Source of the DNA: Patescibacteria group bacterium | GTDB lineage: Bacteria > Patescibacteriota > Patescibacteriia > Patescibacteriales > UBA12465 | Assembly (NCBI GenBank): GCA_023229115.1 | Contig: JALNZW010000001.1 | Span: 134,861 to 198,860, forward strand | DNA length: 64,000 nucleotides | Direction of reading: 5' to 3' | Shown: positions 1-64,000 of the stretch, one piece after another | How positions within the stretch are numbered: position 1 is the first letter of the stretch | How the letters are laid out: each line of letters opens with the position of its first letter | Position numbers and translations under genes: made by a program | The notes under the pieces: model-generated | Databases searched by the model: none | What the model was told of the DNA's origin: nothing | What the model saw: the letters and a program-made list of their open reading frames with translations, nothing else

Positions 1-2
1 TT

Positions 3-212
3 GACTTCACTGTTATAGTAAGGGGTGGTGGATCTTTTGGTCAAATAGAAGCTATTAGACACGGAGTGGCCAGAGCATTGCTTAAATATGACCCAGAATT
101 TAAATCAATTTTGAAAACTAATGGATACTTGACTAGAGATCCTCGTCAAAAAGAAAGAAAGAAGTCTGGTCTTAAGAAAGCTCGTAAGGCTCCACAATGG
201 TCAAAACGTTAA
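3..212 (+). CDS. rpsI: 30S ribosomal protein S9, C-terminal fragment (start lies upstream of the window)
   Basis: Frame 3 reads [69 protein letters not shown], the conserved S9 C-terminus. It is absent from the ORF track because there is no start codon in the window. Confidence 0.85.
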
Positions 213-230
213 TATTCTAAAATATACAAT

Positions 231-256
231 AAGGCGCCTAAGGCGCTTTATTTGTT
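231..256 (+). terminator. Rho-independent terminator after rpsI
   Basis: Stem GCGCC (234-238) pairs with GGCGC (242-246) around a 3-nt loop. It is extended by A/T and G-T pairs and followed by a T-rich run. Confidence 0.6.
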
Positions 257-262
257 TATAGT

Positions 263-1300
263 ATGAAAATTGCTATTGCTTTTATAAGCTACAACCAGAG
301 TAGCTTTAAATACTTACCCTTTTTTTTGCCTAGTCTAAAAAAAGCCTTAGATAATCTTGATATTGATTATCGTCTTTTAGCTTTGGATAATAGTGATAAT
401 TTTAATGCTAACAAGACTTACATTGAAGATTTTTTTAAAAAAAATAATTTAACAGAAAAAAGTAATATTTTTTCTTTGGGGTTTAATTCTGGTTTTGCTC
501 GGGGATTTAATTTTTTAATCAGGAAGGCCATTGATTTTGATTGTGACTTGTTTATGGCTATTAATCCTGATGTTGTTTTAGATGAGAATTCAATTTTTGA
601 ATTAGTAAGAGCATTTAAATCCAAATCTAAAGAGGAAAGAGTTTCCTCTGTTGGTCCAAAAATATTAAATTGGGATTTTGTTAATGATAAAAAAACTGAC
701 ATAATTGATAGTTTGGGTATAGGAATGTCTTTTAGTCATCATTTTTTTGATATTAGACAAGGGGAAGAAGATAATACTAATTTTTATAAGGAAAATGTTT
801 TTGGTATTTCTGGGGCAGCGGTTATCTATAATTTGGAGGCTTTAAAGGAAGTGGCTTTTGATGATGGTAATTCTTTGGAGTTTTTTGATGAGTTGATGTT
901 TATGTATAAAGAAGATGTTGATTTGGCTTATAGGTTAAACTTGGCTAATTGGAACTCTTTTTTGGTTCCAGATTCAATTATTTATCATGATCGAAGTTTG
1001 TCTACACAGTCTTATAACTTTTTGTCTCTTATTTTTGGCAAAAAGACTAGTTTTAGATCTTGGTCATATCTTAATCAAATGATAATTTTTCTAAAATTTA
1101 GAAAAATTAACTTTTCTTTTAAAATTAAATTTTTTAGTTTTTTGAGATTGTTTTTGATATTTTTTTATGGTTTATTCTTTAATTTTAGTCAAATAAAAAA
1201 GCTTATTTATCTATTTCCAGAAGTAGAAAAGAGGAGAAAAAACTTGAAAATAAAGGAAAATTGTGTTAATAAAATCGAATCTCTTATTAAAAATACTTGA
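263..1300 (+). CDS. Family-2 glycosyltransferase (GT-A fold, rhamnosyltransferase-like) with hydrophobic C-terminal tail
   Basis: 345-aa ORF. The N-terminus IAFISYNQ...LALDNSDN, then AINPDVVLD and YKEDVDLAYR, is typical of GT2 enzymes. The C-terminal 80 aa are F/L/I-rich. Confidence 0.7.
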   Translation: MKIAIAFISYNQSSFKYLPFFLPSLKKALDNLDIDYRLLALDNSDNFNANKTYIEDFFKKNNLTEKSNIFSLGFNSGFARGFNFLIRKAIDFDCDLFMAINPDVVLDENSIFELVRAFKSKSKEERVSSVGPKILNWDFVNDKKTDIIDSLGIGMSFSHHFFDIRQGEEDNTNFYKENVFGISGAAVIYNLEALKEVAFDDGNSLEFFDELMFMYKEDVDLAYRLNLANWNSFLVPDSIIYHDRSLSTQSYNFLSLIFGKKTSFRSWSYLNQMIIFLKFRKINFSFKIKFFSFLRLFLIFFYGLFFNFSQIKKLIYLFPEVEKRRKNLKIKENCVNKIESLIKNT

Positions 1301-1382
1301 TTTTATTGATTTAAATTACTATTGACTTATTTTTAAAAATATGATTTAATACTATAATGATATTAATTATAAGATAAAAAAT

Positions 1383-2408
1383 ATGAAAGAATTGTTTAAA
1401 AAAATAATTAAAGAGAAAAAAAGGGATGAACTTATTAAGCTAAATGCAGTAGAAATAGTAAATCAAGTTTTTTCTGATCTTCAGGAAAGAGAAAGGGATG
1501 TTTTATCTCGTCGTTTTGCTCTCGGCTGGGATGACTCTCAAACCTTGGAAGAAATTGGCAAACTACACAATTTAACCAGAGAAAGGGTTAGGCAGATTGA
1601 AAGAGCTAGCTTGGATAAAATTAAGAAAATGGAGAACTTGAATGACAGATTGGAGTCTGTTAGAGGTGTGGTTGCGAAGATATTAGACGAACATGGCGGT
1701 GTTATGGAGAGAGAGTTTTTATTAGACATTTTATCTGTTTTAACTTTAGAAGTAAGCGAGGAAGAATTAAATAACAAGACAAATGATTACAGAAATTATT
1801 TTGATTTTATTTTGTCTAATCTTTTAAGTGACTATATTGAAAAAGTTGATAATAATTCTAATTTTGCCTCTTTTTATAAAATAAAAGACAAGGCTATAAA
1901 TTATTTAGAAGAATTGGTTGATGAGCTAAAAGAAAAAATGTTTTCTTTAAAGAAAACTGTTAAATTTAATGAAGCAGTTGACTTAATTAAAAGCTTAAAA
2001 TCTTTTGATTTGTATAAAGATAAGTTGATAAAAGGAGTTAGTGATTTAGATTTAACTGATATTTTCAAAAATAAGATTTTTCCAGAAAAAGGTGAGGAGA
2101 TTAATAAAAACAAATCCTTATACTCTATTCTTCAGACAGTCAAAGACATTAATAGGAATAAATTTGGTAACTGGGGTCACGATAGTTGGTCAGAAATTAA
2201 ACCAAAAAGAATATCTGATAAAATTTATTTAATTTTAAAAGAAGAAAGCAAACCAATGCATTTTAATGATATTACTAAGAAAATAAATGAAATTGGTTTT
2301 GACCACAAAAAAGCTAACGTTGGATCAGTTCATAATGAATTAATTTTAGATGATCGATACATATTATTTGATAGAGGTATTTATGGACTTAAGGAATGGC
2401 AAAAGTAA
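1383..2408 (+). CDS. Sigma-70 region-4-like HTH protein fused to a C-terminal HARE-HTH-like domain (not a complete sigma factor)
   Basis: ERERDVLSRRFALGWDDSQTLEEIGKLHNLTRERVRQIERASLDKIKK matches the sigma-70 region 4 pattern. The C-terminal ISDKIYLILKEESKPMHFNDITKKINEIG...RYILFDRGIYGLKEW resembles the RpoE-delta/HARE-HTH fold. No region 2 is recognisable. Confidence 0.6.
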   Translation: MKELFKKIIKEKKRDELIKLNAVEIVNQVFSDLQERERDVLSRRFALGWDDSQTLEEIGKLHNLTRERVRQIERASLDKIKKMENLNDRLESVRGVVAKILDEHGGVMEREFLLDILSVLTLEVSEEELNNKTNDYRNYFDFILSNLLSDYIEKVDNNSNFASFYKIKDKAINYLEELVDELKEKMFSLKKTVKFNEAVDLIKSLKSFDLYKDKLIKGVSDLDLTDIFKNKIFPEKGEEINKNKSLYSILQTVKDINRNKFGNWGHDSWSEIKPKRISDKIYLILKEESKPMHFNDITKKINEIGFDHKKANVGSVHNELILDDRYILFDRGIYGLKEWQK

Positions 2409-2422
2409 TTTTTAGATAGTAT

Positions 2423-2447
2423 AAGGGCCCTTAGGGGTCCTTTTTTT
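2423..2447 (+). terminator. Rho-independent terminator
   Basis: GGGCCC (2425-2430) pairs with GGGTCC (2435-2440) with one G-T pair and loop TTAG, followed by TTTTTTT. Confidence 0.65.
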
Positions 2448-2517
2448 GTATTAAAAAAATTTTGATTTCATTTTAAATTATGCTATTATATAGACATATT
2501 TATTCCTTTAATTAAGT

Positions 2518-4032
2518 ATGGACATAGTAATTGACTTTACTCCTATTCAAGATTTTTTTAGCTTGCCTCCAAACGAAATGTTGATCGTCTTTTTTTTGCG
2601 TTTTGGCTGGCTTATTTTTGCTATCATGTTTTTGGCTGCTGTTAGAGTTTTTTGGCTTAGTCATATTAGGGGAAAATGGTTTTCTGGGGTTAAGTTTATT
2701 TTTTTAGCCATAGACATTCCTCGGGGAAACGTTCAATCACCTCGGGCAGTTGAAAATATGTTTAGTTATCTAGCTGGAGCTCATGGTACTCAAAATTTTT
2801 TTGAAAAATGGTTTTTGGGGGAGTTTCAATTATCTTTTAGTTTGGAGATAATTAGTTCAGAGGGGTATACACAATTTTTAATAAGAACACCTAGTCAATT
2901 TAGAAATTTAGTTGAATCAGCTGTTTATTCTCAATATCCTGACGCTGAAATAGTGGAGGTTGATGATTATTGTGAAGGCTTCCCCCGAAAATTTCCCGAT
3001 GAAGAGTATGATGTTTGGGGAACTGAATTTGTTCCTGGTAACCACTACATGTATCCCATTAAAACCTATAAAGAATTTGAACATTTGCTGGGTCCAAGCG
3101 AGATAACTTTTAAAGATCCCATGGCTGAACTTATGGAGCTTTGTAGTAGTCTCAGAAGAGGTGAGCATTTTTGGTATCAGATAATTTTAATACCAACTGG
3201 CTTTGATTGGATAGATGATGGTGTTGGTGAAATTAACAAGATACTTGGAGAGGCCCCTAAGACTAGTTTTTTAAATAGAGTTATAGATTCATTATTAAAT
3301 TTACTTTCTGATTTGAGTGAGATGATTTTTTCTTTATGGGGAGATGTTGAAACTAAAGAAAAAGAATTTAAGAAATTGTCGATGATGGAGCTTACCCCTA
3401 AACAGAAAAAAAAGATAGAGGCCATAGAATACAAATCTTCTAAGCTTGGTTTTTTGTGTAAAATTAGGGTGGTTTATATGGCTAAAAAAGAAGTTATGAA
3501 TAAGGCTAAGGTGGCTAATGGTTTTGTTGGTTATTCCAAGCAATTTTCTTCCTTAGATTTAAATAATCTTAAGCCAGATTTAAAAATGACTGGAACTAAA
3601 GTTTCTTATTTTAATAAAGGACCTAGATTAATTAGAAAGAAAAATAATATAACCAATAATTATATCAATAGAGACGATTGGGCTGGTAGAGAACCATTTT
3701 TGTTAAATATTGAAGAGCTAGCTACTTTATGGCATTTTCCAATTGAAGCTACGGCTAATGCTCCGCTTATTCAAAAAACTCCGGCTAAAAAGTATAAGCC
3801 ACCAGCAAATTTAGTATCAGAAGATTCTTCCTCTAATTTAGGGCTTATTAAAGAAGAATTACTTTCTGGTGATTTTAGTAAAAAAAGAAAAAATAACGAG
3901 CAGACAGAAGCTTATAATAAAAAAAATGAAGAAGAAAGAGAACGAGAAAAAATAAAAGAAGAATTAGAAAAAGATTTAATTAAAGATTCTGGACATAAAG
4001 GATCACCTCCACCTAACTTACCTTTTGGATAA
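2518..4032 (+). CDS. Membrane protein, stand-alone paralog of the N-terminal module of the ATPase at 57616-60135 (no NTPase motifs)
   Basis: 504-aa ORF with an N-terminal TM segment (LIVFFLRFGWLIFAIMFLAAV). Blocks FSLEIISSEGYTQFLIRTP, YSQYPDAEIVEVDDY, LTPKQKKKIEAIEYKSSKLGFLCKIRVVY and FLLNIEELATLWHFPI align with FSFEIISNKNKISFYITAP, HAHYPEASVEEVEDY, LTEKEREMLKKMEEKNSKAGLDVNLRVVV and FLLNTEELVSMYHFPL of the 839-aa protein. The C-tail is charged and Pro-rich. Confidence 0.75.
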   Translation: MDIVIDFTPIQDFFSLPPNEMLIVFFLRFGWLIFAIMFLAAVRVFWLSHIRGKWFSGVKFIFLAIDIPRGNVQSPRAVENMFSYLAGAHGTQNFFEKWFLGEFQLSFSLEIISSEGYTQFLIRTPSQFRNLVESAVYSQYPDAEIVEVDDYCEGFPRKFPDEEYDVWGTEFVPGNHYMYPIKTYKEFEHLLGPSEITFKDPMAELMELCSSLRRGEHFWYQIILIPTGFDWIDDGVGEINKILGEAPKTSFLNRVIDSLLNLLSDLSEMIFSLWGDVETKEKEFKKLSMMELTPKQKKKIEAIEYKSSKLGFLCKIRVVYMAKKEVMNKAKVANGFVGYSKQFSSLDLNNLKPDLKMTGTKVSYFNKGPRLIRKKNNITNNYINRDDWAGREPFLLNIEELATLWHFPIEATANAPLIQKTPAKKYKPPANLVSEDSSSNLGLIKEELLSGDFSKKRKNNEQTEAYNKKNEEEREREKIKEELEKDLIKDSGHKGSPPPNLPFG

Positions 4033-5208
4033 ATGCAAGATAAAATAAAAAAAATTGGAATAGATGCTAGATTTTACGGCCCTTTTGCTAAGGGCCTTGG
4101 TCGTTATACTCAGGAAATAGTAGATAATATTTTAAAAATAGATACTGAAAATAATTATGTTATTTTTTTGGGTAAGCATAATTTTGATGAGTTAATTATT
4201 GATAAAAATAACAAGAGAGTTAAAAAGGTTTTAGTTGATATTAAATGGTATTCCTGGAAAGAGCAATTATTATTTCCTTTTTATATCTGGAAAGAAAAAC
4301 TTGATTTGATTCATTTTACTCATTTTAATGTTCCAATTTTTTGTCCTGTAAAATTTATTGTTACTATCCATGATTTGATTTTAACTAAGTTTAAAACAGT
4401 TAGAGCCACGACCAAACATCCTCTGATTTATAGCTTAAAAGATTTTTTTTATCGTGTAGTTATTAAAAGTGCTTTGAAAAAGTCTAAAAAGATATTGACT
4501 GTTTCTAATTTTACCAAAGATGATATTGTTCAGCAGTTTAAAATAAATCCAAAAAAAATTCAGGTTATTTATGAGGGGGTTTCTAATCTGTCTAAGGGAA
4601 GAGATTCTTTGTTTGTGGCTAAATTAAACAAAGAGGAGGTTTTGAGTGATTATAAGATATCATTTCCTTATTTTTTGTATGTTGGCAATGCTTATCCTCA
4701 TAAAAATTTGGAATTTTTAGTTGAATCTTTTTTAAAATGGAATTCAAAAGATAATAAATTTAGGTTGGTTATGGTTGGCAAGGAAGATTTTTTTTATAAA
4801 AGGACTAAAGAGTATGCATTTAATTTAATTAATAAAAATAATTATAATAATTCGATTATTTTTACTGGTTATGTACCGGATGATAAATTAGAGATAATCT
4901 ATCAAAGAGCAATGATTTATATATTTCCTTCTCTATACGAAGGTTTTGGCTTGCCGCCCTTAGAGGCTTTATTTAATTCTTGTCCAGTTTTGAGTTCAAG
5001 AGAAGCTAGTATGCCTGAAATAATTCAAAATGGAGCCTTGTATTTTGATCCTTATGATTATGAAGATTTTTATAATAAGTTGAATTTATTGGTTGATAAT
5101 GAAAAATTACGTCAAAATATTATTGAACAGGGCAAGGAAGTTTTAAAAAGATATAATTGGTGGGAATGTGCTTATCAAACTAGAGAAGCTTATTTCCAAA
5201 GTTTATAA
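4033..5208 (+). CDS. Family-4 (GT-B) glycosyltransferase
   Basis: 391-aa ORF. The motif PSLYEGFGLPPLEA (E-x7-E region) is typical of GT4/GT1 enzymes. The ATG follows the upstream stop codon directly. Confidence 0.8.
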   Translation: MQDKIKKIGIDARFYGPFAKGLGRYTQEIVDNILKIDTENNYVIFLGKHNFDELIIDKNNKRVKKVLVDIKWYSWKEQLLFPFYIWKEKLDLIHFTHFNVPIFCPVKFIVTIHDLILTKFKTVRATTKHPLIYSLKDFFYRVVIKSALKKSKKILTVSNFTKDDIVQQFKINPKKIQVIYEGVSNLSKGRDSLFVAKLNKEEVLSDYKISFPYFLYVGNAYPHKNLEFLVESFLKWNSKDNKFRLVMVGKEDFFYKRTKEYAFNLINKNNYNNSIIFTGYVPDDKLEIIYQRAMIYIFPSLYEGFGLPPLEALFNSCPVLSSREASMPEIIQNGALYFDPYDYEDFYNKLNLLVDNEKLRQNIIEQGKEVLKRYNWWECAYQTREAYFQSL

Positions 5209-5214
5209 AAGTTT

Positions 5215-8013
5215 ATGCCTCAGATAAAAAAACATAAAATAGAAATATTTAATAATGAACATTCTTCTGATTTTGTGGTTGATCTAAGAAAAGGGAAAAA
5301 AGAAATTATTAACGCCTCTTTATTTTCTGAAGAGAAGTCACTTAAGACGTCCGAAAAGAAGTTTGAGGAAAATAATATTGGAAATTCAGATCATAATCAT
5401 TTTTTTGATAATATTTCTATTAATAATAACTTTGTTAAAAAAGAAAAAAAAGCCGCTTTAAACCATAAGAGGATATTTAATAGAAAAAAATTCGAAAAAA
5501 CTCTTTTTTATCCTCTTTGGAAAATTATTTTTAATTTTTTTAAAAAAATATTTTATTTCTTTTATGATTGGTCGGTTGATATTTATCTTTTCTTTAAAAA
5601 AGTAAGATTATTTAGAAAATTTTTTAAATTTATATTCTATATTTTTTATCCTTTTTATTTTATTTTTAATAGGTTATATAAAATTTTTTCCAAAATAAGG
5701 GTTAGAAGAAAAATTAGAATTAATTTGCCAACAATCAAATTTAAAAGAAACAATAAAAAAAATATAGCCTTTAATTTTGATCAACCAAAGCAATTACTTC
5801 TTTTTAGTAGTCGTCCCAAAAGTGTTTTCAAATATTTGTTGTCTTTTTTTATTTTTTTATTATTTATAGTTCTTATTTTCAAATCAATTGATTACTATAA
5901 TCTTTATAAAAAAAGTAATTTACAGAATGATTTAATGTCCTTTTCTTTGGCTGGCGTGCAGAGTTTTTCTTCAGCTTCTGAGGCTGTTAGTCTTTTTGAT
6001 TTTTATCAAGCTTATAATAAATTTAATGAAGCTGGTGATAATTTTGAATCCTTAGATCGGGAATTGAAGAAGGTTGATGAGTTATTGCTTTTTTTTAGCT
6101 TTTTCTCCGAAGATCAAAAAATAAAGGCTTTTTCTCAATCTAAAAATTTTTCTAAGGTTGGTATTTATTTATCTTCTTTGGGAAATGATCTAAGTTTATC
6201 ATTTAATTCCTTGTTTTTGTTTTTCTCTGGAGAAAATTCTGAAAAGAATTTTGATGATTTTTCAGGCCATATTAAAGATTCTTTATTAGACTTAAAAACA
6301 GCTAATAAATATCTATCTAAAATAAAAACTGAAGCTATTCCAGTTGATTATCAGGAAAATTTTGACAAAACTAGAGATCAATTATTGTTGTTGGAGGATA
6401 ATTTAGAAATTTTTACTAAATATTTGCCAGCTATTAAAGATTTTTTGGGTATAAAACAAGATAAGCGGTATTTGTTGGTTTTTCAAAATAATTCAGAAAT
6501 AAGGGCGAGTGGTGGTTTTATTGGTAGCTATGCTTTAATTGATATTAAAAATGGAAAAATAATCAATATTGATATTCCCCCTGGTGGTTCCTATGATACG
6601 GAGGGTGGCATGCGAACCTCCGTTGAATCTCCCAAGCCTTTACATTTAGTGAAAAGCAAATGGTATTTCTGGGATGCTAATTGGTGGCCAGATTGGACTT
6701 TGTCAGCTAAAAATTTAATGTGGTTTTTGGAGAAAAGTAGTGGACCAAGCGTTGATGGTGTTATTAGTTTTACCCCAGATGTTCTTGGTGATTTACTGGA
6801 TATCTTTGGTTCAGTTGATTTATCTGAAAAATATGGAGTTATTATTGATTCTGATAATTTTCAAGATAATTTACAGGAAGTAGTTGAGGTTATTGGCAAC
6901 CCAGTCTTATATCAGGATCAGAATTTAAAAACTGATATTTTAAATAAAATTGATTATGGTGTAAAAAATTCTAGTACTTCACCCGAGGAATTATTAATTT
7001 TAAACTCAGAACTAGAGGGTTCTTTACAAGAATCTATAATCCAAGACAATTTAATAGACATTACTACTGCTACCACCACTGCTACTACTACAGAGAATTT
7101 ATTACCTCAAAACAGACCAAAAGAAATAATAGGTGACGTTTTCACTGTTTTACTAGAAAGAGTTATGACTGATATTGACATTGATAAAGTTTTAAAAATA
7201 TTTTTATCATTAATTGATAACTTGGATAGAAAAAATATTCTTGTTTATTTTGAAAACAATAAATTGCAAGAGATGATTGAATTTTATTCTTGGGCTGGTC
7301 GAATGAAGGAAGCTAAAAATGATTATTTAATGATTGTTGACTCTAATATTGCTGGTGCTAAAAGTGATAAATTTTTGCAAAAAAATTATTATTTAGAATC
7401 TCAAATACGGGAAGATGGTCGAATAATTAATAAATTAAGAATAGAGAGAGATCGTCGTGGGGAGCAGTATGAACTTTTTTCTGGCGTGAGAAATGTGAAT
7501 TGGTTGAGGGTTTATGTCCCTTTGGGCAGTAAGCTAATTAGTGCTAGTGGCTTTTCTCATCCTGACGAAGAATATTTTAAGAAAAATGAACAATATTTAG
7601 AAAAAAATAGTTTTTTAGAAAATACTGAAAATAAAGCTGAAATAGATTTAAAAAGTGGACTTAGAATATATCAAGAATCTGGTAAAACAGTTTTTGCTAA
7701 CTGGACAATGACCGATATTAATCAATTGTCAGTTATTGAGATAGAGTATGAATTACCGGGAAATATTTTTTTACAAAAAAATTCTTATTCTTTTTTGGAT
7801 AGATTTTTTTCTAATCAAGAATATTTCTTTAAACATTCTTTGTTGTGGCAAAAGCAAGCAGGTTCCGAAAATTCTAATTTTTATTTTTCACTGCAGAATA
7901 AATCATATTTTTCGCCAGCTTGGATTTCAGAAAAGATTGAAAAGGAAGATGATGTCTTAAAGAGGTCTGGTATATTAGATTTTGATAAATACTTTGCTAT
8001 TATTTTAAAATAA
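5215..8013 (+). CDS. DUF4012 domain membrane protein (long form)
   Basis: 932-aa ORF. NSEIRASGGFIGSYALIDIKNGKI and WYFWDANWWPDWT are the signature I associate with DUF4012. The N-terminal ~230 aa are extremely F/K/I-rich with a TM segment. Confidence 0.7.
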   Translation: MPQIKKHKIEIFNNEHSSDFVVDLRKGKKEIINASLFSEEKSLKTSEKKFEENNIGNSDHNHFFDNISINNNFVKKEKKAALNHKRIFNRKKFEKTLFYPLWKIIFNFFKKIFYFFYDWSVDIYLFFKKVRLFRKFFKFIFYIFYPFYFIFNRLYKIFSKIRVRRKIRINLPTIKFKRNNKKNIAFNFDQPKQLLLFSSRPKSVFKYLLSFFIFLLFIVLIFKSIDYYNLYKKSNLQNDLMSFSLAGVQSFSSASEAVSLFDFYQAYNKFNEAGDNFESLDRELKKVDELLLFFSFFSEDQKIKAFSQSKNFSKVGIYLSSLGNDLSLSFNSLFLFFSGENSEKNFDDFSGHIKDSLLDLKTANKYLSKIKTEAIPVDYQENFDKTRDQLLLLEDNLEIFTKYLPAIKDFLGIKQDKRYLLVFQNNSEIRASGGFIGSYALIDIKNGKIINIDIPPGGSYDTEGGMRTSVESPKPLHLVKSKWYFWDANWWPDWTLSAKNLMWFLEKSSGPSVDGVISFTPDVLGDLLDIFGSVDLSEKYGVIIDSDNFQDNLQEVVEVIGNPVLYQDQNLKTDILNKIDYGVKNSSTSPEELLILNSELEGSLQESIIQDNLIDITTATTTATTTENLLPQNRPKEIIGDVFTVLLERVMTDIDIDKVLKIFLSLIDNLDRKNILVYFENNKLQEMIEFYSWAGRMKEAKNDYLMIVDSNIAGAKSDKFLQKNYYLESQIREDGRIINKLRIERDRRGEQYELFSGVRNVNWLRVYVPLGSKLISASGFSHPDEEYFKKNEQYLEKNSFLENTENKAEIDLKSGLRIYQESGKTVFANWTMTDINQLSVIEIEYELPGNIFLQKNSYSFLDRFFSNQEYFFKHSLLWQKQAGSENSNFYFSLQNKSYFSPAWISEKIEKEDDVLKRSGILDFDKYFAIILK

Positions 8014-8026
8014 TTTATATAAATAT

Positions 8027-10003
8027 ATGAAAGAAGGAAAAGTAGAATTCAAAAAACATAAAATATCAGGGAATGATAATGTTTTAAATATTGAGAAAGA
8101 AATAAAAAAAGAAAAAAGAAATGAGGAAATGGATAATGATTTATTGGAAATTTATGCTGATGATGATGGTCAGATAAGCGATTTGAGTAAGATTAAGGTT
8201 AAAAAAAGAAGATCCTTTCTTGTTTCTTTGTTTTTTTCTTTATTGTCAATTGCGGTTGTTTCTTTTTTGGCTTATGGGGCTTATAATTATTTAAATAATC
8301 AAAAGGGGTCATCTTTTGTTTTGGATATCAAAATAAGTGCTCCTTCGAAGATAGTCTTGGGAGAGGCCTTTTTTTATGAAATCGAGTATAAAAATAATAG
8401 CAGTCATAGTTTAGAGGATATTAATTTAAATTTTAATTATCCCTCTAATTTTATTTATTTAGAATCTTATCCAAGTCCTAGTTTTAATAATAATTCTTGG
8501 AAAACTGATAATTTACTACCTGGAGCTAGTGGAAAAATAAAAATCAATGGTTTAATTATTAATAAGGAAGGTCTTAATAATCTTTTGTCGGTTGAGGCTG
8601 GTTATCAAATCTCTGGTTTTTCTTCTTATTTTAAAAAAGAGTTTTTTTATTCAGTTTCGGTTAGCTCTATTCCTTTTTCAATTAATTTAGATTTTTTTTC
8701 AACAGCTTTAGTGGGTGAGGAGTATCTTTTAAAATTTTCAATGAAGGATTTTAAGCCATTGCTTAAATCTGATATGTTTTTGTCAATTTTATCTTCTGAC
8801 AATATTCAATTTTATTTACCAGAAGAAGAATTTGGTGGTGATTCTGAAAAAATATTACAATTAGAACAATCAGATAAGAATATTTTTAAAATTTCCTTTA
8901 AAGATAATAATTCTTTGTCTGACTTTAATAATTTGTCATCCGATTCTTATGATTTTTATTTAAAGTATAAGGTCTTGGATAGAATTGACGATTTAGAAAA
9001 GGTTTCTTGGCAATTAAAGTATTCTGATGAATCTAATCCTAATTTAATTTTTTTAGAAAAAGAATTCTCTCTTTCAGTTATTAAAAGTGATCTTCATTTA
9101 AATCTAACCATTAATGAAAATTCGTCAGACCAGTCTGTTAATTTTGGTCAAACATTGAACTATGTTATTAATTATGCCAATAAAGGTGATAAGAAGATGA
9201 AAGACTTGATAATAATGGCTGTTTTGGAGAGTGATTTTTTGGATTGGGAAAGCTTTACTGACATAAAAGGTGGTAGAGTAAATAGAGGAACCATAAGTTG
9301 GACGTCTCAGGAAATATCTGAATTAAAAGAGCTTGATCCAGGTCAGGAAGGTTTTATTAATTTTTCAATTAATGTAGCTCCTTTTGTAGATGTTTCTTAT
9401 GGTCAAGAATTAAAATTAGAAAGTTATGCTCAATTTACAATTGGTAATGTAGAAGAATTGGGAGAAGATAAATTTCGAGTATCTGACAACAAAAGCAACG
9501 CTATATTGAGTCCAATTAACAGTAATTTTTTTGCTAAAGAAGAATTGAGATACTTTGATGATAATAATATTCCTGTTGGTTCTGGTCCATTACCTCCCAA
9601 GGTTGGGGAGAAGTCTACTTTTAGAGTTTATTGGACAATTAAAAATTCCTTACATGAATTAAAGGATTTGCAAGCTGAATTATATTTACCAGAATATATT
9701 ATTTGGGAGAATAAATATGATATTAGTGCGGGTGAAATTTATTATGATTTAACTGAAAATAAAGTTCTTTGGAGTTTGGGTCGTTTACCCTTAGGAATTG
9801 ATGAAATAAAAATTAGTTTTGATATTGCCATAGCTCCTAGCGATTTTGAATATAATAAGATTATTATTTTATCACCTGGTAGTAGCTTTAAAGCTTTTGA
9901 TGTAGAAACTAGTTCTTGGATTGATAAAAAAACAGAAATAAAAACAACTAAGTTAGAGGATGATCCAATCGCTGGCCTTAGTAGTGATGGAAGAATAAAA
10001 TAA
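8027..10003 (+). CDS. N-terminally anchored large surface protein with repeated beta-sandwich (DUF11/CARDB-like) segments
   Basis: 658-aa ORF with one TM segment (FLVSLFFSLLSIAVVSFLAYGAY). It has recurring patterns such as FYEIEYKNNS..L.D..L and LNYVINYANKGDKKMKDLII. The family call is tentative. Confidence 0.45.
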   Translation: MKEGKVEFKKHKISGNDNVLNIEKEIKKEKRNEEMDNDLLEIYADDDGQISDLSKIKVKKRRSFLVSLFFSLLSIAVVSFLAYGAYNYLNNQKGSSFVLDIKISAPSKIVLGEAFFYEIEYKNNSSHSLEDINLNFNYPSNFIYLESYPSPSFNNNSWKTDNLLPGASGKIKINGLIINKEGLNNLLSVEAGYQISGFSSYFKKEFFYSVSVSSIPFSINLDFFSTALVGEEYLLKFSMKDFKPLLKSDMFLSILSSDNIQFYLPEEEFGGDSEKILQLEQSDKNIFKISFKDNNSLSDFNNLSSDSYDFYLKYKVLDRIDDLEKVSWQLKYSDESNPNLIFLEKEFSLSVIKSDLHLNLTINENSSDQSVNFGQTLNYVINYANKGDKKMKDLIIMAVLESDFLDWESFTDIKGGRVNRGTISWTSQEISELKELDPGQEGFINFSINVAPFVDVSYGQELKLESYAQFTIGNVEELGEDKFRVSDNKSNAILSPINSNFFAKEELRYFDDNNIPVGSGPLPPKVGEKSTFRVYWTIKNSLHELKDLQAELYLPEYIIWENKYDISAGEIYYDLTENKVLWSLGRLPLGIDEIKISFDIAIAPSDFEYNKIIILSPGSSFKAFDVETSSWIDKKTEIKTTKLEDDPIAGLSSDGRIK

Positions 10004-10009
10004 AAAAAG

Positions 10010-11116
10010 ATGAAACAAATACAAACAAAGCATGGAAATCTAAAGTTACCCTTTTTTATGCCTGACGCTACCAGGGCTTTTCTTAAAACTTGTAACAGTA
10101 ATGATATAATAAATTCTGGTATTGAAGCTATGGTTGTTAATACTTTTCATTTATATTTACAGCCAGGTCTTAAAATTATTAAGAAGGCAGGTGGTATTCA
10201 TAATTTTATGAATTGGCAAAAACCATTAGTTTCCGATAGTGGTGGTTTTCAGATTTTTTCTCTTATACATAAAAACAAGAAAATGGGGAAAATCGATGAT
10301 GCTGGCGCTTCTTTTAAATCTCCACTTAATGGCTCTTCTCATTATATTGGTCCGGAAAAATCAATTCAAATTCAATTTGAATTGGGAACTGATTTTATTG
10401 TTTGTTTGGACGATTGTCCTCCCTATGCTTTTGTTAAAAAAGAAATAGAATCATCAGTTGAGAGAACATTACAATGGGCCAGAAGATGTCGTACTGAATA
10501 CATAAAACAAGTTAAAAAAAGAAAACTAGACGAAAAGAATAGGCCGAAGTTGATAGCTGTTATTCAAGGGGGGCTAGATTTTGATTTGAGAAAAAAATGT
10601 GCAGACGGACTACTTCAAATATCTCAAGAGAAGTTTTTGGGGGAAAGTATTCCTTTTGCTGGTTATGGCTTTGGCGGTAGGCCAGTTGATGAACAGGGAA
10701 ATTTTTTGTATGAGATATTAGATTATACTGCTAAACTTATTCCTGATGATAAATTAAAATTTGCCTTAGGAATTGGCTTGCCCTTAGATATTGTTCGTTG
10801 TCATGAAATGGGCTGGAACATGTTTGACTGTGTTATTCCGACCAGAGAGGGTCGTCATGGGAAGCTTTATCAATTTATTAAAAATAAAGATATAAAAAAT
10901 AAAAATTTTTACAAAGAAATTGGTATTAAAAATAGTAAAAATTCTTTAAATTTGAGTAAAATAAACGAAAGCTCAAAAATAAGTGATTTAAAAGAGTACT
11001 CCTTTGCTTATTTGCATCATTTGTTTAGATTAAATGAATCTTTTGGGCATAGATTAGCTAGTTTGAATAATTTAGAGTTTTACTCAACTTTAATTAATGC
11101 TTTGAGACGTAGGTAA
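10010..11116 (+). CDS. tgt: tRNA-guanine transglycosylase family protein lacking the zinc-site cysteines
   Basis: LPFFMPDAT, VSDSGGFQIFSL, LDDCPP and MFDCVIPTREGRHG match TGT catalytic blocks. AYLHHLFRLNE is retained, but no Cys occurs where CxCxxC is expected. Confidence 0.8.
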   Translation: MKQIQTKHGNLKLPFFMPDATRAFLKTCNSNDIINSGIEAMVVNTFHLYLQPGLKIIKKAGGIHNFMNWQKPLVSDSGGFQIFSLIHKNKKMGKIDDAGASFKSPLNGSSHYIGPEKSIQIQFELGTDFIVCLDDCPPYAFVKKEIESSVERTLQWARRCRTEYIKQVKKRKLDEKNRPKLIAVIQGGLDFDLRKKCADGLLQISQEKFLGESIPFAGYGFGGRPVDEQGNFLYEILDYTAKLIPDDKLKFALGIGLPLDIVRCHEMGWNMFDCVIPTREGRHGKLYQFIKNKDIKNKNFYKEIGIKNSKNSLNLSKINESSKISDLKEYSFAYLHHLFRLNESFGHRLASLNNLEFYSTLINALRRR

Positions 11117-11152
11117 TAAAAATTAGTTTTTATAATATTTTTATGTCTTTTT

Positions 11153-11178
11153 AAAAGCCGGCTTTGTCGGCTTTTTTG
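11153..11178 (+). terminator. Rho-independent terminator after tgt
   Basis: AGCCG (11156-11160) pairs with CGGCT (11168-11172) around a 7-nt loop, with flanking A-run and T-run. Confidence 0.7.
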
Positions 11179-11213
11179 TTTGATTTAAGCAGTTTTTGTG
11201 TTATAATTATTTC

Positions 11214-11741
11214 ATGAAAATAAAAAAAGAGCTAGAAATTGAGAAAACCTATTTAATTAAATATATTCCTAAAGATTTGTTTAAATACAGATCTAAAGAT
11301 ATAGAAGATTTGTATATACCTAAAGAAGCGAAACATGCCAGACTTAGAATTAGAAAAAATGGTGACTATTTTGTTATTACTAAAAAAATTCCTGTAAAAA
11401 ATGAAAATGCGTCATTTCATTCCGAATTTAATTTGGAGATTACGGAACAGGAATTTAATGCTTTGCATGGCTCAAATTGTAATACTATTAAAAAAACTAG
11501 ATTTTATTATCCTTATCAAAAAATGGTGGCCGAAATTGATATTTTTAAAGGGAGGCACAAAGGTTTAGTCTTGGTTGATTTTGAATTTAAAAATAAAAGT
11601 GAGTTAATAAAGTTTGAGGCACCAGATTTTTGCTTGGCAGATGTTACTGAAGAAGATTTTACGGCTGGTGGGGTTTTATGTAAAAATTCTTTTTCTAAAT
11701 TATCACCATATTTAAAAAAATTTAATTATAAAAAAGTATAA
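11214..11741 (+). CDS. CYTH-domain protein (triphosphate tunnel metalloenzyme / class IV adenylate-cyclase-like)
   Basis: N-terminal EIEKTYLI (ExExK) motif and beta-rich length of ~175 aa. I prefer ATG 11214 over the TTG at 11196, whose region (TTGTGTTATAAT) looks like a -10 box. Confidence 0.65.
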   Translation: MKIKKELEIEKTYLIKYIPKDLFKYRSKDIEDLYIPKEAKHARLRIRKNGDYFVITKKIPVKNENASFHSEFNLEITEQEFNALHGSNCNTIKKTRFYYPYQKMVAEIDIFKGRHKGLVLVDFEFKNKSELIKFEAPDFCLADVTEEDFTAGGVLCKNSFSKLSPYLKKFNYKKV

Positions 11742-11752
11742 AAATATATTTT

Positions 11753-13171
11753 ATGAAAAAAATTTTAATATATAATACTTTAAGTCGTAAAAAAGAAGAA
11801 TTTAAACCTCTAAAAGCTGGTCATCTTTCTTTTTATTATTGCGGCCCTACAGTTTATTGGACTCAACATATTGGAAACCTTAGAGGTTCTGTTTGTGCTG
11901 ATTTGATTCATAGGACTTTTAAATATTTGAATTATGATGTTTCTATGACCAGAAACTATACTGATGTTGGTCATTTAACCTCAGACGAAGATAGCGGTGA
12001 AGATAAAATGGAAAAAACAGCTAAAAAAGAGAGTCTTAATCCTGATCAAATTGCTGAAAAGTACATCAAGATATATGAAGAGGATACTAGTAAGATTAAT
12101 ATTTTAGAGCCAAAGTATAAACCTAAAGCTACTGAAAATATTGAACAAATGATTGACTTGATTCAAGTTTTAATGGCTAAGGGTTATGCCTATGCCACTG
12201 ATTTGGCGATTTATTTTGATATTTCTAAATTTGAAAATTATACCTCTTTATCTCGTCAAAAATTAGAAAAAAATAAAAGCGGTGCTGGTAGTGGTGATTT
12301 TTCTGATGTTAACAAAAGAAATTCGGCTGATTTTTCTTTGTGGTTTTTTAGAGCTGGTGAACATAAGAATGCTTTACAATATTGGCCATCTCCCTTTTTT
12401 TCAACCTTGGTTGAAAATGGACAAGGCTTTCCCGGTTGGCATCTAGAATGCTCAGCCATGATTAAGAGGTACCTGGGCAATACTATAGATATCCATATGG
12501 GAGGCATTGAACATGTTAGTGTTCATCACACCAATGAAATAGCCCAAAGTGAGGCTGCTAATGGTGTAAAATTAGCTAATTATTGGTTACACAATGAACA
12601 TCTTTTAGTTAATGATGGAAAAATGTCAAAATCTCAGGGGACTAGTTATAGTCTGGGCGAGGTAGAGGAAAAAGGTTTTAAGCCCTTGGCTTTAAGATAT
12701 TTTTTTCTACAATCTCATTACCGTTCTAAGCAAAATTTTACATTTGAAGCTTTAAAGGGTGCTCAAAAAGGATTGAGCAATATAGAATCTAAAATTTTTA
12801 AGTTAGGAGAAGAGGTGGGGGAAGTGAATAATGATTTTAAGGAAAAATTTTTAAATTATTTGTTAGATGATTTTAATTTACCAAAATCTTTAGCAATTAT
12901 TCCTGAAATTTTAAAATCAGATTTAAGCAATCAGGATAAGCTAGCTACTATTTTAGACCTTGATCAAGTTTGGGGCTTAAACTTGGAAGCAGTTTTTAAA
13001 AAACAAAAAGAAGGTGGTCTGGATGAAAAAATTAAAGAAATTATTAAAGAAAGAGATGAGGCTAGAAAAAATAAAGATTTTATAAAATCAGATGAACTAA
13101 GGAATAAACTTGAAGATCTTGGTTACAAAGTAGAGGATTCTATTGATGGAACAAGTGTTTCTAAATTATGA
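11753..13171 (+). CDS. cysS: Cysteinyl-tRNA synthetase
   Basis: [17 protein letters not shown] (HIGH-type) and KMSKSQG (KMSKS) motifs in a 472-aa protein. Confidence 0.95.
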
Positions 13172-14130
13172 TTAATTTTTGGGAAAAAATACAAAAGAAA
13201 AAAAAGGGTAAGCCAATTTTAGCATTAGCTCCATTGGCTGGTTATACTGATTCAGCCTTTAGATCTATTTGTAAAAAATTTGGAGCTGATATTGTTTATA
13301 GTGAAATGGCTTCGGTTTCAGCTCTTCATTATAAATCAGAAAAAACTTTGGAATTACTAAAGTTTTCTCAAAAAGAAAGACCATACATTGTTCAGCTTTT
13401 CGGTTCTGATAAAAAACATTTTGTTGAAGCTGTTAAAATAATTGAAAAAGAAATTAAACCAGATGGTTTTGATATTAATTTTGGTTGTCCGGTTAAGAAA
13501 GTTTTAAAACAAGAGGCTGGGGCAAAATTGATGTCTAATTTAAAATTATCTCGAGAAATAATTAAAGCAGTTTTGTCTGTTAGTAGTAAACCTTTATCAA
13601 TCAAAGTTAGAACTCAATCCTTTTCTGTTGGTTTGATTGATTTTTTAAAAAATATAGAAGACTTGCCTGTTTCTGCCTTAATGATTCACGGAAGAACACT
13701 TAAACAGTTGTTTTCTGGGCCCATAGATTTAGAAATCATTAAAGAAAGTAAAAAATATTTCAAGGGTGTTATTTTGGCCAATGGCGGTGTGAATAATTAT
13801 TCAGATATTGAAAAAATTGTTAAAAAAACAGGGATTGAAGGGGTTGGTGTTGGACGTGGAGCGCTGGGTTCTCCTTGGATTTTTTCTGATAAGTTTAAAA
13901 ACATATCTAAAAACAACAGAAGGGAGTTAGCTCAAAAAACGGCTCTAGAGCATTTAAAATTACATTTTAAAAATAAAGGAGACTTGGGTTTGGGAGAATT
14001 CAAAGGGCATCTAGCTTGGTATTTTAAAGATTTTGCTGGTGCTTCTAAACTGAGAACTGAAATGATGTCGGCCAAAAATTTTTCAGAAATAAAAAAAATA
14101 TTAATTTTTGATAAAAAATATAAAATATAA
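13168..14130 (+). CDS. tRNA-dihydrouridine synthase
   Basis: LAPLAGYTDSAFRSICKKFGADIVYSEM and DINFGCP blocks match the Dus family. It shares a 4-nt ATGA overlap with cysS. Confidence 0.9.
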   Translation: MINFWEKIQKKKKGKPILALAPLAGYTDSAFRSICKKFGADIVYSEMASVSALHYKSEKTLELLKFSQKERPYIVQLFGSDKKHFVEAVKIIEKEIKPDGFDINFGCPVKKVLKQEAGAKLMSNLKLSREIIKAVLSVSSKPLSIKVRTQSFSVGLIDFLKNIEDLPVSALMIHGRTLKQLFSGPIDLEIIKESKKYFKGVILANGGVNNYSDIEKIVKKTGIEGVGVGRGALGSPWIFSDKFKNISKNNRRELAQKTALEHLKLHFKNKGDLGLGEFKGHLAWYFKDFAGASKLRTEMMSAKNFSEIKKILIFDKKYKI

Positions 14131-14195
14131 AAATTATATTTAACATTGTTATTTTGATTATAAAAAAGTTAAATTACAACATTTAAATTAAAAAA

Positions 14196-15698
14196 ATGAA
14201 AAAAATAAAAAAAAATAAAAATAATTATTATATAAAATCTTTCGTTTTTCTTTTCTTGTTCTTTGTTTCAATTTTCTTTTTTTCTGAAGTTGAGGCTTCT
14301 AGCTTAACTTCTCGTCTGTCAGGTAGAATTTTGTTGCAAGTAGAAAGCAAGGGCGAGGCTTATTATGTTAATCCAGGAGATTTAAAAAAATATTATTTAG
14401 GAAGACCTGATGATGCTTTTGTTATTATGCGTTCTTTTGGTTTGGGGGCAACTAATATTGATATTAATAATTTTCTAAAGAATGGAGCTAGGGCTAATTT
14501 ATCTGGCAAGATACTTCTTCAGGTTCAAGATAAAGGTCAGGCTTATTATGTAAATCCTTTAAATTTACGTCTTTATTATTTGGGTCGACCAGCGGATGCC
14601 TTTGCTGTTATGAGACAATTGGGCTTAGGAATTAAAAACTCTGACCTAGATCAAATTGTTTCAGGTGTTTTAGGAGTAAGTAGCAGCGGCAATTCTGGAA
14701 CAACAGTTAATCCTGGTGAAAAATTAGTTTTATTCAGTTGGAAATATAAAAATAAACAGTATTCCTTGGAACAAGTTTTTTCTGATAGTCTTTATAATTC
14801 TTATAAAAATTCTGATAAGAATTATTATTATCCAGCTAATAATCCCCCAGAGAATTTAAGAGAGGCATATTACAGTATATTTTTAACTCAAAAAAGTGGT
14901 GATAATTCTATTGATAATTTAATAGCTGATTTAAGAAAAATTGCGAATCAAGAAGGGTTTAGTGATGATCAATTTGTGGAATTTGTTATGGCTCTAGTTC
15001 AGTATTTGCCTTATGATTTTTCTAAAAAATCGACTGACCCACAAAATTTTCCTTATGAAACATTATATACTGGAACTGGTATTTGTTCGGATACAACATT
15101 TTTGTCTGTTTTAATATTAAGAAAATTGGGTTACGGAGCAGCTGTCTTTGATTATCCTAATGTTAAACATTCGGCCGCAGCTGTCGCTTGCTCTCAAAAT
15201 TCTTCTTATAATTCTGGTTATTGTTTTGTAGAAACAACCAATTATTTTCCAATAGGAGTTTTCCCATCAAGCATTGGAACTGGACAAGCGGAAGGCTCTG
15301 GAACTAATTGGAACACTCTTTTCAGTGGGACTAGTTTGGGCGAGGTTGAGATTTTGCAAAAAAGTGGCGGTAAATATTATGGAGGCATGTCCAATACTAT
15401 CAATACTGTAAATTCAATAGTAAAAATGCAGCAGAATTTAATTGAAAAGGGGAGCGAACTTAAATCCCTACAAGATCAATTAAGTCAAGTAAAGTCTCAA
15501 TTAGATCAAATATCAGCTCAAGCTGAAGTTTATAAGCAGGCCAGTGACTGGACTAATTATAATTTAAAAGTTGAAGAATATAATCTTAAGGTTAATGAAT
15601 ATAATGCAATTTTGAATAATTATCGTTTAAAATTAGATGTTTATAATTTTGATGTAGTGTTATTTAATCAAACTGTTAAGGATTTTTATCAGAATTAA
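14196..15698 (+). CDS. Secreted protein: two tandem ~61-aa repeats, a transglutaminase-like Cys core and a C-terminal coiled coil
   Basis: Signal or anchor segment FVFLFLFFVSIFFFSEVEA. The repeats are LSGRILLQVESKGEAYYVNP..YYLGRPDDAFVIMRSFGLG and LSGKILLQVQDKGQAYYVNP..YYLGRPADAFAVMRQLGLG. GTGICSDTTFLSVLILRKLGYGAAV resembles a transglutaminase-like core. The Q/L/N heptad-like tail suggests a coiled coil. Confidence 0.5.
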   Translation: MKKIKKNKNNYYIKSFVFLFLFFVSIFFFSEVEASSLTSRLSGRILLQVESKGEAYYVNPGDLKKYYLGRPDDAFVIMRSFGLGATNIDINNFLKNGARANLSGKILLQVQDKGQAYYVNPLNLRLYYLGRPADAFAVMRQLGLGIKNSDLDQIVSGVLGVSSSGNSGTTVNPGEKLVLFSWKYKNKQYSLEQVFSDSLYNSYKNSDKNYYYPANNPPENLREAYYSIFLTQKSGDNSIDNLIADLRKIANQEGFSDDQFVEFVMALVQYLPYDFSKKSTDPQNFPYETLYTGTGICSDTTFLSVLILRKLGYGAAVFDYPNVKHSAAAVACSQNSSYNSGYCFVETTNYFPIGVFPSSIGTGQAEGSGTNWNTLFSGTSLGEVEILQKSGGKYYGGMSNTINTVNSIVKMQQNLIEKGSELKSLQDQLSQVKSQLDQISAQAEVYKQASDWTNYNLKVEEYNLKVNEYNAILNNYRLKLDVYNFDVVLFNQTVKDFYQN

Positions 15699-15705
15699 AG
15701 GATAA

Positions 15706-15734
15706 TTGACTTAATTTTTGAAATAATATATAAT
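15706..15734 (+). promoter_or_regulatory. Sigma-70-type promoter (TTGACT-17-TATAAT) upstream of rpsB-tsf
   Basis: TTGACT at 15706-15711, a 17-nt spacer, and TATAAT at 15729-15734. Confidence 0.55.
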
Positions 15735-15742
15735 TAAAATAG

Positions 15743-15771
15743 GCTTAAAACAACCTGTTTTGAGCATTTTT
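15743..15771 (+). terminator. Terminator-like hairpin between the promoter and rpsB
   Basis: A 10-bp stem, GCTTAAAACA pairing with TGTTTTGAGC (one G-T pair), with loop ACC, followed by ATTTTT. Confidence 0.5.
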
Positions 15772-15877
15772 ATAATTTAAAAAATCATGCTTTCTGAATT
15801 TTTCTTATAAATCTAGAAGGCAGTAGGTGTTTGTTGGTGTTTGATTTATCAATGCTAGTAAACCAAAAAAGAAAAAT

Positions 15878-16570
15878 ATGAATATTCCAAAATTGGAAGA
15901 AATGTTAAAAGCTGGTATGCACTTTGGTCACAGAACCAATCGTTGGCATCCCAAAATGAAACCATTTATTTTTACTAAAAAAAATGGTATCTATATCATT
16001 AATGTTGAAAAAACTCAGGAGCAATTAAAAAAAGCTTTAGAGTATATGATTAAATTAAAACAAGAAGATAAAATTATTCTTTTTGTTGGTACTAAAAAAC
16101 AAGTTAAATCTCAAATGAAGGAAATGGCTGAAGCTATTAAATCTCCTTATATTATCGGTAAGTGGTTGGGTGGTCTTTTGACTAATTTTCTTGTTATTAA
16201 AAAATCAATAAAAAAATATCAGGATTTATTAAATGACAAGGAGAGCGGAAAATTAGCTAAATATACTAAAAAAGAACAATTAGACTTCGATAGAGAAACT
16301 AAAAGATTAGAGGAGAGAGTTGGTGGTTTAACTGGATTAACTCGCTTACCAGATGCAATTTTTATTTGGGATTTAAAAGAAGAGAAAACAGCCGTAGCTG
16401 AAGCTACTGCTAAAAATATTCCAATTATTGCTGTTTGTGATACTAATGTTAATCCTGAATTAGCTAAATTTCCGATACCAGCCAATGATGATGCAACTAA
16501 AACAGTAACTTTACTTTTGGATTGCATTAAGGAAAACCTTATTGATGCTAAAAATATTAAATTAAGTTAA
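15878..16570 (+). CDS. rpsB: 30S ribosomal protein S2
   Basis: MLKAGMHFGHRTNRWHPKM and the conserved body; 230 aa. Confidence 0.95.
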   Translation: MNIPKLEEMLKAGMHFGHRTNRWHPKMKPFIFTKKNGIYIINVEKTQEQLKKALEYMIKLKQEDKIILFVGTKKQVKSQMKEMAEAIKSPYIIGKWLGGLLTNFLVIKKSIKKYQDLLNDKESGKLAKYTKKEQLDFDRETKRLEERVGGLTGLTRLPDAIFIWDLKEEKTAVAEATAKNIPIIAVCDTNVNPELAKFPIPANDDATKTVTLLLDCIKENLIDAKNIKLS

Positions 16571-16595
16571 GATTTATAATTAATTTTTTAATAAT

Positions 16596-17390
16596 ATGGA
16601 GCAAATAAAAGAATTAAGGGAAAGAACTGGCGCCGGCATGGTTGATTGTAAAAAGGCCTTAGATGAAGCTGGTGGCGACATAGATAAAGCGATTGAAATT
16701 TTAAGAAAGAAGGGAATAGCTAAAGCTGCTAAAAGAAGTGAAAGAGATGCTGCTGAAGGAATTATTGTTGTTGGCACCAATGATGATAAAACAGAGGCTT
16801 ATGCAGTAGAGATAAATTCCGAAACTGATTTTGTGGCTAGAAATGAGAAATTTCAAGAATTAGCCAACCAGATTTTAGAAGTTTTAAAAAATAAAAAACC
16901 ACAAACAGAAGAGGAATTGTTAAAAACAGACTTGAATGGGTCAACAGTAGAAGAAAGTATTAGCAATTTAAGTGGTGTTATTGGTGAAAAATTAGCTTTA
17001 GGTAGATTTTCTGTTGTTTCTGGGCAAACAGTTGCTTCTTATTCTCATTTAGGCGGTAAAATTGGTGTCTTAGTGGCTCTAGATCAAACTGGAAAGGGTG
17101 AATTAGCTTATGACATCGCTATGCATATTGCTGCTGCTAATCCTCGCTATTTAAGTAGCGGAGAAGTTCCTAGCGCTGAAATAGAAAAAGAAAAAGAGGT
17201 TTATAGAGAGCAATTAATCAAAGAGGGTAAGCCAGAAAATATGATAGAAAATATTTTGCAAGGTAAAATAAAAAAATATTATTCTGAAATTTGTTTATTG
17301 GATCAAGAATATATTAAGGATGATAAGAAAAAAATCGCCGATATTTTAAAGGGTTCTTCAATTTCTAAGTTCGTTAGATTATCTTTGTAA
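16596..17390 (+). CDS. tsf: Elongation factor Ts
   Basis: IKELRERTGAGMVDCKKAL UBA-like N-terminus and ETDFVARNEKF block. It is adjacent to rpsB as in most bacteria. Confidence 0.95.
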   Translation: MEQIKELRERTGAGMVDCKKALDEAGGDIDKAIEILRKKGIAKAAKRSERDAAEGIIVVGTNDDKTEAYAVEINSETDFVARNEKFQELANQILEVLKNKKPQTEEELLKTDLNGSTVEESISNLSGVIGEKLALGRFSVVSGQTVASYSHLGGKIGVLVALDQTGKGELAYDIAMHIAAANPRYLSSGEVPSAEIEKEKEVYREQLIKEGKPENMIENILQGKIKKYYSEICLLDQEYIKDDKKKIADILKGSSISKFVRLSL

Positions 17391-17416
17391 AATTTGTTTG
17401 AAAATAAATTATCATA

Positions 17417-17448
17417 AAATAAAACGAACTTAATGTTCGTTTTATTTA
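17417..17448 (+). terminator. Rho-independent terminator after tsf
   Basis: AAAACGAAC pairs with GTTCGTTTT around loop TTAAT, followed by a T-rich tail. Confidence 0.75.
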
Positions 17449-17462
17449 TATAAATTTAAATT

Positions 17463-18290
17463 ATGAAAGTTGTTCAAATACAATTCACTTCTTGGGATAA
17501 AAAATATAATTTTAATCCTAGAGATTTAGAACTTAAAGAAGGTGATATAGTGATAGTGGAAACTGAGTTTGGTCAAGAGATTGGTGAGGTTTTTGATTTT
17601 AAAGAATTAACCAAGGAGGATTTAGATAGAATTGATGATGAAATAAAACCAGTTGTTAGAATAGCTAATGATGACGATTTATCTAAAATAACTTCAGAAT
17701 CAGAAAAAGAAGAAGCCTTGGAGTATTGCAATAAGTTAATAGAAAAATACGATTTACCAATGAAATTAGTTGATATTCATTTTTCTTTGGATAAAAATAG
17801 AATTAATTTTGCTTTTTATTCTGAAAATAGGGTTGATTTTAGAAATTTAGTTAAAGATTTAAGTTCTCATTTTAAAGGTGTTATTCGTTTAACTCAAATT
17901 GGAAGTCGTGATGAAGCTAAGATTAGTGGTGATTTTGGTCATTGTGGACGAATTCTTTGTTGTCGTGGTTTTATGAAGGATTTTTTTTCTATTGGTTCTG
18001 AAATGGCTGAGGCTCAACAAGTTTCTCATCGTGGCAGTGAACGTGTTTCCGGAATGTGCGGAAAATTAATGTGCTGTTTGTCTTATGAATATGAGGGATA
18101 TGTTGAATTGTCAAAAAATTTACCACCCATAGGAACAAGAGTTAATGTTGATGGTCGAAGAGGGGAAGTGGTTGGTCATCATATATTAAAGCAATCTGTA
18201 AATGTTTTATTTAAAGGAGAGAAAGATGGTGAAAATGATATTGTTGTGGAAGTTGATATTAATCGTCATAAAAAGAAAAAATCCGAATAA
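17463..18290 (+). CDS. PSP1 domain protein (YaaT/RicT-like)
   Basis: The Cys-rich PSP1 C-terminal block GDFGHCGRILCCRGFMKDFFSI...GMCGKLMCCLSYE is characteristic of the YaaT/RicT family. Confidence 0.8.
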   Translation: MKVVQIQFTSWDKKYNFNPRDLELKEGDIVIVETEFGQEIGEVFDFKELTKEDLDRIDDEIKPVVRIANDDDLSKITSESEKEEALEYCNKLIEKYDLPMKLVDIHFSLDKNRINFAFYSENRVDFRNLVKDLSSHFKGVIRLTQIGSRDEAKISGDFGHCGRILCCRGFMKDFFSIGSEMAEAQQVSHRGSERVSGMCGKLMCCLSYEYEGYVELSKNLPPIGTRVNVDGRRGEVVGHHILKQSVNVLFKGEKDGENDIVVEVDINRHKKKKSE

Positions 18291-18293
18291 AAA

Positions 18294-18327
18294 TAAAAAA
18301 GCCCATTTCTTGGGCTTTTATTTTTTA
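18294..18327. terminator. Bidirectional terminator between convergent genes
   Basis: GCCCA (18301-18305) pairs with TGGGC (18311-18315), with an A-run upstream and a T-run downstream. Confidence 0.7.
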
Positions 18328-18585
18328 ATCAACTTTAGATATTAGGTTGTTTATATCTTTGGTTATTTCTTTTCTGATTTTTGTTCTTGATTCTAGGTCT
18401 TCAACCAGAAAAAGATTGGATATGGATAATTTTATCTCATCTTTTTCTATTTTGTATTTGGGATTTTGATTTTTATCAAGAATTTCTCTGGCTTTTATCA
18501 TGAAATCAATTGCTTCCATGTTTAAAATGTTATCCTCATTAATATAATCCATGGCAAAAAATTTAAATTTTAATTTACGATACAA
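18325..18585 (-). CDS. Hypothetical small protein (orphan)
   Basis: 86-aa ORF. The true start may be the internal MDYINEDN. I recognise no motif. Confidence 0.45.
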   Translation of the reverse strand: MYRKLKFKFFAMDYINEDNILNMEAIDFMIKAREILDKNQNPKYKIEKDEIKLSISNLFLVEDLESRTKIRKEITKDINNLISKVD

Positions 18586-18592
18586 CGTTTAG

Positions 18593-18626
18593 AAAAGAGC
18601 CTTCACAATGTTAGGCTCTTTTTTTT
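18593..18626. terminator. Hairpin terminator between the two minus-strand orphan ORFs
   Basis: GAGCCT (18597-18602) pairs with AGGCTC (18613-18618), flanked by A-run and T-run. Confidence 0.55.
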
Positions 18627-18948
18627 AGTTTTTCATGGCCATTAAGGTGTTTACTTTTTTGGCCATTTCTTTTTTTACCTCTATTACAATGTTTTTACGA
18701 TTCTCGGCTAAGAGCTTAATAAGGCAGAGTCTTATTTGTCGCTTTTCTTCGCCGAAGAGATCATCGGACTTTTCTCGTATAACTTCTTTTACCTTTTGAG
18801 TAAAAGACAGTATGTCTAGCTCTTGTACGTCCTTATCAGAAATCCAATTTCTTTCCATCTTATCTATTTTTTTGTTGTGTGCTACGTTATTTTGTGTTAT
18901 AATTTGGTTATAACCAAATATAGTTACATCATTTTTTAAAAAAGTCAA
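18625..18948 (-). CDS. Hypothetical small protein (orphan)
   Basis: 107-aa ORF from an alternative start. The internal MERNWISDKD may be the real start. It looks helical and I recognise no motif. Confidence 0.45.
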   Translation of the reverse strand: MTFLKNDVTIFGYNQIITQNNVAHNKKIDKMERNWISDKDVQELDILSFTQKVKEVIREKSDDLFGEEKRQIRLCLIKLLAENRKNIVIEVKKEMAKKVNTLMAMKN

Positions 18949-18974
18949 TACCTATTTTAAATTAATAAAAATAT

Positions 18975-19460
18975 ATGTTTGAAAATTTTTTTAATAAGAA
19001 AAAGGAGAAGCCATTTTTAAGCGTGGCTGATTATAATGTTTTTTTAAATGAAAAAAAAGTCGAACAAAGCAATGATGAAATTAAATCCTTGTTAGAAAAG
19101 ATTATTAATTCTCCAGAAGTTTATATAGAAAATCTTAAAGGGCAAAAATTAATTGGTAATGATTTCGATACGGCCAGAGAGATTATTTGGAGAAATTTAA
19201 ATTCTGATAATAATGAAATGAAAAAAATAGAGGAAGCTTTAAATCAAAACAAGCTTTCTTATAATAGAGTTTCACAGTTGTTGCTGATTCTTGATTTAGC
19301 CAAAGACAAATTAATTAAAGTTGATGATTTAAAGAAAAAACTTTCTTCTTTAATTGCTAAGGTTGATAATAAAAAATATTCAAACATGGCACTAGATGAA
19401 AAAGAGTTTTTTATGAATAAGGTTGACGAAATAGCAACTCATCTTTATGATCGTCTATAA
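18975..19460 (+). CDS. Hypothetical protein (orphan, helical)
   Basis: 161-aa ORF divergent from 18625-18948. I recognise no motif. Confidence 0.5.
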   Translation: MFENFFNKKKEKPFLSVADYNVFLNEKKVEQSNDEIKSLLEKIINSPEVYIENLKGQKLIGNDFDTAREIIWRNLNSDNNEMKKIEEALNQNKLSYNRVSQLLLILDLAKDKLIKVDDLKKKLSSLIAKVDNKKYSNMALDEKEFFMNKVDEIATHLYDRL

Positions 19461-19512
19461 TAAAAAATTATAATTAAAATAACCACTTGATTAAAAAGTG
19501 GAAATAAAATTT

Positions 19513-20526
19513 ATGCCAAAAAATTTAAACATTGCTATCAATGGCTTCGGTCGAATCGGCCGAGCAGTTTGTAAAATTATTATTGACAAAAATCCTAATT
19601 ACAAGATAGTGGCTATTAATGATTTAACTGATACTAAAACATTAGCTCATCTTCTAAAATATGATTCAGCCTACGGTGTTTATGATAAAAAAATTTCATC
19701 CGATGAAAAAAATATAATTATTGCTGGTAAAAAAATTCCAGTTTTCTCAGAGAAAGATCCATCTCTTTTGCCTTGGTCTAAAATGAAAGTTGATGTTGTT
19801 TTAGAGTGCACCGGAAGATTTACTAATAAAGAGAGCTTGGGTTTGCATATTAAAGCTGGCGCTAAAAAGGTTATTCTTTCGGCCCCTTCTAAGGGTGAAG
19901 AAAAAGTTAAAACTATAGTTATTGGGGTTAACGAAGAAAAGATTAATAAAAATGATAATGTTTTGTCTTGCGCTTCTTGCACAACTAATTGTTTAGCTCC
20001 AGTAACCGAAGTTATTAGAAAGAATTTTGGTATTAAAAAAGCCTTGATGACAACTATCCATGCCTATACAGCTGATCAAAATTTGGTAGATGGTCCGCAT
20101 AGAGACTTAAGAAGGGCTCGTAGTGCCGCTTTAAATATTGTACCAACAACAACTGGCGCTGCTAAAGCTATCGCTTTAACAATCCCTTCTTTAGCTGGAA
20201 CTTTTGATGGTTTGGCAGTTAGAGTTCCAGTGGTGGTTGGTTCTTTGTGCGACACGGTTTTTGTTTTAAAGAAAAAAGTTAAGACTGAAGATGTTAATAA
20301 GGCCTTTGTAAAAGCTTCAAAAACAGCGAAGTTTAAAAATGTTATTGAAGCTTCAACCGAGCCTTTGGTTTCAAGTGATATAGTTAAAAATAGTCACAGC
20401 ACTATTGTTGATCTTTCTTTGACAAAGGTTATGGGTGGTGATTTGTTAAAAGTTGTTGCCTGGTATGATAATGAGTGGGGTTATTCTTGTCGTTTAGTTG
20501 ATTTAATAAAATATTTAAAATGGTAA
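19513..20526 (+). CDS. gap: Glyceraldehyde-3-phosphate dehydrogenase, type I
   Basis: INGFGRIGR, SCASCTTNCLAP (active-site Cys) and WYDNEWGYS motifs. I prefer ATG 19513 over GTG 19498. Confidence 0.95.
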   Translation: MPKNLNIAINGFGRIGRAVCKIIIDKNPNYKIVAINDLTDTKTLAHLLKYDSAYGVYDKKISSDEKNIIIAGKKIPVFSEKDPSLLPWSKMKVDVVLECTGRFTNKESLGLHIKAGAKKVILSAPSKGEEKVKTIVIGVNEEKINKNDNVLSCASCTTNCLAPVTEVIRKNFGIKKALMTTIHAYTADQNLVDGPHRDLRRARSAALNIVPTTTGAAKAIALTIPSLAGTFDGLAVRVPVVVGSLCDTVFVLKKKVKTEDVNKAFVKASKTAKFKNVIEASTEPLVSSDIVKNSHSTIVDLSLTKVMGGDLLKVVAWYDNEWGYSCRLVDLIKYLKW

Positions 20527-20527
20527 T

Positions 20528-21586
20528 ATGGCCAATCTTTTAGATAAAATTAAGAAAGTTGAATTGGTTGGTCGTGGAGGGGCTTCTTTTCCTGTTTATT
20601 TAAAATGGAAAACTGTTAAAAGTGAAAAAAGTTTAGAAAAATATTTAGTGATAAATGGAGCAGAAGGTGAGCCTGGTATATATAAGGATGCCTATATAAT
20701 AAATAATTATCCAGAAGAGTTAATGGGTGGGGTAAAGATTGCATCTGATTTTATTAAAGCTAAAAAGATTTATTTTTATTTAAACAAAAGTCTTTATGAC
20801 TCAAAAAATAAATTAAATAGAATAGCTAATTCTGTTGGTTTGAAGGGTGAGATTATTTTTTTTCTAAAGCCGGTAGATTCTGGTTATATTGCCGGAGAAG
20901 AATCTACTATTTTAAATATTATAGAAGGAAAAAATATTGAATCTCGTCTTAGACCACCATTTCCGGCTTGTAGCGGTCTTTTTGGCATGCCGACTTTAAT
21001 TAATAATATTGAAACTATTTATAATGTTTATTTGGTAGGTAAAAATAAATATCAAAATAAGAGATTTTATTCTATTAATTTTAATAAAAAAAATAAAGGA
21101 GTTTATTTTTTGTCAGAAAATTTGAGTATTAAACAAGTTTTGAAAGAAACTAAAAACTATCCTGATTATAATTTCTTTGTTCAAATTGGCGGAGATGCTT
21201 CGGGTGAGGTTTTAAACAGTAATCAATTAAATAAAAAAGTCGATGGAGCTGGATCTATCACTATTTACAACTTAGAAAAACATCAGCCAGAAAAATTATT
21301 AAAGTATTGGTTGAATTTTTTTAGAGATAATTCTTGTGGTAAATGTACTCCTTGTCGTGAAGGAACATATCGTCTTTGTGAGATGTTTGACAACTTTTCT
21401 TTAGATATGAGAAAAGAAAAAGATTTTTCTGATTTATGTGATAATTTGTTTTTGTCATCATTTTGTGCCCTAGGAACATCAGCTCCAATAGCTGTTCTTA
21501 GTTATTTTAAAAATGTTTACGAACCTTTAATTGTTTCTCAAAAAAATTTAAAGGTCTTGAAAAAAAATGTCAAAAGAAAAAAATAA
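20528..21586 (+). CDS. NuoF/HydB-like NADH-binding flavoprotein subunit (short form)
   Basis: GRGGASFPVYLKW, NGAEGEPGIYKD, YIAGEESTILNIIEG, RPPFPACSGLFGMPTLINNIET and SCGKCTPCREG...FCALG match the 51-kDa NuoF signatures. At 352 aa it has no extra ferredoxin domains. Confidence 0.85.
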   Translation: MANLLDKIKKVELVGRGGASFPVYLKWKTVKSEKSLEKYLVINGAEGEPGIYKDAYIINNYPEELMGGVKIASDFIKAKKIYFYLNKSLYDSKNKLNRIANSVGLKGEIIFFLKPVDSGYIAGEESTILNIIEGKNIESRLRPPFPACSGLFGMPTLINNIETIYNVYLVGKNKYQNKRFYSINFNKKNKGVYFLSENLSIKQVLKETKNYPDYNFFVQIGGDASGEVLNSNQLNKKVDGAGSITIYNLEKHQPEKLLKYWLNFFRDNSCGKCTPCREGTYRLCEMFDNFSLDMRKEKDFSDLCDNLFLSSFCALGTSAPIAVLSYFKNVYEPLIVSQKNLKVLKKNVKRKK

Positions 21587-23297
21587 GGAAATTAGGATAA
21601 AAATAGACGGTAAATCATACAAATGTGTGTCAGGAGAAAAAATATTAGACGTAGCTAAAAGAAATAATATTTTCATTCCATCTCTTTGTCATCACTCTGA
21701 TTTAGATATTAAGGCTAATTGTCGTGTTTGTGTGGTTGAAATTAAGGGTTATAATCGTTTGATGACTTCTTGTTCAACTATTGCTTGTGATGGAATGGAA
21801 GTTTTTACCAATTCTCCTAAAGTTAAATTATCGAGAGATACTAATTTAAAATTAATATTTTCAACTCATATTGAAAAATGCTCTGATTGTAGCTCTAGGT
21901 TTAATTGTGACTTACTTTCTTTGGCTAGGAGGTATGGTTTGAATATTGCCAATTTTAAAGATCGTAAAAGTAAAAGAAAAACATATAAATTTTCTAATTC
22001 AGTTGAAATTGATGGTAGTCAGTGTATAGATTGTCAAAATTGTGTTGATGTTTGTTCTAATGTTCAGAAAATAAATTATTTAAAAAAAACAGGGAAGGGG
22101 TATAAGCAAGAAATAGTTCCAACTGAAGATGAAAATATTGAATGCATTTATTGTGGACAATGTACATTACATTGTCCAGTAGCTTCAGCTCAAGAACAAT
22201 ATAATTGGGACGAAGTTGAGAATATTTTAGCCAATAAAAAAGGAAAAAAACTTATAGCAATGATTGCTCCGTCTACCAGAATTTCAATTGGAGAAATGTT
22301 TGGCTTTCCTTATGGTTATAACGCTGCTGATCAAATGGTAGGCGCTTTAAAAAAACTTGGCTTTGATGAAGTTGTTGATGTTAATTTTGGGGCTGATGTA
22401 ACAACCCTAGTTGAAGCTGAAGAACTTTTAGAAAGATTGTCCGATAAAAAAGCTAAATTACCGATGATTACTTCTTGTTGTCCGGCTTGGGTAAAATATT
22501 TAGAATTTTATCGACCAGACTTAATACCACATTTAACAAGTTCTAGATCTCCTCAAATTCATTTAGGTGGAATTATAAAGACTTATTGGGCGCAAAAAAA
22601 GAATATTAAGCCAAAAGATATTGTAACTGTTTCAATAATGCCTTGCACGGCTAAAAAATTTGAATCTCGAAGACCAGAATTAAAGATTAATGGACTTTAT
22701 CCAATAGATGAAGTGATGACCGTTAGGGAATTGGCTTTTTTAATAAAAAAGAATGGAATTGATTTTAAAAATCTTAAAAAGGTAAAATCTAACGATTTAT
22801 TTAATGATGGTAGTGGAGCAGCTGTTATTTATGGAGCTTCTGGGGGCGTAATGGAATCAGCCCTAAGAACCGCTAGTCATATAATCTGTAAAGGTTCGAA
22901 TAAAGCTAAGATTTGCCATTCTAGGCTTGAATTTAAAGAAGTTAGGGGATTAAAGGGTGTTAAGGAGGTAAGCATTAATTTGGACGGAAACAAGCTTAAT
23001 ATAGCTGTGGTCAATGGTATTGGTAATATAAAGGAAGTTTTGTCAAAATTAAAAAAATATCATTATATAGAAGTTATGGCTTGTCCCGGTGGTTGTATTG
23101 GTGGTGGTGGTCAAATTATACCAAGTTCAATGGATATAGTTCAAAAGAGAATGGAAGGGCTGTATAGTAGTGATAAAAAAGAGAAAGTAAGAACCGCTCA
23201 TGATAATCAAGTCGCAGTTGAAGCATTTAACTGGATAAAAAGCAATAAATTATCTCACAAAGTTCTACATACTAAATACGTGAGTAGAAAAAAATAA
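21567..23297 (+). CDS. [FeFe]-hydrogenase catalytic subunit (group A type)
   Basis: N-terminal 2Fe-2S-like fold, CxxCxxCxxxC ferredoxin motifs, and H-cluster motifs TSCCPAW, MPCTAKKFE and MACPGGCIGGGGQ. It overlaps the NuoF-like gene by 20 nt. Confidence 0.92.
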   Translation: MSKEKNKEIRIKIDGKSYKCVSGEKILDVAKRNNIFIPSLCHHSDLDIKANCRVCVVEIKGYNRLMTSCSTIACDGMEVFTNSPKVKLSRDTNLKLIFSTHIEKCSDCSSRFNCDLLSLARRYGLNIANFKDRKSKRKTYKFSNSVEIDGSQCIDCQNCVDVCSNVQKINYLKKTGKGYKQEIVPTEDENIECIYCGQCTLHCPVASAQEQYNWDEVENILANKKGKKLIAMIAPSTRISIGEMFGFPYGYNAADQMVGALKKLGFDEVVDVNFGADVTTLVEAEELLERLSDKKAKLPMITSCCPAWVKYLEFYRPDLIPHLTSSRSPQIHLGGIIKTYWAQKKNIKPKDIVTVSIMPCTAKKFESRRPELKINGLYPIDEVMTVRELAFLIKKNGIDFKNLKKVKSNDLFNDGSGAAVIYGASGGVMESALRTASHIICKGSNKAKICHSRLEFKEVRGLKGVKEVSINLDGNKLNIAVVNGIGNIKEVLSKLKKYHYIEVMACPGGCIGGGGQIIPSSMDIVQKRMEGLYSSDKKEKVRTAHDNQVAVEAFNWIKSNKLSHKVLHTKYVSRKK

Positions 23298-23312
23298 TTA
23301 ATTAATAATTTT

Positions 23313-23576
23313 ATGGAAAAATTAGCTAGTATTACAATTTTAACCACTAACAGGCAGCAAAATTCAACTGAAATTAATAGAATATTAACAGAGAATAGTC
23401 ATTTAATAATTTCTAGAATGGGTGTTAATGTTCAAAAAGCTTGTACAGATAATTGTCCAGGAATGATTCTTTTAGCTTTGAAAGGAGAAGAGTTAAAAAT
23501 TTTAAACATGTTAGAATCATTAAATAGAATAGACGAGATTAAAGCTGAAATTCATCTTTTTCAAGAAGAGTTATAA
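23313..23576 (+). CDS. Putative iron-only hydrogenase system regulator (TM1266-like small ACT-like protein)
   Basis: 87-aa ORF. ITILTTNRQQNSTEINRILTENSHLIISRMGV resembles the TM1266 family that accompanies [FeFe]-hydrogenase genes, and the gene position fits. Confidence 0.55.
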   Translation: MEKLASITILTTNRQQNSTEINRILTENSHLIISRMGVNVQKACTDNCPGMILLALKGEELKILNMLESLNRIDEIKAEIHLFQEEL

Positions 23577-23591
23577 TATAAATTTAATTTT

Positions 23592-23807
23592 ATGAATAAT
23601 TTAAACCAATTAGAGTTTGGATTTATTGTATTTTTGTCTATTTTAATTATTTGGACTATTCCTTGGAAGGGTGTAGCTTTGTGGAAGTCAGCTAAAAATG
23701 ATCATAAGTAGTGGTTTGTTGCTATGCTTTTAATTAATTCTTTGGCTATATTAGAGATTGTATATATATTTGGATTTAGTAAAAATAAAAAAGTGCTTAA
23801 AAATTAG
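23592..23807 (+). pseudogene. DUF5652-like two-TM mini-protein gene interrupted by an in-frame TAG at 23709-23711
   Basis: The frame reads MNNLNQLEFGFIVFLSILIIWTIPWKGVALWKSAKNDHK*WFVAMLLINSLAILEIVYIFGFSKNKKVLKN*. Both halves together reproduce the W.G.ALWK....WF......N..GILEI.Y.F pattern I associate with DUF5652. Confidence 0.55.
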
Positions 23808-23859
23808 GTTTTTTGTATAAATTATTTATACATATATTATTATAATTATTTAAAATAAT

Positions 23860-24027
23860 ATGGGTCATGAAATTGAAGCAGATTTTGTTTATGATTATCA
23901 CAATGAAGACTCCCAATGTCAAAAATGTACAAGTTTTAAAAATTTAGGAAATCATGGTTTTTGCAGTGAGGCTAATTCTGAGGTTCCTTTAACTGGACAT
24001 TGTGATTTTTTTCAGTCAATAAATTAA
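23860..24027 (+). CDS. Small cysteine-rich protein, HiPIP-like 4-Cys pattern (below ORF-track cutoff)
   Basis: Translates to MGHEIEADFVYDYHNEDSQCQKCTSFKNLGNHGFCSEANSEVPLTGHCDFFQSIN*. The spacing is C-x2-C-x11-C-x12-C, with QCxxC..F and V..GHC..F contexts like high-potential iron-sulfur proteins. Confidence 0.45.
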   Translation: MGHEIEADFVYDYHNEDSQCQKCTSFKNLGNHGFCSEANSEVPLTGHCDFFQSIN

Positions 24028-24053
24028 TTTTTTAAAAAATAATTTTAAATTTT

Positions 24054-24368
24054 ATGATTATTACAACCGGAGAGCAAATTCCTGGGAAGGAAATAGAAAA
24101 GATTTTAGGCGTGGTTAGGGGCGGTACTGTTAGGGCCAGAAATATTGGTCGTGATATTTTTGCTGGTTTAAAAAATATTGTTGGTGGGGAAATTAGCGAA
24201 TATACAAAATTACAAGCCGAGTCTAGGGAAGAAGCTATTTATAGAATGGAAGAAGATGCTAAGAAATTGGGGGCTGATGCTATAATTGGTATGAAGTTAA
24301 ATACTTCAATGATTACTCAGGGCGCTTCAGAAATTTTAGCTTATGGAACGGCTGTTAAATTTAAATAA
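24054..24368 (+). CDS. YbjQ/UPF0145 family protein
   Basis: MIITTGEQIPGKEI...GGTVRARNIGRDIFAGLKNIVGGEI is the typical YbjQ family sequence; 104 aa. Confidence 0.85.
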   Translation: MIITTGEQIPGKEIEKILGVVRGGTVRARNIGRDIFAGLKNIVGGEISEYTKLQAESREEAIYRMEEDAKKLGADAIIGMKLNTSMITQGASEILAYGTAVKFK

Positions 24369-24372
24369 AAAT

Positions 24373-24489
24373 ATGTTTAATTTTTGGGATTTTATTTTTA
24401 TTTTTATTTTTTCTATCATTTTGATTTATTTAATATTTGAAAGGCTAAAAGAAAAAAAGAAAGAAAAATTTGAAAAAAGAGATAATTAA
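24373..24489 (+). CDS. Possible 38-aa single-TM mini-protein
   Basis: Translates to MFNFWDFIFIFIFSIILIYLIFERLKEKKKEKFEKRDN*. It fills the gap between two genes on the same strand. There is no homology evidence. Confidence 0.3.
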   Translation: MFNFWDFIFIFIFSIILIYLIFERLKEKKKEKFEKRDN

Positions 24490-24500
24490 AATAATTTTTT

Positions 24501-25289
24501 ATGTCAGAATTAAAAATATTAGGCAAGATAGATTTAAGTAAATTTTCTAAAGAAAAAAAACCCCATATTAACATGGAGGAGTCTTTTAAATTTCTAAATA
24601 ACGAATTAGAAAAAATATCTAGAGAATTTAATAGTTTTTATGGTGATTTCATTGAGAAGGATGGCAGTATTAAGATGATGGGTGAAGATGAGAAGCTTCA
24701 TAAAAATATTGTTTCTACTAAAAGTGAAATTTATGGGGATAAAAAAGATTTTCCCCAAATGGCCGAATTAGCTATAACTGTTTTTTTGAATAAAATAATA
24801 GGTGATCGTTTTATAGTTGTTAGATCGTCGAAATATGATGATTATGAACATGGGGTTGATAATGTTTTAGTTGATAAGCAGACTGGTTTTGTGGTTTGTG
24901 GTTTTGATCAAGTTTTAGGGATGGGCGACAATGATGGTTCTGATAAAAAAAGAGAAAAAGTAGAAAAGATAAATTTAAAAGGTGGCGCTAGATTGGAGTA
25001 TGGGATAAAATTAGATGAAAACCAAAAAATACAGATATCTAAAATGAAAAATGTTCCGGCTTTTTTCCTGGGACTAACTAAAGATGATCTAATTTCTTTG
25101 GTTAAAAATATGTCTGAGGATAAAAATTCTGATGATTTAAGTAATAATATTTTGAATAAAATATTAAAATCTCTTAAAGAGCAGGAAGGAAATATTAAAA
25201 ATCTACTGAAGAACCAAGATAATTTAAGTCTTTTAAATAATGTTAATAAATTTGAAGAATTGTTGTTGTTTTTAGAATCTAAAGTTTAA
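24501..25289 (+). CDS. Hypothetical protein
   Basis: 262-aa ORF with no motif I recognise. Confidence 0.55.
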   Translation: MSELKILGKIDLSKFSKEKKPHINMEESFKFLNNELEKISREFNSFYGDFIEKDGSIKMMGEDEKLHKNIVSTKSEIYGDKKDFPQMAELAITVFLNKIIGDRFIVVRSSKYDDYEHGVDNVLVDKQTGFVVCGFDQVLGMGDNDGSDKKREKVEKINLKGGARLEYGIKLDENQKIQISKMKNVPAFFLGLTKDDLISLVKNMSEDKNSDDLSNNILNKILKSLKEQEGNIKNLLKNQDNLSLLNNVNKFEELLLFLESKV

Positions 25290-25303
25290 TTTAAGCATTT
25301 ATT

Positions 25304-25334
25304 AAAAAATACCGGCTTGACCGGTATTTTTATT
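25304..25334 (+). terminator. Rho-independent terminator
   Basis: ATACCGG pairs with CCGGTAT around loop CTTGA, flanked by A-run and T-run. Confidence 0.75.
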
Positions 25335-25393
25335 TGCCAAAGACTAATAAAAAATATATAATATATTGGCTGTATAAGTAAAAAAATATTAAA

Positions 25394-26875
25394 ATGTTTG
25401 AAAAATCATTGGAAATTATAAGAAAAATTGAAGAAAACGGATTTGAGGCCTATTTGGTTGGTGGCTGTGTCCGTGATTTGTTAATGGCTAAAGAGCCTAA
25501 GGATTTTGATATTACCACTAATGCTTTACCAGAAGATGTCTTAAAGATTTTTGAAGATGCTCGTTATGAAAATGATTTTGGTACAGTTTTATTTCCAATT
25601 AGAGATGAAAATGGAAAAGCTGTTTCAGTTACGGAAATAACCACTTATCGCAGTGAGAGTGGTTATCGTGATCATCGCCGACCCGATGAGGTTGTTTTTG
25701 AAAAAGAATTAGATAAAGATTTATCTCGACGTGATTTCACGGTTAATGCCATGGCTTTATGTTTGCCGGGAAAAAATCAAGAAAAATATGATTCTAAAAA
25801 AATAGAAATAAATGATGAGGAATTTTATTTAGTAGATTTCTTTGGAGGACTTAAAGACATTAAATTAAAAATTATTAGAGCTGTTGGAGAACCTCTTGAT
25901 CGTTTTAAAGAGGATGCGCTTCGAATGATGAGAGCTGTTCGATTTTCTTGTCAGCTTAACTTTGATTTGGAACCAAAAACAGAAAGAGCAATTGTTAAGA
26001 TGGCTGGCAGTATAAAATTTATTGCTAAAGAAAGAATTAAAGATGAGTTAGTTAAAATCTTATCTTCAGATAAGGCCATGGAGGGGATTGAAAGATTAAG
26101 AAATTTAAAATTACTTCAATATATAATACCTGAACTTCTTTTGGGAGAAAAAATGGAGCAAAATCATCATCATGTTTATACTGTTTTAAAACATAGTTTA
26201 TTGTCTTTAAAATATTGTCCAAGTAAAAAGTGGCAAGTTCGTTTAGCCGCTCTTTTACATGATATTGGCAAGCCAGCTTCCATGAAAATAATTGATGGTG
26301 GTCGAACCTTTTATAATCATGAATATATTGGTGCCAAAATTACCAGAAAAATAATGGATAGACTTAAATTTTCTAGAGAAGACACGGAAATGGTTGTTAA
26401 CCTAGTAAAAAATCACATGTTTTATTATAATGTGGGAGAGGTTACGGCCGCCTCGGTTAGAAGACTTATTGCTAAAACCGGCAGAGAAAATTTGAGTGAT
26501 TTGATTGATTTAAGAGTGGCTGACAGATTAGGCTCTGGCACTCCCAAGGCTATGCCTTATAAACTTCGTCATTTACAATATATGATGGAAAAAGTTCAAA
26601 ACGATCCAGTTTCGGTTAAAATGTTAAAAGTAAATGGTGATATTATGATTTCCGAGTTAAAAATGGAACCAGGGCCAAAAATGGGTGCAATTTTAGATGT
26701 TTTATTGGCTGAGGTTTTAGAAAATCCAGAATTGAATGAAAAAGAAATTTTAATAAAAAGAGTTAAAGAGCTTGATAAATTAAATTTACAAGAATTGAGA
26801 GAAAAAGCGAAAGAGATTATAGAGGAAAAAAGAGATGAGGAAGATAAAAATATTAAAAGAAAATTTAAGGTTTAG
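25394..26875 (+). CDS. cca: CCA-adding tRNA nucleotidyltransferase with HD domain
   Basis: GGCVRDLLMAKEPKDFDITT, RRDFTVNAMA and HD motif LLHDIGKP; 493 aa. Confidence 0.9.
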   Translation: MFEKSLEIIRKIEENGFEAYLVGGCVRDLLMAKEPKDFDITTNALPEDVLKIFEDARYENDFGTVLFPIRDENGKAVSVTEITTYRSESGYRDHRRPDEVVFEKELDKDLSRRDFTVNAMALCLPGKNQEKYDSKKIEINDEEFYLVDFFGGLKDIKLKIIRAVGEPLDRFKEDALRMMRAVRFSCQLNFDLEPKTERAIVKMAGSIKFIAKERIKDELVKILSSDKAMEGIERLRNLKLLQYIIPELLLGEKMEQNHHHVYTVLKHSLLSLKYCPSKKWQVRLAALLHDIGKPASMKIIDGGRTFYNHEYIGAKITRKIMDRLKFSREDTEMVVNLVKNHMFYYNVGEVTAASVRRLIAKTGRENLSDLIDLRVADRLGSGTPKAMPYKLRHLQYMMEKVQNDPVSVKMLKVNGDIMISELKMEPGPKMGAILDVLLAEVLENPELNEKEILIKRVKELDKLNLQELREKAKEIIEEKRDEEDKNIKRKFKV

Positions 26876-27011
26876 TTTTTGTGTTTGTTGTCCCAGTGAG
26901 TAAAGTGTGAGGGAAGTGAATTTTATGTGACAAAAGATCAGATATAGAATAAATACTGAATAAATTTGCGAACTAAAAATTTAATTATAAATATAATTTA
27001 GAATAAAATAT

Positions 27012-27656
27012 ATGAAAAAGAGATTTTTAACTTTAATTTTAATCTTTCCTTTATTATTTATCTCTGCTTGTAGCCTAACCAAAGAAACAGAAAAAAACAA
27101 TGATCAAGAAAAATTTGAAGATGTTTTATCTAATAGAAATGTTAATCAAAGTATTTTGTCTACTAAATTAGGTTTGAAAATTGAATATTATTCTGATTCT
27201 AACAATGAAATTTTTTCAAAAGAAGAAGGTAATAAAATTTATTTTTGGAATGAATTTCAAAAACAAAGCATAGAGGTTTTTGTTAAAGATAAGAATGTTT
27301 CATTTGAGGATTCTGTTGTTTATCAATTTTTAAATAGCGAATTTTATAAAAATAATTGCTTTGTCGATGTCTTTGAAGATAATATTAACTATAAAAAAGC
27401 AATTATTAATTTTAGAAATCAAAATCCATCAGGGGAATGTATTAGTGGTGACCCATCTCCAACATGTGATTCTTGTCCTGAGGTTTATAGTAAAAAAAAT
27501 GCGTCTGATTATTTTATTTATTATAAAAATAATCCAAATAAATATTTTTACATATCTTTAGGTCAAGAATCTTTAATGGGCAGTGAATTTAATCTTTGGT
27601 ATGGTAATGATGATTCAAGAGAGTGGTTTAATAATATAATGTTTATTGATTTATAA
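27012..27656 (+). CDS. Lipoprotein, unknown function
   Basis: Signal peptide with lipobox LFISAC; 214 aa. Confidence 0.6.
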   Translation: MKKRFLTLILIFPLLFISACSLTKETEKNNDQEKFEDVLSNRNVNQSILSTKLGLKIEYYSDSNNEIFSKEEGNKIYFWNEFQKQSIEVFVKDKNVSFEDSVVYQFLNSEFYKNNCFVDVFEDNINYKKAIINFRNQNPSGECISGDPSPTCDSCPEVYSKKNASDYFIYYKNNPNKYFYISLGQESLMGSEFNLWYGNDDSREWFNNIMFIDL

Positions 27657-27727
27657 TTAATTATAACTAGATATCAGTTTTTACTACTTAGAACGTGCGA
27701 TAACTGGTATAACAAGTTAAATAAAAT

Positions 27728-28429
27728 ATGAGTAAAAAAATACTTATTTCAGTTATTTTGTTTTCATCAATTCTGTTTTTATCTGCTTGTAGTAAACAAG
27801 AACCAAAAAGAATTGATTATAGTCAAAATTTAAATAAAAACAATAATTTAATAATTAATAATCAAAAAGATATGATTAAATTAAATAAAGAAGAAATGAT
27901 AAATAGAGATATTTTAAAGAAATATTCTCAAGCTGAGTTTCAAACCAGCGAAGGTAATTTCACTATTGAATTTTTTAATGAAAAAATGCCAGAAACTGTA
28001 GCCAATTTTTTAAACTTAGCTGAAAATGGTTATTTTGATGGGATTAAATTTCATAGAGTGATTGCTGATTTTATGATTCAAGGTGGAGATCCATTAACTA
28101 AAGATAATTCTATGGTAGCTATGTGGGGAACTGGTGGACCTGGCTATGCGATTACTGATGAGCATGTAGCTGATTCAGAGCTTAGCAATTTAAGAGGCAC
28201 TATTTCGATGGCTAACTCTGGTCCAAATTCCGGTGGTTCTCAATTTTTTATTAACGTTAAAGATAATACTTTTTTAGATTTTGATAAAGAGCCACTTTCA
28301 AGTAAGCATCCAGTTTTTGGAAAAATAATTTCAGGCATGAATATAGTTGATAAAATTTCTCTAGTTGATACTGATGGAAGTGATAGGCCAATGAAAGATG
28401 TGGTCATTGAAAAGATTGTTTTAAAATAA
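27728..28429 (+). CDS. Cyclophilin-type peptidyl-prolyl isomerase, lipoprotein form
   Basis: Lipobox FLSAC, then FHRVIADFMIQGGDP and SMANSGPNSGGSQFFI cyclophilin motifs. Confidence 0.9.
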   Translation: MSKKILISVILFSSILFLSACSKQEPKRIDYSQNLNKNNNLIINNQKDMIKLNKEEMINRDILKKYSQAEFQTSEGNFTIEFFNEKMPETVANFLNLAENGYFDGIKFHRVIADFMIQGGDPLTKDNSMVAMWGTGGPGYAITDEHVADSELSNLRGTISMANSGPNSGGSQFFINVKDNTFLDFDKEPLSSKHPVFGKIISGMNIVDKISLVDTDGSDRPMKDVVIEKIVLK

Positions 28430-28433
28430 ATAT

Positions 28434-29588
28434 ATGGTAAACATTTATATAGATAATGCCGCTACCACTAAGATAGACAAAAGAGTGTTGAAAAAGATGA
28501 TACCTTATTTTGAAAATAAGTATGGCAACGCTTCTTCGATTCATTTTATGGGTCAGGAGAATGATTTAAAAATTACTGAATGTAAAAAAGAAATAGCTCA
28601 AATAATAAACGGAAATCAAAATAATATAGTTTTTACTTCTAGTGCTACTGAGGCTAATAATTTGATAATTAAAGGAGTGATGAGAGCTAATCGTGATAAA
28701 GGTAATCATTTTTTGATTTCAGCTATTGAACATCCTTGTGTTTTATCTTCGGCTCGTGAGCTTTTGGATGAAGGTTTTAAATTTGACTATATTCCAGTTG
28801 ATAAAAATGGAGTAATAATTTTGGATGAGCTTAAGAAAAAAATAAAACCAGAAACAGTTCTTATTTCTGTTATGACAGTTAATAATGAGATTGGTTCTAT
28901 TCAGCCGATAGCTGAAATTGGCAAAATTGCTAGGGAAAAAAATATTTATTTTCACACTGACGCCGTTCAAGCTGTGCCATATTTAAAAATTGATATTAAA
29001 AAATGGCAAGTTGATTTTTTGAGTTTATCAGCTCATAAATTTTATGGCCCTCAAGGGGCTGGCTTGGCTTATATTAATAAAGATATAAAAATAAAACCAA
29101 TTATTGTTGGTGGGGGGCAAGAAGATGGGCTGAGATCAGGAACCTATAATATGGCTGGAATTGTTGGCTTAACTGAAGCTTTTAAGTTGGCTTATAAAGA
29201 AAGAGATAGCTACCTAAAAGAAGTAAGGGAAGTTAGAGATTATTTTTGGAAGGAATTGAAGAAAAATATTAAAAATATTCGAATAAATGGAGATTTGAAA
29301 TACAAAACACCGAACAGTTTAAATGTTATGTTTGAAGGAATAGAGGGAGAGGCAATTTTAATTGATTTGTCACTCAAGGGAATTCATGTTTCAACTGGAT
29401 CAGCTTGTTCTGCGCAAAATCTAAGAGTTTCTTCAGTAATTAAAGCTATTGGGGTAAGTGATGAATATATGAACAGTAATGTTCGCTTTACTTTCGGTAG
29501 ATATAATAAGAAAAAAGAAATAGGCAGAGTTGTAAAAGAATTAGTAAAAACAGTTGATCGTCTCAGAAAATTTAGTTCTATAAAATAA
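28434..29588 (+). CDS. Cysteine desulfurase (NifS/IscS class)
   Basis: SAHKFYGPQGAGLAY (PLP Lys) and HVSTGSACS (active Cys loop); 384 aa. Confidence 0.9.
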   Translation: MVNIYIDNAATTKIDKRVLKKMIPYFENKYGNASSIHFMGQENDLKITECKKEIAQIINGNQNNIVFTSSATEANNLIIKGVMRANRDKGNHFLISAIEHPCVLSSARELLDEGFKFDYIPVDKNGVIILDELKKKIKPETVLISVMTVNNEIGSIQPIAEIGKIAREKNIYFHTDAVQAVPYLKIDIKKWQVDFLSLSAHKFYGPQGAGLAYINKDIKIKPIIVGGGQEDGLRSGTYNMAGIVGLTEAFKLAYKERDSYLKEVREVRDYFWKELKKNIKNIRINGDLKYKTPNSLNVMFEGIEGEAILIDLSLKGIHVSTGSACSAQNLRVSSVIKAIGVSDEYMNSNVRFTFGRYNKKKEIGRVVKELVKTVDRLRKFSSIK

Positions 29589-29593
29589 AAAAA

Positions 29594-29619
29594 GGGATTG
29601 CTGATGTTTTAGCAATCCC
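29594..29619 (+). terminator. Strong hairpin after the desulfurase gene (no clear U-tract)
   Basis: A 9-bp stem, GGGATTGCT pairing with AGCAATCCC, with an 8-nt loop. The downstream sequence is not T-rich. Confidence 0.35.
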
Positions 29620-29680
29620 GATGAGTGTTTGATACATCGTGTTGTTTTGTCAAATAAAAATTATAAATTAATTAAAATAT

Positions 29681-30163
29681 ATGTCATTAAATTATAGTAA
29701 AAAAACATTAAAACATTTTCGCCAACCAAAAAATATTGGTGAAATAAAAAATCCTGATGCCATGGCTGAAGTTGGCAATATGGTTTGCGGTGATCAATTA
29801 TTTTTTACTTTAAAAGTTAAAGATCAAAAGATTAAAGATATAAAATTTTTGTCTTTTGGTTGCGCTTCTAATATTGCTACCGCTTCAGTCATGACTGAAA
29901 TGGTTAAGGGCAAAAAGATAGAAGATGCTAAAAATTTTGATTGGAATAAAATAGTTGCCGAGCTAGAAGGTTTACCAAAACAAAAAGTTCATTGTTCTGT
30001 TTTGGCAGTGGAGGGTCTTAAGAAAGTTATTGCTGAATATGAGAAAACAAACAAAAAAGTAAGTCCTGTTGATAAAAAATCAGTAAAAAAAATAATTAAA
30101 AAAAAGTCTGTCAGTAAGGAAAAAAATAAAATAGTTAAAAAGAAAAAAACATCTAAAAAATAA
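29681..30163 (+). CDS. IscU/NifU-like Fe-S scaffold with lysine-rich C-terminal tail
   Basis: VCGDQ, FGCASNIA and HCSVLA, the three scaffold Cys contexts. The last ~45 aa are K-rich. Confidence 0.85.
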   Translation: MSLNYSKKTLKHFRQPKNIGEIKNPDAMAEVGNMVCGDQLFFTLKVKDQKIKDIKFLSFGCASNIATASVMTEMVKGKKIEDAKNFDWNKIVAELEGLPKQKVHCSVLAVEGLKKVIAEYEKTNKKVSPVDKKSVKKIIKKKSVSKEKNKIVKKKKTSKK

Positions 30164-30171
30164 AACTTTTT

Positions 30172-30945
30172 ATGAATAATATTTACATTTATATAATCAT
30201 TGCTTCTTTTATTACTTCTTTGTTTTCGTTGTTTGGTGTTTTTTTCTTGAGCCTATCTCTTGGTAGGTTAAAAAAAATAGTCATGTTTCTGGTTAGTTTA
30301 TCGGCTGGAGCTCTCTTGGGGGATGCTTTTTTACATTTACTTCCAGAAATTTTAGAAAAATCTCATCAAGCCGGTCAAGATCATAATGAATTTATTTGGT
30401 TTGGGGTTTTGGGTGGAATTATCTTATTTTTTGTATTAGAAAAAATAATACATTGGAGACACTGTCATATTCCGACATCAGAAGAACATGTTCATCCAGT
30501 TGGTAAAATGAATCTGATTGGTGATGCCTTGCACAATTTGATTGATGGCATGATTATTGCTGGTGCCTTTTTATTGGATGTTAATTTGGGCATAATTACT
30601 ACTTTTGCTGTTATTAGTCACGAAATACCTCAGGAAATAGGTGATTTTGGTGTTTTAATTCATGCTGGTTATAAAGTAAAAAAAGCCTTGTTGTTTAATT
30701 TTTTATCAGGTTTATTTTCGTTGTTAGGGGCTGTGTTGGCTGTAATTTTTAGTTTTTATTCTGAGAGTTTTATAGATTTCATAATTCCAATAACTGCTGG
30801 AGGTTTTATTTATATTGCCTCATCAGACCTTATTCCTGAATTAAAAAAAGAATGCTCCTTTAGCAAGAGTCTTGGTCAATTGGGTGGTATTTTTTTAGGT
30901 TTAGGCTTTATGGTTTTGATAAAATTTTTATTTCATTTTCACTAA
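30172..30945 (+). CDS. ZIP-family metal (zinc) transporter
   Basis: Multi-TM protein with HEIPQEIGDFGVL and HNLIDG motifs as in ZupT/ZIP. Confidence 0.8.
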   Translation: MNNIYIYIIIASFITSLFSLFGVFFLSLSLGRLKKIVMFLVSLSAGALLGDAFLHLLPEILEKSHQAGQDHNEFIWFGVLGGIILFFVLEKIIHWRHCHIPTSEEHVHPVGKMNLIGDALHNLIDGMIIAGAFLLDVNLGIITTFAVISHEIPQEIGDFGVLIHAGYKVKKALLFNFLSGLFSLLGAVLAVIFSFYSESFIDFIIPITAGGFIYIASSDLIPELKKECSFSKSLGQLGGIFLGLGFMVLIKFLFHFH

Positions 30946-30951
30946 TATAAA

Positions 30952-32052
30952 ATGCTAGGAAGAATTAAAGAACATTTTTTAAGATTTGACTGGATTATTT
31001 TTTCAGCTGTTTTTTTGTTGTCACTTTTTGGTCTAATAGAGATATATAGCATTGCTCTTGGACAAGAAACGATTAGTTTGATTAATTTTAAAAAACAAAT
31101 ATTTTATGTTATTCTTGGGATTATTTTATTTTTTGCAACTTCCTTTGTTGATTATAATTTGATCAAAAGTCTCAATAAGTATATTTATGTTTTTGGAATA
31201 ATAATTTTAATAGCTGTTTTGTTTTTAGGTAAAACTGTTAGAGGAACAACTGGTTGGTTTGATATTTTTGGTTTTAGATTACAACCAGTAGAATTTGTTA
31301 AGATAATACTTATAATTTTTCTGTCTAGTTTTTTTTCTAATACAGTTTTTAAGAGTAGGCCTTTTAAAATGTTAAGCCTTTCTTTCTTGGGTTCTTTTTC
31401 TTTGGTTTTTTTAGTTTTACTTCAGCCAGATTTTGGCCCTTCAATGATTATGATGGCCTTATGGTTTGTTATGCTTATTTTAGCTGGAATGGATAAAAAA
31501 TATTTACTTTTGATTATTATTCCTTTTTTTCTTTTATCTTTTTTGTCTTGGAATTTTTATTTGAAAGATTATCAAAAAAATAGAATATTAACACTTCTTA
31601 ATCCAACTGCTGATTCTTTGGGAGAGGGGTACAATGTTTCTCAAGCTTTAATTGCTGTTGGTTCGGGTGGTCTTACTGGTCGGGGGGTTGGATTTGGATC
31701 TCAGTCTCAGTTAAAATTTTTACCTGAAGCTCAAAATGATTTTATTTTTTCAGTTATATCAGAAGAATTAGGATTTTTGGGCGCTAGCTTAGTTCTTTTT
31801 ATTTACTTTATTTTATTTGCTAGATTGTTAGTTTTAATTAAAAAAATGAATGATGATTTTGCCATTTTTTTTGTCTTGGGAGCCTTGGTCTTGATTTTTA
31901 TTCAAATGTTTATTAATATTGGTATGAATGTTGGAGTTATGCCCGTCGTGGGTATATCACTCCCATTTGTTAGCTATGGTGGCAGTGCTACTTTAGCTAG
32001 TTTTATTTTGATAGGTATAGTTCAAAATATAATCATTAAATCAAAATCATAA
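30952..32052 (+). CDS. SEDS-family protein (FtsW/RodA)
   Basis: Ten-TM pattern with QPVEFVK, LQPDFGP, LPEAQNDFIFSVISEELGF and PFVSYGGS. Confidence 0.9.
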   Translation: MLGRIKEHFLRFDWIIFSAVFLLSLFGLIEIYSIALGQETISLINFKKQIFYVILGIILFFATSFVDYNLIKSLNKYIYVFGIIILIAVLFLGKTVRGTTGWFDIFGFRLQPVEFVKIILIIFLSSFFSNTVFKSRPFKMLSLSFLGSFSLVFLVLLQPDFGPSMIMMALWFVMLILAGMDKKYLLLIIIPFFLLSFLSWNFYLKDYQKNRILTLLNPTADSLGEGYNVSQALIAVGSGGLTGRGVGFGSQSQLKFLPEAQNDFIFSVISEELGFLGASLVLFIYFILFARLLVLIKKMNDDFAIFFVLGALVLIFIQMFINIGMNVGVMPVVGISLPFVSYGGSATLASFILIGIVQNIIIKSKS

Positions 32053-32103
32053 AATTAAAAATTAAAGCTAGATTTAAAAGCTTTTATTATTAAATTAAAA
32101 TAT

Positions 32104-32715
32104 ATGGATATTAAACTAAAGGCAGAAAAAAGAAATCAAGGTGAAAAATTAGAAAAAGAATTTGTTGCTGGAGTTCTTTATGGTTTGGGTGTGGAAAACA
32201 AAACTTTAAAACTTAAAGCTAATGAATTTTCAAAAGTTTATTCTTCTGCTGGAGAATCTAATTTAATTAAATTAGAAATTGATGGTGAGGAAAAAAATGT
32301 TTTGATTAAAGAAATACAAAAAGACCCGATTAAAAACTTTATTACTCATGTTGATTTTTATCAAGTTGACATGAAAAGAGTTGTATCAGCTGAAATTCCT
32401 TTGAAATTTATTGGGGAATCTAGAGCTATGAAAGAATTGGGAGGTTTATTGGTTAAAAATTTAGATGAATTATCAGTTGAATGTTTGCCGGGTGACTTGC
32501 TTGACCATATAACAGTTGATATTTCTGTGATTCAAGAACTTGGACAAGCTATTTATGTTAAGGATATTAAAGTCCCTGCTAGTTTTAAAATTTTTAACAA
32601 CCCTGAAGACTCAGTTGTTACTGTGATTGAACCTAGAGAAGAGGCTGTTGTTGAGGAGAAGCCAGTAGAAGAAGTTCCTGTGGCAGACAAGAAAGAAGAG
32701 AAAAAAGCTGAATAA
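32104..32715 (+). CDS. rplY: 50S ribosomal protein L25 (Ctc form)
   Basis: L25/Ctc N-terminal and beta-barrel domains with an acidic tail; 203 aa. Confidence 0.85.
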   Translation: MDIKLKAEKRNQGEKLEKEFVAGVLYGLGVENKTLKLKANEFSKVYSSAGESNLIKLEIDGEEKNVLIKEIQKDPIKNFITHVDFYQVDMKRVVSAEIPLKFIGESRAMKELGGLLVKNLDELSVECLPGDLLDHITVDISVIQELGQAIYVKDIKVPASFKIFNNPEDSVVTVIEPREEAVVEEKPVEEVPVADKKEEKKAE

Positions 32716-32737
32716 TTTTCAAAAAAATAAAAAAAAT

Positions 32738-34648
32738 ATGCTAAGATTTAAAGCCAAGCAAAAAGTATGGGCCATTTTCTTAGCGTTTTTTTTATTATTA
32801 AATTTCAATTTTGTATCTGCTCAAAATTTTTCAGCTCCGAATGATGAATATTATAAAAACCAATGGTATTTAAAAAAAATTGGAGCCGCCTATACTTGGA
32901 GTTATGAACTTAGGGGTGAAGCTCCTGTTATAGCTGTTATTGATTCGGGAATTGATATTGATCATCCTGATTTATACAAGAACATCTGGATTAATGATTC
33001 AGAGTTTGAAAATGGTCTAGATGATGATCGAAATGGTTTTATAGATGATGTTTTTGGTTGGAATTTTGTTGAGAATATACCCAACCCTCGTCCTTTGCTT
33101 TCTTCTACTTCTAACGATGATGGTTTAAATCATGGGACGATGATTGCTGGTATTATAGCGGCTAATACTAACAATGGCTTGGGAATAAGTGGAATTGCTA
33201 ATAAATCTAAAATAATGGCCTTGAGGGCTTTAAATGAAAAAGGAGAGGGGAAAATTAATGATGTTGTTAGGGCTATTGATTATGCCGTGAATAATGGAGC
33301 TAATATTATAAATTTAAGTTTTTCTGGGTCTGATTATAATCAAGGATTTGAGGATGCTATTAAAAGAGCTTCTCGTGCTGGTGTTATAATTGTTTCGGCT
33401 GTTGGTAATGATAATTTTAATTTAAATAAAAATTCTAGTTACCCGGCTTGTTTTGATTTTTATGATTCTTCTAATTTGGTTTTGGGGGTATCAGCTTTAG
33501 ATTCCATGGATCAGAAAACTGATTTTTCTTCTTATGGCTCTAGATGCGTTGATATTTCTGCTCCTGGTATTAGTTTTTTTTCTACCTCTTTTTATGATTC
33601 CGAGAATGATAAATATTTAGAATATCAGGGTTATTGGTCAGGAACTTCGATGGCTTCGGCTGTTGTTAGTGGTACTCTAGGTTTGATTAAACAAATAAAT
33701 CCAAAATTAAATCAAGAAGAATTATTGGAAATTCTTTTAAAAAGTTCTGATAATATAAATATTCTTAATAGTTCTTTTGATAATCAATTAGGGATTGGCA
33801 GAGTTAATGCTCTTTATTCAGCTAGATGGGCTGATGAAAAATGGCAGAATTTAACAGGTATGTTTTTACTTTATCCATACAGCGAAGTAAAAAATTATCA
33901 ATCAGAAAAAAATTTTTATTCTTTAAGTTTTAGTAATTATAAGGGTAAAATTTTAAATAATTTTAGTATTTATGATGACGCTTTTCGTGGAGGAGTCAAT
34001 GTAGCTGTTGGTGACATTGATGGTGACGGAATTTCTGAAATAGTAACCGGAGCAGGTGTTGGTGGTGGCCCTCATGTTAAAATTTTTGATGTAAAAGGAA
34101 ATTTAAAAGGTCAGTTTTTTGCTTATGATGAAAAATTTCGTGGAGGAGCCAATGTAGCTGTTGGTGATATTGATGGTGACGGAATTTCTGAAATAGTAAC
34201 CGGAGCAGGTGTTGGTGGTGGTCCTCATGTTAGAATTTTTGACAATCAAGCCAAATTAAAGGGTCAATTTTTTGCTTATGAGAATGATTTTTATGGTGGA
34301 ATCAAGGTGGCAGTAGCTAATCTTTATGGTCAAAAAACTAAAAATAAAAAAGAAATTATAATATCACCTGGTGCTGGTCGTTTATCGGAAATTAAAATTT
34401 TTGATAATTTTGGGAAGGAAAGAAAAAAAATAATGGCTTATGGAGAAAATTTTAAAGGTGGTGTTAATTTATCAATTGGTGATTTGAACAAGGATGGGAT
34501 AGATGAAATAATCTGTGGTGCTGGACCAGGAGGAGCTCCTCATGTTAGAGCTTTCAATGTTAAGGGTGAATTGCTTTCTTCTTTTTATGCTTTTGATGAA
34601 AGTTTTTTGGGCGGAGTGTCAGTGGCCTATATTGAAACTTATAATTGA
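32738..34648 (+). CDS. Secreted subtilisin-like (S8) peptidase with C-terminal FG-GAP/VCBS repeats
   Basis: Signal peptide. The catalytic contexts are VIDSGIDIDHPDL (Asp), HGTMIAGIIAA (His) and GTSMASAVVSG (Ser). The C-terminal half has 4 repeats of VAVGDIDGDGISEIVTGAG.GGGPHV.IFD. Confidence 0.85.
   Translation: MLRFKAKQKVWAIFLAFFLLLNFNFVSAQNFSAPNDEYYKNQWYLKKIGAAYTWSYELRGEAPVIAVIDSGIDIDHPDLYKNIWINDSEFENGLDDDRNGFIDDVFGWNFVENIPNPRPLLSSTSNDDGLNHGTMIAGIIAANTNNGLGISGIANKSKIMALRALNEKGEGKINDVVRAIDYAVNNGANIINLSFSGSDYNQGFEDAIKRASRAGVIIVSAVGNDNFNLNKNSSYPACFDFYDSSNLVLGVSALDSMDQKTDFSSYGSRCVDISAPGISFFSTSFYDSENDKYLEYQGYWSGTSMASAVVSGTLGLIKQINPKLNQEELLEILLKSSDNINILNSSFDNQLGIGRVNALYSARWADEKWQNLTGMFLLYPYSEVKNYQSEKNFYSLSFSNYKGKILNNFSIYDDAFRGGVNVAVGDIDGDGISEIVTGAGVGGGPHVKIFDVKGNLKGQFFAYDEKFRGGANVAVGDIDGDGISEIVTGAGVGGGPHVRIFDNQAKLKGQFFAYENDFYGGIKVAVANLYGQKTKNKKEIIISPGAGRLSEIKIFDNFGKERKKIMAYGENFKGGVNLSIGDLNKDGIDEIICGAGPGGAPHVRAFNVKGELLSSFYAFDESFLGGVSVAYIETYN
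33984..34243 (+). repeat. Near-identical tandem duplication (period 153 nt) inside the FG-GAP region
   Basis: Positions 33984-34090 versus 34137-34243 differ at about 5 of 107 positions by my count. Confidence 0.8.
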
Positions 34649-34700
34649 TTTTATTTCAAAAAAATTGTATAATTGTCTTGTTAATAATTAATATTTTTTT

Positions 34701-35729
34701 ATGTCTCCAGTAATTTTTGATAAAAAGAATATATTAGTTCTAGGCGGTGCCGGCTTTATTGGTTCCAACTTATGCGATGAGCTTATTAAAGATAATAAAG
34801 TTATTTGTGTCGATAATTTTTGTAGTAGTAATGTCAAAAATATTGAGCATCTTTTGTCTAATAGAGATTTTGTTTTTATAAATCATGATTTAACAGAAGA
34901 GTTAGATTTAGAAAACATGCCTGAGTTAAATAAATTTAAAATTTCTTTTCAGGGTGTTCAGGAAATTTATAATTTAGCCTGTCCAATGTCTCCTAGAAAT
35001 TTTGATCAAAACAAGCAAAAAATAGTTTTATCTAATTCTTCAGTTATTAAAAATGCTTTAAATATTGCCTTAAAATACAAATCTAGTTTTTTACAATTTT
35101 CTTCTTCGGTTGTTTATGGTTTGCGTGAGGATAGCTCAGACAAAAGTAAGGTTAAGGAGGAATTTATTGGAAATGTTAATTTTTTGAGTGAAAGAGCTTG
35201 TTATGATGAAGGAAAAAGATTTGCCGAAACAATGGTTAATACTTACAGAGAGGTTTTTGGCTTGGATGCTAAAATTATAAGATTATTTAGAACTTACGGA
35301 CCAAGAATGGCGCTAAGAGATGATCAGATGTTACCTGACTTTGTTAATAATGCTTTAAATGGTGACGATATAGTTATTTTTGGTGATGAAAGTTTTTCTT
35401 CTTCTCTTTGCTATGTAGATGACATGATTGACGCTGCTATTAAGGTGATGCGATCTGATATGTCTGGACCTTATAATGTTGGTTGCGAATCTGATGTTAA
35501 GTTGTATGACGTGGCCAAAATGATTGTTGATTTTACTAATTCTAAATCAAAAATTGTTTTTGAACCAAGCAAACTTTTCATGTCTCAATTGTTTATACCA
35601 GATACTTATAAGATTAGAAATCATTTTGGTTGGATGCCAGTTGTAACCCTAGAAAATGGTTTAAAGAAAACAATTCTTGATTTACAGGCCAATAAACAGA
35701 TGAGAACGATAGGATTGAATGGTTTTTAA
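34701..35729 (+). CDS. NAD-dependent sugar-nucleotide epimerase/dehydratase (UDP-glucuronate decarboxylase-like)
   Basis: VLGGAGFIGSNL Rossmann motif and YDEGKRFAETM (YxxxK) as in the UXS/extended SDR family. Confidence 0.8.
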   Translation: MSPVIFDKKNILVLGGAGFIGSNLCDELIKDNKVICVDNFCSSNVKNIEHLLSNRDFVFINHDLTEELDLENMPELNKFKISFQGVQEIYNLACPMSPRNFDQNKQKIVLSNSSVIKNALNIALKYKSSFLQFSSSVVYGLREDSSDKSKVKEEFIGNVNFLSERACYDEGKRFAETMVNTYREVFGLDAKIIRLFRTYGPRMALRDDQMLPDFVNNALNGDDIVIFGDESFSSSLCYVDDMIDAAIKVMRSDMSGPYNVGCESDVKLYDVAKMIVDFTNSKSKIVFEPSKLFMSQLFIPDTYKIRNHFGWMPVVTLENGLKKTILDLQANKQMRTIGLNGF

Positions 35730-35734
35730 GTTTC

Positions 35735-35763
35735 TTGTCTTTTAAATTAAATTGTTGTATAAT
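35735..35763 (+). promoter_or_regulatory. Promoter for the thrS leader (TTGTCT-17-TATAAT)
   Basis: TTGTCT at 35735-35740, a 17-nt spacer, and TATAAT at 35758-35763. Confidence 0.5.
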
Positions 35764-35769
35764 AATATT

Positions 35770-35965
35770 GTTAATTAAAATGATTGCTGTGATTACCAAC
35801 CACAGTTGTCTTTAGACAATTTTTACATTTGTAAAAACCAAATTTTGATTAATAAAAATTAAGTGGCCTCTTTTGAGGAAACTAGATGGAACCGCGGGAG
35901 AAATCTCGTTCTAGTAATTTATTATTTTTTTAAATTTTAAATTATTGGAGCGAGATTTTTTTATT
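35770..35965 (+). promoter_or_regulatory. T-box-like transcription-attenuation leader (putative Thr specifier ACC)
   Basis: T-box core AGAUGGAACCGCG at 35884-35896. The antiterminator is ACTAGA (35881-86), the 7-nt bulge TGGAACC (35887-93), an inner hairpin, then TCTAGT (35910-15). The competing terminator is 21 bp (35901-35921 with 35938-35958; 18 Watson-Crick and 3 G-U pairs) plus a T-run. Upstream hairpin CTGTG-AUUACCAAC-CACAG displays ACC at 35795-35797. Confidence 0.65.
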
Positions 35966-35986
35966 TATTATTTTAATTTAAATTAT

Positions 35987-37750
35987 ATGGAAAACAAAAA
36001 TGAAAAAAGTGAGTTAGAAATGCAAAGACATTCTTTAGCTCATATTATGGCTTTGGCTGTTATGCAAATTTATCCACAGGCTAAATTTGCGATTGGCCCA
36101 GATATTGATAATGGCTTTTATTATGATATTGATTTTTTTGATCAAAAAATAGGGGATAGTGAGCTAATAGAGATTGAGAAAAAAATGAAACACATTGTAA
36201 AACAAAATTTAAAGTTTGTTAAATCAAAAATAAATATTGACGAAGCTATTTCTAGGTTTGAAAAAAGTAATGATGTTTATAAAGTGGAAATTTTAAAAGA
36301 TTTAAAGTTAGATGGTGAGGCACTGGTTAGTCTTTATCAACTAGGTGATTTTGTTGATTTATGTCGTGGTCCACACATAGAGTCAACTGGTAAAATTAAA
36401 TTAGGTTCTTTCAAGCTAGATAAAATAGCTGGAGCTTATTGGAGGGGTGATGAAAAAAATAAAATGTTAACTAGAATTTATGGTTTAGCATTTTCTACTA
36501 AAGAAGAATTGGATGATTATGTAAAAATAATGGAGGAGGCTAAAAAAAGAAATCATCGAAAGTTAGGTCAAGAGTTAGATTTATTTTCGATTAGTGAGAA
36601 AGTTGGACCTGGATTGATATTGTGGCATCCTAAGTTATCAAAAGTTAGAGAAGCTGTTGAATCTTTTTGGAGAGAATTTCATCGAAAAAGGGGCTATGAT
36701 ACTGTTTATACTCCTCATATTGGTTTGGCTAAATTGTGGCAAACTAGTGGGCATTTAGGATTTTTTAAAGATTCTATGTATTCCCCAATGGATGTTGATG
36801 GAGAAAACTATTTTGTTAAACCAATGAACTGTCCTTTTCATGTTGAAATATATAAATCAAGGCCACGTTCTTGGAGGGAATTTCCTTTGCGCTGGAATGA
36901 GCTGGGATCTGTTTATCGTTACGAAAAAAGTGGAGAGCTGAGTGGGATGCTTAGAGTTCGTGGTTTTACTCAAGACGATGCTCATATAATTTGTCGTAAA
37001 GATCAATTTGCTGATGAATATCGTGAAGCTTTAAATCTTAGTTTTGAAATGTTTAAAACTTTTGGTTTTACAGATGTTAAGGGTTATCTAGCTGTTCGTG
37101 ATCCTAAAAATGTAGGTAATTATATGGGTGATAGTGAAATTTGGGATATGGCTGAAGAAACAATCAAAGAAGTTGTGTCCGAATTTGATATGCCTTATGA
37201 AATAGAGGAGGGTGGTGCTAAATTTTATGGGCCAGCTTTAGATATTAAAGTAAAAGATTCTATCGGCCGTGAATGGCAATTAACCACTATTCAACTTGAT
37301 CTAAATTTACCAGAAAAATTTGATATGATTTATAAAGGTCCGGAAAAAGATGAAAGACCTATCATGATTCATCGTGCTCTACTTGGTTCTTTGGAAAGAT
37401 TTTTTGGAGTTTTGATTGAACATTATGGCGGAGCTTTTCCTTTGTGGTTAGCTCCTTCTCAGGTGAGAATTTTATCAGTTGGTGAAAAACATATTGATTA
37501 TTGCAAAAAACTAAAACAAGAATTTTTAAATAGAGATATTAGAGCCGAACTTGATATTAATGATGAAACAGTCTCTAATAAGATTAGAAAGGCTGCCAAT
37601 GAAAAAGTTCCATATGTATTAGTTATCGGAGATAAAGAAATGGATGAAAATATTTTTGCAGTTAGAAAAAGAGGAAGTAATGATACTGAAATTTTTTCAC
37701 CCAATGATTTTTTTGAAACAATCTTAAAAGAAATAAAAGAAAAAATATAA
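35987..37750 (+). CDS. thrS: Threonyl-tRNA synthetase lacking the N-terminal TGS domain
   Basis: It starts directly at the editing-domain motif QRHSLAHIMA. Class II motifs include FRDSMY-like FKDSMYSPM, RVRGFTQDDAHIIC and HRALLGSLERF. I prefer ATG 35987 because TTG 35945 lies inside the leader terminator. Confidence 0.9.
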   Translation: MENKNEKSELEMQRHSLAHIMALAVMQIYPQAKFAIGPDIDNGFYYDIDFFDQKIGDSELIEIEKKMKHIVKQNLKFVKSKINIDEAISRFEKSNDVYKVEILKDLKLDGEALVSLYQLGDFVDLCRGPHIESTGKIKLGSFKLDKIAGAYWRGDEKNKMLTRIYGLAFSTKEELDDYVKIMEEAKKRNHRKLGQELDLFSISEKVGPGLILWHPKLSKVREAVESFWREFHRKRGYDTVYTPHIGLAKLWQTSGHLGFFKDSMYSPMDVDGENYFVKPMNCPFHVEIYKSRPRSWREFPLRWNELGSVYRYEKSGELSGMLRVRGFTQDDAHIICRKDQFADEYREALNLSFEMFKTFGFTDVKGYLAVRDPKNVGNYMGDSEIWDMAEETIKEVVSEFDMPYEIEEGGAKFYGPALDIKVKDSIGREWQLTTIQLDLNLPEKFDMIYKGPEKDERPIMIHRALLGSLERFFGVLIEHYGGAFPLWLAPSQVRILSVGEKHIDYCKKLKQEFLNRDIRAELDINDETVSNKIRKAANEKVPYVLVIGDKEMDENIFAVRKRGSNDTEIFSPNDFFETILKEIKEKI

Positions 37751-37753
37751 AAG

Positions 37754-37781
37754 AAAAAGGACACTATTTAGTGTCCTTTTT
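37754..37781. terminator. Bidirectional terminator between thrS and the convergent small ORF
   Basis: GGACAC pairs with GTGTCC around loop TATTTA, with flanking A-run and T-run. Confidence 0.75.
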
Positions 37782-37988
37782 AAAAAACCCCTTTTGACAG
37801 TAAGCAGAAGATTCGTTTGAATTTTCTGCTTCTAGGATTAAGTATTTTATTGGTACGTTTAATTCTATCCCTCCAAAACCTCTAATACTAATTGTTCTGT
37901 GTGGGTAATAATTTTTGGTATAATTAAAGTCATCAGCTGACATTTCAGCTACATAAGTTTCTTCTTCAAACCTGACATTTATTTTCAT
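37764..37988 (-). CDS. Hypothetical small protein
   Basis: 74-aa ORF with no motif I recognise. Confidence 0.45.
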   Translation of the reverse strand: MKINVRFEEETYVAEMSADDFNYTKNYYPHRTISIRGFGGIELNVPIKYLILEAENSNESSAYCQKGFFKKDTK

Positions 37989-38116
37989 AATTTTTATTTT
38001 TAGGTACGACTTACAATTATATCATATTTTTGACTTATTGTCAATGTGTAGTCTTTTGTTGAAAAAAATGTTAAAATAAAAATGTAAAGCTAGAACATAA
38101 TTAAAATTTTAAAATT

Positions 38117-38347
38117 ATGAAAAATCTAAATTATTTAGATTGCTTAGCCATCGCCCTTGTTTTAATTGGTGGCTTAAACTGGGGTTTAATCGGTTTTTTT
38201 GATTTTAACCTAGTTGCATTTTTTTGTTTTGATTTCGATGGTTTGAATTGTTTTTCTCGTTTTGTTTATGGTTTGGTCGGTTTATCTTCTATTTATTTGC
38301 TTATTAGAAGACCCTTTTGTTGTTTAAACAAAAAACACAAAAAATAA
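38117..38347 (+). CDS. DUF378 family membrane protein
   Basis: IALVLIGGLNWGLIGFFDFNLVA is the DUF378 signature; two TM segments, 76 aa. Confidence 0.75.
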   Translation: MKNLNYLDCLAIALVLIGGLNWGLIGFFDFNLVAFFCFDFDGLNCFSRFVYGLVGLSSIYLLIRRPFCCLNKKHKK

Positions 38348-38401
38348 TTTATTTCTTAATTTAAGTTTAATTAATGTTGTTTTTTTGTTTTGTCTAAAAA
38401 A

Positions 38402-39925
38402 ATGTTTCCACTTAATTTTTTTATTAAATTAAAATTTCATTCTCGTTATCGTCGAATAAATTTTTTTAAAGAAAATCCAGTTGAAGCCCAACTGGAAGTT
38501 TTTTTTGATTTATTAAATAAAGCTCAGAATACTTTTTGGGGTAGAAAATATAATTATGAAAAAATAATTGAAAGCAGAACAGCTGAAGATGCTCTTTTGC
38601 TTTTTAAAGAAAACGTTCCAGTGTCTTCCTATGATGATTTAAAACCAGAAATAGATCGTGTATGTGATTTGGAGGACAATGTTTTATGGCCAGGTAAATT
38701 AAATTATTTAGCTAAGTCTTCAGGAACTACTGGTTCTAAAAGCAAAATAATTCCAATATCGGACGAAGCTTTGGAGGTTTGTCATTATGGGGGAGGGGAA
38801 GATGTTTTAGCTTGTTATTTTAAGATTAAGCCAGATACCAAAATCTTTCTAGGAAAAACAATTTCTATCGGAGGTTCCTTTGATTCTAATTTTAAAAATT
38901 TTAATTGTGGTGATTTATCAGCTATTTTAATGAAAAATCTTCCTTTTTGGGCTAGCCCCTTTAGAGCTCCTAAAATGGCAGTTGCGCTTATGGGTGACTG
39001 GGAAAAAAAATTGGAAGAAATGGCTCGTGAAACAATTAACGAAAATATTGTGGCCTTGGCTGGCGTTCCTTCTTGGACTCTTTTATTGTTGAAAAAAGTT
39101 TTAGAAATTTCTAAAAAAGAAAATATTTTTGATGTTTGGCCTAACTTGGAATTATTTATGCATGGTGGCGTTAGCTTTGCTCCTTATCGTGAGCAATTTA
39201 AAGCTATTATTCCTGGTGATAAAATGAGCTATTTAGAAATTTATAATGCTTCTGAGGGGTTTTTTGCTTTAAATGATGATCTTAAGCGAGATGATATGCT
39301 TTTAATGCTTGATATTGGAGTTTTTTATGAATTTATTCCTTTATCGGAATTAGATAAAAGCCATCCAGTGACTTTGGGTGTTGGCGATGTGGAGTTGGGC
39401 AAGGTTTACGCCTTGGCTATTTCAACTAATGGTGGTCTTTGGCGTTATTTAATAGGTGACACTGTGGAAATTACCTCTGTTAAACCATTGAGAATAAAAA
39501 TAGCTGGCAGAACTAAACATTTTATAAATGTTTTTGGTGAAGAATTAATGGTTGGTAATACAGATAGGGCCTTAGAGATAGCCTTAGAAAAAAATCGAGC
39601 TAGTATCAATGACTATACTGTTTGTCCAATATTTATAGATGATAAAAATAAGGGTGGTCATGAGTGGCTAATTGAGTTTGAAAAAGAGCCAGAAAACCTA
39701 GAAGAATTCACAAGAGACTTGGACGATGCTTTGAAAGCTTTAAATTCTGATTATGAGGCTAAAAGACATAAGAATATGGTTTTGTCTTTACCTAAAATAA
39801 ATATTGCTAGAAAAAACTTATTTTATGATTGGTTGAAAAGCAAGAATAAATTGGGTGGACAAAACAAGATTCCTCGCTTGTCTAATAGCAGGGAGTATTT
39901 GGAGAATTTGTTGGAAATAAACTAA
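38402..39925 (+). CDS. GH3-family (acyl-acid amido synthetase-like, adenylate-forming) protein
   Basis: LAKSSGTTGSKSKIIPIS, YNASEGFFA and WRYLIGDTVEITS blocks resemble the GH3 auxin-responsive-promoter family. I prefer ATG 38402 over TTG 38390. Confidence 0.75.
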   Translation: MFPLNFFIKLKFHSRYRRINFFKENPVEAQLEVFFDLLNKAQNTFWGRKYNYEKIIESRTAEDALLLFKENVPVSSYDDLKPEIDRVCDLEDNVLWPGKLNYLAKSSGTTGSKSKIIPISDEALEVCHYGGGEDVLACYFKIKPDTKIFLGKTISIGGSFDSNFKNFNCGDLSAILMKNLPFWASPFRAPKMAVALMGDWEKKLEEMARETINENIVALAGVPSWTLLLLKKVLEISKKENIFDVWPNLELFMHGGVSFAPYREQFKAIIPGDKMSYLEIYNASEGFFALNDDLKRDDMLLMLDIGVFYEFIPLSELDKSHPVTLGVGDVELGKVYALAISTNGGLWRYLIGDTVEITSVKPLRIKIAGRTKHFINVFGEELMVGNTDRALEIALEKNRASINDYTVCPIFIDDKNKGGHEWLIEFEKEPENLEEFTRDLDDALKALNSDYEAKRHKNMVLSLPKINIARKNLFYDWLKSKNKLGGQNKIPRLSNSREYLENLLEIN

Positions 39926-40093
39926 TCAAGATACTTTCGCTATCTCTTGCCATTTTTATTTTTTTAGTGTAGTATTGAAATATGCTAAACAAGGCTTTTC
40001 TAATATTCTTGCACAAGTAAATGTTCGTGAGAGTTAGAGATAATTTAAAAAAGGTCGGCTTGTTTATTAATTTATTTGTATAAGAATATTGTT

Positions 40094-40384
40094 ATGAAAA
40101 AATTATTTGTAGGTAGTTTACCTTTTACAACTAAAGAAGAGGAGTTGAAAGATTTCTTTTCTCAAGTTGGTACAGTTGAATCAGCTGCTATTATCATTGA
40201 TAAAATGACTGGTAGATCAAAGGGTTTCGGTTTTGTTGAGATGTCTTCTGACGAAGAAGCTCAAAAGGCTGTTGACACTTTGAATGGAACTGATTTAGGT
40301 GGAAGAAACATTGTTGTTAATATTGCTAGACCAAAAGAAGATCGTCCTAGTGGCGGTTTTGGTGGAGGCGGATATAGAAACTAG
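40094..40384 (+). CDS. RRM-type RNA-binding protein with Gly-rich tail
   Basis: RNP2 KLFVGSLPF and RNP1 KGFGFVEM, with the tail SGGFGGGGYRN. I prefer ATG 40094 over TTG 40076. Confidence 0.9.
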   Translation: MKKLFVGSLPFTTKEEELKDFFSQVGTVESAAIIIDKMTGRSKGFGFVEMSSDEEAQKAVDTLNGTDLGGRNIVVNIARPKEDRPSGGFGGGGYRN

Positions 40385-40395
40385 TTCTCAACCAT

Positions 40396-40430
40396 AAAAA
40401 CAGCCCCCTTTGGGGGCTGTTTTGTTTTTT
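40396..40430 (+). terminator. Rho-independent terminator
   Basis: CAGCCCCC pairs with GGGGGCTG around loop TTT, followed by TTTTGTTTTTT. Confidence 0.85.
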
Positions 40431-40469
40431 GTTGCGCTATCTTATTTAAAATGATAGAATGAACGCATT

Positions 40470-41471
40470 ATGACTATTGAAAAACTACAAGAAGTTTTAA
40501 CTGGGGAAGCTAGTTTTCGCTTAAAGCAAGCTATAAAATTGGTTTTTGTCGATTTGATAAGTGACTGGGAAGACGCTTCTGTTTTTCCTTTGGTTTTAAG
40601 AGAAAAACTTAAACAAGATCTTTCTTTGGATATTAAGGCTGACTTGTTTCTTTCTAAAGAACAAAAATCGGGTAAAGCTATTATTCACCTGGTTGATGGC
40701 TTAAAAGTTGAAACAACTTTAATGAACCATAAGGATGGCCGAAATACAGTTTGTATTTCTTCTCAAATTGGTTGTCCTTTGGCTTGCAAGTTTTGCGCTA
40801 CAGGGAAAATGGGGTTTACTAGAAACCTGGATTATAGTGAAATATTAATACAAATTATTTTTTGGGCTAGATTTTTAAAAAATAAAAATGAAAAAATAAG
40901 CAATGTTGTTTTTATGGGTATGGGTGAACCTTTGTTGAATTATGACAATGTTTTTAAGGCAATTAAATTTATAAACGATCCTGATCTTTTTAACATTTCT
41001 TCTCGTAAAATAGCTATTTCTACCATTGGTTTGATAAATGAAATTAAAAAAATGGTTAACGAGAGAATAAAAGTTGATTTAGCTATATCCTTGCATGCTC
41101 CCAATGATTTTTTGAGAAGAAAAATAATGCCTTATTCTGAAAATTATCAACTGGAAAAACTTTTAGATACTAGTGATTTTTATATTAAAAAAACCAATAG
41201 GAGGGTTATGTTGGAATACCTTTTGATTAAGGGGGTTAATGATAGTCAGAAGGAAGCTTTGGAGTTGTCACGCTTGCTTTTGGGTAGAAAATTATATTTT
41301 GTTAATTTGATAAAGTATAATGAAACCGGTAGTTTTAAACCCTCAGATCAAAAAACAATCAATAATTTTAAAAATATTTTATTAAGAAACGGCATAAACG
41401 TGATTGAGCGTTATCGTTTCAATCAGGATGTTTTTGGGGCTTGTGGACAACTGGCCTTGAAAACAACTTGA
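40470..41471 (+). CDS. rlmN: 23S rRNA/tRNA adenine-C2 methyltransferase RlmN (radical SAM)
   Basis: SSQIGCPLACKFCATG radical-SAM motif, GMGEPLLN, and the C-terminal GACGQL. Confidence 0.9.
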   Translation: MTIEKLQEVLTGEASFRLKQAIKLVFVDLISDWEDASVFPLVLREKLKQDLSLDIKADLFLSKEQKSGKAIIHLVDGLKVETTLMNHKDGRNTVCISSQIGCPLACKFCATGKMGFTRNLDYSEILIQIIFWARFLKNKNEKISNVVFMGMGEPLLNYDNVFKAIKFINDPDLFNISSRKIAISTIGLINEIKKMVNERIKVDLAISLHAPNDFLRRKIMPYSENYQLEKLLDTSDFYIKKTNRRVMLEYLLIKGVNDSQKEALELSRLLLGRKLYFVNLIKYNETGSFKPSDQKTINNFKNILLRNGINVIERYRFNQDVFGACGQLALKTT

Positions 41472-41495
41472 CATAATAAAACAAGATGCTATAAT
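41468..41495 (+). promoter_or_regulatory. Promoter for rplJ-rplL (TTGACA-16-TATAAT), overlapping the rlmN stop
   Basis: TTGACA at 41468-41473, a 16-nt spacer, and TATAAT at 41490-41495. Confidence 0.55.
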
Positions 41496-41501
41496 TAGCT
41501 A

Positions 41502-41646
41502 GTAAACTGCAGACAGTAAGCTTTTTGCTTTTTTGAGCAAATTTAAGACTTGCCGAGGTTTTAGATGAATAATTTTATCTATAATTTTGATTGTCTGCTG
41601 TTTAGCAGATTTTTTTATTTAGGTTAATAATTAAATTATAATATTT
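41502..41646 (+). promoter_or_regulatory. L10-leader-like autoregulatory attenuator
   Basis: A long-range helix pairs GCAGACA (41509-15) with TGTCTGC (41592-98). It is mutually exclusive with the terminator hairpin TCTGCT/AGCAGA (41594-41609) plus T7 (41610-16). The position upstream of rplJ matches known L10 leaders. Confidence 0.5.
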
Positions 41647-42171
41647 ATGCCAAAAAACAAAGAGCAAAAAAGAGATATTTTGGCCGACTTAAAAGATAAA
41701 ATAAGTCGTTCTAAATCTATTGTTTTTACAACTTTTGACGCTTTAGGTGTTAAAGACAATGAAGAACTGAGAAAAAGTTTAAAAAAAGAAAATGGTGAAT
41801 ACTATGTTTCTAAAAAGACTTTAATGGATATTGCTTTTAAAGATAGTAATATTTCTGACTTGGATATTAAGAATTTACCAGGAAAGGTGGCTGTTGTGTT
41901 CGCTTACGAGGATGAAGTTTCTCCAGCTAAAGTTGTTTTTAATTTTAAAAAGGACAAAGAAGGAAAAATTTCTTTTGTTGGCGGTGTTTTGGATGGTAAT
42001 TTTATTAGCGCCTCTGAGGTTGAAAATTTAGCTCAGTTACCAAGCAAACAAGAGCTTTATGCTAAGGTTGTTGGCTCTTTGAATGCTCCAGTTTCTGGCT
42101 TCGTTAACGTTTTGGCCGGCAACATTAGAGGTTTGGTTAATGTTTTAAAAGCTGTTAGTGAAAAAAAATAA
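41647..42171 (+). CDS. rplJ: 50S ribosomal protein L10
   Basis: 174 aa, typical L10 sequence, upstream of rplL. Confidence 0.93.
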   Translation: MPKNKEQKRDILADLKDKISRSKSIVFTTFDALGVKDNEELRKSLKKENGEYYVSKKTLMDIAFKDSNISDLDIKNLPGKVAVVFAYEDEVSPAKVVFNFKKDKEGKISFVGGVLDGNFISASEVENLAQLPSKQELYAKVVGSLNAPVSGFVNVLAGNIRGLVNVLKAVSEKK

Positions 42172-42238
42172 TAATAAATAATAAATTAATTTTTTAGAAT
42201 ATTTTAATTAAATTAAATATTCTAAATTAAAAAAAATT

Positions 42239-42643
42239 ATGTCAGAAGAAAAAAAGGTAGTTGAAGTTCCAGCTAAATTTCAATCTTTAGTATCTGAGAT
42301 TGAAAAAATGAGCGTTTTAGATTTAGCTGAGCTTGTAAAAATTTTAGAAGAAAAATTTGGTGTTTCAGCCGCTGCTCCAGCTATGATGATGGGAGCTGCT
42401 CCAGCTGCTGGTGCTGTTGCTGCAGAAGAAAAATCTAGCTTCGATGTTGAATTAACTGATAGCGGAGCTAATAAAATTGCTGTTATCAAGGTTGTAAGAG
42501 AAATCACTGAAATGGGTTTAAAAGAAGCTAAAGATTTAGTAGATGCTGCTCCAAAAATGATTAAAGAAGGTTTGAAAAAAGAGGAAGCTGAAGAAGTTAA
42601 AAAGAAATTAGAAGAAGCTGGTGGAAAAGTTACTTTAAAGTAA
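42239..42643 (+). CDS. rplL: 50S ribosomal protein L7/L12
   Basis: Ala-rich hinge, and a C-terminal domain with [24 protein letters not shown]...[11 protein letters not shown]. Confidence 0.95.
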
Positions 42644-42657
42644 TTATAACGCACATA

Positions 42658-42693
42658 TAAAAAAATAGAGAGTTAAGGCTCTCTATTTTTTTA
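42658..42693. terminator. Bidirectional terminator between rplL and the convergent 689-aa gene
   Basis: ATAGAGAG pairs with CTCTCTAT around loop TTAAGG, with flanking A-run and T-run. Confidence 0.8.
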
Positions 42694-42714
42694 TATTTAA
42701 ATTACTTTTTTGAT

Positions 42715-44784
42715 TTATATTTCAATATCTATTTTGTAGACAATATTATCATTGAGAATATAAATAGCTTTATCTTCGTTGGTGACAAAATCCTTTAAGT
42801 TGTTAAAAAGAGGAGAGTAATATTGCTTGATAAAATCCCCAGTATTTTTGTCAAAGATTATTATTCTTTTTTCTGTTTTTTCGGAAACATATATATATTT
42901 ATCACTTAATTTAATGTTGTTAGCTTGGGTAGTTGTTGGATCTATTTTATCTGTTTCAAAATCTTTTTTTATGCCTTCGTGATATTTAAAAATGTTTCCA
43001 TCTTCATTTAAAATAAAAATGCTAGAATCTACGCTAATTGATGTTGTTTTTTCTGGTTGATCTTGTTCTACCCAAGGACTGGGAGTTTTATATTCTCCGT
43101 CTTCTAGATTGTAGCGAAATATTTGGTTTTTTTCAGAGTTTAGTAAATAGATCCTGTTATTAGTGTAAACATCAAAAGATTTAATTTGAGAAAAATCTTC
43201 AATATTTATTTTTGTATAGTTTATTTTTTTGTTTTTATCTATTTTAACTACTTGCTTGTCATTAATAAACAGGGAATTATTATCTGGGTCATTGGCTGAT
43301 ATTATTTTACTTGATTTTAAATCCTCGGATTCAAGTAAGACAGAACTTAAATCATCCTTACCAATAAGATATATTTTGCCATTTTTAGGGTCACTGACAT
43401 AGATATTTTCTCCGGACATTGATATAGCAGATGTTTCTATTTGATTGTCGAGTAATGACAAGTTGCTTAGCTCTATGGGGTCAATTTTAGTCATTTTTCT
43501 AATTTGATCAACATGTGATTGTAGTTTTTCTTCTATTTCTTTGATATTAGAAACTTTATCCCTTTCTTTGTCGCTGAGGTTGGATATTTTATCTCTTAAA
43601 TTATTTATTTCTTCTAGTGCCTGATCTTCATTATAAATAATAAAAGCCTCGATTTGTTTTTGTTTTTGATTTAATTCTTCTTCAATATTAGCAATATTTT
43701 CTTGTTCTTCTATTTTTTTCTCTTTTCTGTTTTTATTGTAAATGTTTCCTCCTAAAGCAGCTATTAGCATCACTAGTAAAAATATAAATATTTTTCTTTT
43801 TTTATATTTATTTTCTCCAGATTGATTAATTATGTTTAAATCCGTATTTCTTTCTCTTTTATTTTTATTTCTTTTAATGTTGCTAATTTTTTTAAATAAA
43901 AATGAAAAAATATTTATTTTATTAAAAAATTTTGCTACAGATAAGCTAATATTTTTTTTATCAATACTGCCAGTGTTGGTTAATAATTTTTCTGTTTGAC
44001 TTTCGGCTTGATGTAAATGATTATTTTCTGGTCTAAAGTCTTGTTTGTTTTCAGTTAAACAAGAATTTTTCATTTTTTCTTCTAATAAACAATTTTTAAT
44101 AATTAAACCAGAGAAGTTAGAGTAATTATTTATTTTTAGTAAATTATTTTTAATTTGTTCCCGGGCTCCTTCCAGGTTAAGTTTGTCTATTATTTCTATG
44201 AATTCTTTATTTAAAAGATATTCCGAGAGGGAAGGGTTGCTGATTATGATATAGGAGTTATTAGGTATTTCTCCGCTAATAATTGAAGAAAATATCTTGT
44301 TATCATGTTGCTCTTCTTGGTCTTCTTCGGGATTGATGTCGCTAATTTCATAATCTTCTTTTATTTTTCTAATCAAAAATGATTTATTAGCCCCACAATT
44401 AGATAGATATATTTCTCCTTCATAAATTACACCTGTTGTAATATTTAAATCTTTAAAGTCAATGTTTATTTTCTCTTTATCTAGGTGGTCAATTAGATTC
44501 TTTCCGGTTTTCACCAGAGCTGCTTCAAAAAAAGACTCTATTTTTAGGCTAGTTAGCTGTTCACTTAAAATCATCTTGTCGTTTAGATAGTAGTTATTAT
44601 TGAGAGATTCAATAATAAGATTGGCAATTTCTTTTGATTTTTGATTTGGCCTATTAATTTCTATCAAAGCAAAAAGATGACCAAATTTTAACTTTTCGTC
44701 ACAATCACTGTCTATTTTTTTAGACTGTACTAAACTTTTGTCTAGGTTGTTGTTAATATTTATACTGGATATTTTAATAAACAT
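42715..44784 (-). CDS. Bitopic membrane protein: N-terminal cytoplasmic domain (possibly degenerate PP2C-like), coiled coil, extracytoplasmic beta-rich (propeller-like) domain
   Basis: 689-aa ORF with a single TM segment IFIFLLVMLIAALGGNIY near aa 335. An E/K/Q-rich heptad region follows. The C-terminal 250 aa have repeated short beta-strand patterns (IYV.D..NGKIY, IYLLNSEKNQIFRY, IFILNEDGNIFKY, IYVSEKTEKRIIIFD). Domain calls are tentative. Confidence 0.5.
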   Translation of the reverse strand: MFIKISSININNNLDKSLVQSKKIDSDCDEKLKFGHLFALIEINRPNQKSKEIANLIIESLNNNYYLNDKMILSEQLTSLKIESFFEAALVKTGKNLIDHLDKEKINIDFKDLNITTGVIYEGEIYLSNCGANKSFLIRKIKEDYEISDINPEEDQEEQHDNKIFSSIISGEIPNNSYIIISNPSLSEYLLNKEFIEIIDKLNLEGAREQIKNNLLKINNYSNFSGLIIKNCLLEEKMKNSCLTENKQDFRPENNHLHQAESQTEKLLTNTGSIDKKNISLSVAKFFNKINIFSFLFKKISNIKRNKNKRERNTDLNIINQSGENKYKKRKIFIFLLVMLIAALGGNIYNKNRKEKKIEEQENIANIEEELNQKQKQIEAFIIYNEDQALEEINNLRDKISNLSDKERDKVSNIKEIEEKLQSHVDQIRKMTKIDPIELSNLSLLDNQIETSAISMSGENIYVSDPKNGKIYLIGKDDLSSVLLESEDLKSSKIISANDPDNNSLFINDKQVVKIDKNKKINYTKINIEDFSQIKSFDVYTNNRIYLLNSEKNQIFRYNLEDGEYKTPSPWVEQDQPEKTTSISVDSSIFILNEDGNIFKYHEGIKKDFETDKIDPTTTQANNIKLSDKYIYVSEKTEKRIIIFDKNTGDFIKQYYSPLFNNLKDFVTNEDKAIYILNDNIVYKIDIEI

Positions 44785-44790
44785 AAGCTA

Positions 44791-44819
44791 TTGACAAAAT
44801 TTTATAATTATTATATAAT
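44791..44819 (+). promoter_or_regulatory. Consensus promoter (TTGACA-17-TATAAT) for the wHTH gene / glycan locus
   Basis: TTGACA at 44791-44796, a 17-nt spacer, and TATAAT at 44814-44819. Confidence 0.6.
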
Positions 44820-44864
44820 TTTATTGATTATTTATAAAAAAAACCAATAAAATAAACAAAAAAT

Positions 44865-45557
44865 ATGTTAGAAAAAATTTTTGGCTCAAAAGCCAGGGTA
44901 AAAATCTTAAAAGCTTTTTTAATGAGGCCTGATGAAAAATTTTATATTAGGCAGTTAGCCCGAGATTTAAAACTTCAGGTAAATTCAGTTAGAAGAGAAT
45001 TAATCAATTTAGATGATTTTGGCCTTTTATATTCAGATGATAACACGAAAAGCGCTTCTTTGTCTAGTATTGATAAGTCAAATTTAGACAAGAGTGATGA
45101 TGGGGCTGTAGACGAAGATTTAAAAAATGAAGCGTCACAGAAGAAAGAAATTAAAACAAGAAATATTAGAGAAAAAAAATATTATCAATTAAATAAAAAT
45201 TTTATTCTTTTTTCTGAAATTAAGTCTTTGATTGTAAAATCTCAAATATTGTCTGGCGAAAGTTTTATTAAAAAATTAAAACTAATCTGTGATCCCAAGT
45301 TTATTCTTTTAGGGGGGATGTTTTTGAATAATGATAATGCTCCAACTGATGTTCTGATTGTGGCTGACGTGGAAAAAGAAAAATTAATGAAAATCATCCA
45401 AGATTTAGAATTTGAATTAAATAAGGAGGTTAATTTTACAGCTATGGATGAAAAAGAATTTAGATATCGACAAGAAGTGGCTGACGTTTTTTTGCATGGC
45501 GTTTTAAATTCTAAAAAAATAGTTTTACTAGATAAAATTTTGGATGTTAAAAAATAA
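44865..45557 (+). CDS. Winged-helix (ArsR/MarR-like) transcriptional regulator with C-terminal nucleotidyltransferase-like domain
   Basis: FGSKARVKILKAFLMRPDEKFYIRQLARDLKLQVNSVRRELINLDDFGLL is a typical wHTH; 230 aa. Confidence 0.65.
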   Translation: MLEKIFGSKARVKILKAFLMRPDEKFYIRQLARDLKLQVNSVRRELINLDDFGLLYSDDNTKSASLSSIDKSNLDKSDDGAVDEDLKNEASQKKEIKTRNIREKKYYQLNKNFILFSEIKSLIVKSQILSGESFIKKLKLICDPKFILLGGMFLNNDNAPTDVLIVADVEKEKLMKIIQDLEFELNKEVNFTAMDEKEFRYRQEVADVFLHGVLNSKKIVLLDKILDVKK

Positions 45558-45569
45558 AATTATAAATAA

Positions 45570-47540
45570 ATGAATAATTTTAACAAAAATATTAACGATT
45601 TAGAAGTTAAAAAAGAACTTAATTATTTTAGAGGAATAATTAATGTTTTTTTATTTTTATTTTTTTCTTTTTTATTTTGTTTTTTGGTTTATTCTTTTTT
45701 TGTTTTGTTTAAAATTAATAAAATTTATTCCAATGTTAATTCTGGTCAAAAAAATATAGAAGAATCTTTGCAGTTGTTTAAAGATGGAGATTTTTCTAGA
45801 GCTACTCTTGTAGCCCAGGAATCTCATCAAGACTTTCTTGAAGCGTCACAAAGTTTAGATTCTTTGTCTAACTATTGGCCTTTAAATAAAATTTTATTTT
45901 TTCAGAATAACTTTAATGATTTTAAATATTTAACTAAAACAGCTGAGATATTAAGTTCTTCAGCTGAAAAATCTTTTTTTATAGCCCAAGAAATTGAAGA
46001 TATTGTGGCTGGTAAAAGATTTGATAATTTTTTAGAGTTTAGCGAAGATGAAAAAAGAAGAATTTTAAAACTTCTTTATGAAAACTCGCCAGAATTAAAT
46101 GGAATTAAGGCTAATGTTGACTTGTCTCTATTTTATTTGGAAAAGGCTGAAAATAATAGTTTTTTATCAAAATATGTGCCACAAATCAAACAATTAAAGG
46201 AATATCTTAATACTTCGTCTAATCTTTTGTCTAATTTAGCCTCTTTTTCAGCGGTTATTCCTAGCCTGGCCGGTTATCCAGAGCCAGTCAGTTATTTGAT
46301 AGTTTTACAAAATAACAATGAGCTAAGAGCAACCGGTGGTTTTATTGGTAGCTATGGTGTTATGGAGCTTAGTTTGGGTGATATTATCAAACTAGAAACA
46401 AATGATGTCTATCATTTAGATATGCCGGCTAGTTTAAATAAAGATTTTAATGTTTTACCACCTGAGCCAATTAAAAAGTATTTGGGGGTTGATCGTTGGT
46501 TTATGCGTGATTCAAATTGGTCGCCGGATTTTCCAACTAGTGCTAAAAAAATAAAATGGTTTTATGAACAAGAAATGGTGGCCGCTGGAAGATCTTCGGA
46601 GCTTATTGATGTTTCTGGTTTAATAGCCATCACTCCAAGAATGATAACTGATCTTTTGTATATAACTGGACCAGTAGAGGTTGATGGTCAAACTTATGAT
46701 AAGGATAATTTTGTTGAAGTTTTACAATATGAAGTTGAAATGGCTTTTAGAGAAGAGGGGGTGTCAGAATGGAATCGAAAAAATATTATTGGTGATATTG
46801 TTAAAGAAATAAAAATAAAACTTTTTAATTTGCCTTCTGAAAAGTGGTTAGAGCTAATGGATGTTTTTAATCAAAATATAGATCGTAAAAATTTTTTGGT
46901 TTATTTGTTTGATGATTATAAAAGAGAGGTCTCTCAATCTTTTGCTTGGGAAGGAGAAGTAAAAAAAACTGACAGTGACTTCTTGATGGTAATTGATTCA
47001 AATTTAGCCGCTTTTAAAACTGACAGAGTGATGGAAAAAAATATCTTTTATAGCTTGGAAGAAAAACCGGATGGCATTTTTTCTCAGGTGGATATTTATT
47101 ATAAAAATAATGGATGGTTTGATTGGCAAACTACTAGATATCGAACTTATACTAGGGTTTATATTCCTAAAGATAGTCAATATTTAGAAGCTAGTGGTTT
47201 AAGTGCTGGTGATGTTTACTCTTCTAGCGATAATGAAATAGAAAATCCTAAAGGATTATTAGGCGCTTTTATATCTATAGAGCCTGGAGAGCAAAAAATT
47301 TTATCATTTCAATATAGTTTAGCTGATAGTATTTTAAAAGATATTAATGATAAAAAATATTATTCTCTGCAAGTTCAAAAACAGGCAGGAAGTGAAATTC
47401 AGGAATTTAAGGCTAATTTAAAATTTCAAAGAAAGATTATTGGTTTTGAAGGCGAGGGTGATATTTTAATTAAAGAAAATGAGTTAACTTGGACTAATAA
47501 ATTAGATAAAGATTATAAACTTAAAATTTATTTTGAATAA
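45570..47540 (+). CDS. DUF4012 domain membrane protein (short form)
   Basis: NNELRATGGFIGSYGVMELSLGDI and RWFMRDSNWSPDFPTSAKK parallel the motifs of the 5215-8013 protein. It has an N-terminal TM segment. Confidence 0.7.
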   Translation: MNNFNKNINDLEVKKELNYFRGIINVFLFLFFSFLFCFLVYSFFVLFKINKIYSNVNSGQKNIEESLQLFKDGDFSRATLVAQESHQDFLEASQSLDSLSNYWPLNKILFFQNNFNDFKYLTKTAEILSSSAEKSFFIAQEIEDIVAGKRFDNFLEFSEDEKRRILKLLYENSPELNGIKANVDLSLFYLEKAENNSFLSKYVPQIKQLKEYLNTSSNLLSNLASFSAVIPSLAGYPEPVSYLIVLQNNNELRATGGFIGSYGVMELSLGDIIKLETNDVYHLDMPASLNKDFNVLPPEPIKKYLGVDRWFMRDSNWSPDFPTSAKKIKWFYEQEMVAAGRSSELIDVSGLIAITPRMITDLLYITGPVEVDGQTYDKDNFVEVLQYEVEMAFREEGVSEWNRKNIIGDIVKEIKIKLFNLPSEKWLELMDVFNQNIDRKNFLVYLFDDYKREVSQSFAWEGEVKKTDSDFLMVIDSNLAAFKTDRVMEKNIFYSLEEKPDGIFSQVDIYYKNNGWFDWQTTRYRTYTRVYIPKDSQYLEASGLSAGDVYSSSDNEIENPKGLLGAFISIEPGEQKILSFQYSLADSILKDINDKKYYSLQVQKQAGSEIQEFKANLKFQRKIIGFEGEGDILIKENELTWTNKLDKDYKLKIYFE

Positions 47541-47542
47541 AA

Positions 47543-48925
47543 ATGACTAATTTTTATAATAAAAAATATTATTGGTTTTTATTGTTAATTCCTGTTTTTT
47601 TGTTTTTGTTATCTTTAACTGAAATTAATTATTTAGTTTCAAGTTTGGCCTTAGTTTCCTTATTTTTTTTATTTATTTTATTTTTAAAAATAGAGATTGG
47701 TTTATATTTAATAGCCTTCTCTTTGCCTTTGATAGGGATAGCTTTTAAGATTAATTTTTTAGAATTGCCCTTGGTTGATTTACTAGCCTTATTTGTTTTG
47801 TTGGCTTTTATTTTACGCGAAATTTATCTTTATTTTTATGACAAGTCCAAAAGTAAATTAATTTATCCTTTCTTTTCTTATTTTATTGCTTTTTTTTCTA
47901 TTTGTTTACTCTCCTCACTGCTAAGCGAAAATATTATCAGCTCTCTTTGGTATTCTTTCCGTTGGATTTTGTTTTTTTATTTGGCTTTTATTCTGGTTCC
48001 AGTCAATGTTATTAAAGATGGTAGAATTTTAAAAAATATTATAATTTTATTTAGCTTATCTTCTTTAATTTTAGCTGGCTTCGGTGTGTTTTCTCTTTTT
48101 CTTCAGGATTGGCAAGATTCTTTTTTTAGAGTTCAGCCAATTTCTGTTTTTGCTTATCCTATTTTTGGTAATAATTATAATTTATTATCTGAAATACTTT
48201 TGTCCTCTGGGTTTTTAATTTTATCTTTAAAGCATTGGTTTAAAAATGAAAGATCTTCTAGATTTATAAACATTCTTTCTGTTTTTTTACTTTTAACAGC
48301 TTGGCTGACTTTTGGTCGCACAGCTTGGATAAGTATAACTCTTCAGATAATTGTTTATATCTCTATTTATTTTTTAGTGATTAAAAAGAAAAAAATTGAC
48401 TTTAAATCTGTGATATTAGTTTTACTTTCTTTTCTGGTGATTGCTTCTCCCTTTATTTTTAAAATGTTTTCCTTGCAAGAAGCTAATATTAGCTCTACAC
48501 AAAATAGATTGCTTTTGACTGACATTGCTTTTAAAGCTTTTGAGAACAAGCCATTACTGGGTTATGGAACCGGTAATTTTGTTAATTTGGTGGCTAATAA
48601 TATTAGGTTTGTCTCTAAATATGGAGATCCACTTGATTCTCATGGTGTTTGGCAGAAATTATTGGCTGAGAATGGAATTTTGGGGCTTATTTTATTTGCT
48701 TTATTTTCTTTTGTGATATTTAGAAAAATTTATTTAGGTGTTTTAAAAAATAGCAATGATTACAAGCTTTTATTACCTTTGTTTGTTGCTTCTTTTGGTG
48801 TTTATTTTTATCAATTTTTTAACACTTCTTATTACAAGGGTAGAGTTTGGTTGCCAATATCCTTAGCTTTAGTAGCCTTAATTTTGGTCGAAAAAAGAAA
48901 TAAGTTGAAACAAAATGAACAATAA
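47543..48925 (+). CDS. O-antigen ligase / Wzy-like polytopic membrane protein
   Basis: About 10-12 TM segments with a Wzy_C-like loop (FGRTAWISITLQ ... GYGTGNF); 460 aa. Confidence 0.65.
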   Translation: MTNFYNKKYYWFLLLIPVFLFLLSLTEINYLVSSLALVSLFFLFILFLKIEIGLYLIAFSLPLIGIAFKINFLELPLVDLLALFVLLAFILREIYLYFYDKSKSKLIYPFFSYFIAFFSICLLSSLLSENIISSLWYSFRWILFFYLAFILVPVNVIKDGRILKNIIILFSLSSLILAGFGVFSLFLQDWQDSFFRVQPISVFAYPIFGNNYNLLSEILLSSGFLILSLKHWFKNERSSRFINILSVFLLLTAWLTFGRTAWISITLQIIVYISIYFLVIKKKKIDFKSVILVLLSFLVIASPFIFKMFSLQEANISSTQNRLLLTDIAFKAFENKPLLGYGTGNFVNLVANNIRFVSKYGDPLDSHGVWQKLLAENGILGLILFALFSFVIFRKIYLGVLKNSNDYKLLLPLFVASFGVYFYQFFNTSYYKGRVWLPISLALVALILVEKRNKLKQNEQ

Positions 48926-50006
48926 AAAAATTAAAATTTTATATATCATTCCTTCTTTGGCTTCTGGTGGGGCTGAGAAATTTATCCTGGATTTAGTTAA
49001 TAACTTAAATCACGATATTTTTGAAATTAAAGTATTAGCTTTTAATGGTGGTGGTTTTTTTGAAGAAGAATTTATTAAAAGAAATATAAATTTAAAAATA
49101 TTAAAAAAGAAATTTAAATTGGATCTTTTTAATTTTTATCAAATTTGTAAAGAAATAAAATTTTTTTCGCCAGATATAGTTCACACTCAATTGGGTGGAG
49201 ATATTTATGGAAAGATAGCTGCTAAATTAATGGGGGTAAAAAAAATAGTTTCAACCGAGCAAAATGTTTTAGATAATGATAATTTTATTGTTAGATTTTT
49301 TAAAAAAATAACTGCTAACTTTTCTGACAAAATTATAGTTATTTCTAATTCGGTTAAAAAAGATGTTGTTAATAGATACAAGATTGATGAAAATAAAACT
49401 ATTTTAATACCAAATGGAGTTGACTGTTCTTTATTTGACGCTTCTCAACAAATAAAAAAAGGCAATTCGTTAGTATTTGGCTCTATTGGCAGGTTAAATG
49501 AGCAAAAAAATTTTTCTTTACTAATAAAAGCTTTGGCTCATTTTAAAGATAAGGACTTTTTGTTCTTAATAGTTGGTGAAGGTGAATTAAAAGAAGAACT
49601 GGAAAATCAAATATCAACCCTTTCTTTATCTAATAAAATTAAATTACTTGGAACAAAAAAAGATGTATTTTCTTTTTTGAGCTCTTTGGATTTTTTTGTC
49701 CTACCTTCTAAATGGGAAGGTTTGGGTATTGTTTTACTGGAAGCTGGTTTAGCGAAATTGCCAGTTTTAGCCTCGGCCACTGGTGGTATTTTAGATATTA
49801 TTATTGATAATAAAACTGGCATTTTGTTTAAAAACAATGATTTAAGTGATTTAATTCTTAAATTAAAGTATTTTTTTGATGATCAAAACAGAGAAAATTT
49901 AAGGTTTATGTCTAATAATTTATATAATTTGGTTAAAAAAGAGTTTGATATTAGAGTTGTTAGTCAAAAGTATACTACTTTTTATTTAAGTCTTTTAAAT
50001 GAATAA
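48915..50006 (+). CDS. Family-4 glycosyltransferase
   Basis: SGGAEKF N-terminus and PSKWEGLGIVLLEA E-x7-E region. It overlaps the upstream gene by 11 nt. Confidence 0.8.
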   Translation: MNNKKIKILYIIPSLASGGAEKFILDLVNNLNHDIFEIKVLAFNGGGFFEEEFIKRNINLKILKKKFKLDLFNFYQICKEIKFFSPDIVHTQLGGDIYGKIAAKLMGVKKIVSTEQNVLDNDNFIVRFFKKITANFSDKIIVISNSVKKDVVNRYKIDENKTILIPNGVDCSLFDASQQIKKGNSLVFGSIGRLNEQKNFSLLIKALAHFKDKDFLFLIVGEGELKEELENQISTLSLSNKIKLLGTKKDVFSFLSSLDFFVLPSKWEGLGIVLLEAGLAKLPVLASATGGILDIIIDNKTGILFKNNDLSDLILKLKYFFDDQNRENLRFMSNNLYNLVKKEFDIRVVSQKYTTFYLSLLNE

Positions 50007-51219
50007 TATGAAGATATTACAGGTTAATAAGTTTAATTATATTCGGGGTGGTGCAGAGAAATATTTTATTGATCTGTCCAAGGAGTTGGAAAGGGAGGGG
50101 CATGAGGTGGCTGTTTTTTCCATGAAGCATCCTAAGAATTTTAAATCTAAGTGGGAAAAATATTTTGTTTCTCGGATTAGTTTTAATGAGGCTAGTTTGA
50201 GGGATAAGTTGTTAGCTCCTTTTAGAATTCTATATAGTTTTGAAGCTAAAATAAAATTTAAAAAATTAATTAAAGATTTTAAGCCCGATATAATTCATAT
50301 TCACAATATTTATCATCAAATATCACCCTCGATTTTAAGTGTAGCTAAAAAATATAAAATTCCAGTAGTTATGCATGTTCATGATTATAAATTAATCTGT
50401 CCAAATTATCAGTTGTTCGTTGATAATCAAATTTGTTATAGGTGTCGAGGTGGTAAATATTATAAATGCTTAAAACATAAATGTTTTAAAAAATCTTATT
50501 TGAAAAGTTTTTTGGCCGCAATTGAAATGTATTTTCATCATAGAATATTAAATATTTATTTTAAAAATATAGATTTATTTATAGCCCCTAGTAATTTCAT
50601 GAAAGAAACTATTGTTAGTTTTAAGGTTCCAGAAGAAAAAATTAAAGTTATTTATAACTTTACCGTTATCAATCAAGTTGAAAATCAAGGTGGTGATTAT
50701 GGTCTTTATTTTGGTCGTTTATCAAGCGAGAAAGGTATCGATGTTTTGCTTAAAGCTCTTGCTTTATCTAAGAGTGATTTAAAAATTAAAATAGTTGGCT
50801 CTGGTCCCGAAGAAAAACAATTAAAAACTCTTTGCGATAAATTAAAGCTTAATAATAGGGTTGAATTTTTGGGTTATAAGTTGGGTGTTGAATTGGAGCT
50901 TATTATTAAAAATGCAAAAGTTATTTTTATGCCTTCAATTTGGGCGGAAAACATGCCTCTTTCACTTTTAGAATCTTTGTCTTTTTCTAGGGTGGTGATT
51001 GCTTCTAAGATAGGTGGAATGTCTGAGTTGATTGAAGATAATAAGAGTGGTTTTTTATTTCAAAATGGTGATTTTAAAGCCTTAGCTAGTAAGATAGACA
51101 GCTTAGAACATTGTGACTTAAGGCAGATTGGTCAAAGAGCTAGAGAGAAGGTTTTAGATTTAAATATTAATAAGCATTTAGAAGAAATTTTAAAAATTTA
51201 CAAACAGTATGTTAAATAA
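49999..51219 (+). CDS. Family-4 glycosyltransferase
   Basis: RGGAEKYF N-terminus, GRLSSEKG, and PSIWAENMPLSLLES. It overlaps the upstream gene by 8 nt. Confidence 0.8.
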   Translation: MNNMKILQVNKFNYIRGGAEKYFIDLSKELEREGHEVAVFSMKHPKNFKSKWEKYFVSRISFNEASLRDKLLAPFRILYSFEAKIKFKKLIKDFKPDIIHIHNIYHQISPSILSVAKKYKIPVVMHVHDYKLICPNYQLFVDNQICYRCRGGKYYKCLKHKCFKKSYLKSFLAAIEMYFHHRILNIYFKNIDLFIAPSNFMKETIVSFKVPEEKIKVIYNFTVINQVENQGGDYGLYFGRLSSEKGIDVLLKALALSKSDLKIKIVGSGPEEKQLKTLCDKLKLNNRVEFLGYKLGVELELIIKNAKVIFMPSIWAENMPLSLLESLSFSRVVIASKIGGMSELIEDNKSGFLFQNGDFKALASKIDSLEHCDLRQIGQRAREKVLDLNINKHLEEILKIYKQYVK

Positions 51220-52972
51220 AAAAAATATTTTAATTTTTAAATTTTTATTTATATTTAGCTTTGTTTTTTTTAACTCAGTTGAAGCTTCTGATATATTAAA
51301 TAAAGCTAATAAACTTTCAGCTAAATCACCTAAATTAGCCAATATTTTTCTTTCCTGGGATTTGAACGATGAAGATGTTTTAAATTTATCAAAATGGGAT
51401 TTAATAATTTTGGACATGGAACATCAGTTTAATAATCCCGACAAAATTAAAAAAATTAGAGAACTTAATCCCGATATTATTATTTTAGCCTATATTAGCT
51501 CTCAAGAGATTAGAAATGATGTTTATCTATATGATTATTTGCATTTAAGAAAAGAAATTCTGGAATCGATACCCGATAGTTGGTATTTGAAATTTGATAA
51601 TAAAAAAATAAGTTTTTGGCCAGAGACGTGGATGCTTAATTCTAGTAATTTAGGAGCGACTGTTGACGATAAAAGATGGAATGATTTTTTGCCAGAATTT
51701 GTAAGCTCTAGAATAATAGCTTCTGGTGTTTGGGATGGGGTTTTTTTTGACAATTTTTTTGACTCTATTAATTGGCTGAATGAGGGAAATATTGATTTAA
51801 ATAATGATGGTTTTAAGGATTCTTCTATTTCTGTAAATTCTGCTTGGCAGGAGGGAAATATAAAAATCTTAAAAAAAACCAGAGAATTGATTGGCTATGA
51901 TTATATAGTTTTAATAAACAGCTCTTCCTTTGCTCCTTATCAGAAATATGTTAATGGTCGAGTATTTGAAGACTTTCCGATCTCTTTCGAGGGTGATGGT
52001 TCATGGCAGGCTAATATCAATTCTTATCAATCAATTTATAATTTAAATACAAGTCCCAAGTTTTATATTTTTAATTTAACTAATAATAGTTTTTCTGATT
52101 ATGAAAAAATGCGTTATGGACTGAGCACTTCTTTGTTTTTTAATGATGTTTATTTAAGTTTTGATGATAGTATAGAAAACCATGGCCAAACTTGGGTATA
52201 TGAAGAATATAATTTTGATCTTTCTTCATTTAATAAAAACGCTTATCAAATTGGAAAAACAAATATTTGGCGCAAAGATTTTCGCTATTTTTCATCTTTA
52301 GTGAATATTGGCTCACAGGAGGAATTGTTCGAATTAACAAAAGATGAAAAACAAATTTATGATTGGTATCCAGAAAGAAATATAAAAATCAAACCTTTTT
52401 CATCAATAATAATAGAGCCTATTTTAAAACTTGATGGAACTTGGTTAAATAAAACGCGATATCAAGCTTTTAATTATTTAGGAAGGATAACTCATTCTAA
52501 TTATGTTATTAATAATAATGATTTTACAGAAAAGGCTATCATTAATTATCAAGAGGGAAGACAAGAGTTATTGTCGGCAGATTTAAGTGAATTAAGTAAA
52601 TTTAGAGAGAATAAAATTGATTCTAACAATAATGGTTTTTTAGAAAGAGTTGAAGGTTCGGTTACTGGTAATAAGTCTTTGGTAAAAATTTTTAATCAAG
52701 AAAATAAATTAGTTGGAATATTTAGAGCTTTTCCTGATCAATTTAAATGTGGGGCTAAGGTTTCTGTTGGCGACATCGATGGTGATGGTCAAGCAGAAAT
52801 AGTTACACTCCCAGATTGGGGTGGCCCACATGTTCGTATTTTTGATTTTTTTGGCAATCTAAAATATGAATTTTTCGCTGGAGATAAAAAAAATAGATCT
52901 TTCTATGATTTAAATTTGAGAGATATTGATTTTGATGGTCAAAAAAAAGAAATATTAATAGCAACATATTAA
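51209..52972 (+). CDS. Secreted glycoside-hydrolase-like TIM-barrel protein (GHL/GH114-like, tentative) with C-terminal FG-GAP repeats
   Basis: Signal peptide FIFSFVFFNSVEA. LSKWDLIILDMEH...NPDIIILAYIS and WDGVFFDNF resemble putative glycosyl-hydrolase-like families. The C-terminus VSVGDIDGDGQAEIVTLPDWGGPHVRIFD is an FG-GAP repeat. Confidence 0.45.
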   Translation: MLNKKNILIFKFLFIFSFVFFNSVEASDILNKANKLSAKSPKLANIFLSWDLNDEDVLNLSKWDLIILDMEHQFNNPDKIKKIRELNPDIIILAYISSQEIRNDVYLYDYLHLRKEILESIPDSWYLKFDNKKISFWPETWMLNSSNLGATVDDKRWNDFLPEFVSSRIIASGVWDGVFFDNFFDSINWLNEGNIDLNNDGFKDSSISVNSAWQEGNIKILKKTRELIGYDYIVLINSSSFAPYQKYVNGRVFEDFPISFEGDGSWQANINSYQSIYNLNTSPKFYIFNLTNNSFSDYEKMRYGLSTSLFFNDVYLSFDDSIENHGQTWVYEEYNFDLSSFNKNAYQIGKTNIWRKDFRYFSSLVNIGSQEELFELTKDEKQIYDWYPERNIKIKPFSSIIIEPILKLDGTWLNKTRYQAFNYLGRITHSNYVINNNDFTEKAIINYQEGRQELLSADLSELSKFRENKIDSNNNGFLERVEGSVTGNKSLVKIFNQENKLVGIFRAFPDQFKCGAKVSVGDIDGDGQAEIVTLPDWGGPHVRIFDFFGNLKYEFFAGDKKNRSFYDLNLRDIDFDGQKKEILIATY

Positions 52973-53028
52973 AATAACTTAGTCAAATTTATGATAAAAA
53001 TAGCTTATTTTAAAGCCTTTTTTAACTA

Positions 53029-53057
53029 TTGACATTTTTTTTAATATGTGATATACT
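53029..53057 (+). promoter_or_regulatory. Promoter (TTGACA-17-TATACT)
   Basis: TTGACA at 53029-53034, a 17-nt spacer, and TATACT at 53052-53057. Confidence 0.5.
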
Positions 53058-53115
53058 TATCAGTTAAGTTTGATTTTTTATTCAAAATAAATTTTAAAAA
53101 TTTAAATAAAAAAAT

Positions 53116-54486
53116 ATGAAAAATTTTAAAAAAATAGCCTTATTTCTAGTTTTGTTGGGAGGTGTTGTTTATTTAACCTCAATTCCAGCCAAAACCAAGG
53201 TTAAATCTTATTATTCTGGTGATGCTATTAATTATGAACAAGACTTAATTGTAGCCTCAACTGATAGTGAATATTTGGAGATTTTTAGATTAGAAGATGA
53301 TGGTCTAAAAAGAAAAATGTATTGGCGTCCTTTTGATTCTCGATTCAATAAAGATGATAGTTTTTATGGAGTTAAATTAAATATTGAAAGTGGACGTTTG
53401 TATGCTTATGTCATTTCTGGCTTTACTATTTACAAGTATGACATTTCTAATCTGAATAGTTATGAATTAGTTAAAGAAGTGAAAAATACTTATTGGGAAT
53501 GGTATAATCGAATTGATAAATTCGGTGATAATATTGTAACTATTAGTGCTAAAGGGGTTAAGGTTTGGAGTAGTAATTTAGAGGTTATAGATTCTTATGT
53601 TCTTGAAAATGACACTCCATACAATATTTCTAGTGGTGGTCATCCAAGTTTAATTTTTAATTTAGTTGAAAAAAATAATGAAATAGAGATATATGACAAG
53701 GGAGAGAGAAAAATAGCTGATAGATTGCAATTAAATTTTTATGGCGATAAAAATAATCGTGGAATATATTATGATTCTTATGATAATCATATTTATTTTG
53801 CTGATGATTTGTCGGTTAAAAAAGTTGGCCTAAACGGATCTTTAAAAGCAACCTTTGAGCACTTAGGTTATCCAGGCTACGATGTTCACTCTTCTGGTAA
53901 TGAGTATTTATACTTTTCTAATGGTTTAGGGGTGGTTAAAATTAGAAAATCAGATATGAGTGTTGTTACTTCCTTGAGAACAGGTGGTGTTGTAGCTGAA
54001 GAAGGTTGGGCTATGGGTTTAAAAGCTGTGGCTACTTATGATGGTGATAGAATTACTGTTTTTAATAATTCTAGTATTTTAATTTTAGATTCAAATTTAG
54101 ATGTTTTGGGTTATTTTAAAGCTGGTCAAGATGATAAAGTTTATCCAAAGGAAAATTTGTATTTAAATTTAAGTTCTCCAGTCGTTGACAGTGGAACTCA
54201 ATTTGAAATAAGTGGTGGCGGTTATTTACCAAATGAAAAATTAGTAATTGAATTTTATAATCAAAAAATAGAAGTTTCAGCTGATGCCGATGGTCGTTTT
54301 AATAAAATTTTAAACGGACCAAGCTTGCAGGAAAGTTCTTCTAGAAATAGAGTAACAACTCAAAGTGTTAGAAATGGCTTTGATGTTAATAATATTTCAG
54401 AAAAAACAGATGTTAAAGTTAGTGGTAAGGATTCTAAGTTAACATATAGTATTAGTTTAGAAGTTCAAGAAACAGTTTTAAAATAA
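53116..54486 (+). CDS. Secreted/anchored beta-rich protein (propeller-like), unknown function
   Basis: N-terminal hydrophobic segment IALFLVLLGGVVYL and repetitive beta-strand-like blocks; 456 aa. Confidence 0.45.
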   Translation: MKNFKKIALFLVLLGGVVYLTSIPAKTKVKSYYSGDAINYEQDLIVASTDSEYLEIFRLEDDGLKRKMYWRPFDSRFNKDDSFYGVKLNIESGRLYAYVISGFTIYKYDISNLNSYELVKEVKNTYWEWYNRIDKFGDNIVTISAKGVKVWSSNLEVIDSYVLENDTPYNISSGGHPSLIFNLVEKNNEIEIYDKGERKIADRLQLNFYGDKNNRGIYYDSYDNHIYFADDLSVKKVGLNGSLKATFEHLGYPGYDVHSSGNEYLYFSNGLGVVKIRKSDMSVVTSLRTGGVVAEEGWAMGLKAVATYDGDRITVFNNSSILILDSNLDVLGYFKAGQDDKVYPKENLYLNLSSPVVDSGTQFEISGGGYLPNEKLVIEFYNQKIEVSADADGRFNKILNGPSLQESSSRNRVTTQSVRNGFDVNNISEKTDVKVSGKDSKLTYSISLEVQETVLK

Positions 54487-54504
54487 TAAAATAAAAACAA
54501 AGAT

Positions 54505-55308
54505 ATGGATTTAAGTAGTTTATTAAAACAAAAAAGACAAACCTTGCTTTCTATTTTTTTAATTTTTTTAGTTATTGGATCTGCTTTTGTTTTATTGCAA
54601 GAATTTAAGTTTGGAACAAAATCAAAAATATTAGTTATTCAAGAAGGCTATGGTCGAGTTGATCCCTATGCTGTTTCTAGGTCAGTTGAATATTTATCTG
54701 ATTTATTTTCTCGAGTTATATATTCTAATTCTTTTTTTAGTCTTGTGGTTAGCTCTGATTTTGATATTGAGGAAGGTTATTTTGGTGAAGATGCTACTAA
54801 GCAAATGAAGAAATGGAAGAAAACTATTAGCGCTAAGGCTGTTGAAAATTCTGGCATAATTAATATTAATATTTACCATCCAGACGCTAGTCAAGCCAAG
54901 CAGATTGCTTTAGCTGTTAATCATATTTTAATAACTCAAAACCAAAATTATCAAGGTTTAGGTGATTCTGTTAAAATTAGTGTTCTAGATCAGCCAGTTG
55001 TCTCTAAATATCCAGTTAAACCAGGTTTATTTTTTAATTTATTATTTATTTTTGGTTTGAGTTTGTTGTTCGGTTTAATCTATATTTATGTTTTTCCTGA
55101 AGAAAGGTATGATTTAAATTTCTTTGTTTCTAAAAACAAAAATAGGAGAAACCTTGAAAATAGAAATAATAGTAAAAGGGAAAATGTTTCAGCTTTAAGC
55201 AAACAGAATATAGCTATAGATGAAAATAGAGATAAGATGGAAAAAAACATGGAAATTGATGAAGGAGAAGATGATGATGATTCTGGTAGTATTGACAATG
55301 TTTTTTAA
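54505..55308 (+). CDS. Wzz-like polysaccharide chain-length determinant (short PCP)
   Basis: Two-TM topology (N-terminal LLSIFLIFLVIGSAFVLL and C-proximal LFFNLLFIFGLSLLFGLIYIYVF) bracketing an extracytoplasmic domain. The tail is acidic. Confidence 0.55.
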   Translation: MDLSSLLKQKRQTLLSIFLIFLVIGSAFVLLQEFKFGTKSKILVIQEGYGRVDPYAVSRSVEYLSDLFSRVIYSNSFFSLVVSSDFDIEEGYFGEDATKQMKKWKKTISAKAVENSGIININIYHPDASQAKQIALAVNHILITQNQNYQGLGDSVKISVLDQPVVSKYPVKPGLFFNLLFIFGLSLLFGLIYIYVFPEERYDLNFFVSKNKNRRNLENRNNSKRENVSALSKQNIAIDENRDKMEKNMEIDEGEDDDDSGSIDNVF

Positions 55309-55312
55309 GGTA

Positions 55313-55341
55313 TTGACAATATTATTAAATTGTTATATAAT
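55313..55341 (+). promoter_or_regulatory. Perfect consensus sigma-70 promoter (TTGACA-17-TATAAT) of the foreign cassette
   Basis: TTGACA at 55313-55318, a 17-nt spacer, and TATAAT at 55336-55341. Confidence 0.65.
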
Positions 55342-55369
55342 ATAAGGTTCTTTGAAAAATATTCTCTTA

Positions 55370-55422
55370 AAGTTAAACAATTAAAAGTTATTGAATTTCG
55401 ATGATTTTTAATTGTTTAACTT
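55370..55422 (+). promoter_or_regulatory. 17-bp perfect inverted repeat (19-nt spacer) in the cassette 5' leader
   Basis: AAGTTAAACAATTAAAA (55370-55386) is the exact reverse complement of TTTTAATTGTTTAACTT (55406-55422). Confidence 0.7.
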
Positions 55423-55438
55423 AAAACACAGGAGAATC

Positions 55439-56335
55439 ATGAAAAAACTGACTAAAGTCTTAGCATCGGCGCTGTTATTAGCGCTTATTCCATTCGCTCT
55501 TTCAGCGCAATCTACTCGTTTTAATCTGAGTTATAGTTACTACAACTCATTTAACTCAGAGATTAATGTCATAAATGGCGTGGACACGATTTCTATGTCC
55601 AAAAGCGGCAAGGGTCACTTAAATAGACTCTATGCCAATTTATTTTTTGAAGACAATTTTGTCCCCGGTGTTTTTTTCGGAATTTCTGCTGAAGTTCAGC
55701 AGAAAAATATTGGAAAAATAACAAACGATTGGGTAAGCGGGGACTACGATCACCGTATCCTCTATGGATATGATTATGCCTTAGGTGCTGTTGTAAAATG
55801 GGATGAGATTCCAATCAATGTTGAAACCGAGGCTAATTTAGGTGTTTCGTTGCTTTATCAGAGCCATGAAATAAACTGGTTTTCTCGGCAAAACAACAAC
55901 CAAGCCGTTTTACTTGATTACAAGCGATTTGGCGTTGGAGTAAATTTTGGCATGATTATGTCTCGACCAAGCTACGAAAGCAGGTGGTTACCAAAAGGAG
56001 ATTTTGCTTTTAAATTTGCTTATTTCCCAGAGAAGGTAATGGAAGGAAATCACCTAGCTTATGCTGGTGAAATAAATCTTAACCTTGTAAAAATATTGCA
56101 AGGTGATAGGTTTTATCTTTCACCAACAGTAGGTTTTTCCGTCGATGAAGTACAGCAAGTTTCGTTAGGTTTCTCTCCGTTTATTTCAGGAGGATTAGCA
56201 TTGTCTCTCAGCGAATATCGAGCTGATTTTATCAAAGTTTATTATCAGAAAAGAGTCTATCAGGAAATTGTACCGCAGTACACTCTTGATGGAATATTTT
56301 TTTCTGTCAACATAGGATGTCTATTTAATAGATAA
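55439..56335 (+). CDS. Signal-peptide protein with outer-membrane beta-barrel-like sequence pattern; compositionally foreign
   Basis: The AGGAG SD at 55430-55434 sits 4 nt before the ATG. Signal peptide MKKLTKVLASALLLALIPFALSAQ. It has alternating hydrophobic/polar strands and an aromatic-rich C-terminus (GIFFSVNIGCLFNR). The first 60 nt contain 24 G+C, against 14 for the gene at 53116. I prefer ATG 55439 over TTG 55412. Confidence 0.8.
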   Translation: MKKLTKVLASALLLALIPFALSAQSTRFNLSYSYYNSFNSEINVINGVDTISMSKSGKGHLNRLYANLFFEDNFVPGVFFGISAEVQQKNIGKITNDWVSGDYDHRILYGYDYALGAVVKWDEIPINVETEANLGVSLLYQSHEINWFSRQNNNQAVLLDYKRFGVGVNFGMIMSRPSYESRWLPKGDFAFKFAYFPEKVMEGNHLAYAGEINLNLVKILQGDRFYLSPTVGFSVDEVQQVSLGFSPFISGGLALSLSEYRADFIKVYYQKRVYQEIVPQYTLDGIFFSVNIGCLFNR

Positions 56336-56353
56336 AAAAACTCTCCTGTGTTG

Positions 56354-56386
56354 AAAAGGAGGTCTTAAAACCTCCTTTTTTCTTTT
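56354..56386 (+). terminator. Rho-independent terminator of the cassette
   Basis: GGAGG (56358-62) pairs with CCTCC (56371-75), with A-run and T-run extensions. Confidence 0.8.
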
Positions 56387-56403
56387 TAATAAGTATTTTT
56401 ATA

Positions 56404-56435
56404 TAAAAAAACATCCCCAGAAGGGATGTTTTTTA
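56404..56435 (-). terminator. Rho-independent terminator of rpmA
   Basis: CATCCC (56412-17) pairs with GGGATG (56423-28), flanked by A7 and T6. Confidence 0.75.
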
Positions 56436-56453
56436 AAAGAAAAAAGAGTCTTA

Positions 56454-56726
56454 TTATAGAACATTAACAACCTTTTTGCTAATCATTCTGCCGTCAAATT
56501 TTTTCATTTTTCTGGTTTGGAATTTTACTTTTCCTGATTTTAGAGAAAATAAAGTATCGTCACTGCCTTTGCCGACGTTTTCTCCTGGAACGTATTTAGT
56601 ACCTCTTTGCCTAATTATGATTGAACCAGTTTTAGCTGATTGTCCATCGGCTAATTTTACACCTAATCTTTTACTCTGGGAATCTCGGCCTAACGCGGTT
56701 GATCCTCCAGCCTTTTTATGAGCCAT
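56454..56726 (-). CDS. rpmA: 50S ribosomal protein L27
   Basis: [24 protein letters not shown] is the invariant L27 N-terminus; 90 aa. Confidence 0.95.
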
Positions 56727-56830
56727 ATAGTTTAAAAATCATTTTAAATAAAAAAACAGATAAAATGACTTATCATTAATTTTATACCTATTTAAATTAT
56801 ACTTATTAAATATAACAAAACTAGTTTTGC

Positions 56831-56859
56831 TTGTCAATATTCAATAATTCTATTATAAT
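56831..56859 (+). promoter_or_regulatory. Promoter (TTGTCA-17-TATAAT) for the ferredoxin/ATPase operon
   Basis: TTGTCA at 56831-56836, a 17-nt spacer, and TATAAT at 56854-56859. Confidence 0.55.
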
Positions 56860-56930
56860 GGTGATGTAGAAAATATTTTAATTTTTTAAAAATCAATGTT
56901 TTTTTATCCTTGATTTTTAGTCTTAATTTT

Positions 56931-57107
56931 ATGTCAATCAAAGTTGATCAAAGCAAGTGTGTTGGTTGTGGGATGTGTGTTAATATGTGTCCTAAGGTTT
57001 TTAAAATGAATTCAGCTGGAAAATCAGAAGTTATTAGTCAGCAAGATGTTGATTGTGCTAGAAATGCAGCTAACAGTTGTCCAGTTGAGGCTATTAAAGC
57101 TGAATAA
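56931..57107 (+). CDS. Small single-cluster ferredoxin
   Basis: CVGCGMCVNMCP ... C ... SCPVEAI pattern in a 58-aa protein. I prefer ATG 56931 over TTG 56910. Confidence 0.8.
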   Translation: MSIKVDQSKCVGCGMCVNMCPKVFKMNSAGKSEVISQQDVDCARNAANSCPVEAIKAE

Positions 57108-57111
57108 TTCT

Positions 57112-57612
57112 ATGGCTGAAGATTTAATCAAGAAAATAGAACGAGAAGTAAATAGGGGCGACAAAGAATCTTTTGATTCCCAAGAAAAAAGAAGTGAAGA
57201 TCAAGAGTCTTTTGATATTGGTTTTGAACAAAATGAAAACCTAGCAGAAAGATCAATCGAAGATAAGGAGGAGTTTACAAAACCAGGGGAAGGTTTTTCT
57301 TCGGGATCAGCTCCGGCGACTGTTGTAAGTAGTGAAAAAAATGAAAGAGAAGTTAAAATAGAAGAAATATTATCAGTTGGTCTGGATGATATTTTTTTAA
57401 ATTTATCACCCCAGAAACAAAAAGAATTTAAAATTGAAGGAGAAAAAGCTGTCTCTAAAATTAACGTTTTACTTGATAAAGCTAAAATTAATGTAGAAAA
57501 AGTTATTAATATTATAAAAAAATGGTTATCAATAATTCCTAAGGTTAATAAGTTCTTTTTGGAGCAAGAAGCTAAGATAAAAGCTGATCAAATAATAAAA
57601 TTGAAAAAATAA
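57112..57612 (+). CDS. Acidic/coiled-coil hypothetical protein preceding the ATPase
   Basis: It begins MAEDLIKKIEREV. The E/D/S/K-rich N-half is likely disordered and the C-half is amphipathic. I prefer ATG 57112, because the track start 57046 would overlap the ferredoxin by 62 nt. Confidence 0.6.
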   Translation: MAEDLIKKIEREVNRGDKESFDSQEKRSEDQESFDIGFEQNENLAERSIEDKEEFTKPGEGFSSGSAPATVVSSEKNEREVKIEEILSVGLDDIFLNLSPQKQKEFKIEGEKAVSKINVLLDKAKINVEKVINIIKKWLSIIPKVNKFFLEQEAKIKADQIIKLKK

Positions 57613-57615
57613 TTT

Positions 57616-60135
57616 ATGAATAATATTCAAAGCATTGATTTGGAGACAATTGAATCTTCTGGTTTTTTTTCTTCAGACTATTTCTATTTAGCACTTTTTT
57701 TTATAAGTGTTTTTTTGCTTTTTTTATTAATTCGTTTTTTTGTTAGATATTATAGTGTTAGGGGTAAAAATTCTAATCAAGCTATTTTTTTAGTCAGACT
57801 TCCTAAGGAGAAGCCAAAGGATCAAGACAAGGGAGAAAGTTTACAACAATTGCAAGAAGAAATAGCTAAGGGTGAAACTGTTTTCGCTAGTATTGGTGGC
57901 TTAAGAGCTCAAAGAGGCTTGGCTGCCTGGTTTTTTGGTCGTACTGATAATTTTTCTTTTGAAATTATTTCTAATAAAAATAAAATATCTTTTTATATTA
58001 CAGCCCCCAAAGAAAAAGCCTTATATATAGAGCAACAAATTCACGCTCACTACCCAGAGGCTTCAGTGGAAGAAGTTGAAGATTACAATATTTTTAATCC
58101 TCAAGGATATATTCTAGCTGGTTATTTACAAGCTAAAAGAAGTTTTATTTTTCCTTTTTTAGATTATAGCGAGATGGATTCTGACCCTATGAATTCGTTG
58201 ATTAATGTTATGTCTAAGCTTGAATCGGATGAAAGTATTGCTGTTCAATATGTAGTTAGAAGCGCCAAAAAAGGTTGGCACGCCAAAATTAAAGAATCGG
58301 TGCTTAAGGCTTATAAAAGCCAGGATGTTAGTGAGATATTTAGAATTAGTAGTAATTCTTTTTATAATGCTATTAATTTTTTTATTTATGATATTTTATT
58401 GGGCATGTTTGATATGGGTCGACCAGAAAAAAAAGAAAGTGATAATGGCAATAAAAAAGAGTTGACGGAAAAGGAAAGAGAAATGCTTAAAAAAATGGAA
58501 GAAAAGAATTCTAAGGCTGGCTTGGATGTAAATTTGAGAGTAGTTGTTAGCGCTAAAACAAAAGAAAAAACTCAAACGTATTTTGAAAATATTTCTAATG
58601 CTTTTAGTGAATATAATTATTATGAGTATGGTAATGCTTTTAAAAAAGTGGCTAAAGGTAATCAAGAAGATATAATCAATGATTTTATTTATAGACATTT
58701 TATTGATAGTCAAAGCTTCTTGTTGAACACCGAGGAACTAGTGTCTATGTATCATTTTCCTTTATCTCACACAGAAACACCCAATATTGATTGGTTGACA
58801 TCTAAAACAGCAGCAGCTCCTAGTAACTTACCCAAAGAAGGTGTTCTTTTAGGGTTTAATCTGTTTAGAGGTATTAAAACCGATGTCAGAATTAAAAAAA
58901 TTGACCGTCGTCGTCATATGTATATTATTGGTAAATCAGGAACTGGTAAATCTGTTTTGCTTAATAATTTGGCTATTCAGGATATACAAAATGGTGATGG
59001 TGTTTGTGTTATGGACCCTAATGGTGATTTGATTGAAGATATTTTAAATAGGATTCCGCCTGAAAGAGCAGAAGATGTTATAGTTTTTTCTCCCTCAGAC
59101 ACTGAAAGACCTCTTGGTTTGAACTTATTAGAGTATGATGAAAGATACCCAGAACAGAAAACTTTTGTTATCAATGAAATGATTGGTATCTTTGATAAAT
59201 TATATGATTTAAAAGCAACTGGTGGTCCAATGTTTGAGCAATACATGAGAAATGCTTTACTTTTAATTATGGATAGTCCAGAAACTGGCTCAACCTTAAT
59301 GGAAATTTCAAAAGTTTTGGCTGATGAAGATTTTAGAAGAATGAAACTTAGAATGTGCAAAAATCAAACAGTAGTTGATTTTTGGCAGAAAGAAGCTGAA
59401 AAAGCCGGAGGTGAGGCGGCATTAGCTAATATGGTGCCTTATATAACCTCTAAATTGACCCCCTTTGTCTCCAATGACATGATGATGCCAATTATAGGCC
59501 AACAAAAAAGCGCTTTTAATTTTAGAGATTTAATGGATAGTCGTAAGATATTAATGGTTGATCTTCCTAAAGGTGCTATTGGAGAAACTAATGCTTATTT
59601 ATTAGGTATGATTATTGTTGGCAAGATATTGATGGCAGCTCTTTCTAGAACTGATATGCCAGCCGAGGACAGAAAAGACTTTTATTTATATATTGATGAG
59701 TTTCAAAACTTTACAACCAATTCTATTTGTCAAATATTGTCTGAAGCTAGAAAATACGCCTTATGCCTTAATATAGCTCATCAGTATATCGGTCAGCTTA
59801 GTAAAAATCAAGATTCTCAAATTAAGGATGCTGTTTTTGGTAACGTTGGAACTATGGTTAGTTTTAAGGTGGGGTCAGAGGATGCTGACTTTTTAGTTAA
59901 AGAGTTTGGACCAGTTTTTAACGAATATGATTTGGTTAATATTGGTCGAGGTGGTTTTGCTAAGCTATTAGTCGATGGTCAAGGGACTAGGCCATTTTCT
60001 TTGCAAACTATTTGGCCTTTAATGGGTGATTTTAGACAAGGAATGTCGCAAAATGTTAGACAGCTTAGTCGTTATAAATACGGACAAGATAGAAATATAA
60101 TTTTAAGAGACATTGCTAATCGTCGAATTGATTAA
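57616..60135 (+). CDS. Membrane-anchored FtsK/HerA-superfamily ATPase, TraD/VirD4 (type IV coupling protein)-like, with a distinctive N-terminal module
   Basis: TM segment YFYLALFFISVFLLFLLIRFFV. Walker A is YIIGKSGTGKSVLL and Walker B is FYLYIDEFQNF. ARKYALCLNIAHQYIGQL is typical of TraD/TrwB-type proteins. The N-terminal 400 aa are homologous to the 2518-4032 protein. Confidence 0.8.
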   Translation: MNNIQSIDLETIESSGFFSSDYFYLALFFISVFLLFLLIRFFVRYYSVRGKNSNQAIFLVRLPKEKPKDQDKGESLQQLQEEIAKGETVFASIGGLRAQRGLAAWFFGRTDNFSFEIISNKNKISFYITAPKEKALYIEQQIHAHYPEASVEEVEDYNIFNPQGYILAGYLQAKRSFIFPFLDYSEMDSDPMNSLINVMSKLESDESIAVQYVVRSAKKGWHAKIKESVLKAYKSQDVSEIFRISSNSFYNAINFFIYDILLGMFDMGRPEKKESDNGNKKELTEKEREMLKKMEEKNSKAGLDVNLRVVVSAKTKEKTQTYFENISNAFSEYNYYEYGNAFKKVAKGNQEDIINDFIYRHFIDSQSFLLNTEELVSMYHFPLSHTETPNIDWLTSKTAAAPSNLPKEGVLLGFNLFRGIKTDVRIKKIDRRRHMYIIGKSGTGKSVLLNNLAIQDIQNGDGVCVMDPNGDLIEDILNRIPPERAEDVIVFSPSDTERPLGLNLLEYDERYPEQKTFVINEMIGIFDKLYDLKATGGPMFEQYMRNALLLIMDSPETGSTLMEISKVLADEDFRRMKLRMCKNQTVVDFWQKEAEKAGGEAALANMVPYITSKLTPFVSNDMMMPIIGQQKSAFNFRDLMDSRKILMVDLPKGAIGETNAYLLGMIIVGKILMAALSRTDMPAEDRKDFYLYIDEFQNFTTNSICQILSEARKYALCLNIAHQYIGQLSKNQDSQIKDAVFGNVGTMVSFKVGSEDADFLVKEFGPVFNEYDLVNIGRGGFAKLLVDGQGTRPFSLQTIWPLMGDFRQGMSQNVRQLSRYKYGQDRNIILRDIANRRID

Positions 60136-60137
60136 TT

Positions 60138-60959
60138 ATGAGCATTTTTTTTCAAATAAAAGCATTGATATTGGGCATGGTCCAGGGCTTTACTGAGTTT
60201 TTACCAATATCTTCAACCGCCCATCTTTTAATATTTGCTAAAATTCTAAAATTAGAGCTTAGTGATTTTATCAAAAGCTTTATTATTATAATTCAATTTG
60301 CTTCTATTTTGGCTGTTGTTTTTTTGTATTGGAAAAAAATAATTGATAATTTTTTTACCTACTTTAAAAAATTAGTTATAGCTTTTATTCCGACAGCTAT
60401 CTTGGGCTTAATTTTTTATAAAATAGTAAAAAATTTCTTACAAGAAAGTTTTTTAATTATCTCTTTATCCCTATTTTTAGGCGGAGTATTAATGATAATT
60501 CTAGAAAATTATTATTATCAAAAAAAGCAGAAGACGTCTGTTGAAAATAAAAAAGATTCAATGCTTGACCCGATAAAGGAAATAAGTTATAAAAAATGTT
60601 TTTATATTGGCTTATTTCAAGCTATAGCCATGATCCCAGGAGTTTCTAGATCAGCAGCCACTATTTTTGGTGGACTTTTTCTAGGTATTAGTCGTAAGGC
60701 TATTGTTGAATTTTCTTTTTTATTAGCGATTCCAACCATGGCGGCTGCCACTGGTTTAGATTTAATAAAAACAGGTTTAAGTTTTCAAAAAAATGAAGTT
60801 GTATTTTTAATTATTGGTTTTTTAACTTCTTTTATTGTTGCCATGTTTTCTATTAAATTTTTATTAAAATTTATTAAAAAAAGTGATTTTAAACCTTTTG
60901 CTTGGTACAGGATAATTATTGGTTTATTGACTTTTTTATTCTTTTTGTTTAAGCTATAG
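60138..60959 (+). CDS. uppP: Undecaprenyl-diphosphate phosphatase
   Basis: GMVQGFTEFLPISSTAHL and PGVSRSAATI motifs; 8 TM. It starts 2 nt after the ATPase stop. Confidence 0.92.
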   Translation: MSIFFQIKALILGMVQGFTEFLPISSTAHLLIFAKILKLELSDFIKSFIIIIQFASILAVVFLYWKKIIDNFFTYFKKLVIAFIPTAILGLIFYKIVKNFLQESFLIISLSLFLGGVLMIILENYYYQKKQKTSVENKKDSMLDPIKEISYKKCFYIGLFQAIAMIPGVSRSAATIFGGLFLGISRKAIVEFSFLLAIPTMAAATGLDLIKTGLSFQKNEVVFLIIGFLTSFIVAMFSIKFLLKFIKKSDFKPFAWYRIIIGLLTFLFFLFKL

Positions 60960-60990
60960 AGTAAAATTTGTAACTTAAAAACTAAATACT

Positions 60991-61701
60991 ATGAAGAAAA
61001 TCAATTTCTCTGACTGGACTTTTATTTTTGATTTTGATGGAACATTGGCCAATACAACGATGGTCGGTGTTGATAGAATTAATTATATCTGTAAAAAAAT
61101 AAAACTAGAAGAAGGTAAAATTCCAGACAAAATAACGCTTAGAGAGCTTTGGGGCTTGCCTTATAAAGATTTAATAAATATTATAGCCAAAAGATTTGAT
61201 TGGCTAGATAGTGATTGTGAAAATTTTTGGAAAGAAGACTTTCTTTATATCAATCCTAAACCAAAAAAAATTGCCTCAATTGATACGGCCTTGAATTATG
61301 TTTATGATATTGGAGTTAATTTGGCTATTATTTCTAGCAGAGAAAAAGAATCTATTATTGAATTGGCCCCAATTTGTGGTATTAATTTAAATTTTTTTGA
61401 GTATGTTCAAGGCAGTAATTGTCATGAACATATTAAGCCAGATCCTAAGGTTTTTGATTTAATTGAAAATTATTTAACGGAAAAGGGAAGGGATATTGGT
61501 AAAGTTGTTTATATTGGTGACACGGTTAACGCTGATTATGAGGCGGCTAAAAAAAGGGGCTTGAAGTTTGTAGCTATAGCTTCTTCTTTTATGTCTACTC
61601 CGGCTGATTTTGTAGAGTCTGGTCTCGATAAAAAAATGATTTTTAATAATCCGGTCGATTTATGTATTAATACTGACAAAATAATAAAATTTTATTATTA
61701 A
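60991..61701 (+). CDS. HAD-superfamily hydrolase
   Basis: FIFDFDGTLANT (DxDGT) motif I and GDTVNADYEAAKKRG motif IV. Confidence 0.8.
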   Translation: MKKINFSDWTFIFDFDGTLANTTMVGVDRINYICKKIKLEEGKIPDKITLRELWGLPYKDLINIIAKRFDWLDSDCENFWKEDFLYINPKPKKIASIDTALNYVYDIGVNLAIISSREKESIIELAPICGINLNFFEYVQGSNCHEHIKPDPKVFDLIENYLTEKGRDIGKVVYIGDTVNADYEAAKKRGLKFVAIASSFMSTPADFVESGLDKKMIFNNPVDLCINTDKIIKFYY

Positions 61702-61730
61702 TTGAATTGGAAATTTTATTCTCAGTATTC

Positions 61731-61760
61731 AAAAAACCGCCCTTAAAGAGCGGTTTTTTA
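61731..61760. terminator. Bidirectional terminator between the HAD gene and rplA
   Basis: ACCGC (61736-40) pairs with GCGGT (61750-54), flanked by A6 and T6. Confidence 0.7.
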
Positions 61761-61780
61761 TTTTACTGACTTGATGATTA

Positions 61781-62431
61781 TTAAGCGCTAACTTTTATAC
61801 CTTTACCCATTGTTGAGTTTAAACTGATATTTCTAATGTAAACACCCTTTGAAGAAGATGGTTTGGCTTTTTTAATAGCATCTAATAAGGTGTTAAAGTT
61901 TTCTTCTAAATCTTTTTTATCAAAACTAACTTTTCCAATAATAGCATGAACATTGCCGGTGTCGTCATTTTTAAAGCTAATTTTACCTTTTTTTAATTCT
62001 TTAACAGCTTTAGCTGGGTTATTGGTAACAGTTTCATTTTTAGGGGAAGGCATTAAACCTCTTGTTCCTAAAATTTTAGCAATTTTAGCTAAATTTTTCA
62101 TCATATCTATTTCGGCAATAGCGATATCGAAATTAGTTTTTTCACTTTTTTTAATTTCTTCAATCAATTCATCACCACCAACTAAGTCAGCTCCAGCCTC
62201 CTTAACTTCTTTTTCTTTAGCAGAAGATACAAAAGCAGCTATTCTAACTGTTTTTCCTGTTCCATTTGGCAAGCTAACAGCTGATCTTACTTGTTGATCT
62301 CCTTTTTTGTTATCAATACCTAGGCGAAAATGAACCTCTACAGAAGCATCAAATTTAGCCTTGTGATTAGCTTTGCAAATCTCAATAGCCTCAGCAATTG
62401 AATAAGTTTTTTCTTTGTCAAAATTTTCCAT
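61781..62431 (-). CDS. rplA: 50S ribosomal protein L1
   Basis: YSIAEAIEICKAN..KFDASVEVHFRLGID..., GTGKTVRIAVF-like block. I prefer ATG 62431 (MENFDKEK) over GTG 62467. Confidence 0.93.
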   Translation of the reverse strand: MENFDKEKTYSIAEAIEICKANHKAKFDASVEVHFRLGIDNKKGDQQVRSAVSLPNGTGKTVRIAAFVSSAKEKEVKEAGADLVGGDELIEEIKKSEKTNFDIAIAEIDMMKNLAKIAKILGTRGLMPSPKNETVTNNPAKAVKELKKGKISFKNDDTGNVHAIIGKVSFDKKDLEENFNTLLDAIKKAKPSSSKGVYIRNISLNSTMGKGIKVSA

Positions 62432-62468
62432 AGTTTTTTGTGGTAATAGCGAATAAAATTCTCCCACA

Positions 62469-62921
62469 TTATTTATTAATTTTATTTTCGTAAAGTGAAT
62501 TTAAAATATTTATTGCTTCTATTATTTTTTCTAGTCTTTTAATTGTTTCTTGTGAATAATCAAAACCTCTTTTTCCGTTTATTGAGCTTTGAAGTACAAA
62601 ATCAATATTTTCAATTAAACAGTTTTTTATTTTGAATAAATTATCATCATGTTTTAAATCATTTTTTTTATTATTAAAATGATTTAATTCTTGATTTTCT
62701 GGATGCTCTTTAATTCTTTCTCTTAATAGGGCAATAATATCTTGTGATTTGTTTTTAATGAAACTTATACTAGAATTTAAATTTTCTCTTCTCTCTTTTT
62801 TATTTATTATAGAGAGTAGAAAATTGACTTCTTTCCTTAATTCAATAATCGTTTTTTGAAACAAAACCCTTTCTTTAAAATCTTTGTCGAAGTCACTTCT
62901 AGCTATTTTTTCATTATTCAT
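62469..62921 (-). CDS. Orphan helical protein inserted between rplK and rplA
   Basis: 150-aa ORF from ATG 62921 (MNNEKIARSDF...), 10 nt after the rplK stop and ending 37 nt before the rplA ATG. I recognise no family. The track start 62972 would overlap rplK. Confidence 0.55.
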   Translation of the reverse strand: MNNEKIARSDFDKDFKERVLFQKTIIELRKEVNFLLSIINKKERRENLNSSISFIKNKSQDIIALLRERIKEHPENQELNHFNNKKNDLKHDDNLFKIKNCLIENIDFVLQSSINGKRGFDYSQETIKRLEKIIEAINILNSLYENKINK

Positions 62922-62931
62922 AAAAATATCA

Positions 62932-63354
62932 CTATTTGATTTCAACCCCCATTTGTCTGGCTGTACCAGCAATAATTTTCATAGCAGCTTCTATGTCGTC
63001 AGTATTTAAATCTGACATTTTTAACTTAGCTATTTCTGCTAATTGTTCTTTATTAATAGAAGCTACCTTTTGACTTAATGGTTTGCCTGATCCTTTTTGA
63101 ATTTTGGCAATTTTTTTAATTAATTCAGATGCTGGAGGTGATTTCATTATAAAATCAAAAGTTCTGTCTTCATAAACACTGATTTCAACTGGGGTTATTT
63201 CTCCCATTCTATCTCTACTAGCATCATTAAATTTAGAACAAAAATCTTGGATATTTAAACCGTGCTGTCCTAAAGCTGGACCAACCGGAGGAGCAGGATT
63301 AGCTTGACCAGCTGGAATCTGTAATTTTATTTTGGTTAATAATTTTTTAGCCAT
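62932..63354 (-). CDS. rplK: 50S ribosomal protein L11
   Basis: [35 protein letters not shown] is the invariant L11 N-terminal domain. Confidence 0.96.
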
Positions 63355-63404
63355 ATTTTTAATTTATATGATTTGAGAAGCAAACTCTTAGGAGTTCCAA
63401 ATCT

Positions 63405-63950
63405 TTATATTTTTTTAATTTGTAAAAAGTCTAATTCAACTGGAGTTTCTCGACCAAACATGGAAACATTAACTTTTATTTTTCCTTTCGATTCATCAAT
63501 ATTAATAATTTTACCTTCAAAATTTTTAAATGGACCATCTGTAATTTTTACAGTTTCTCCTTCGATAACGTCAATTTTAAACTTTGGCTCTTCTACTCCC
63601 ATTCTTTTCATTAAGCCTTGAACTTCTTTTTCACTAATTGGAGTAGGAACCGTTCCGACACCAATAAAACCAGTAACATTTGGGGTATTTCTAACTATAT
63701 ACCAAGATTCATCAGTTACTATCATTTCAACTAGAACATAACCAGGGAATATTTTTTCTTCAATAACCTTTCTTTTGCCGTTTTTTATTTTTATTTTTTT
63801 TTCAGTTGGAACTAATACATTAAAAATTTTATCGCCAGCATCAAGTGTTTCTATTCTTTGTTTTAAATTGTGGGCGACATTTTCTTCGTAACCAGAATAG
63901 GTGTGAAGAACGTACCATCTTTTACCTTGGTCTAAATTTTGTTTAGCCAT
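63405..63950 (-). CDS. nusG: Transcription termination/antitermination factor NusG
   Basis: WYVLHTYSGYEENV NGN start and KOW motif GETVKITDGPFKNFEGKI. Confidence 0.95.
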   Translation of the reverse strand: MAKQNLDQGKRWYVLHTYSGYEENVAHNLKQRIETLDAGDKIFNVLVPTEKKIKIKNGKRKVIEEKIFPGYVLVEMIVTDESWYIVRNTPNVTGFIGVGTVPTPISEKEVQGLMKRMGVEEPKFKIDVIEGETVKITDGPFKNFEGKIINIDESKGKIKVNVSMFGRETPVELDFLQIKKI

Positions 63951-63955
63951 ATTTG

Positions 63956-64000
63956 TTATTTAATTAAAAATTCTAAACCTAAATTAAAAATGAAATCGAG
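63956..64000 (-). CDS. secE: Probable secE C-terminal fragment (gene continues beyond the window)
   Basis: The minus strand reads ...LDFIFNLGLEFLIK* ending 5 nt before the nusG ATG. The call rests on the conserved secE-nusG-rplK-rplA order, and only 14 codons are visible. Confidence 0.4.
   Translation of the reverse strand, partial: LDFIFNLGLEFLIK

Follow-up and report, generated by a model that had tools for sequence, protein, structure and literature searches.

A stand-alone DUF8128 protein of Patescibacteria is probably the membrane anchor of a coupling-protein-like ATPase

We propose, with a probability of about 0.7, that the 504-aa protein encoded near the start of the 64-kb stretch of Patescibacteria DNA analysed here (the window; table 1) is a membrane-anchor or adaptor subunit of a hexameric ATPase of the coupling-protein type (FtsK/HerA superfamily) and not a glycan-pathway protein. 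What the analysis directly demonstrates is the paralogy of this protein with the front part of a fused 839-aa ATPase (A) encoded in the same window, the correspondence between split and fused forms of the two modules and a conserved gene pair; Foldseek adds a match to VirB4 at the level of the fold, with low TM-scores.

Table 1. Features of the stand-alone DUF8128 locus and of the fused ATPase locus (positions in the window).
Feature	Position	Strand	Evidence or remark
Sigma-70 region 4 + RNAP-delta-like HARE-HTH protein	1383..2408	+	Pfam, NCBIfam
Terminator-like hairpin, then TG-extended promoter-like site	2423-2442, then 2462-2489	+	consensus scan only
Stand-alone DUF8128 gene (504 aa)	2518..4032	+	ORF, homology, AF2 model
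Single N-terminal TM helix (about aa 21-46)	2578..2655	+	hydropathy scan, sequence
DUF8128 core domain (about aa 57-435, ~370 aa)	2686..3822	+	region 1-435 conserved (150 representatives); Foldseek
First PPxxLP linker motif, PPANLV (aa 428-433), directly after the domain	3799..3816	+	
Disordered, charged, length-variable tail (aa 436-496)	3823..4005	+	pLDDT, relatives' tail lengths
C-terminal motif PPPNLPF (aa 497-503), putative docking peptide	4006..4026	+	
GT4	4033-5208	+	ATG directly after the 504-aa stop at 4030-4032
DUF4012	5215-8013	+	clade-specific downstream neighbour
DUF11/CLIPPER surface protein	8027-10003	+	clade-specific, outside the deeply conserved module
Small 4Fe-4S ferredoxin	56910..57107	+	belongs to the conserved L27(-)/ferredoxin-small-ATPase block
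Small acidic protein (about 166 aa)	57112..57612	+	directly 5' of the fused ATPase
Fused paralogue A: TM helix + DUF8128 (aa ~50-408) + coupling-protein-like ATPase (aa ~409-839)	57616..60135	+	
Walker A of the fused ATPase, GKSGTGKS (aa 439-446)	58930..58953	+	
Walker B of the fused ATPase, YLYIDE (aa 690-695)	59683..59700	+	
BacA/UppP	60138..60959	+	2 nt after the fused ATPase stop

The 504-aa protein and the fused ATPase share the DUF8128 domain

Residues 79-435 of the 504-aa protein align with residues 87-408 of the 839-aa ATPase at 25% identity (BLASTP, 86 bits, E 8e-22), and all four motif pairs from which the initial annotation had concluded that the smaller protein is a stand-alone copy of the ATPase N-terminal region lie inside this alignment. 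About 35 positions conserved at 80% or more carry the identical residue in the stand-alone and fused families, including (stand-alone/fused) E110/E116, D150-Y151/D156-Y157, R385/R360, H406/H380 and P408/P382. Homologues of both proteins carry PF26449 (DUF8128), described in Pfam as a domain of unknown function: P0001, which is 96% identical to the 504-aa protein over the full length, has a precomputed PF26449.1 assignment, as do almost all of the best 120 homologues (52-96% identity), and gene tables likewise label the family DUF8128. For the window's own proteins the membership is by proxy through these homologues, since the local Pfam copy predates PF26449; the 504-aa protein had no match in that copy, in NCBIfam or among PDB sequences. 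Judged from its sequence, the smaller protein is a genuine paralogue of the 839-aa ATPase's front half, conserved but lacking the ATPase, and because both proteins carry DUF8128, this paralogy is already contained in Pfam, which unites the stand-alone protein and the ATPase N-terminal region in one family. A full-text literature search for DUF8128 found no paper.

Neither a Walker A nor a Walker B motif was found in the 504-aa protein, as had been noted initially, so that the characteristic NTPase of coupling proteins is present in the 839-aa protein and absent from its smaller paralogue. The ATPase part of the former passes the cut-off of Pfam TrwB_AAD_bind (35.8 against 20.5 bits) and also matches TraG-D_C, and TrwB is its only relative among PDB sequences (E 1.5e-6). 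The hydropathy scan places one hydrophobic helix in each protein, at about residues 20-50, and in the 839-aa protein this anchor (about residues 17-48) is followed by a globular domain of ~350 aa before the NTPase. The designation 'membrane module' given to the common region initially thus suits the helix, but the rest is a globular alpha/beta domain in the AF2 models. Because the N-tails are acidic and basic residues follow the helix, we predict an N-out/C-in topology, with the acidic N-tail outside and the DUF8128 domain in the cytoplasm.

The AF2 model of the 504-aa protein (pLDDT 74.7, pTM 0.69) falls below a pLDDT of 50 at residues 419-469, and the tails that follow the domain in relatives vary between 40 and 250 aa. 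The PPANLV motif at the end of the domain corresponds to 402-PSNLP-406 of the fused ATPase. A similar motif, P-x-[NSGD]-[LIVM]-P, terminates 217 of 251 family members and, in the metagenome loci, 60 of 78, and is conserved at 90% or more within the window's clade. Among the same 78 members a TM helix was detected in 70 and a Walker A motif in none; 12 positions are invariant in this diverse set and another 27 nearly so, the invariant residues including E110, D150-Y151, D200, R317, R385, E400, P408 and P429 (numbered as in the 504-aa protein).

The stand-alone protein is paired with a soluble ATPase in diverse loci

A soluble coupling-protein-like ATPase (B) is encoded directly 3' of the stand-alone DUF8128 gene in 48 of the 69 informative loci, i.e. 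those with a downstream gene, among 79 diverse metagenome loci. The median gap between the two genes is 8-30 nt, and an ATPase partner occurs within -3/+4 genes in 51 of all 79 loci. In three representatives (L028, L057 and L073) B comprises 586-597 aa, is about 44% identical to the stretch 408-829 of the 839-aa protein and bears the Pfam domains TrwB_AAD_bind, TraG-D_C and zf_Tbcl_2; its N-terminus coincides exactly with the start of the ATPase part of the fused protein, the N-domain being absent. All 39 proteins of the B set possess Walker A, 30 have the zinc-finger motif, usually a terminal CxxC-x17-CxxC, and a single one has a hydrophobic helix. When B genes were looked up independently, DUF8128 was found upstream in three of three cases, in otherwise different contexts.

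As B lacks an N-domain and directly follows a stand-alone DUF8128 gene, the pair represents, by sequence and gene order, a version of the fused 839-aa protein split into two genes. The position of the stand-alone gene directly before an anchorless ATPase further means that its product is probably the membrane anchor of the B-type motor. The window itself contains no B gene.

The fused form has a conserved companion of its own. The gene of the small acidic protein directly precedes that of the fused ATPase in the window, in all five loci looked up (one of which, L172, belongs to the window's own genome) and also in L125; aligned versions from the window, L003, L004 and L125 are 40-52% identical, with the C-terminal helical half conserved.

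Fold and comparison with known systems

Both proteins were searched by Foldseek as AF2 monomer models, and each of them finds VirB4/TrwK first, a likeness at fold level only, with low TM-scores of about 0.3. For the 504-aa model the top 12 matches are all TrwK/VirB4 (E 9e-4, probability 0.99). The fused model, whose ATPase half is of low confidence, aligns with TrwK along as many as 830 columns (E 1.3e-7), with TrwB ranking behind (E 2.5e-4, about 290 columns). Weaker matches (ESX-3 chain 6umm_A, PII-like proteins and BBE-like oxidases; E 0.03-1) were taken as sub-domain noise. Pfam CagE_TrbE_VirB did not match any of the 78 family members even at E<=10, TIGR00929 scored 17.5 bits against a cut-off of 643 and in the P-loop only, hhalign of the DUF8128 family gave a probability of 0.2% against R388 TrwK and of 0.5% (12 columns) against pSK41 TrsD, and profile searches against Pfam families and all PDB sequences likewise gave no signal. 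A sequence-level link to VirB4 or TrsD was dropped because of these negative results, and it is thus from Foldseek that the relation to VirB4 is drawn.

VirB4 (TrwK of R388; PDB 7O42, 7O43, 8RTB and 8RTD) likewise consists of a non-ATPase N-domain of ~400 aa followed by an ATPase of the FtsK/HerA type and works at the cytoplasmic face of the membrane, as is predicted for the fused DUF8128 protein. Unlike VirB4, the DUF8128 proteins have a TM helix of their own, an N-domain without sequence-profile similarity to that of VirB4 and, as far as the window's ORFs were scanned, no T4SS genes nearby, and the ATPase half of the 839-aa protein is by sequence nearer to VirD4/TraD than to VirB4. With coupling proteins (VirD4, TrwB, TraD and TraG, also DotL) the ATPase portions of B and of the 839-aa protein share TrwB_AAD_bind and TraG-D_C, and Walker A and B motifs are present in both. 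Classical coupling proteins have two N-terminal TM helices and no cytoplasmic N-domain of ~350 aa. The Patescibacteria proteins differ from them by a single TM helix with DUF8128, fused or supplied by a separate gene, by the zinc finger at the C-terminus of B and by the lack of linkage to a relaxase or T4SS.

A third system for comparison is TrsD/TraD-TrsE of pGO1/pSK41, in which a small protein remotely related to the VirB4 N-terminus is encoded by a separate gene directly upstream of an ATPase gene (25886-26569, then 26584-28602 in pSK41). This arrangement is found for the stand-alone DUF8128 gene in the 48 of 69 diverse loci, but not in the window, where GT4 follows. TrsD has 227 aa against about 500 aa of the stand-alone DUF8128 protein, with no detectable similarity; its gene belongs to a conjugation operon and its partner is an ATPase of the VirB4 type, whereas the partner of DUF8128 is of the coupling type. 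No paper connecting the VirB4 N-domain, TrsD and DUF8128 proteins was found in the literature.

According to Quinonero-Coronel et al. 2025 (PMC12102498), 2,918 Patescibacteria genomes contain 5,713 VirD4-type homologues, i.e. about two per genome, only 148 of them near virB4, and exaptation has been suggested; in Southlakia, the t4cp homologue is dispensable and the T4SS essential. These orphan homologues are almost certainly the same genes as those of the 839-aa protein and B. The portion of that paper accessible to us makes no mention of the DUF8128 N-domain, of a stand-alone paralogue or of a relation between split and fused forms, and our analysis makes the role of the orphan homologues testable: the two in each genome would be the fused and the split version of one machine, and the soluble ATPase would have a dedicated membrane partner, the family of the 504-aa protein, whose modelled domain resembles the VirB4 N-domain.

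A putative translocase and its substrate

Patescibacteria possess the DUF8128 module in two paralogous versions, a fused one, in which the PSNLP linker joins DUF8128 to the ATPase, and a split one. In the mechanism that we consider, the anchor protein of the latter would comprise a short acidic extracellular tail, the TM helix, a cytoplasmic VirB4-N-like domain, a disordered tether and the PxNLPF end; it would recruit the soluble ATPase to the membrane, its C-terminal peptide perhaps imitating the covalent linker of the fused protein. The resulting assembly, of VirB4-like architecture, may then move a substrate at the cytoplasmic membrane, DNA being our best guess in view of the precedent of the family, the zinc finger and the HTH neighbour. 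More tentatively, DUF8128 and the coupling-type ATPase might together constitute an undescribed, T4SS-independent translocase present throughout the phylum as two ancient paralogous systems. The combination of a VirB4-like N-domain with a VirD4-like motor might even represent an extant intermediate linking the two families of T4SS ATPases. If such a translocase exists, it may power ComEC-mediated DNA uptake as the missing cytoplasmic motor; alternatively, it may serve an export linked to the envelope or cell division, which would fit the recurrent SecDF, dcw cluster and UppP neighbours.

Whether the pairs of DUF8128 and coupling ATPase are specifically DNA translocases, i.e. the motor of ComEC uptake or an FtsK-like pump linked to the divisome, is a narrower question, on which we are inclined to be sceptical. 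The ATPase domain does match the DNA-pumping TrwB, TraD and TraG, a zinc finger occurs at the C-terminus of B as mentioned above, and the protein with two HTH domains is the commonest upstream neighbour (sigma region 4 + HARE-HTH; 35 of the 79 diverse loci and nearly all loci of the window's clade). L153 and L169 have ComEC directly 3' of the stand-alone gene, L112 has it 5', and in several genomes the DUF8128 module stands at the end of the dcw cluster. The core com genes of CPR bacteria are ComEC, DprA and ComFC (PMC10633639), and their Com systems are described without a ComFA-type motor; moreover, the Com genes and, as reported in PMC12102498, the t4cp homologue, which may or may not carry DUF8128, are all non-essential in Southlakia. 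An adjacent ComEC is rare, however, with three loci among the 79 and about two independent events; no relaxase, DprA or other DNA-processing genes are nearby, and a substitute for FtsK is not obviously needed, since TM7x has an annotated ftsK. In T4SS, an architecture of the VirB4 type goes with assembly and the dislocation of proteins and not with DNA pumping, which also speaks against a DNA substrate.

Glycan and envelope genes in the neighbourhood

The initial annotation correctly described the immediate gene order, in which the stop codon of the 504-aa protein abuts the ATG of GT4, followed by DUF4012 and a DUF11-like surface protein, and in which uppP starts 2 nt after the stop of the fused ATPase. 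It had raised the possibility that both DUF8128 copies serve the export or assembly of surface glycans or surface proteins together with these neighbours, and this we regard as improbable. Close to the window the coupling is indeed tight: in 64 of 80 species-level genomes GT4 follows the DUF8128 gene, the median distance being about 1 nt. The terminator-like hairpin and the promoter-like site preceding the ATG suggest that the DUF8128 gene heads its own transcript, and the two weak hairpins with 5-6 bp stems and 3 G-C pairs at 4927-4943 (in GT4) and 5972-5986 (in DUF4012) are the only terminator-like sites before one after TGT; together with the promoter-like site this suggests a single DUF8128-GT4-DUF4012-DUF11-TGT transcript. 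A second cluster, DUF4012-Wzy-GT4-GT4, is located 2-12 kb upstream of the fused ATPase.

As a general property, however, the linkage to glycan genes did not hold up, because within -3/+4 genes in the 79 diverse loci GT4 occurs in six, DUF4012 in three and UppP in five, against 51 with an ATPase partner. In a neighbour-joining tree, inferred without bootstrap support, the GT4-type stand-alone proteins all group in a single monophyletic clade, which lies 12 nodes deep within B-type lineages, and the GT4 linkage therefore counts as one evolutionary event; by this phylogeny, the GT4-DUF4012-DUF11 arrangement is a derived state peculiar to one clade. TGT and then CysS belong to the same operon as DUF8128 and GT4, which points to the general synteny of a gene-dense genome and not to a functional unit. 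A methodological caution follows for CPR genomes, where tight abutment, here of GT4, can be a single-clade accident instead of a functional link.

The anchor role that we favour would accommodate this clade as one in which the B gene is no longer adjacent, GT4-DUF4012-DUF11 standing in its place. Of 56 positions conserved in B-type proteins, 49 are kept at 90% or more in the GT4 clade, and at the other seven the majority residue is unchanged. Since every residue that defines the family is retained, as is the C-terminal peptide, the protein probably still works with a partner, which could be a B encoded at another place in the genome or the 839-aa ATPase, although the clade-wide tight coupling to GT4 could also reflect a changed role of the stand-alone protein.

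The case of UppP is less one-sided. Among the loci looked up, only those of the window's own genome have uppP as the gene directly behind the fused ATPase; it stands two genes away in a relative 78% identical, and it is not next to the fused ATPase in three of the four other genomes (the adjacency is lost at <=71% identity). On the other hand, UppP is found between DUF8128 and GT4 in five species, directly after the stand-alone gene in L149 and directly after ATPase B in L093, L097 and L100; with its place behind the fused ATPase in the window, this makes at least four distinct juxtapositions with the DUF8128 system for a gene expected to be single-copy. In addition, SecD-SecF lie upstream in 29 of the 79 loci and MurB, Mur ligases or FtsI in others. 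The idea of a surface-polymer role thus largely fails by the refuting finding named in the initial annotation itself, a linkage to glycan genes and uppP that is not conserved, but retains some support from this recurrence of envelope genes. Against it stand also the predicted cytoplasmic location of the domain and the fact that its sole relatives by fold or fusion are motors of the FtsK/HerA type, no glycan-export family having been detected.

T4SS parts or a gene remnant

It is distinctly improbable that the two proteins are dispersed parts of a canonical Patescibacteria T4SS, with the 839-aa protein as its coupling protein and the 504-aa protein as a TrsD-like VirB4 accessory. The NCBI name of homologues, 'type IV secretion system DNA-binding domain-containing protein', would suit this reading, as would the precedent of TrsD, a stand-alone remote relative of the VirB4 N-terminus encoded just upstream of an ATPase in pSK41, and PMC12102498 indicates that coupling-protein genes are often far from virB4. 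Nevertheless, a Pfam scan of 58 window ORFs (57 of them of at least 160 aa; ten of 102-134 aa were left out) detected no family of VirB4, VirB6, VirB8, pilins or relaxases, and none of VirB4, VirB6, VirB8 or relaxase was detected in the gene tables consulted around the fused ATPase either. The hhalign result against TrsD, the coupling-type and not VirB4-type identity of the conserved partner, the small share of coupling-protein homologues near virB4 and the dispensability of the Southlakia homologue beside an essential T4SS, the last two as given above from PMC12102498, argue in the same direction.

Finally, the reading of the stand-alone gene as a decaying remnant of a duplicated ATPase gene without a function of its own, to which the missing ATPase half and the absence of an adjacent ATPase in the window's clade might lend colour, deserves practically no credence and was rejected for the conservation seen across family and clade: at E<=1e-3 the family counts 1,697 cluster representatives, of which 565 reach E<=1e-30, its best 120 homologues are at least 52% identical, it has the invariant and nearly invariant positions given above, the residues that define it are kept in the clade, and the gene is intact in every related locus long enough to show it.

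Homology of the 504-aa protein and the fused ATPase

The initial annotation regarded the 504-aa protein as a stand-alone copy of the N-terminal membrane module of the 839-aa ATPase encoded in the same window, and the homology is confirmed by pairwise comparison: residues 79-435 of the former align with residues 87-408 of the latter at 25% identity over 362 columns (BLASTP, 86 bits, E 8e-22), with all four motif pairs originally quoted falling inside the alignment. As claimed, neither a Walker A nor a Walker B motif is found in the 504-aa sequence; the 839-aa protein carries GKSGTGKS at residue 439 and YLYIDE at residue 690. The term "membrane module" goes too far. Each protein has a single hydrophobic helix, preceded by an acidic tail and followed by a basic stretch, so the common region is predicted to be a single-pass anchor with a large cytoplasmic domain rather than a membrane module. 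The described gene order also stands: ORF coordinates and family matches place the GT4 start codon against the stop codon of the stand-alone gene, with DUF4012 and DUF11-type genes following, and uppP does lie next to the fused ATPase gene in the window.

Features of the window discussed in the text
Feature	Position	Strand	Remarks
Sigma-70 region 4/HARE-HTH protein	1383-2408	+	341 aa
Terminator-like hairpin	2423-2442		in intergenic region 2409-2517
TG-extended promoter-like site	2462-2489		in intergenic region 2409-2517
Stand-alone DUF8128 gene	2518-4032	+	ORF, 504 aa
GT4	starts 4033		base right after DUF8128 stop codon
DUF4012 (first)	5215-8013		downstream of GT4
DUF11-type protein	8027-10003		downstream of DUF4012
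ORF	14196-15698	+	500 aa
NuoF-like flavoprotein, [FeFe]-hydrogenase large subunit	20528-23297
GH3-family (acyl-acid amido synthetase-like) protein	38390-39925
ORF	42715-44784	-	689 aa
DUF4012 (second)	45570-47540		heads the next cluster
Cluster	45570-56335		DUF4012, Wzy_C, GT4, GT4, GHL15, unknown 456-aa, Wzz-like 267-aa, unknown 307-aa
ORF	53116-54486	+	456 aa
L27	56454-56726	-
4Fe-4S ferredoxin	56910-57107		65 aa
Small acidic protein	57112-57612
Fused ATPase gene	57616-60135	+	ORF, 839 aa
BacA/UppP	starts 2 nt past fused ATPase gene

Local copies of Pfam, NCBIfam and PDB sequences returned no match for the 504-aa protein. A large protein collection holds 1,435 relatives, the best 120 of which (52-96% identity) all come from Patescibacteria MAGs and nearly all carry a precomputed assignment to PF26449, labelled DUF8128 in gene tables; homologues of the 839-aa protein carry PF26449 ahead of TrwB_AAD_bind, T4SS-DNA_transf and TraG-D_C. 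Both proteins are members of DUF8128, and since PF26449 occurs on stand-alone and fused homologues alike, their paralogy is already contained in Pfam, where the domain has no assigned function. A full-text literature search found no mention of DUF8128.

Searching 1.84 billion cluster representatives exhaustively, we recovered 1,697 proteins with E<=1e-3, of which 565 reach E<=1e-30. The 150 top-ranking sequences all lack the ATPase (143 are 410-690 aa long, seven are shorter, 279-396 aa), and their conservation spans query residues 1-435. In a joint alignment, about 35 positions conserved at 80% or more have the identical residue in both families, including (stand-alone/fused) E110/E116, D150-Y151/D156-Y157, D200-P201/D190-P191, R385/R360, E399-E400-L401/E373-E374-L375, H406/H380 and P408/P382. 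Judged by sequence, the two forms evidently do one molecular job.

A split-gene arrangement with a soluble ATPase

We show that the stand-alone protein corresponds, as a separate gene product, to the N-terminal half of a coupling-type ATPase, and that it is normally co-encoded with an anchorless ATPase, hereafter B. At three of the 80 close-relative loci described below (L028, L057 and L073) the gene directly after DUF8128, in place of GT4, encodes a 586-597-aa protein that is ~44% identical to residues 408-829 of the 839-aa protein and begins exactly where the DUF8128 part ends. Its domains are TrwB_AAD_bind, TraG-D_C and, at the C-terminus, the treble-clef zinc finger zf_Tbcl_2 (CxxC-x17-CxxC). 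B is a large, strongly conserved Patescibacteria family (best 120 relatives 65-100% identical, 65-83% without the self-match), and PF26449 was found on none of these 120. In 3/3 long-contig look-ups a DUF8128 gene (515-519 aa) lies directly upstream of B, the other surroundings being different. All 39 B sequences have Walker A, 30 the zinc-finger motif and one a hydrophobic helix; stand-alone DUF8128 proteins have a transmembrane helix in 70 of 78 cases and Walker A in none. The two proteins are complementary, each providing what the other is missing.

For a wider survey we used 80 metagenome-contig loci retrieved by searching with a diverse family alignment headed by a distant member, to which they are 32-60% identical. 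Of the 69 loci with a downstream gene, 48 have B right after DUF8128 (51 if small spurious ORFs are skipped) and five have GT4, while UppP and TerC follow in one each. Within three genes upstream and four downstream, the 79 usable loci contain B in 51 cases, MurB in eight, UppP in five and ComEC in three. SecD/SecF genes occur in 29, at most three genes upstream; in one SecD (L092, 4930-6993) a PPIC-type peptidyl-prolyl isomerase domain (Rotamase, aa 275-370) is inserted. The commonest upstream neighbour across lineages (35/79) is a protein represented in the window by the 341-aa product, which combines sigma-70 region 4 (aa 31-82) with an RNAP-delta-like HARE-HTH domain (aa 278-341; TIGR04567, E 8e-9) and lacks sigma region 2. 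Between it and the DUF8128 ATG lie a terminator-like hairpin and a promoter-like site.

No B gene is present within the 64-kb window; the partner in this genome may be encoded elsewhere, or may be the 839-aa paralogue. A metagenomic locus (L125) likewise has a stand-alone gene without adjacent B, 5 kb from a fused ATPase. At L091, two B-like ORFs (616 and 472 aa) stand in tandem after one DUF8128 gene at 8001-9695.

Both forms have a P-x-x-L-P element after the domain, which reads PPANL from residue 428 of the 504-aa protein and PSNLP from residue 402 of the 839-aa protein, and B starts just past the equivalent point. Stand-alone proteins continue into a disordered tail of highly variable length. 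Of 251 members examined, 217 have P-x-N-L-P-F, or a motif close to it, at the end of this tail; the 504-aa protein ends in SPPPNLPFG, and the motif is at least 90% conserved in its clade. This C-terminal peptide is a putative tethered docking peptide for the ATPase, which would mimic the linker that joins domain and ATPase covalently in the fused form.

The association with envelope genes

The presence of both copies beside glycan or lipid-carrier genes, from which the initial annotation proposed a role in surface-polymer or surface-protein export, is real in the window, but GT4, DUF4012 and DUF11 prove clade-specific and uppP follows the fused ATPase in close relatives only. Among the best 80 of 387 close relatives (one genome per species, 51-96% identity), essentially all long-enough loci have the order GT2, sigma-r4/HARE-HTH, DUF8128, GT4, DUF4012, DUF11, TGT, with GT4 next at a median gap of ~1 nt in 64 loci and TerC or UppP intervening in seven and five, respectively. 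Many of the public MAG records of this block (L006-L085) bear the title "uncultured Gammaproteobacteria bacterium", and one bears "Bacillota bacterium"; these look like mislabels. Conserved linkage is not upheld in the diverse survey, where GT4 occurs in 6/79 and DUF4012 in 3/79 loci, the GT4 linkage belonging to a single clade.

In a neighbour-joining tree computed without bootstrap support from 158 stand-alone domains, with six fused N-domains as root, one clade holds all GT4-, TerC- and UppP-type proteins (69, 8 and 5, plus one contig end) and no B-type member. It sits within a ladder of B-type lineages, at a depth of 12 nodes, with a sister group including L028, L057 and L073, a pattern independent of fine topology. 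Given this monophyly and nesting, the GT4 abutment is one derived event and not 64 independent confirmations. Of 56 positions at least 90% conserved in B-type proteins, 49 remain so in the clade and the other seven keep their majority residue at 77-90%; constraint there is unrelaxed.

Beside the fused ATPase, uppP follows immediately in the window's own genome alone; L170, whose ATPase is 78% identical, has it two genes further on, and it is absent in three relatives (63-71%), which have dnaX or pilin-like Fib_succ_major genes instead. In L003 (9588-11877) and L170 (8611-9696), the position of the window's uppP, directly after the fused ATPase, is taken by type-IV-pilin-like genes with N_methyl and/or Fib_succ_major domains.

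We nevertheless retain an envelope-related role of DUF8128 as a minority alternative, because uppP recurs beside these genes (it is also found directly downstream of the stand-alone gene in L149 and of B in L093, L097 and L100) and the deeper neighbourhood is rich in SecDF and cell-wall/division genes, although gene-dense, same-strand CPR genomes may yield such adjacency by chance.

Predicted fold and relation to VirB4/VirD4-class ATPases

AF2 models the stand-alone protein (pLDDT 74.7, pTM 0.69) with a long transmembrane helix, a pair of alpha/beta sub-domains and a disordered tail. The model's top 12 PDB matches in Foldseek are all TrwK/VirB4 of R388, with E-values from 9e-4 to 3e-2 and probabilities reaching 0.99. 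The fused model (pLDDT 64.5; N-domain good, ATPase half poor) also ranks TrwK first (up to 830 columns, E 1.3e-7), ahead of TrwB/VirD4 (E 2.5e-4, ~290 columns) and DotL. With TM-scores to VirB4 of about 0.3, Foldseek output that gives no residue-level alignment and every sequence-profile test negative, we put the probability that DUF8128 is related to the VirB4 N-domain at roughly 70%. The ATPase half is coupling-protein-like in sequence, given TrwB_AAD_bind above cut-off, NCBIfam matches to TraD models and TrwB as sole PDB relative by sequence. The predicted whole is a VirB4-like architecture on a VirD4-like motor.

Membership nevertheless fails for each named family. Coupling proteins have an NTPase domain, which the 504-aa protein lacks, and a two-TM anchor and T4SS/relaxase linkage, both missing from the 839-aa protein; neither protein matches VirB4 or TrsD by sequence. 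Both are probably kin to VirB4/VirD4-class ATPases and are predicted to work like them. PMC12102498 already records orphan coupling-protein homologues in Patescibacteria and suggests "exaptation", and DUF8128 itself is in Pfam; we found no earlier description in the literature of these proteins' DUF8128 N-domain and the VirB4-like fold predicted for it, of the stand-alone partner or of the fused/split duality.

In T4SS inner-membrane complexes (R388 structures) it is the VirB4 N-domain that anchors the ATPase hexamer to the cytoplasmic membrane face and organises it. By analogy, the stand-alone DUF8128 protein would anchor and organise such a hexamer there, and the anchored assembly would translocate a substrate. 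Family precedent, the zinc finger of B, the two-HTH neighbour and occasional ComEC adjacency are suggestive of DNA. ComEC (Competence + DUF4131) comes right after stand-alone DUF8128 in L153 (2997-4493) and L169, both without adjacent B, and just upstream in L112. The CPR com core described in PMC10633639 consists of ComEC, DprA and ComFC and includes no ComFA-type motor, and in Southlakia, according to PMC12102498, a t4cp homologue is dispensable, like the com genes. These parallels are likewise suggestive of DNA; the Southlakia t4cp may or may not carry DUF8128.

Other genes of the window

Pfam scanning of 58 window ORFs (57 of at least 160 aa; ten ORFs of 102-134 aa were left out) revealed no T4SS or relaxase families, and at the thresholds used no family for the 689-, 456- and 500-aa ORFs. 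The block of L27 (reverse strand), small ferredoxin, 156-188-aa acidic protein and ATPase recurs in the window and in 5/5 loci looked up, one of which (L172) belongs to the window's own genome, and the small-protein/ATPase pair also in L125. The small acidic protein, for which no Pfam or NCBIfam family was found, has a conserved helical C-terminal half with an invariant FFLEQEAKIK. Upstream, the Wzy-GT4-GT4 block is common to L003, L170 and the window's genome and is not in L004 or L171. The cluster headed by the second DUF4012 gene ends just ahead of the fused ATPase block; the two DUF4012 paralogues, which share 26% identity (E 1e-34), each lie beside GT4 genes. A NuoF-like flavoprotein, an [FeFe]-hydrogenase large subunit and a GH3-family protein are encoded in this otherwise minimal, 29% GC Patescibacteria genome.

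What the first reader, a model, noticed from the sequence alone, without database searches (positions are those of the whole stretch)
35770..35965. Compact T-box-like riboswitch upstream of thrS with the candidate specifier in a terminal loop
The leader contains the T-box core UGGAACCGCG within a textbook antiterminator. Helix A1 is ACUAGA/UCUAGU, the 7-nt bulge is UGGAACC, and there is an inner hairpin. The 3' strand of the antiterminator is also the 5' strand of a 21-bp terminator (35901-35921 with 35938-35958) followed by a U-run. An upstream hairpin CUGUG-AUUACCAAC-CACAG displays ACC (a Thr codon, followed by A), which matches the regulated gene. The whole element is only about 190 nt, with no obvious long Stem I platform. 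It resembles the ultrashort Stem I T-boxes described in Actinobacteria, but uses transcription termination. T-boxes are best known from Firmicutes. A reduced version in a CPR-like genome would be informative for T-box evolution. UGGA predicts a tRNA-Thr with U73.
Basis: partly seen in the sequence, partly recalled or inferred. Interest (0 to 1): 0.55.

Follow-up and report, generated by a model that had tools for sequence, protein, structure and literature searches.

The report
Compact threonine T-box riboswitch before thrS
The leader of the threonyl-tRNA synthetase gene in this candidate-phyla-radiation (CPR) bacterium is a real but unusually small tRNA-sensing T-box riboswitch whose codon sits in an anticodon-loop-like hairpin inside a four-way junction; the design is shared by at least 60 related uncultured lineages and falls below the standard Rfam threshold.

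Summary
Window 35768-35962 holds a complete T-box discriminator: AAGUG, Stem III, AA, then antiterminator ACUAGA/UGGAACC/UCUAGU. A 21-25 bp terminator with a U-run overlaps it, directly upstream of thrS (35987-37750).

- **Decoding domain.** The 5' end pairs with the segment before the linker (P1, 14 bp). This closes a four-way junction of a 6-bp specifier hairpin with 7-nt loop UUACCAA and two variable hairpins (P3, P4). Invariant GAUUG and C(U/C)AA sit at the junction.
- **Family.** 62 distinct relatives keep this fold, with compensatory changes at 42 of 46 pairs. They include Falkow-, Nealson- and Uhrbacteria genomes plus metagenomes. All have ACC, nearly all UGGA. thrS lies downstream wherever enough DNA is held, and a terminator is present.
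- **Rfam.** RF00230 scores are 25-51 bits against a cut-off of 93.
- **Missing canonical parts.** No K-turn, distal elbow platform, Stem II S-turn or pseudoknot is evident.
- **Gly sibling.** One leader before a GlyRS gene has GGC in a terminal loop and lacks P3/P4.

Untested: the tRNA-Thr discriminator (predicted U73) and any biochemistry. Verdict: new structural variant of a known riboswitch class.

The parts
35735..35763 (+). Promoter-like site: TTGTCT (-35), 17-nt spacer, TATAAT (-10). Predicted transcript start is about 35769-35771.
   Evidence: Consensus scan, 10 of 12 matches. An AUAAU-like -10 remnant is conserved at the same distance 5' of P1 across the family alignment. Not mapped experimentally.
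35768..35781 (+). P1, 5' strand (UUGUUAAUUAAAAU). It pairs with 35842-35855 and closes the decoding domain.
   Evidence: MFE folds. Compensatory changes occur at all 14 modelled P1 pairs in the family. In an anchor test, the 4 nt 5' of GAUUG pair with the 4 nt 3' of C(U/C)AA in 51/61 sequences against 17% after permutation, with 26 distinct 3-bp combinations.
35782..35786 (+). Junction strand J1, GAUUG. It is invariant in the family.
   Evidence: Invariant in 10/10 leaders found through ThrRS homology, independent of any DNA pattern. A pairing of its last G with U35806 is not supported (22/62 unpaired).
35787..35805 (+). P2 specifier hairpin: CUGUGA / loop UUACCAA (35793-35799) / CCACAG. The Thr codon ACC is 35795-35797 and is followed by AA.
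   Evidence: Stem length is 6 and loop length 7 in all 61 metagenomic members. Arm sequences differ widely but stay complementary. The loop triplet was left free in the search pattern, yet it is ACC in 61/61. Pairs 37-42 show 4-6 pair types each. RNAalifold on a plain MAFFT alignment also predicts it.
35806..35819 (+). P3 hairpin (U)UGUC-UUUA-GACA(A). Sequence and length vary in the family.
   Evidence: MFE. All 4 modelled pairs have compensatory changes and 96% of cells are paired. No conserved loop or internal-loop sequence.
35820..35837 (+). P4 hairpin UUUUUAC-AUUU-GUAAAAA. Sequence and length vary in the family.
   Evidence: MFE. All 7 modelled pairs have compensatory changes and 94% are paired. 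Stem length ranges from about 3 to about 19 bp among members.
35838..35841 (+). Junction strand J4, CCAA. It is CUAA in most relatives.
   Evidence: C-Y-A-A is conserved in the family although it was not part of the search pattern. It always abuts the P1 3' strand.
35842..35855 (+). P1, 3' strand (AUUUUGAUUAAUAA).
   Evidence: See P1 5' strand.
35856..35866 (+). Linker AAAUUAAGUGG. It contains the conserved purine motif RRRNG (AAGUG 35861-35865; 'RAG' = AAG 35861-35863).
   Evidence: AAU-N-AAG is invariant in the 10 homology-derived leaders. [quoted passage not shown]
35867..35878 (+). Stem III: CCUC-UUUU-GAGG.
   Evidence: Aligned to Stem III of RF00230. All 4 pairs have compensatory changes and 96.5% are paired.
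35879..35915 (+). AA spacer plus antiterminator. A1 is (A)CUAGA 35881-35886 with UCUAG(U) 35910-35915. The T-box bulge UGGAACC is 35887-35893. A2 is GCGGG 35894-35898 with CUCGU 35905-35909.
   Evidence: High posterior alignment to the T-box core of RF00230. A1 and A2 covary. UGGA occurs in 60 of 61 pattern-found members although N was left free.
35897..35962 (+). Intrinsic terminator. Core arms are 35901-35921 and 35938-35958, and the U-run is 35956-35962. Its 5' arm is the 3' half of the antiterminator.
   Evidence: MFE -29.8 kcal/mol for the hairpin. An equivalent hairpin plus U-run was found in all 61 distinct members. In at least 57 of them it clearly includes the A2/A1 3' strands.
35987..37750 (+). 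thrS, threonyl-tRNA synthetase (587 aa, no N-terminal TGS domain detected). This is the regulated gene.
   Evidence: Translation. Pfam tRNA_SAD, tRNA-synt_2b, HGTP_anticodon. thrS lies downstream of the leader in every relative with enough DNA.

Best explanation
This is a functional, tRNA-Thr-sensing T-box riboswitch that controls thrS by transcription attenuation. It is built on a previously uncatalogued compact plan.

Shown by sequence and comparison:
- The transcript starts at the foot of helix P1.
- P1 closes a four-way junction made of P2 (6 bp, 7-nt loop N-Y-ACC-A-A), P3 and P4.
- GAUUG and C(U/C)AA are the only invariant junction residues.
- A short purine linker (AAGUG), Stem III and a canonical antiterminator with bulge UGGAACC follow.
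- The antiterminator's 3' half is also the 5' arm of a strong terminator.

Inferred from the established T-box mechanism:
- The anticodon GGU of tRNA-Thr pairs with ACC. ACC is presented in a loop with the size and layout of an anticodon loop (pyrimidine before the triplet, purine after it), so the contact is a loop-loop 'kissing' complex.
- If the tRNA is uncharged, its 3' NCCA end pairs with UGGA in the bulge and stacks on Stem III and the purines. This stabilises the antiterminator, and RNA polymerase reads into thrS.
- Charged Thr-tRNA cannot make this contact, so the terminator forms.

More speculative:
- There is no K-turn, distal Stem I platform, Stem II S-turn or pseudoknot, so the tRNA elbow is probably not contacted.
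- The junction (GAUUG/CUAA plus P3/P4) would act as the rigid hinge that replaces them and aims P1 and the linker at the acceptor end.
- P3/P4 would help the weaker ACC-GGU pairing. They are absent from the one Gly (GGC) sibling found, just as Stem II is absent from canonical glyQS T-boxes.
For: - **Canonical discriminator.** The T-box core, Stem III and the RRRNG...AA motif are present (motif definitions from PMC7778990 and PMC11297988).
- **Terminator switch.** The terminator overlaps the antiterminator, and the same holds in 61/61 distinct relatives.
- **Free positions converge.** A metagenome scan left the codon and the discriminator-pairing base free. It returned 61 leaders with a complementary P2 hairpin: all have ACC and 60 have UGGA. 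The 58 hits without a hairpin had no consistent triplet.
- **Covariation.** On 62 distinct sequences, 93.3% of cells are paired and 42/46 pairs have double changes. The covariation score is 0.70, against 0.19 shuffled and at most 0.11 for slid partners.
- **Alignment-independent support.** RNAalifold on plain MAFFT gives compensatory changes at 12 of 25 predicted pairs. The anchored P1 test gives 84% against 17%. P2 arms have a fixed 6 + 7 + 6 geometry.
- **Regulated gene.** thrS lies 45-608 nt downstream wherever enough DNA is held.
- **Canonical control.** A full-length T-box before a homologous Chloroflexi thrS uses the same ACC and UGGA.
- **Gly sibling.** L066 has a near-identical discriminator before a GlyRS gene and carries GGC+A in a terminal loop.
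Against: - No experiment of any kind was possible.
- The cognate tRNA-Thr could not be found in 1.3 Mb of held DNA, so the UGGA-U73 match is untested.
- The family alignment used for the pair counts was fitted to the model's structure, which inflates the paired fraction.
- GAUUG, Y33, A37A38, AAUNAAG and UGG-ACCGC were fixed by the search pattern in the metagenomic set. Their invariance rests only on the 10 homology-derived leaders.
- P1 in single-sequence folds is only moderately better than shuffled controls in these A/U-rich leaders (median 9 against 5 pairs).
- All members are Thr-specific, so codon-gene covariation rests on a single Gly example. Eight close GlyRS homologues examined have no T-box.
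- Published work says transcriptional T-boxes need the elbow-binding long Stem I (PMC7583486). A termination-based T-box without it is therefore mechanistically unproven.
Confidence: 0.8

Rival explanations
1. A decaying remnant of a canonical T-box. The discriminator and terminator survive, Stem I is eroded, and the element now acts only as a constitutive attenuator or does nothing.
For: The Rfam score is only 34.8 bits and Stem I is mostly missing from the alignment. Some related CPR genomes (L007, L009) have no leader at all before thrS.
Against: The reduced 5' domain is itself conserved. It covaries across 62 distinct sequences whose ThrRS proteins are only 42-96% identical. The loop triplet, GAUUG and CUAA are invariant. 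Erosion would not preserve a fixed 6-bp/7-nt hairpin and a closing helix.
Confidence: 0.03
2. A protein-binding operator: ThrRS binds the hairpin as a mimic of the tRNA-Thr anticodon arm and autoregulates its own gene, as at the E. coli thrS operator.
For: The hairpin has anticodon-arm dimensions (7-nt loop). ARAGORN even calls a 'tRNA-Thr(ggt)' across the antisense strand of this hairpin in L115.
Against: The sense RNA displays the codon ACC, not an anticodon (GGU, UGU or CGU). The anticodon look-alike exists only on the untranscribed sense. The operator model also fails to explain the conserved UGGAACC bulge, Stem III and the terminator switch. The Gly sibling changes the triplet to GGC before GlyRS.
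Confidence: 0.04
3. Leader-peptide (ribosome-mediated) attenuation. The small ORF 35780-35815 (MIAVITNHSCL*) carries the ACC in frame, and ribosome stalling there would control the terminator.
For: The ORF exists and ACC 35795-35797 is in its frame (direct reading).
Against: The AUG is not conserved. Relatives have ACG, GCG, GUG, AAG or AGA at that place. There is only one Thr codon and no Shine-Dalgarno sequence. The region is held in conserved helices.
Confidence: 0.01
4. A genuine T-box in which the specifier is read correctly, but the output is translational or acts on RNA stability, or the tRNA elbow is still contacted by P3/P4. Under this reading the 'no elbow contact, pure termination' part of the model is wrong.
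For: All known short-Stem-I T-boxes are translational (PMC7583486, PMC11297988). P3 and P4 are always present in Thr members.
Against: Every member has a hairpin followed by a U-run that competes with the antiterminator. The thrS start lies 25 nt or more beyond it and is not sequestered. P3/P4 loops carry no conserved T-loop-like or other sequence, and their lengths vary from about 3 to 19 bp. That is hard to reconcile with a precise elbow dock.
Confidence: 0.1

Closest known systems
Canonical (class I) transcriptional T-box leaders, Rfam RF00230, such as Bacillus subtilis tyrS/thrS.
   Same: The discriminator domain is the same: purine linker, Stem III, AA, helix A1, UGGNACC bulge, helix A2. 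The competing terminator with U-run is the same. So is the logic: a codon followed by a purine, an aaRS gene downstream, and a C-ending specifier. The Chloroflexi thrS T-box also uses ACC and UGGA.
   Different: There is no long Stem I. Missing are the K-turn, the internal Specifier Loop with S-turn, the AG bulge/distal-loop platform for the tRNA elbow, the Stem II S-turn, and the IIA/B pseudoknot or F-box. Instead the codon sits in a 7-nt terminal loop inside a four-way junction closed by the transcript's 5' end. Scores are 25-51 bits against a gathering score of 93.
Actinobacterial ileS translational T-boxes with 'ultrashort' Stem I, such as Mycobacterium tuberculosis ileS (Sherwood et al. 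2015 as cited in PMC7583486; PMC11297988).
   Same: Stem I is short, lacks the elbow platform, and presents the specifier at its end. Extra helices 3' of it belong to the decoding module.
   Different: Those T-boxes depend on a long Stem II with a conserved S-turn and on a IIA/B-linker pseudoknot. They sequester the ribosome-binding site (translational control), are Ile-specific and occur in Actinobacteria. Here P3 and P4 are short, variable hairpins without conserved sequence, and a helix (P1) replaces the pseudoknot as the closure. The output is a terminator, the codon is Thr, and the hosts are CPR bacteria.
glyQS-type glycine T-boxes (Stem I, linker, Stem III, antiterminator, without Stem II).
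   Same: Both are minimal T-box architectures controlling an aaRS gene by termination. The Gly sibling found here (L066) likewise lacks the extra hairpins that the Thr version has.
   Different: glyQS keeps the full-length Stem I with K-turn, internal Specifier Loop and elbow platform. The CPR leaders do not.
E. coli thrS translational operator (ThrRS binds anticodon-arm mimics in its own mRNA; recalled from established literature, not tested here).
   Same: Both regulate the same gene and both have a hairpin with anticodon-arm dimensions in the leader.
   Different: The E. coli operator shows an anticodon-like loop and is read by the protein. This leader shows the complementary codon, carries a T-box bulge and terminator, and is expected to be read by the tRNA.

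Membership tests
T-box riboswitch (RF00230, class I transcriptional) | Conserved T-box sequence forming a 7-nt bulge UGGNACC between antiterminator helices A1 and A2 | tested here: met
   The bulge UGGAACC is 35887-35893, flanked by A1 and A2. It is aligned with high posterior to the model core. A1 and A2 covary.
T-box riboswitch (RF00230, class I transcriptional) | Mutually exclusive intrinsic terminator that shares a strand with the antiterminator, followed by a U-run | tested here: met
   The terminator is 35897-35962, -29.8 kcal/mol. An equivalent is present in 61/61 distinct relatives.
T-box riboswitch (RF00230, class I transcriptional) | Stem III flanked by the 5'-RRRNG ... AA-3' purine motif | tested here: met
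   The arrangement is AAGUG 35861-35865, Stem III 35867-35878, AA 35879-35880. The motif is as defined in PMC7778990.
T-box riboswitch (RF00230, class I transcriptional) | Specifier codon matching the amino acid of the regulated gene, followed by a purine | tested here: met
   ACC+A occurs in all 62 members before thrS. GGC+A occurs in L066 before a GlyRS gene. The location is atypical: a terminal loop, not an internal Specifier Loop.
T-box riboswitch (RF00230, class I transcriptional) | Long Stem I with basal K-turn, internal Specifier Loop with S-turn, and distal AG-bulge/distal-loop platform that stacks on the tRNA elbow | tested here: not met
   The model's 72-nt Stem I interior is replaced by 27 nt. 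The conserved structure is a 6-bp hairpin in a four-way junction, and no platform-like conserved loops exist.
T-box riboswitch (RF00230, class I transcriptional) | Stem II with S-turn and Stem IIA/B pseudoknot (F-box), present in all but Gly T-boxes | tested here: not met
   P3 and P4 are short perfect hairpins of variable sequence. There is no conserved AGUA/GAA-type internal loop and no CCGUUA-like F-box.
T-box riboswitch (RF00230, class I transcriptional) | Score at or above Rfam's gathering threshold | tested here: not met
   The window scores 34.8 bits against 93. In a scan of 20 member loci, the 15 that gave a hit scored 25.6-50.7 bits.
T-box riboswitch (RF00230, class I transcriptional) | The N of UGGN pairs with the discriminator base of the cognate tRNA | not testable with these tools
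   No tRNA gene lies in the window, and no tRNA-Thr gene lies in any of the related loci scanned. The one 'tRNA-Thr' call is an antisense artefact. The prediction is U73.
T-box riboswitch (RF00230, class I transcriptional) | Uncharged-tRNA-dependent antitermination | not testable with these tools
   This requires in vitro transcription or reporter assays.
Ultrashort-Stem-I translational T-box (Actinobacterial ileS, 'class II') | Specifier at the end of a short Stem I that lacks the elbow platform | tested here: met
   The P2 hairpin is 35787-35805 with ACC in the terminal loop.
Ultrashort-Stem-I translational T-box (Actinobacterial ileS, 'class II') | Decoding module completed by a Stem II S-turn and a IIA/B-linker pseudoknot | tested here: not met
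   No conserved S-turn or pseudoknot sequences are present. The module is closed by helix P1 instead.
Ultrashort-Stem-I translational T-box (Actinobacterial ileS, 'class II') | Sequestrator/anti-sequestrator switch over the ribosome-binding site | tested here: not met
   The alternative structure is a terminator with a U-run that ends 25 nt before the start codon.
ThrRS-binding thrS operator (E. coli type) | Leader hairpins that display a tRNA-Thr anticodon-like loop next to the ribosome-binding site | tested here: not met
   The loop shows the codon ACC. The anticodon look-alike is only on the antisense strand. The hairpin lies about 190 nt upstream of the start codon.

The most novel reading that the evidence does not exclude
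These leaders define a distinct, widespread structural class of T-box specific to CPR/Patescibacteria.
- It is a transcription-terminating T-box that reads tRNA identity through a kissing contact with an anticodon-loop-like hairpin held in a four-way junction.
- It needs none of the elements thought essential for transcriptional T-boxes: K-turn, elbow platform, Stem II S-turn, pseudoknot.
- It has a still simpler one-hairpin Gly version.
- It has gone unrecognised because it scores far below the Rfam threshold.
Probability: 0.55. Interest if true: 0.72.

Novelty: new variant of a known kind. Interest (0 to 1): 0.62.

Why it matters
- **Phylogenetic range.** T-boxes are the textbook example of RNA-RNA sensing, but their known range is mostly Firmicutes, Actinobacteria and a few neighbouring phyla. 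These leaders place them in at least three Parcubacteria lineages of the candidate phyla radiation. I found no paper in the searchable library linking T-boxes with CPR.
- **A counter-example to a current rule.** Reviews state that termination-type T-boxes need the long Stem I elbow platform for fast tRNA capture, and that short Stem I goes with translational control plus a Stem II/pseudoknot. Here about 150 nt with a 6-bp specifier hairpin appear to drive a terminator. That makes the kinetic and structural requirements for co-transcriptional tRNA sensing directly testable on a natural minimal system.
- **Practical uses.** The compact module suits structural work and engineering. The covariance model built here can improve annotation of CPR genomes, where the Rfam cut-off misses every member tested.

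Tried and rejected
- **Rfam at gathering threshold.** It gave no hit in the window. Only the E-value mode shows the T-box match.
- **tRNA-Thr search.** I looked for tRNA-Thr to test U73: ARAGORN on the window, on the 146 loci held at that point (1.23 Mb), and later on six loci around the window's end genes, which reach up to 10 kb beyond it. None was found. The single 'tRNA-Thr(ggt)' in L115 is a false positive on the antisense strand of the specifier hairpin.
- **Other specificities with the same four-way architecture.** The metagenome pattern left the codon free, but every hairpin-bearing hit was ACC. A CM search of the window and the held loci, including the no-hairpin pattern hits, found only the thrS leaders, L031 and the Gly variant L066. 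A regex scan for T-box cores added nothing else.
- **More glyS leaders.** I followed eight GlyRS homologues to their contigs to replicate L066. None has a T-box.
- **G35786-U35806 pair.** Proposed by MFE and RNAalifold, but rejected: it is unpaired in 22 of 62 sequences.
- **A second Thr codon at the 3' junction.** The window has A-CC-A and many relatives have ACU-A. Rejected because the preceding base is not conserved.
- **Leader-peptide attenuation.** Rejected because the AUG is not conserved.
- **Origin from an antisense tRNA-Thr gene.** Rejected because in an antisense cloverleaf the codon-bearing arm would be the middle hairpin, not the first.
- **P1 from single-sequence MFE alone.** Only weakly above shuffles in these A/U-rich leaders, so I relied on the anchored test instead.
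- **Literature.** Searches for T-box with CPR, Patescibacteria or Parcubacteria found nothing. A search for the UAA/GAN motif failed.
- **Junction motif.** The idea that GAU.../...UAA at the junction forms a UAA/GAN-type motif is only a recollection. It was not tested.
Full report
**What is in the window**

The 260-nt gap between an NAD-dependent epimerase gene (34701-35729) and thrS (35987-37750) was read directly. Pfam hits for thrS are tRNA_SAD, tRNA-synt_2b and HGTP_anticodon.

- Helix A1 is ACUAGA 35881-35886 with UCUAGU 35910-35915.
- The bulge UGGAACC is 35887-35893.
- The inner hairpin is 35894-35909.
- The terminator arms 35901-35921 and 35938-35958 pair at 21/21 positions and are followed by a U-run.
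- The hairpin 35787-35805 has ACC at 35795-35797.

A promoter-like TTGTCT-17-TATAAT at 35735-35763 predicts a start near 35770. The leader folds far better than shuffles, z = -8.6.

Rfam reports nothing at gathering thresholds. In E-value mode, the T-box family is the best hit in the whole window: 34.8 bits against a gathering score of 93, E = 4.6e-4 window-wide. Only Stem III and the antiterminator are confidently aligned. The interior of Stem I shrinks from 72 to 27 nt.

MFE folds pair 35768-35781 with 35842-35855 (P1, 14 bp). This encloses three hairpins:
- P2 is the ACC hairpin.
- P3 is 35806-35819.
- P4 is 35820-35837.

GAUUG (35782-35786) and CCAA (35838-35841) are the single-stranded junction segments. 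The linker that follows contains AAGUG directly before Stem III, and AA follows Stem III. [quoted passage not shown]

**Relatives found through the protein**

A ThrRS-based scan of one genome per species gave 27 loci.
- The closest are CPR genomes: 96%, 90% and 83% identity. The last is Candidatus Falkowbacteria HGW-1, in the Patescibacteria/Parcubacteria group.
- Ten full leaders have the same layout (L001-L006, L008 Nealsonbacteria, L012 Uhrbacteria, L014). An eleventh, L025, is cut off at its 5' end. GAUUG, ACCAA, C-N-AA, AAU-N-AAG and UGGAACCGC are invariant in the ten.
- Two Patescibacteria (L007, L009) have no leader.
- A Chloroflexi relative (L010) has a full-length canonical T-box at 92.9 bits, with ACC in an internal Specifier Loop and the same UGGA. 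This serves as a positive control.
- RNAalifold on a plain MAFFT alignment of the ten leaders predicts P2, Stem III, A1 and A2, with compensatory changes at 12 of 25 pairs.

**Relatives found through the RNA**

I built a covariance model (R1) from four close sequences with the hand-drawn structure. I then scanned the metagenome collection with a pattern that fixed GATTG, one T and two A's of the loop, AATNAAG and TGGNACCGC. The loop triplet and the N of UGGN were left free.

- 61 have complementary 6-nt arms around a 7-nt loop. Every one of these has ACC and 60 have UGGA.
- The 58 hits without a hairpin show no consistent triplet.

R1 then recovered 71 leaders, 62 of them distinct. Counts on their alignment:

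| Measure | Observed | Shuffled | Slid partners |
|---|---|---|---|
| Cells forming standard pairs | 93.3% | 59.2% | 37-47% |
| Covariation score | 0.70 | 0.19 | at most 0.11 |

In addition, 42 of 46 pairs have changes on both sides. All of P1, P3, P4 and Stem III, and most of P2, A1 and A2, covary.

This alignment is fitted to the model, so I added alignment-free checks:
- P2 has a fixed 6+7+6 geometry with many different arm sequences.
- The four bases 5' of GAUUG pair with the four bases 3' of a C(U/C)AA in 51/61 leaders, against 17% after permuting the 5' tetramers. There are 26 distinct 3-bp combinations.

Single-sequence folding alone supports P1 only moderately, because the leaders are A/U-rich. 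The G(GAUUG)-U pair suggested by MFE is not supported.

**Genomic logic**

thrS follows the leader, 45-608 nt downstream of the antiterminator, in every member with enough downstream DNA.
- In a few, a GNAT-like ORF lies between the leader and thrS (L063, L138). In L083 and L119 a GNAT-like ORF follows the leader, but the contig ends before any thrS.
- One (L109) has a D-aminoacyl-tRNA-deacylase-like ORF.
- One contig (L068) has two leaders in series.

A hairpin plus U-run was found downstream of the bulge in all 61 distinct members. In at least 57 it clearly contains the 3' strands of A2/A1. The family therefore uses transcription termination.

In a scan of 20 member loci, the 15 that gave an RF00230 hit scored 25.6-50.7 bits. 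All fall far below the curated threshold.

**A glycine sibling**

R1 also hit L066:1947-2072 (35.5 bits). The discriminator there is almost identical to the window's (AAACUAGAUGGAACCGCGG...UCGUUCUAGU) and a strong terminator follows. However, P1 (AUAUCAAU/AUUGAUAU) encloses only one hairpin, GGGG-AGAUUGGCA-CCCU, whose terminal loop carries GGC followed by A.

The downstream ORF is a glycyl-tRNA synthetase. The homologous-protein hits that carry a name are glycine-tRNA ligases of Parcubacteria and Patescibacteria. So the triplet in the terminal loop changes with the amino acid of the regulated synthetase, which is what a specifier should do.

The extra hairpins P3/P4 are missing exactly in the Gly version. 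This parallels the absence of Stem II in canonical glyQS T-boxes, which the literature attributes to the strength of the GGC-GCC pairing (PMC7583486).

This rests on one example. Eight close GlyRS homologues followed to their contigs have no T-box.

**Mechanism**

Shown:
- A canonical discriminator and terminator switch.
- A conserved, covarying four-way-junction decoding domain.
- An invariant Thr codon in a 7-nt loop.
- thrS downstream.

Inferred from the established T-box mechanism:
- tRNA-Thr(GGU) pairs with ACC.
- The free NCCA end pairs with UGGA and stabilises the antiterminator.
- Charged tRNA cannot do so, and the terminator forms.

Further inference:
- The loop N-Y-ACC-A-A has the layout of an anticodon loop. 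Its reverse complement is so tRNA-like that ARAGORN calls a tRNA-Thr(ggt) on the antisense strand in L115. The contact should therefore resemble an anticodon-anticodon kissing complex.
- P3/P4 have no conserved sequence and vary widely in length, and P2 is always 6 bp. So the invariant junction (GAUUG/CUAA) is more likely a rigid hinge that orients P1 and the linker toward the acceptor end than a second tRNA contact. An elbow contact is unlikely.
- From memory, GAU/UAA next to a helix resembles the UAA/GAN internal-loop motif. I could not check this.

**Rivals**

- *Decayed remnant.* Excluded by the conservation and covariation of the reduced domain.
- *ThrRS-binding operator of the E. coli type.* It would display an anticodon, not the codon, and would not need the T-box bulge.
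- *Leader-peptide attenuation.* The ORF 35780-35815 has ACC in frame, but its AUG is not conserved.
- *Translational output or an elbow contact through P3/P4.* These cannot be fully excluded without experiments.

**Comparison and novelty**

The element works like a T-box and meets the defining discriminator and specifier features. It fails the Stem I platform, K-turn, Stem II and pseudoknot features, and it fails the Rfam threshold.

It shares the terminal specifier with the Actinobacterial ultrashort-Stem-I ileS T-boxes. Those are translational and depend on a Stem II S-turn and a pseudoknot (PMC7583486, PMC11297988).

Reviews state that transcriptional T-boxes generally require the long Stem I. 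This family is an apparent natural exception.

No paper in the searchable library connects T-boxes with CPR, Patescibacteria or Parcubacteria. That is absence of evidence in an incomplete library. Older, lower Rfam thresholds might have flagged some members as generic T-boxes.

I rate it a new structural variant of a known kind.

**Limits**

- The tRNA-Thr discriminator (predicted U73) is untested, because no tRNA-Thr gene lies in any DNA I could fetch.
- There is no biochemical evidence.
- The invariance of pattern-fixed positions in the metagenomic set is by construction.
- The taxonomic identity of metagenomic members is inferred only from ThrRS similarity.

Noticed in passing
L066:1947-2110 (JGI contig Ga0208373_1001014): A Gly-specific compact T-box lies before a GlyRS gene. 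P1 encloses a single hairpin with GGC+A in a 9-nt terminal loop. There is no P3/P4, the discriminator is nearly identical to the window's, and a strong terminator follows. Eight other CPR GlyRS genes examined lack any T-box.
   Followed up: yes
window 41489-41626 (+): A sub-threshold match to the ribosomal protein L10 leader (RF00557, 35.9 bits against a gathering score of 44) lies directly upstream of rplJ (41647-42171) and rplL (42239-42643). Both genes are confirmed by Pfam. It is likely a genuine L10/L12 autoregulatory leader that Rfam's cut-off misses in this A/T-rich genome.
   Followed up: partly
L013:9900-10000 and L026:7240-7340: Peribacteria and Gracilibacteria thrS genes share a different conserved leader of about 90 nt. 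It runs ...GACUGUGAAC-ACAU--UAAUCGUUU-AGAG-ACUUU... and ends in the terminator CUCACC-UUUS-GGUGAG-U7. It has no T-box core. It may be another, uncharacterised thrS regulatory RNA.
   Followed up: partly
L068:556-720 and 1480-1690; L063, L138, L083, L119; L109: Variants of the regulated unit exist. L068 has two Thr leaders in series on one contig, the first before a non-thrS ORF. In L063 and L138 a GNAT-type acetyltransferase-like ORF sits between leader and thrS. In L083 and L119 such an ORF follows the leader but the contig ends before any thrS. In L109 a D-aminoacyl-tRNA-deacylase-like ORF follows the leader.
   Followed up: partly
L115:138-213 (+), antisense to the T-box at 36-198 (-): ARAGORN calls a 'tRNA-Thr(ggt)' here. 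It is an artefact: the reverse complement of the specifier hairpin is a perfect anticodon-arm look-alike. Automated annotation of such genomes may contain spurious tRNA-Thr genes opposite thrS leaders.
   Followed up: yes
window 35987-37750: The ThrRS is 587 aa and starts at the editing-domain motif (HSLAHIMA). No N-terminal TGS domain is detected by Pfam. The same short form occurs in all relatives aligned from residue 1-14.
   Followed up: no
L001, L004-L007, L014 (record titles): Several MAGs carrying this CPR-type thrS locus (62-96% ThrRS identity to a Falkowbacteria-like genome) are titled 'uncultured Gammaproteobacteria bacterium'. This looks like a taxonomic mislabel in the deposited records.
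   Followed up: no
window 61781-63950 (-) and 41647-42643 (+): nusG-rplK-(150-aa ORF)-rplA lie at the right end of the window on the minus strand, with secE just beyond the window's right end (L151). rplJ-rplL are about 20 kb away on the plus strand, so the usual rplKAJL cluster is split. The window's left end abuts the end of the ribosomal-protein supercluster (rpsM...rplQ, rplM, rpsI in L147/L148). No tRNA gene occurs in the 64-kb window or in the flanking DNA fetched (up to 10 kb on the right, about 4.5 kb on the left).
   Followed up: partly

Follow-up and report, generated by a model that had tools for sequence, protein, structure and literature searches.

A conserved gene pair encoding a DUF8128-containing VirB4/VirD4-like ATPase and a small partner protein in Patescibacteria

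The unit conserved across the related loci of Patescibacteria is a pair of genes encoding a 166-aa partner protein and an 839-aa membrane-anchored ATPase; it is widespread in these bacteria and unconnected to the ferredoxin gene fdx or to uppP, which flank it in the DNA stretch analysed here (64 kb, referred to below as the window). The ATPase combines the domain DUF8128 with a TrwB/VirD4-type P-loop motor, and its gene is not accompanied by those of a type IV secretion system (T4SS). The best explanation, to which we give about an even chance of being right, would be a two-gene module of a vertically inherited membrane-anchored motor of the VirB4/VirD4 class and an adaptor-like partner, with DNA as the likely substrate.

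Organization and conservation of the locus

An earlier note on this DNA had described a run of four genes under a single promoter. The ORF check of the window confirmed all four (Table 1), and the ATPase motifs quoted in the note were exact on translation. The tight spacing was borne out: 4 nt separate fdx from the partner gene (57107 to 57112), 3 nt the partner from the ATPase gene (57612 to 57616) and 2 nt the latter from uppP (60135 to 60138). The fdx product has the cysteine pattern CxxCxxCxxxCP with a distal CP, and UppP also matches TIGR00753 (236.5 bits, cut-off 217.5). One consensus-like promoter, matching at 11 of 12 positions, indeed precedes the run. Promoter-like sites with at least 11/12 matches number 11 in the window versus 4.3 ± 2.3 in Markov-1 random sequences, and all seven of those on the plus strand lie just ahead of the start of a gene. 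The two closest relatives, L002 and L003, share TTGTCA-17-TATAAT, which is absent from more distant ones. The run does not end at uppP: a co-directional gene of a HAD-family hydrolase comes 31 nt later, a search of this gap for a terminator-like site found none, and the hydrolase gene is a possible fifth co-transcribed gene.

Table 1 Features of the locus and of the related paralog region (window coordinates)
Feature	Coordinates	Strand	Basis or remark
Sigma-70-like promoter site TTGTCA-17-TATAAT	56831..56859	+	Consensus match; putative function
Divergent promoter-like site TTGACA-17-TATATT	56837-56809	minus	Faces rpmA (L27)
fdx, 58-aa single-cluster 4Fe-4S ferredoxin	56931..57107	+	First in run; Fer4_13, 58.2 bits (Pfam)
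166-aa partner protein	57112..57612	+	Directly upstream of ATPase; 211 homologues
839-aa membrane-anchored ATPase	57616..60135	+	DUF8128 and TrwB/VirD4-type P-loop motor
Single N-terminal transmembrane helix	57664..57759	+	Residues 17-48; hydropathy scan
DUF8128 domain, alpha/beta	57778..58893	+	Residues ~55-426; PF26449, precomputed annotation
RecA-like NTPase domain	58894..60132	+	Translation, AlphaFold2, Foldseek, PDB sequence matches
Walker A GKSGTGKS	58930-58953	+	
Helical insertion of NTPase domain			Residues ~513-641, between Walker A and Walker B
Walker B	59683-59700	+	Motif YLYIDEFQNF spans 59683-59712
RKY..AHQ block, RKYALCLNIAHQ	59749-59784	+	
uppP, undecaprenyl-diphosphate phosphatase	60138..60959	+	BacA, 253 bits (Pfam)
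HAD-family hydrolase	60991..61701	+	HAD_2, 83.8 bits
Stand-alone DUF8128 paralog, 504 aa	2518..4032	+	One TM helix, residues 19-51
GT4 glycosyltransferase	4033-5208		Directly after paralog, no spacer
DUF4012 protein	5215-8013		Next after GT4 gene

The neighbourhoods of 166 related Patescibacteria loci were compared, L001 being the window's own contig, and only the partner and ATPase pair is conserved across them. The gene uppP lies downstream of the ATPase gene in just three loci (L001, L002 and L013), and of 80 genome loci only 24, all of one subclade, have the ferredoxin gene ahead of the pair. In other loci the ATPase gene is followed by dnaX (median gap 12 nt), gyrB, a gene for a 226-aa protein without known identity, or others, and the flanks in other lineages include dnaX, serS, corA, dus, cysS and gyrB. 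Tight spacing is common throughout these compact genomes.

The ATPase family comprises more than 4000 homologues, the top 120 being at least 63% identical, and its neighbours in the 166 loci are ribosomal, tRNA-synthetase and replication genes. Within 6 kb of the ATPase gene dnaX is found in 71 loci, xer in 17, gyrB in 6 (two distant clades among them) and dnaE in 3, with at least one such gene near it in 99 of the 166 loci, which are phylogenetically non-independent. None of these DNA-related genes adjoins the ATPase gene in the window; gyrBA and dnaX as neighbours may simply be markers of an origin-proximal location.

Architecture of the ATPase and its partner

The description of the ATPase as similar to coupling proteins (T4CPs) was upheld by Pfam matches to TrwB_AAD_bind (35.8 bits, cut-off 20.5) and TraG-D_C (24.7, cut-off 22). 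By sequence the motor is nearest to TrwB, DotL and TraD/VirD4 models, and nearer to DNA-translocating T4CPs than to VirB4; its scores against the curated TraD/VirD4 NCBIfam models all fall far under the cut-offs, and the VirB4 Pfam families CagE_TrbE_VirB, AAA_10 and P-loop_TraG do not match the protein. The catalytic residues are invariant across 42 sequences with identity down to 33%. The AlphaFold2 model (pLDDT 86, pTM 0.75) places the membrane helix at residues 18-51, and there is one such helix, not two. When the full-length model was submitted to Foldseek, TrwK/VirB4 ranked best (about 900 aligned columns, E 1.8e-14), followed by TrwB (target TM 0.6-0.7) and then by Cag-beta, HerA and DotL.

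The N-terminal module had been called novel; a large extra module is present, but it is already named in Pfam as DUF8128 (PF26449). The N-domain comprises 1978 clusters at 50% identity, and its AlphaFold2 model has a pLDDT of 85. With this domain alone as the query, the top 14 Foldseek matches in PDB are all TrwK/VirB4 (E 3.9e-6 to 2e-3, TM about 0.4), and these are the sole significant ones. The predicted fold thus appears to resemble most the VirB4/TrwK N-terminal domain, as judged by Foldseek alone at a query TM of about 0.4; a profile-profile comparison against a single VirB4 N-domain family was negative (probability 0.6%), and a DUF8128 profile search of PDB sequences gave no VirB4 support. 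The paralog noticed at 2518 proved to be real (BLASTP E 3e-21, 25% identity over ATPase residues 87-408): it has a charged C-terminal tail, is devoid of the ATPase domain and matches phrog_5156 (E 3.9e-11).

With T4CPs (VirD4/TrwB/TraD/DotL; PF10412, PF02534) the ATPase shares the membrane anchor, the P-loop motor whose Walker A and B motifs are separated by a helical insertion, and probably the hexameric mode of translocation; its GxxGxGKS motif, with the DPNGD after it, can be aligned to TrwB residues 51-94. It differs from them in possessing one TM helix instead of two and the 370-aa DUF8128 between anchor and motor, and its gene is chromosomal, vertically inherited, highly conserved and free of relaxase/T4SS linkage. 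The two-domain layout, N-terminal alpha/beta and then RecA-like ATPase, is shared with VirB4/TrwK/TraC, and the locus recalls the small membrane element fused to or upstream of VirB4 in VirB3-VirB4, but the gene does not adjoin virB3, virB6 or virB8.

The 166-aa partner had been described as acidic, which is true of its variable N-terminal half (pI 4.4), probably disordered; the C-terminal half, which is conserved, has a basic pI of 9.6. This C-terminal domain of about 90 aa is helical, and W138, L139, P143, N146, F149, E151, Q152, E153 and K155 are invariant in the alignment. All 211 homologues are annotated as hypothetical and none of them has a Pfam domain; the partner profile matched nothing in Pfam or PDB. 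Of about 72 close loci, 58 have the partner gene directly upstream of the ATPase gene, with a median of 4 nt between the two. Among more distant loci (n = 80) a small same-strand gene occupies this place in 49 of 70, these 49 genes representing several unrelated families, with 30 of the products acidic. Since the upstream partners differ by clade and no homology among them was detected, a single conserved subunit is unsupported, and the partner is probably a clade-specific, putative adaptor-like protein. Analogous pairs are CagZ/Cag-beta, TraM/TraD and IcmS/W/DotL, in which a small protein encoded with the coupling ATPase binds or regulates it; these accessory proteins differ from the partner in showing no sequence or profile likeness to it, and the partner families vary by clade.

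True homologues with the same DUF8128 and ATPase layout are gp156 of Bacillus phage G and its relatives (PHROG 5156), among them those of 031MP004, Thrax2, Sophrita and Goe26. The ATPase matches phrog_5156 with E 4e-77 and has homologues in 69 phage records (tblastn, 21-23% identity over 73-87% of the protein); its N-domain has a match in BFVD (E 1.5e-19), and the Bacillus phage homologues carry DUF8128 (HMM E 1e-20 to 1e-39). In phage G gp156 adjoins a bona fide VirB4-like ATPase, gp155 (P-loop_TraG), the neighbours of the Thrax2 homologue are a replication-relaxation protein, a tyrosine recombinase and ParM, and that of 031MP004 sits in the phage DNA-metabolism region. These genes differ from the Patescibacteria locus in being phage-encoded and in having small upstream genes whose products are hydrophobic, not acidic.

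Proposed role and competing explanations

As the earlier note had stated, other T4SS components are missing nearby: the window's ORFs of 110 aa or longer include no VirB4, relaxase, VirB6 or pilin family. The ATPase also stands outside any recognisable conjugative system in the compared loci, a VirB4-like gene occurring within 6 kb in one of 166; this locus is L116, where the gene lies 2.5 kb upstream. According to the part of Quinonero-Coronel et al. 2025 (PMC12102498) used here, T4CP homologues are present in 2,918 of 3,035 Patescibacteria genomes and VirB4 in 2,417, just 148 of 5,713 T4CP homologues lie near virB4, the T4SS clusters are origin-proximal, and the authors leave room for exaptation of the T4CP homologues. 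The ATPase family very probably corresponds to the 'orphan' T4CPs of that part of the paper, which likewise match VirD4 profiles, are near-universal in the phylum and are not beside virB4; the same part says nothing of the VirB4-like N-domain DUF8128, the small partner coupled to the ATPase, the homologues in phages or the neighbours that recur.

In the two-gene module the ATPase, chromosomally encoded, would belong to the VirB4/VirD4 branch of the FtsK-HerA superfamily, its membrane helix being followed by a cytoplasmic DUF8128 of about 370 aa and a TrwB/VirD4-type motor with intact Walker A/B. Because of this homology it is proposed to form a hexameric ring anchored in the membrane, which would spend ATP to move a polymer. 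The partner, presumably translationally coupled to the ATPase, would most likely be an adaptor or regulator docking via its conserved C-terminal helices and leaving the acidic disordered arm exposed. DNA would be the most likely substrate, moved independently of conjugation in chromosome handling, uptake or export, as hinted by the replication and recombination genes near the ATPase gene in the compared loci and near its homologues in Bacillus phages; as FtsK is present in Saccharibacteria (literature), a simple FtsK-replacement role is unlikely.

The ATPase could instead be the coupling protein of a chromosomal T4SS encoded elsewhere in the genome, with the partner as adaptor and protein effectors or DNA passed to a VirB4/VirB6 channel in the service of an epibiotic lifestyle. 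Its motor domain is of T4CP type by Pfam, PDB sequence and fold, T4CP genes often lie away from virB4 and VirB4 is encoded in 2,417 of 3,035 genomes (PMC12102498, part used here), small T4CP partners are known (CagZ with Cag-beta, 8dol, is a Foldseek match), and L116 does carry a VirB4-like gene. We consider this role rather unlikely, since that linkage is confined to a single locus, T4CP homologues occur in more genomes than VirB4, and in S. epibionticum, by the same part of PMC12102498, the T4CP homologue is non-essential while the T4SS is essential. The Se T4SS cluster was reported without a recognisable coupling protein (Wang et al. 2023), the extra VirB4-like domain and single TM helix are unlike canonical T4CPs, and Bacillus phages have homologues without a full T4SS. 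An improbable alternative is that the ATPase assembles or energises an envelope structure (surface glycan, pilus or wall polymer), as VirB4 does in pilus biogenesis, with DUF8128 as the docking domain for envelope-biogenesis proteins. The VirB4-like fold of the N-domain is consistent with it, as are the GT4/DUF4012 genes, which abut the stand-alone paralog, are found directly before the ATPase gene in L038, L043 and L077 and in its vicinity in L064 and L065, and the envelope genes uppP (in the window) and GHL15 (in 25 loci). Such links are few and probably stem from two or three separate events, these genomes are rich in envelope genes, uppP adjoins the ATPase gene in three loci only, and the sequence of the motor has more affinity to DNA-translocating T4CPs than to VirB4.

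The one promoter, short spacers and common strand had led to the reading of ferredoxin, acidic protein, ATPase and UppP as a novel redox- and lipid-carrier-linked membrane translocation system. This is largely refuted by the non-conservation of the string and is now very improbable: as the uppP and fdx linkage is not conserved and tight spacing is general, the redox/lipid-carrier link defines nothing, and fdx, uppP and the HAD gene would be co-transcribed bystanders in a compact genome. It is equally hard to credit that the ATPase gene is left over from, or carried by, a mobile element, prophage or defence island and is not a cellular core gene, as the phage homologues and a superfamily-level match to the defence protein mad8 might suggest. 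The phage proteins are only about 21-23% identical to it, no integrase or phage genes are nearby in the window, the flanks are housekeeping genes, the GC content of the locus equals that of the rest of the window, and the family is highly conserved with stable synteny across genera.

The ATPase gene run and its flanking genes

The 839-aa ATPase is encoded in a co-directional run with a 58-aa ferredoxin, a 166-aa protein (the partner) and uppP. The four open reading frames claimed in the earlier note were recovered with exact coordinates, separated by 4, 3 and 2 nt, and the promoter it had placed ahead of them corresponds to a TTGTCA-17-TATAAT site in which 11 of 12 positions agree with the consensus. 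Sites of that quality number 11 in the window versus 4.3 +/- 2.3 in Markov-1 random sequences. Since all seven near-perfect plus-strand sites lie just 5′ of gene starts, textbook sigma-70 promoters seem, on sequence grounds, to be used by this Patescibacterium and should be useful for operon calling in it. The hexamers TTGTCA and TATAAT are retained only in the two closest relatives. A HAD hydrolase gene starts 31 nt past uppP with no terminator-like site in the gap, so that the run may comprise five genes. The window (G+C about 29%) is rich in housekeeping genes and gave no tRNA or Rfam matches. An identical ATPase protein is on record from a Patescibacteria metagenome-assembled genome (MAG); among relatives with a name, Candidatus Falkowbacteria are the nearest.

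Features of the window and of two compared loci (L084, L116), with positions on the respective sequence
Feature	Position	Strand	Remark
Promoter-like site TTGTCA-17-TATAAT	56831-56859	+	ahead of the run
Near-perfect TTGACA-17-TATAAT sites	15706, 25334, 41468, 44791, 53029, 55313, 56831	+	gene start directly downstream of 7/7
Ferredoxin (fdx), 58 aa	56931-57107	+	ORF
Partner, 166 aa	57112-57612	+	ORF
ATPase, 839 aa	57616-60135	+	ORF
uppP	60138-60959	+	ORF
Paralog, 504 aa	2518-4032		stand-alone DUF8128 protein
GT4 glycosyltransferase	4033-5208		abuts paralog, no spacer
DUF4012 protein	5215-8013		ends the paralog-GT4-DUF4012 segment, 2518-8013
GAPDH, NuoF-like flavoprotein, [FeFe]-hydrogenase large subunit	19498-23297		in this order
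GH3-family protein	38390-39925		acyl-acid amido synthetase type
Surface-polysaccharide cluster	44865-56335
167-aa ORF	62469-62972	-	between rplA (L1) and rplK (L11)
Phage G locus (L084)	89194-93336		DUF8128-ATPase homologue gp156, which follows gp155
VirB4-like gene, L116	1856-3448	same as ATPase	2.5 kb 5′ of the DUF8128-ATPase

The ferredoxin belongs to Fer4_13 (PF13370; 58.2 bits across the entire protein), a family whose members are about 55-60 aa long and carry CxxCxxC and a distal CP. Its ligands, CVGCGMCVNMCP ... C ... CP (CxxCxxCxxxCP plus the distal CP), mark it as a predicted single-cluster 4Fe-4S type. The uppP product is a full-length BacA/UppP (PF02673, 253 bits; TIGR00753, 236.5 bits, cut-off 217.5) with several hydrophobic segments, as fits a multi-pass membrane protein. 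Among the 80 loci from GTDB species genomes (see below) the ferredoxin gene precedes the partner and ATPase genes in 24, all from one subclade in which rpmA also lies divergently upstream, and uppP follows the ATPase gene in three (L002, L013 and L001, the last being the window's own contig). The four-gene string is not conserved, and the translocation system built on a redox protein and a lipid-carrier phosphatase, as proposed in the earlier note, is unsupported; the supposed coupling of the ATPase to ferredoxin and UppP is a false lead that can now be removed. Plausible redox partners of the ferredoxin, likelier than the ATPase, are the NuoF-like flavoprotein (Complex1_51K and NADH_4Fe-4S domains) and the [FeFe]-hydrogenase large subunit with ferredoxin-like domains, encoded after GAPDH elsewhere in the window.

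Architecture of the ATPase and its DUF8128 domain

Translation gave exactly the quoted motifs, Walker A GKSGTGKS, Walker B YLYIDEFQNF and the TraD/VirD4-like block RKYALCLNIAHQ, and the catalytic residues are invariant across 42 ATPase sequences with identity down to 33%. The description as a coupling-protein (T4CP)-like ATPase holds: the protein passes the Pfam cut-offs for TrwB_AAD_bind (PF10412; 35.8 bits, cut-off 20.5) and TraG-D_C, and TrwB is its top PDB sequence match. The curated NCBIfam models for TraD, VirD4 and VirB4 all scored far under threshold, the best TraD/VirD4 score being 46.1 bits for SXT_TraD (cut-off 366); the CD1115 VirD4-like model gave 26.8 (cut-off 250). The FtsK/SpoIIIE motor family (PF01580) gave no match at E up to 0.01, the likeness being at superfamily level only.

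AlphaFold2, given 42 diverse homologues as input, yielded a confident model (pLDDT 86, pTM 0.75) with a long predicted transmembrane helix at residues 18-51, the sole such segment of the protein (17-48 in a hydrophobic-segment scan), and an alpha/beta domain at 55-426. In the RecA-like domain that follows, Walker A occupies residues 439-446 and Walker B 690-695, and an insertion consisting entirely of helices lies between them at about 513-641. An all-alpha insert in the nucleotide-binding domain is a likeness to VirD4, TrwB and TraD, but VirB4 shares a helical insert and the feature is non-discriminating. In VirD4, TrwB and TraD two transmembrane helices directly precede the motor, whereas the ATPase has one followed by a 370-aa soluble domain; their genes also stand alongside relaxase and/or mating-pair-formation genes, none of which are found in the 64-kb window. 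The best Foldseek match of the full-length model in PDB was TrwK/VirB4 of plasmid R388 (about 900 aligned columns, E 1.8e-14), followed by TrwB (target TM 0.6-0.7), Cag-beta, HerA and DotL.

The N-terminal module had been called novel, but it is already catalogued as DUF8128 (PF26449), a precomputed annotation carried by the window's exact ATPase and by its best 120 homologues. Our own Pfam scan gave no PF26449 match for the ATPase or the paralog, and the name DUF8128 was mentioned in no paper found in the literature search. When the domain was modelled alone (residues 52-428; pLDDT 85, pTM 0.81), its 14 top Foldseek matches were all TrwK/VirB4 (E 3.9e-6 to 2e-3, probability 0.98-1.0), with a query TM of only about 0.4 and no sequence-profile signal; beyond these there was no significant PDB match. 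The VirB4 Pfam families PF03135, PF12846 and PF19044 are not detected in the ATPase, TIGR00929 reached 17.5 bits (cut-off 643), and the DUF8128 alignment, searched as a profile against PDB sequences, returned no match. Alignment by hhalign with the N-domain of CD1110-family VirB4 (the A. prevotii plasmid protein and its homologues) gave a probability of 0.6%, and the DUF8128 HMM matched neither the A. prevotii VirB4 nor phage G gp155. VirB4 genes also differ in being adjoined by virB3, virB6 and virB8, which were not seen in the window nor in the flanks of 165 of 166 ATPase loci.

The paralog proposed at 2518 is real (E 3e-21 to the ATPase) and has one transmembrane helix and a charged tail. 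No stand-alone DUF8128 gene occurs within 6 kb of the ATPase gene at any compared locus, and many DUF8128 matches about 400-500 aa long are pieces of fused proteins.

The partner, genomic neighbourhoods and phage homologues

The 166-aa partner, described earlier as an acidic coiled-coil protein, matched nothing in Pfam, NCBIfam, PHROGs, PADLOC or PDB. Its variable N-terminal half is indeed acidic (pI 4.4), but the last 90 residues, which are strongly conserved, have a basic character (pI 9.6), and an invariant Gly and Pro argue against a single long coiled coil; the invariant positions in the alignment include W138, L139, P143, N146, F149, E151, Q152, E153 and K155. The comparison covered 80 loci in GTDB species genomes and 80 metagenome loci of more distant clades. 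In the GTDB set the partner family lies immediately 5′ of the ATPase gene in 58 of about 72 loci with an upstream gene (median gap 4 nt), and in the distant set a small upstream gene (<=230 aa, gap <120 nt, same strand) is present in 49 of 70. The latter genes form several families unconnected by hhalign, most of their products having an acidic low-complexity N-terminus and a short conserved helical C-terminal part, and some long ATPase forms instead end in an acidic, disordered tail. As the partners of different clades were mostly unrelated by hhalign, the idea of a single universal family was dropped. Partner and ATPase form a conserved, translationally coupled pair.

The ATPase family comprises 4069 matches, of which the best 120 share at least 63% identity and nearly all of those also have T4CP domains; the N-domain alone gave 1978 clusters at 50% identity, many of the short matches being fragments. 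In the GTDB set the usual genes 3′ of the ATPase are dnaX (28 directly, 15 one gene further on), serS with a GHL15 protein, or a conserved 226-aa protein. Tight spacing is not special in these genomes; the ATPase-dnaX gap, for instance, has a median of 12 nt. Distant-set flanks are of housekeeping type and include class II ribonucleotide reductase (RNR), cob(I)alamin adenosyltransferase, a XerC/D-like recombinase, FtsB, AspRS, DnaE, PheT and TGT, and two further distant clades have the order partner-ATPase-gyrB(-gyrA). Overall dnaX, xer, dnaE, gyrA/B or RNR lies within 6 kb of the ATPase gene in 99 of 166 loci and a VirB4-like gene in one, L116, where the linkage is possibly ancestral or secondary. 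With no type IV secretion (T4SS) or relaxase genes in the window itself, the earlier placement of the ATPase outside any recognisable conjugative system is borne out.

A protein of about 205-226 aa with the motif EGVFDGENMIGPDGKQYSVPANYASKSKLVEGD...TASVTYFKG...WAAVENI and no Pfam match is encoded in 39 of 166 loci (L030, L032, L041, L043 and others), often between ATPase and dnaX; tblastn found no copy in the window. Full-length DUF8128-ATPase genes are duplicated in tandem in L086, L087 and L088.

Homologues were also met in phages. The ATPase matches phrog_5156 over residues 109-835 (E 4e-77), and tblastn matches came from 69 phage records (Bacillus phages in 65 cases), with identities of about 21-23% and up to 87% of the ATPase covered. 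With the DUF8128 HMM the domain was confirmed in gp156 of phage G, gp51 of 031MP004 and a Thrax2 protein, the proteins of these three phages are the best structural matches of the N-domain in BFVD, and the Bacillus phage proteins are, judging from such matches, true homologues. In phage G, gp156 follows a genuine VirB4-like ATPase, gp155 (P-loop_TraG and AAA_10); the Thrax2 gene has an M23 peptidase and ParM to one side, with a replication-relaxation protein and a tyrosine recombinase to the other, and that of 031MP004 lies within the early DNA-metabolism region.

Possible functions and remaining features

In the pair, a small partner accompanies a VirB4/VirD4-class ATPase that is anchored in the membrane and has its catalytic motifs intact; the two genes are chromosomal, lie amid housekeeping genes and are almost never T4SS-linked. 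Genes, spacing and motifs of the earlier note stand, as does the reading of a T4CP-like ATPase outside conjugation; the ferredoxin/UppP system is not supported, and the module called novel is a catalogued one. By analogy with the FtsK-HerA superfamily, TrwB and VirB4, the ATPase would form a hexameric ring at the membrane and spend ATP to move a polymer. Neighbourhoods and phage contexts suggest that the polymer might be DNA, in a task other than conjugation, to which we give an even chance at best and possibly somewhat less, because the neighbourhoods are non-independent, dnaX and gyrBA may reflect no more than a position near the origin, and such neighbours are missing from the window.

The main rival is that the ATPase serves as coupling protein of a chromosomal T4SS encoded elsewhere in the genome. 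The Se T4SS cluster has no recognisable coupling protein or relaxase (Wang et al. 2023); the T4CP homologue of S. epibionticum is non-essential and its T4SS essential (Quinonero-Coronel et al. 2025, PMC12102498). According to the latter survey, 5,713 VirD4-type homologues occur in 2,918 of 3,035 Patescibacteria genomes, only 148 of them near virB4, with VirB4 in 2,417 genomes, and exaptation is kept open by its authors. A role in envelope assembly is a weaker rival, suggested by the paralog-GT4-DUF4012 order in the window and by the GT4-DUF4012 pair directly 5′ of the full-length ATPase in L038, L043 and L077 (and nearby in L064 and L065), three to five loci in all; DUF8128 proteins may be linked to envelope glycan genes, or the association may be chance. 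Replacement of FtsK was set aside because FtsK has been reported from Saccharibacteria in published papers, and a defence role was rejected, the PADLOC matches, to mad8 and HerA, being at superfamily level only. A Lipocone paper naming VirD4 and Patescibacteria proved irrelevant.

Returning to DNA movement, we put forward, as a rather unlikely proposal, that DUF8128-ATPases could be a deep-branching third lineage within the VirB4/VirD4 clade, combining a VirB4-type N-domain with a VirD4-type motor, near-universal and vertically inherited in Patescibacteria and otherwise found only in some Bacillus phages. They would act as membrane-anchored DNA pumps independent of a T4S channel, serving ultra-small cells in chromosome handling, uptake or export, with a clade-specific small partner that tunes the motor, its acidic disordered arm possibly a DNA mimic or competitor. 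If true, this would bear on the divergence of VirB4 and VirD4. A large part of bacterial diversity falls within Patescibacteria, which are host-dependent and have tiny genomes; a large ATPase that retains 60-80% identity between genera in such genomes must have an important task.

The family is already catalogued, being named by NCBI, assigned a DUF in Pfam and counted in the 2025 survey, very probably including the window ATPase among its T4CP homologues. In published work so far these genes have only been tallied as homologues of coupling proteins that lack linkage to the secretion system, and the available text of the survey has no description of the domain architecture, partner or phage relatives. 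Tandem duplicates may explain part of the approximately two homologues per genome in the literature. The predicted fusion of a VirB4-like N-domain to a VirD4-like motor, the small translationally coupled partner and the Bacillus phage homologues beside DNA-processing genes replace a vague annotation by hypotheses testable in genetically tractable Saccharibacteria.

Several other features of the window were noted. The surface-polysaccharide cluster encodes a second DUF4012 protein, a Wzy_C O-antigen ligase-like protein, two GT4 and a GHL15 protein, and is followed by three Pfam-less proteins of 456, 267 and 307 aa, two with signal-like N-termini and one seemingly a beta-rich outer-surface protein. 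The GH3-family protein has all three GH3 domains and looks unusual in a reduced Patescibacteria genome. The genes rplA and rplK are normally adjacent; here they are separated by the Pfam-less 167-aa ORF, which overlaps the end of rplK and is also called, as a 150-aa gene, on the source contig.
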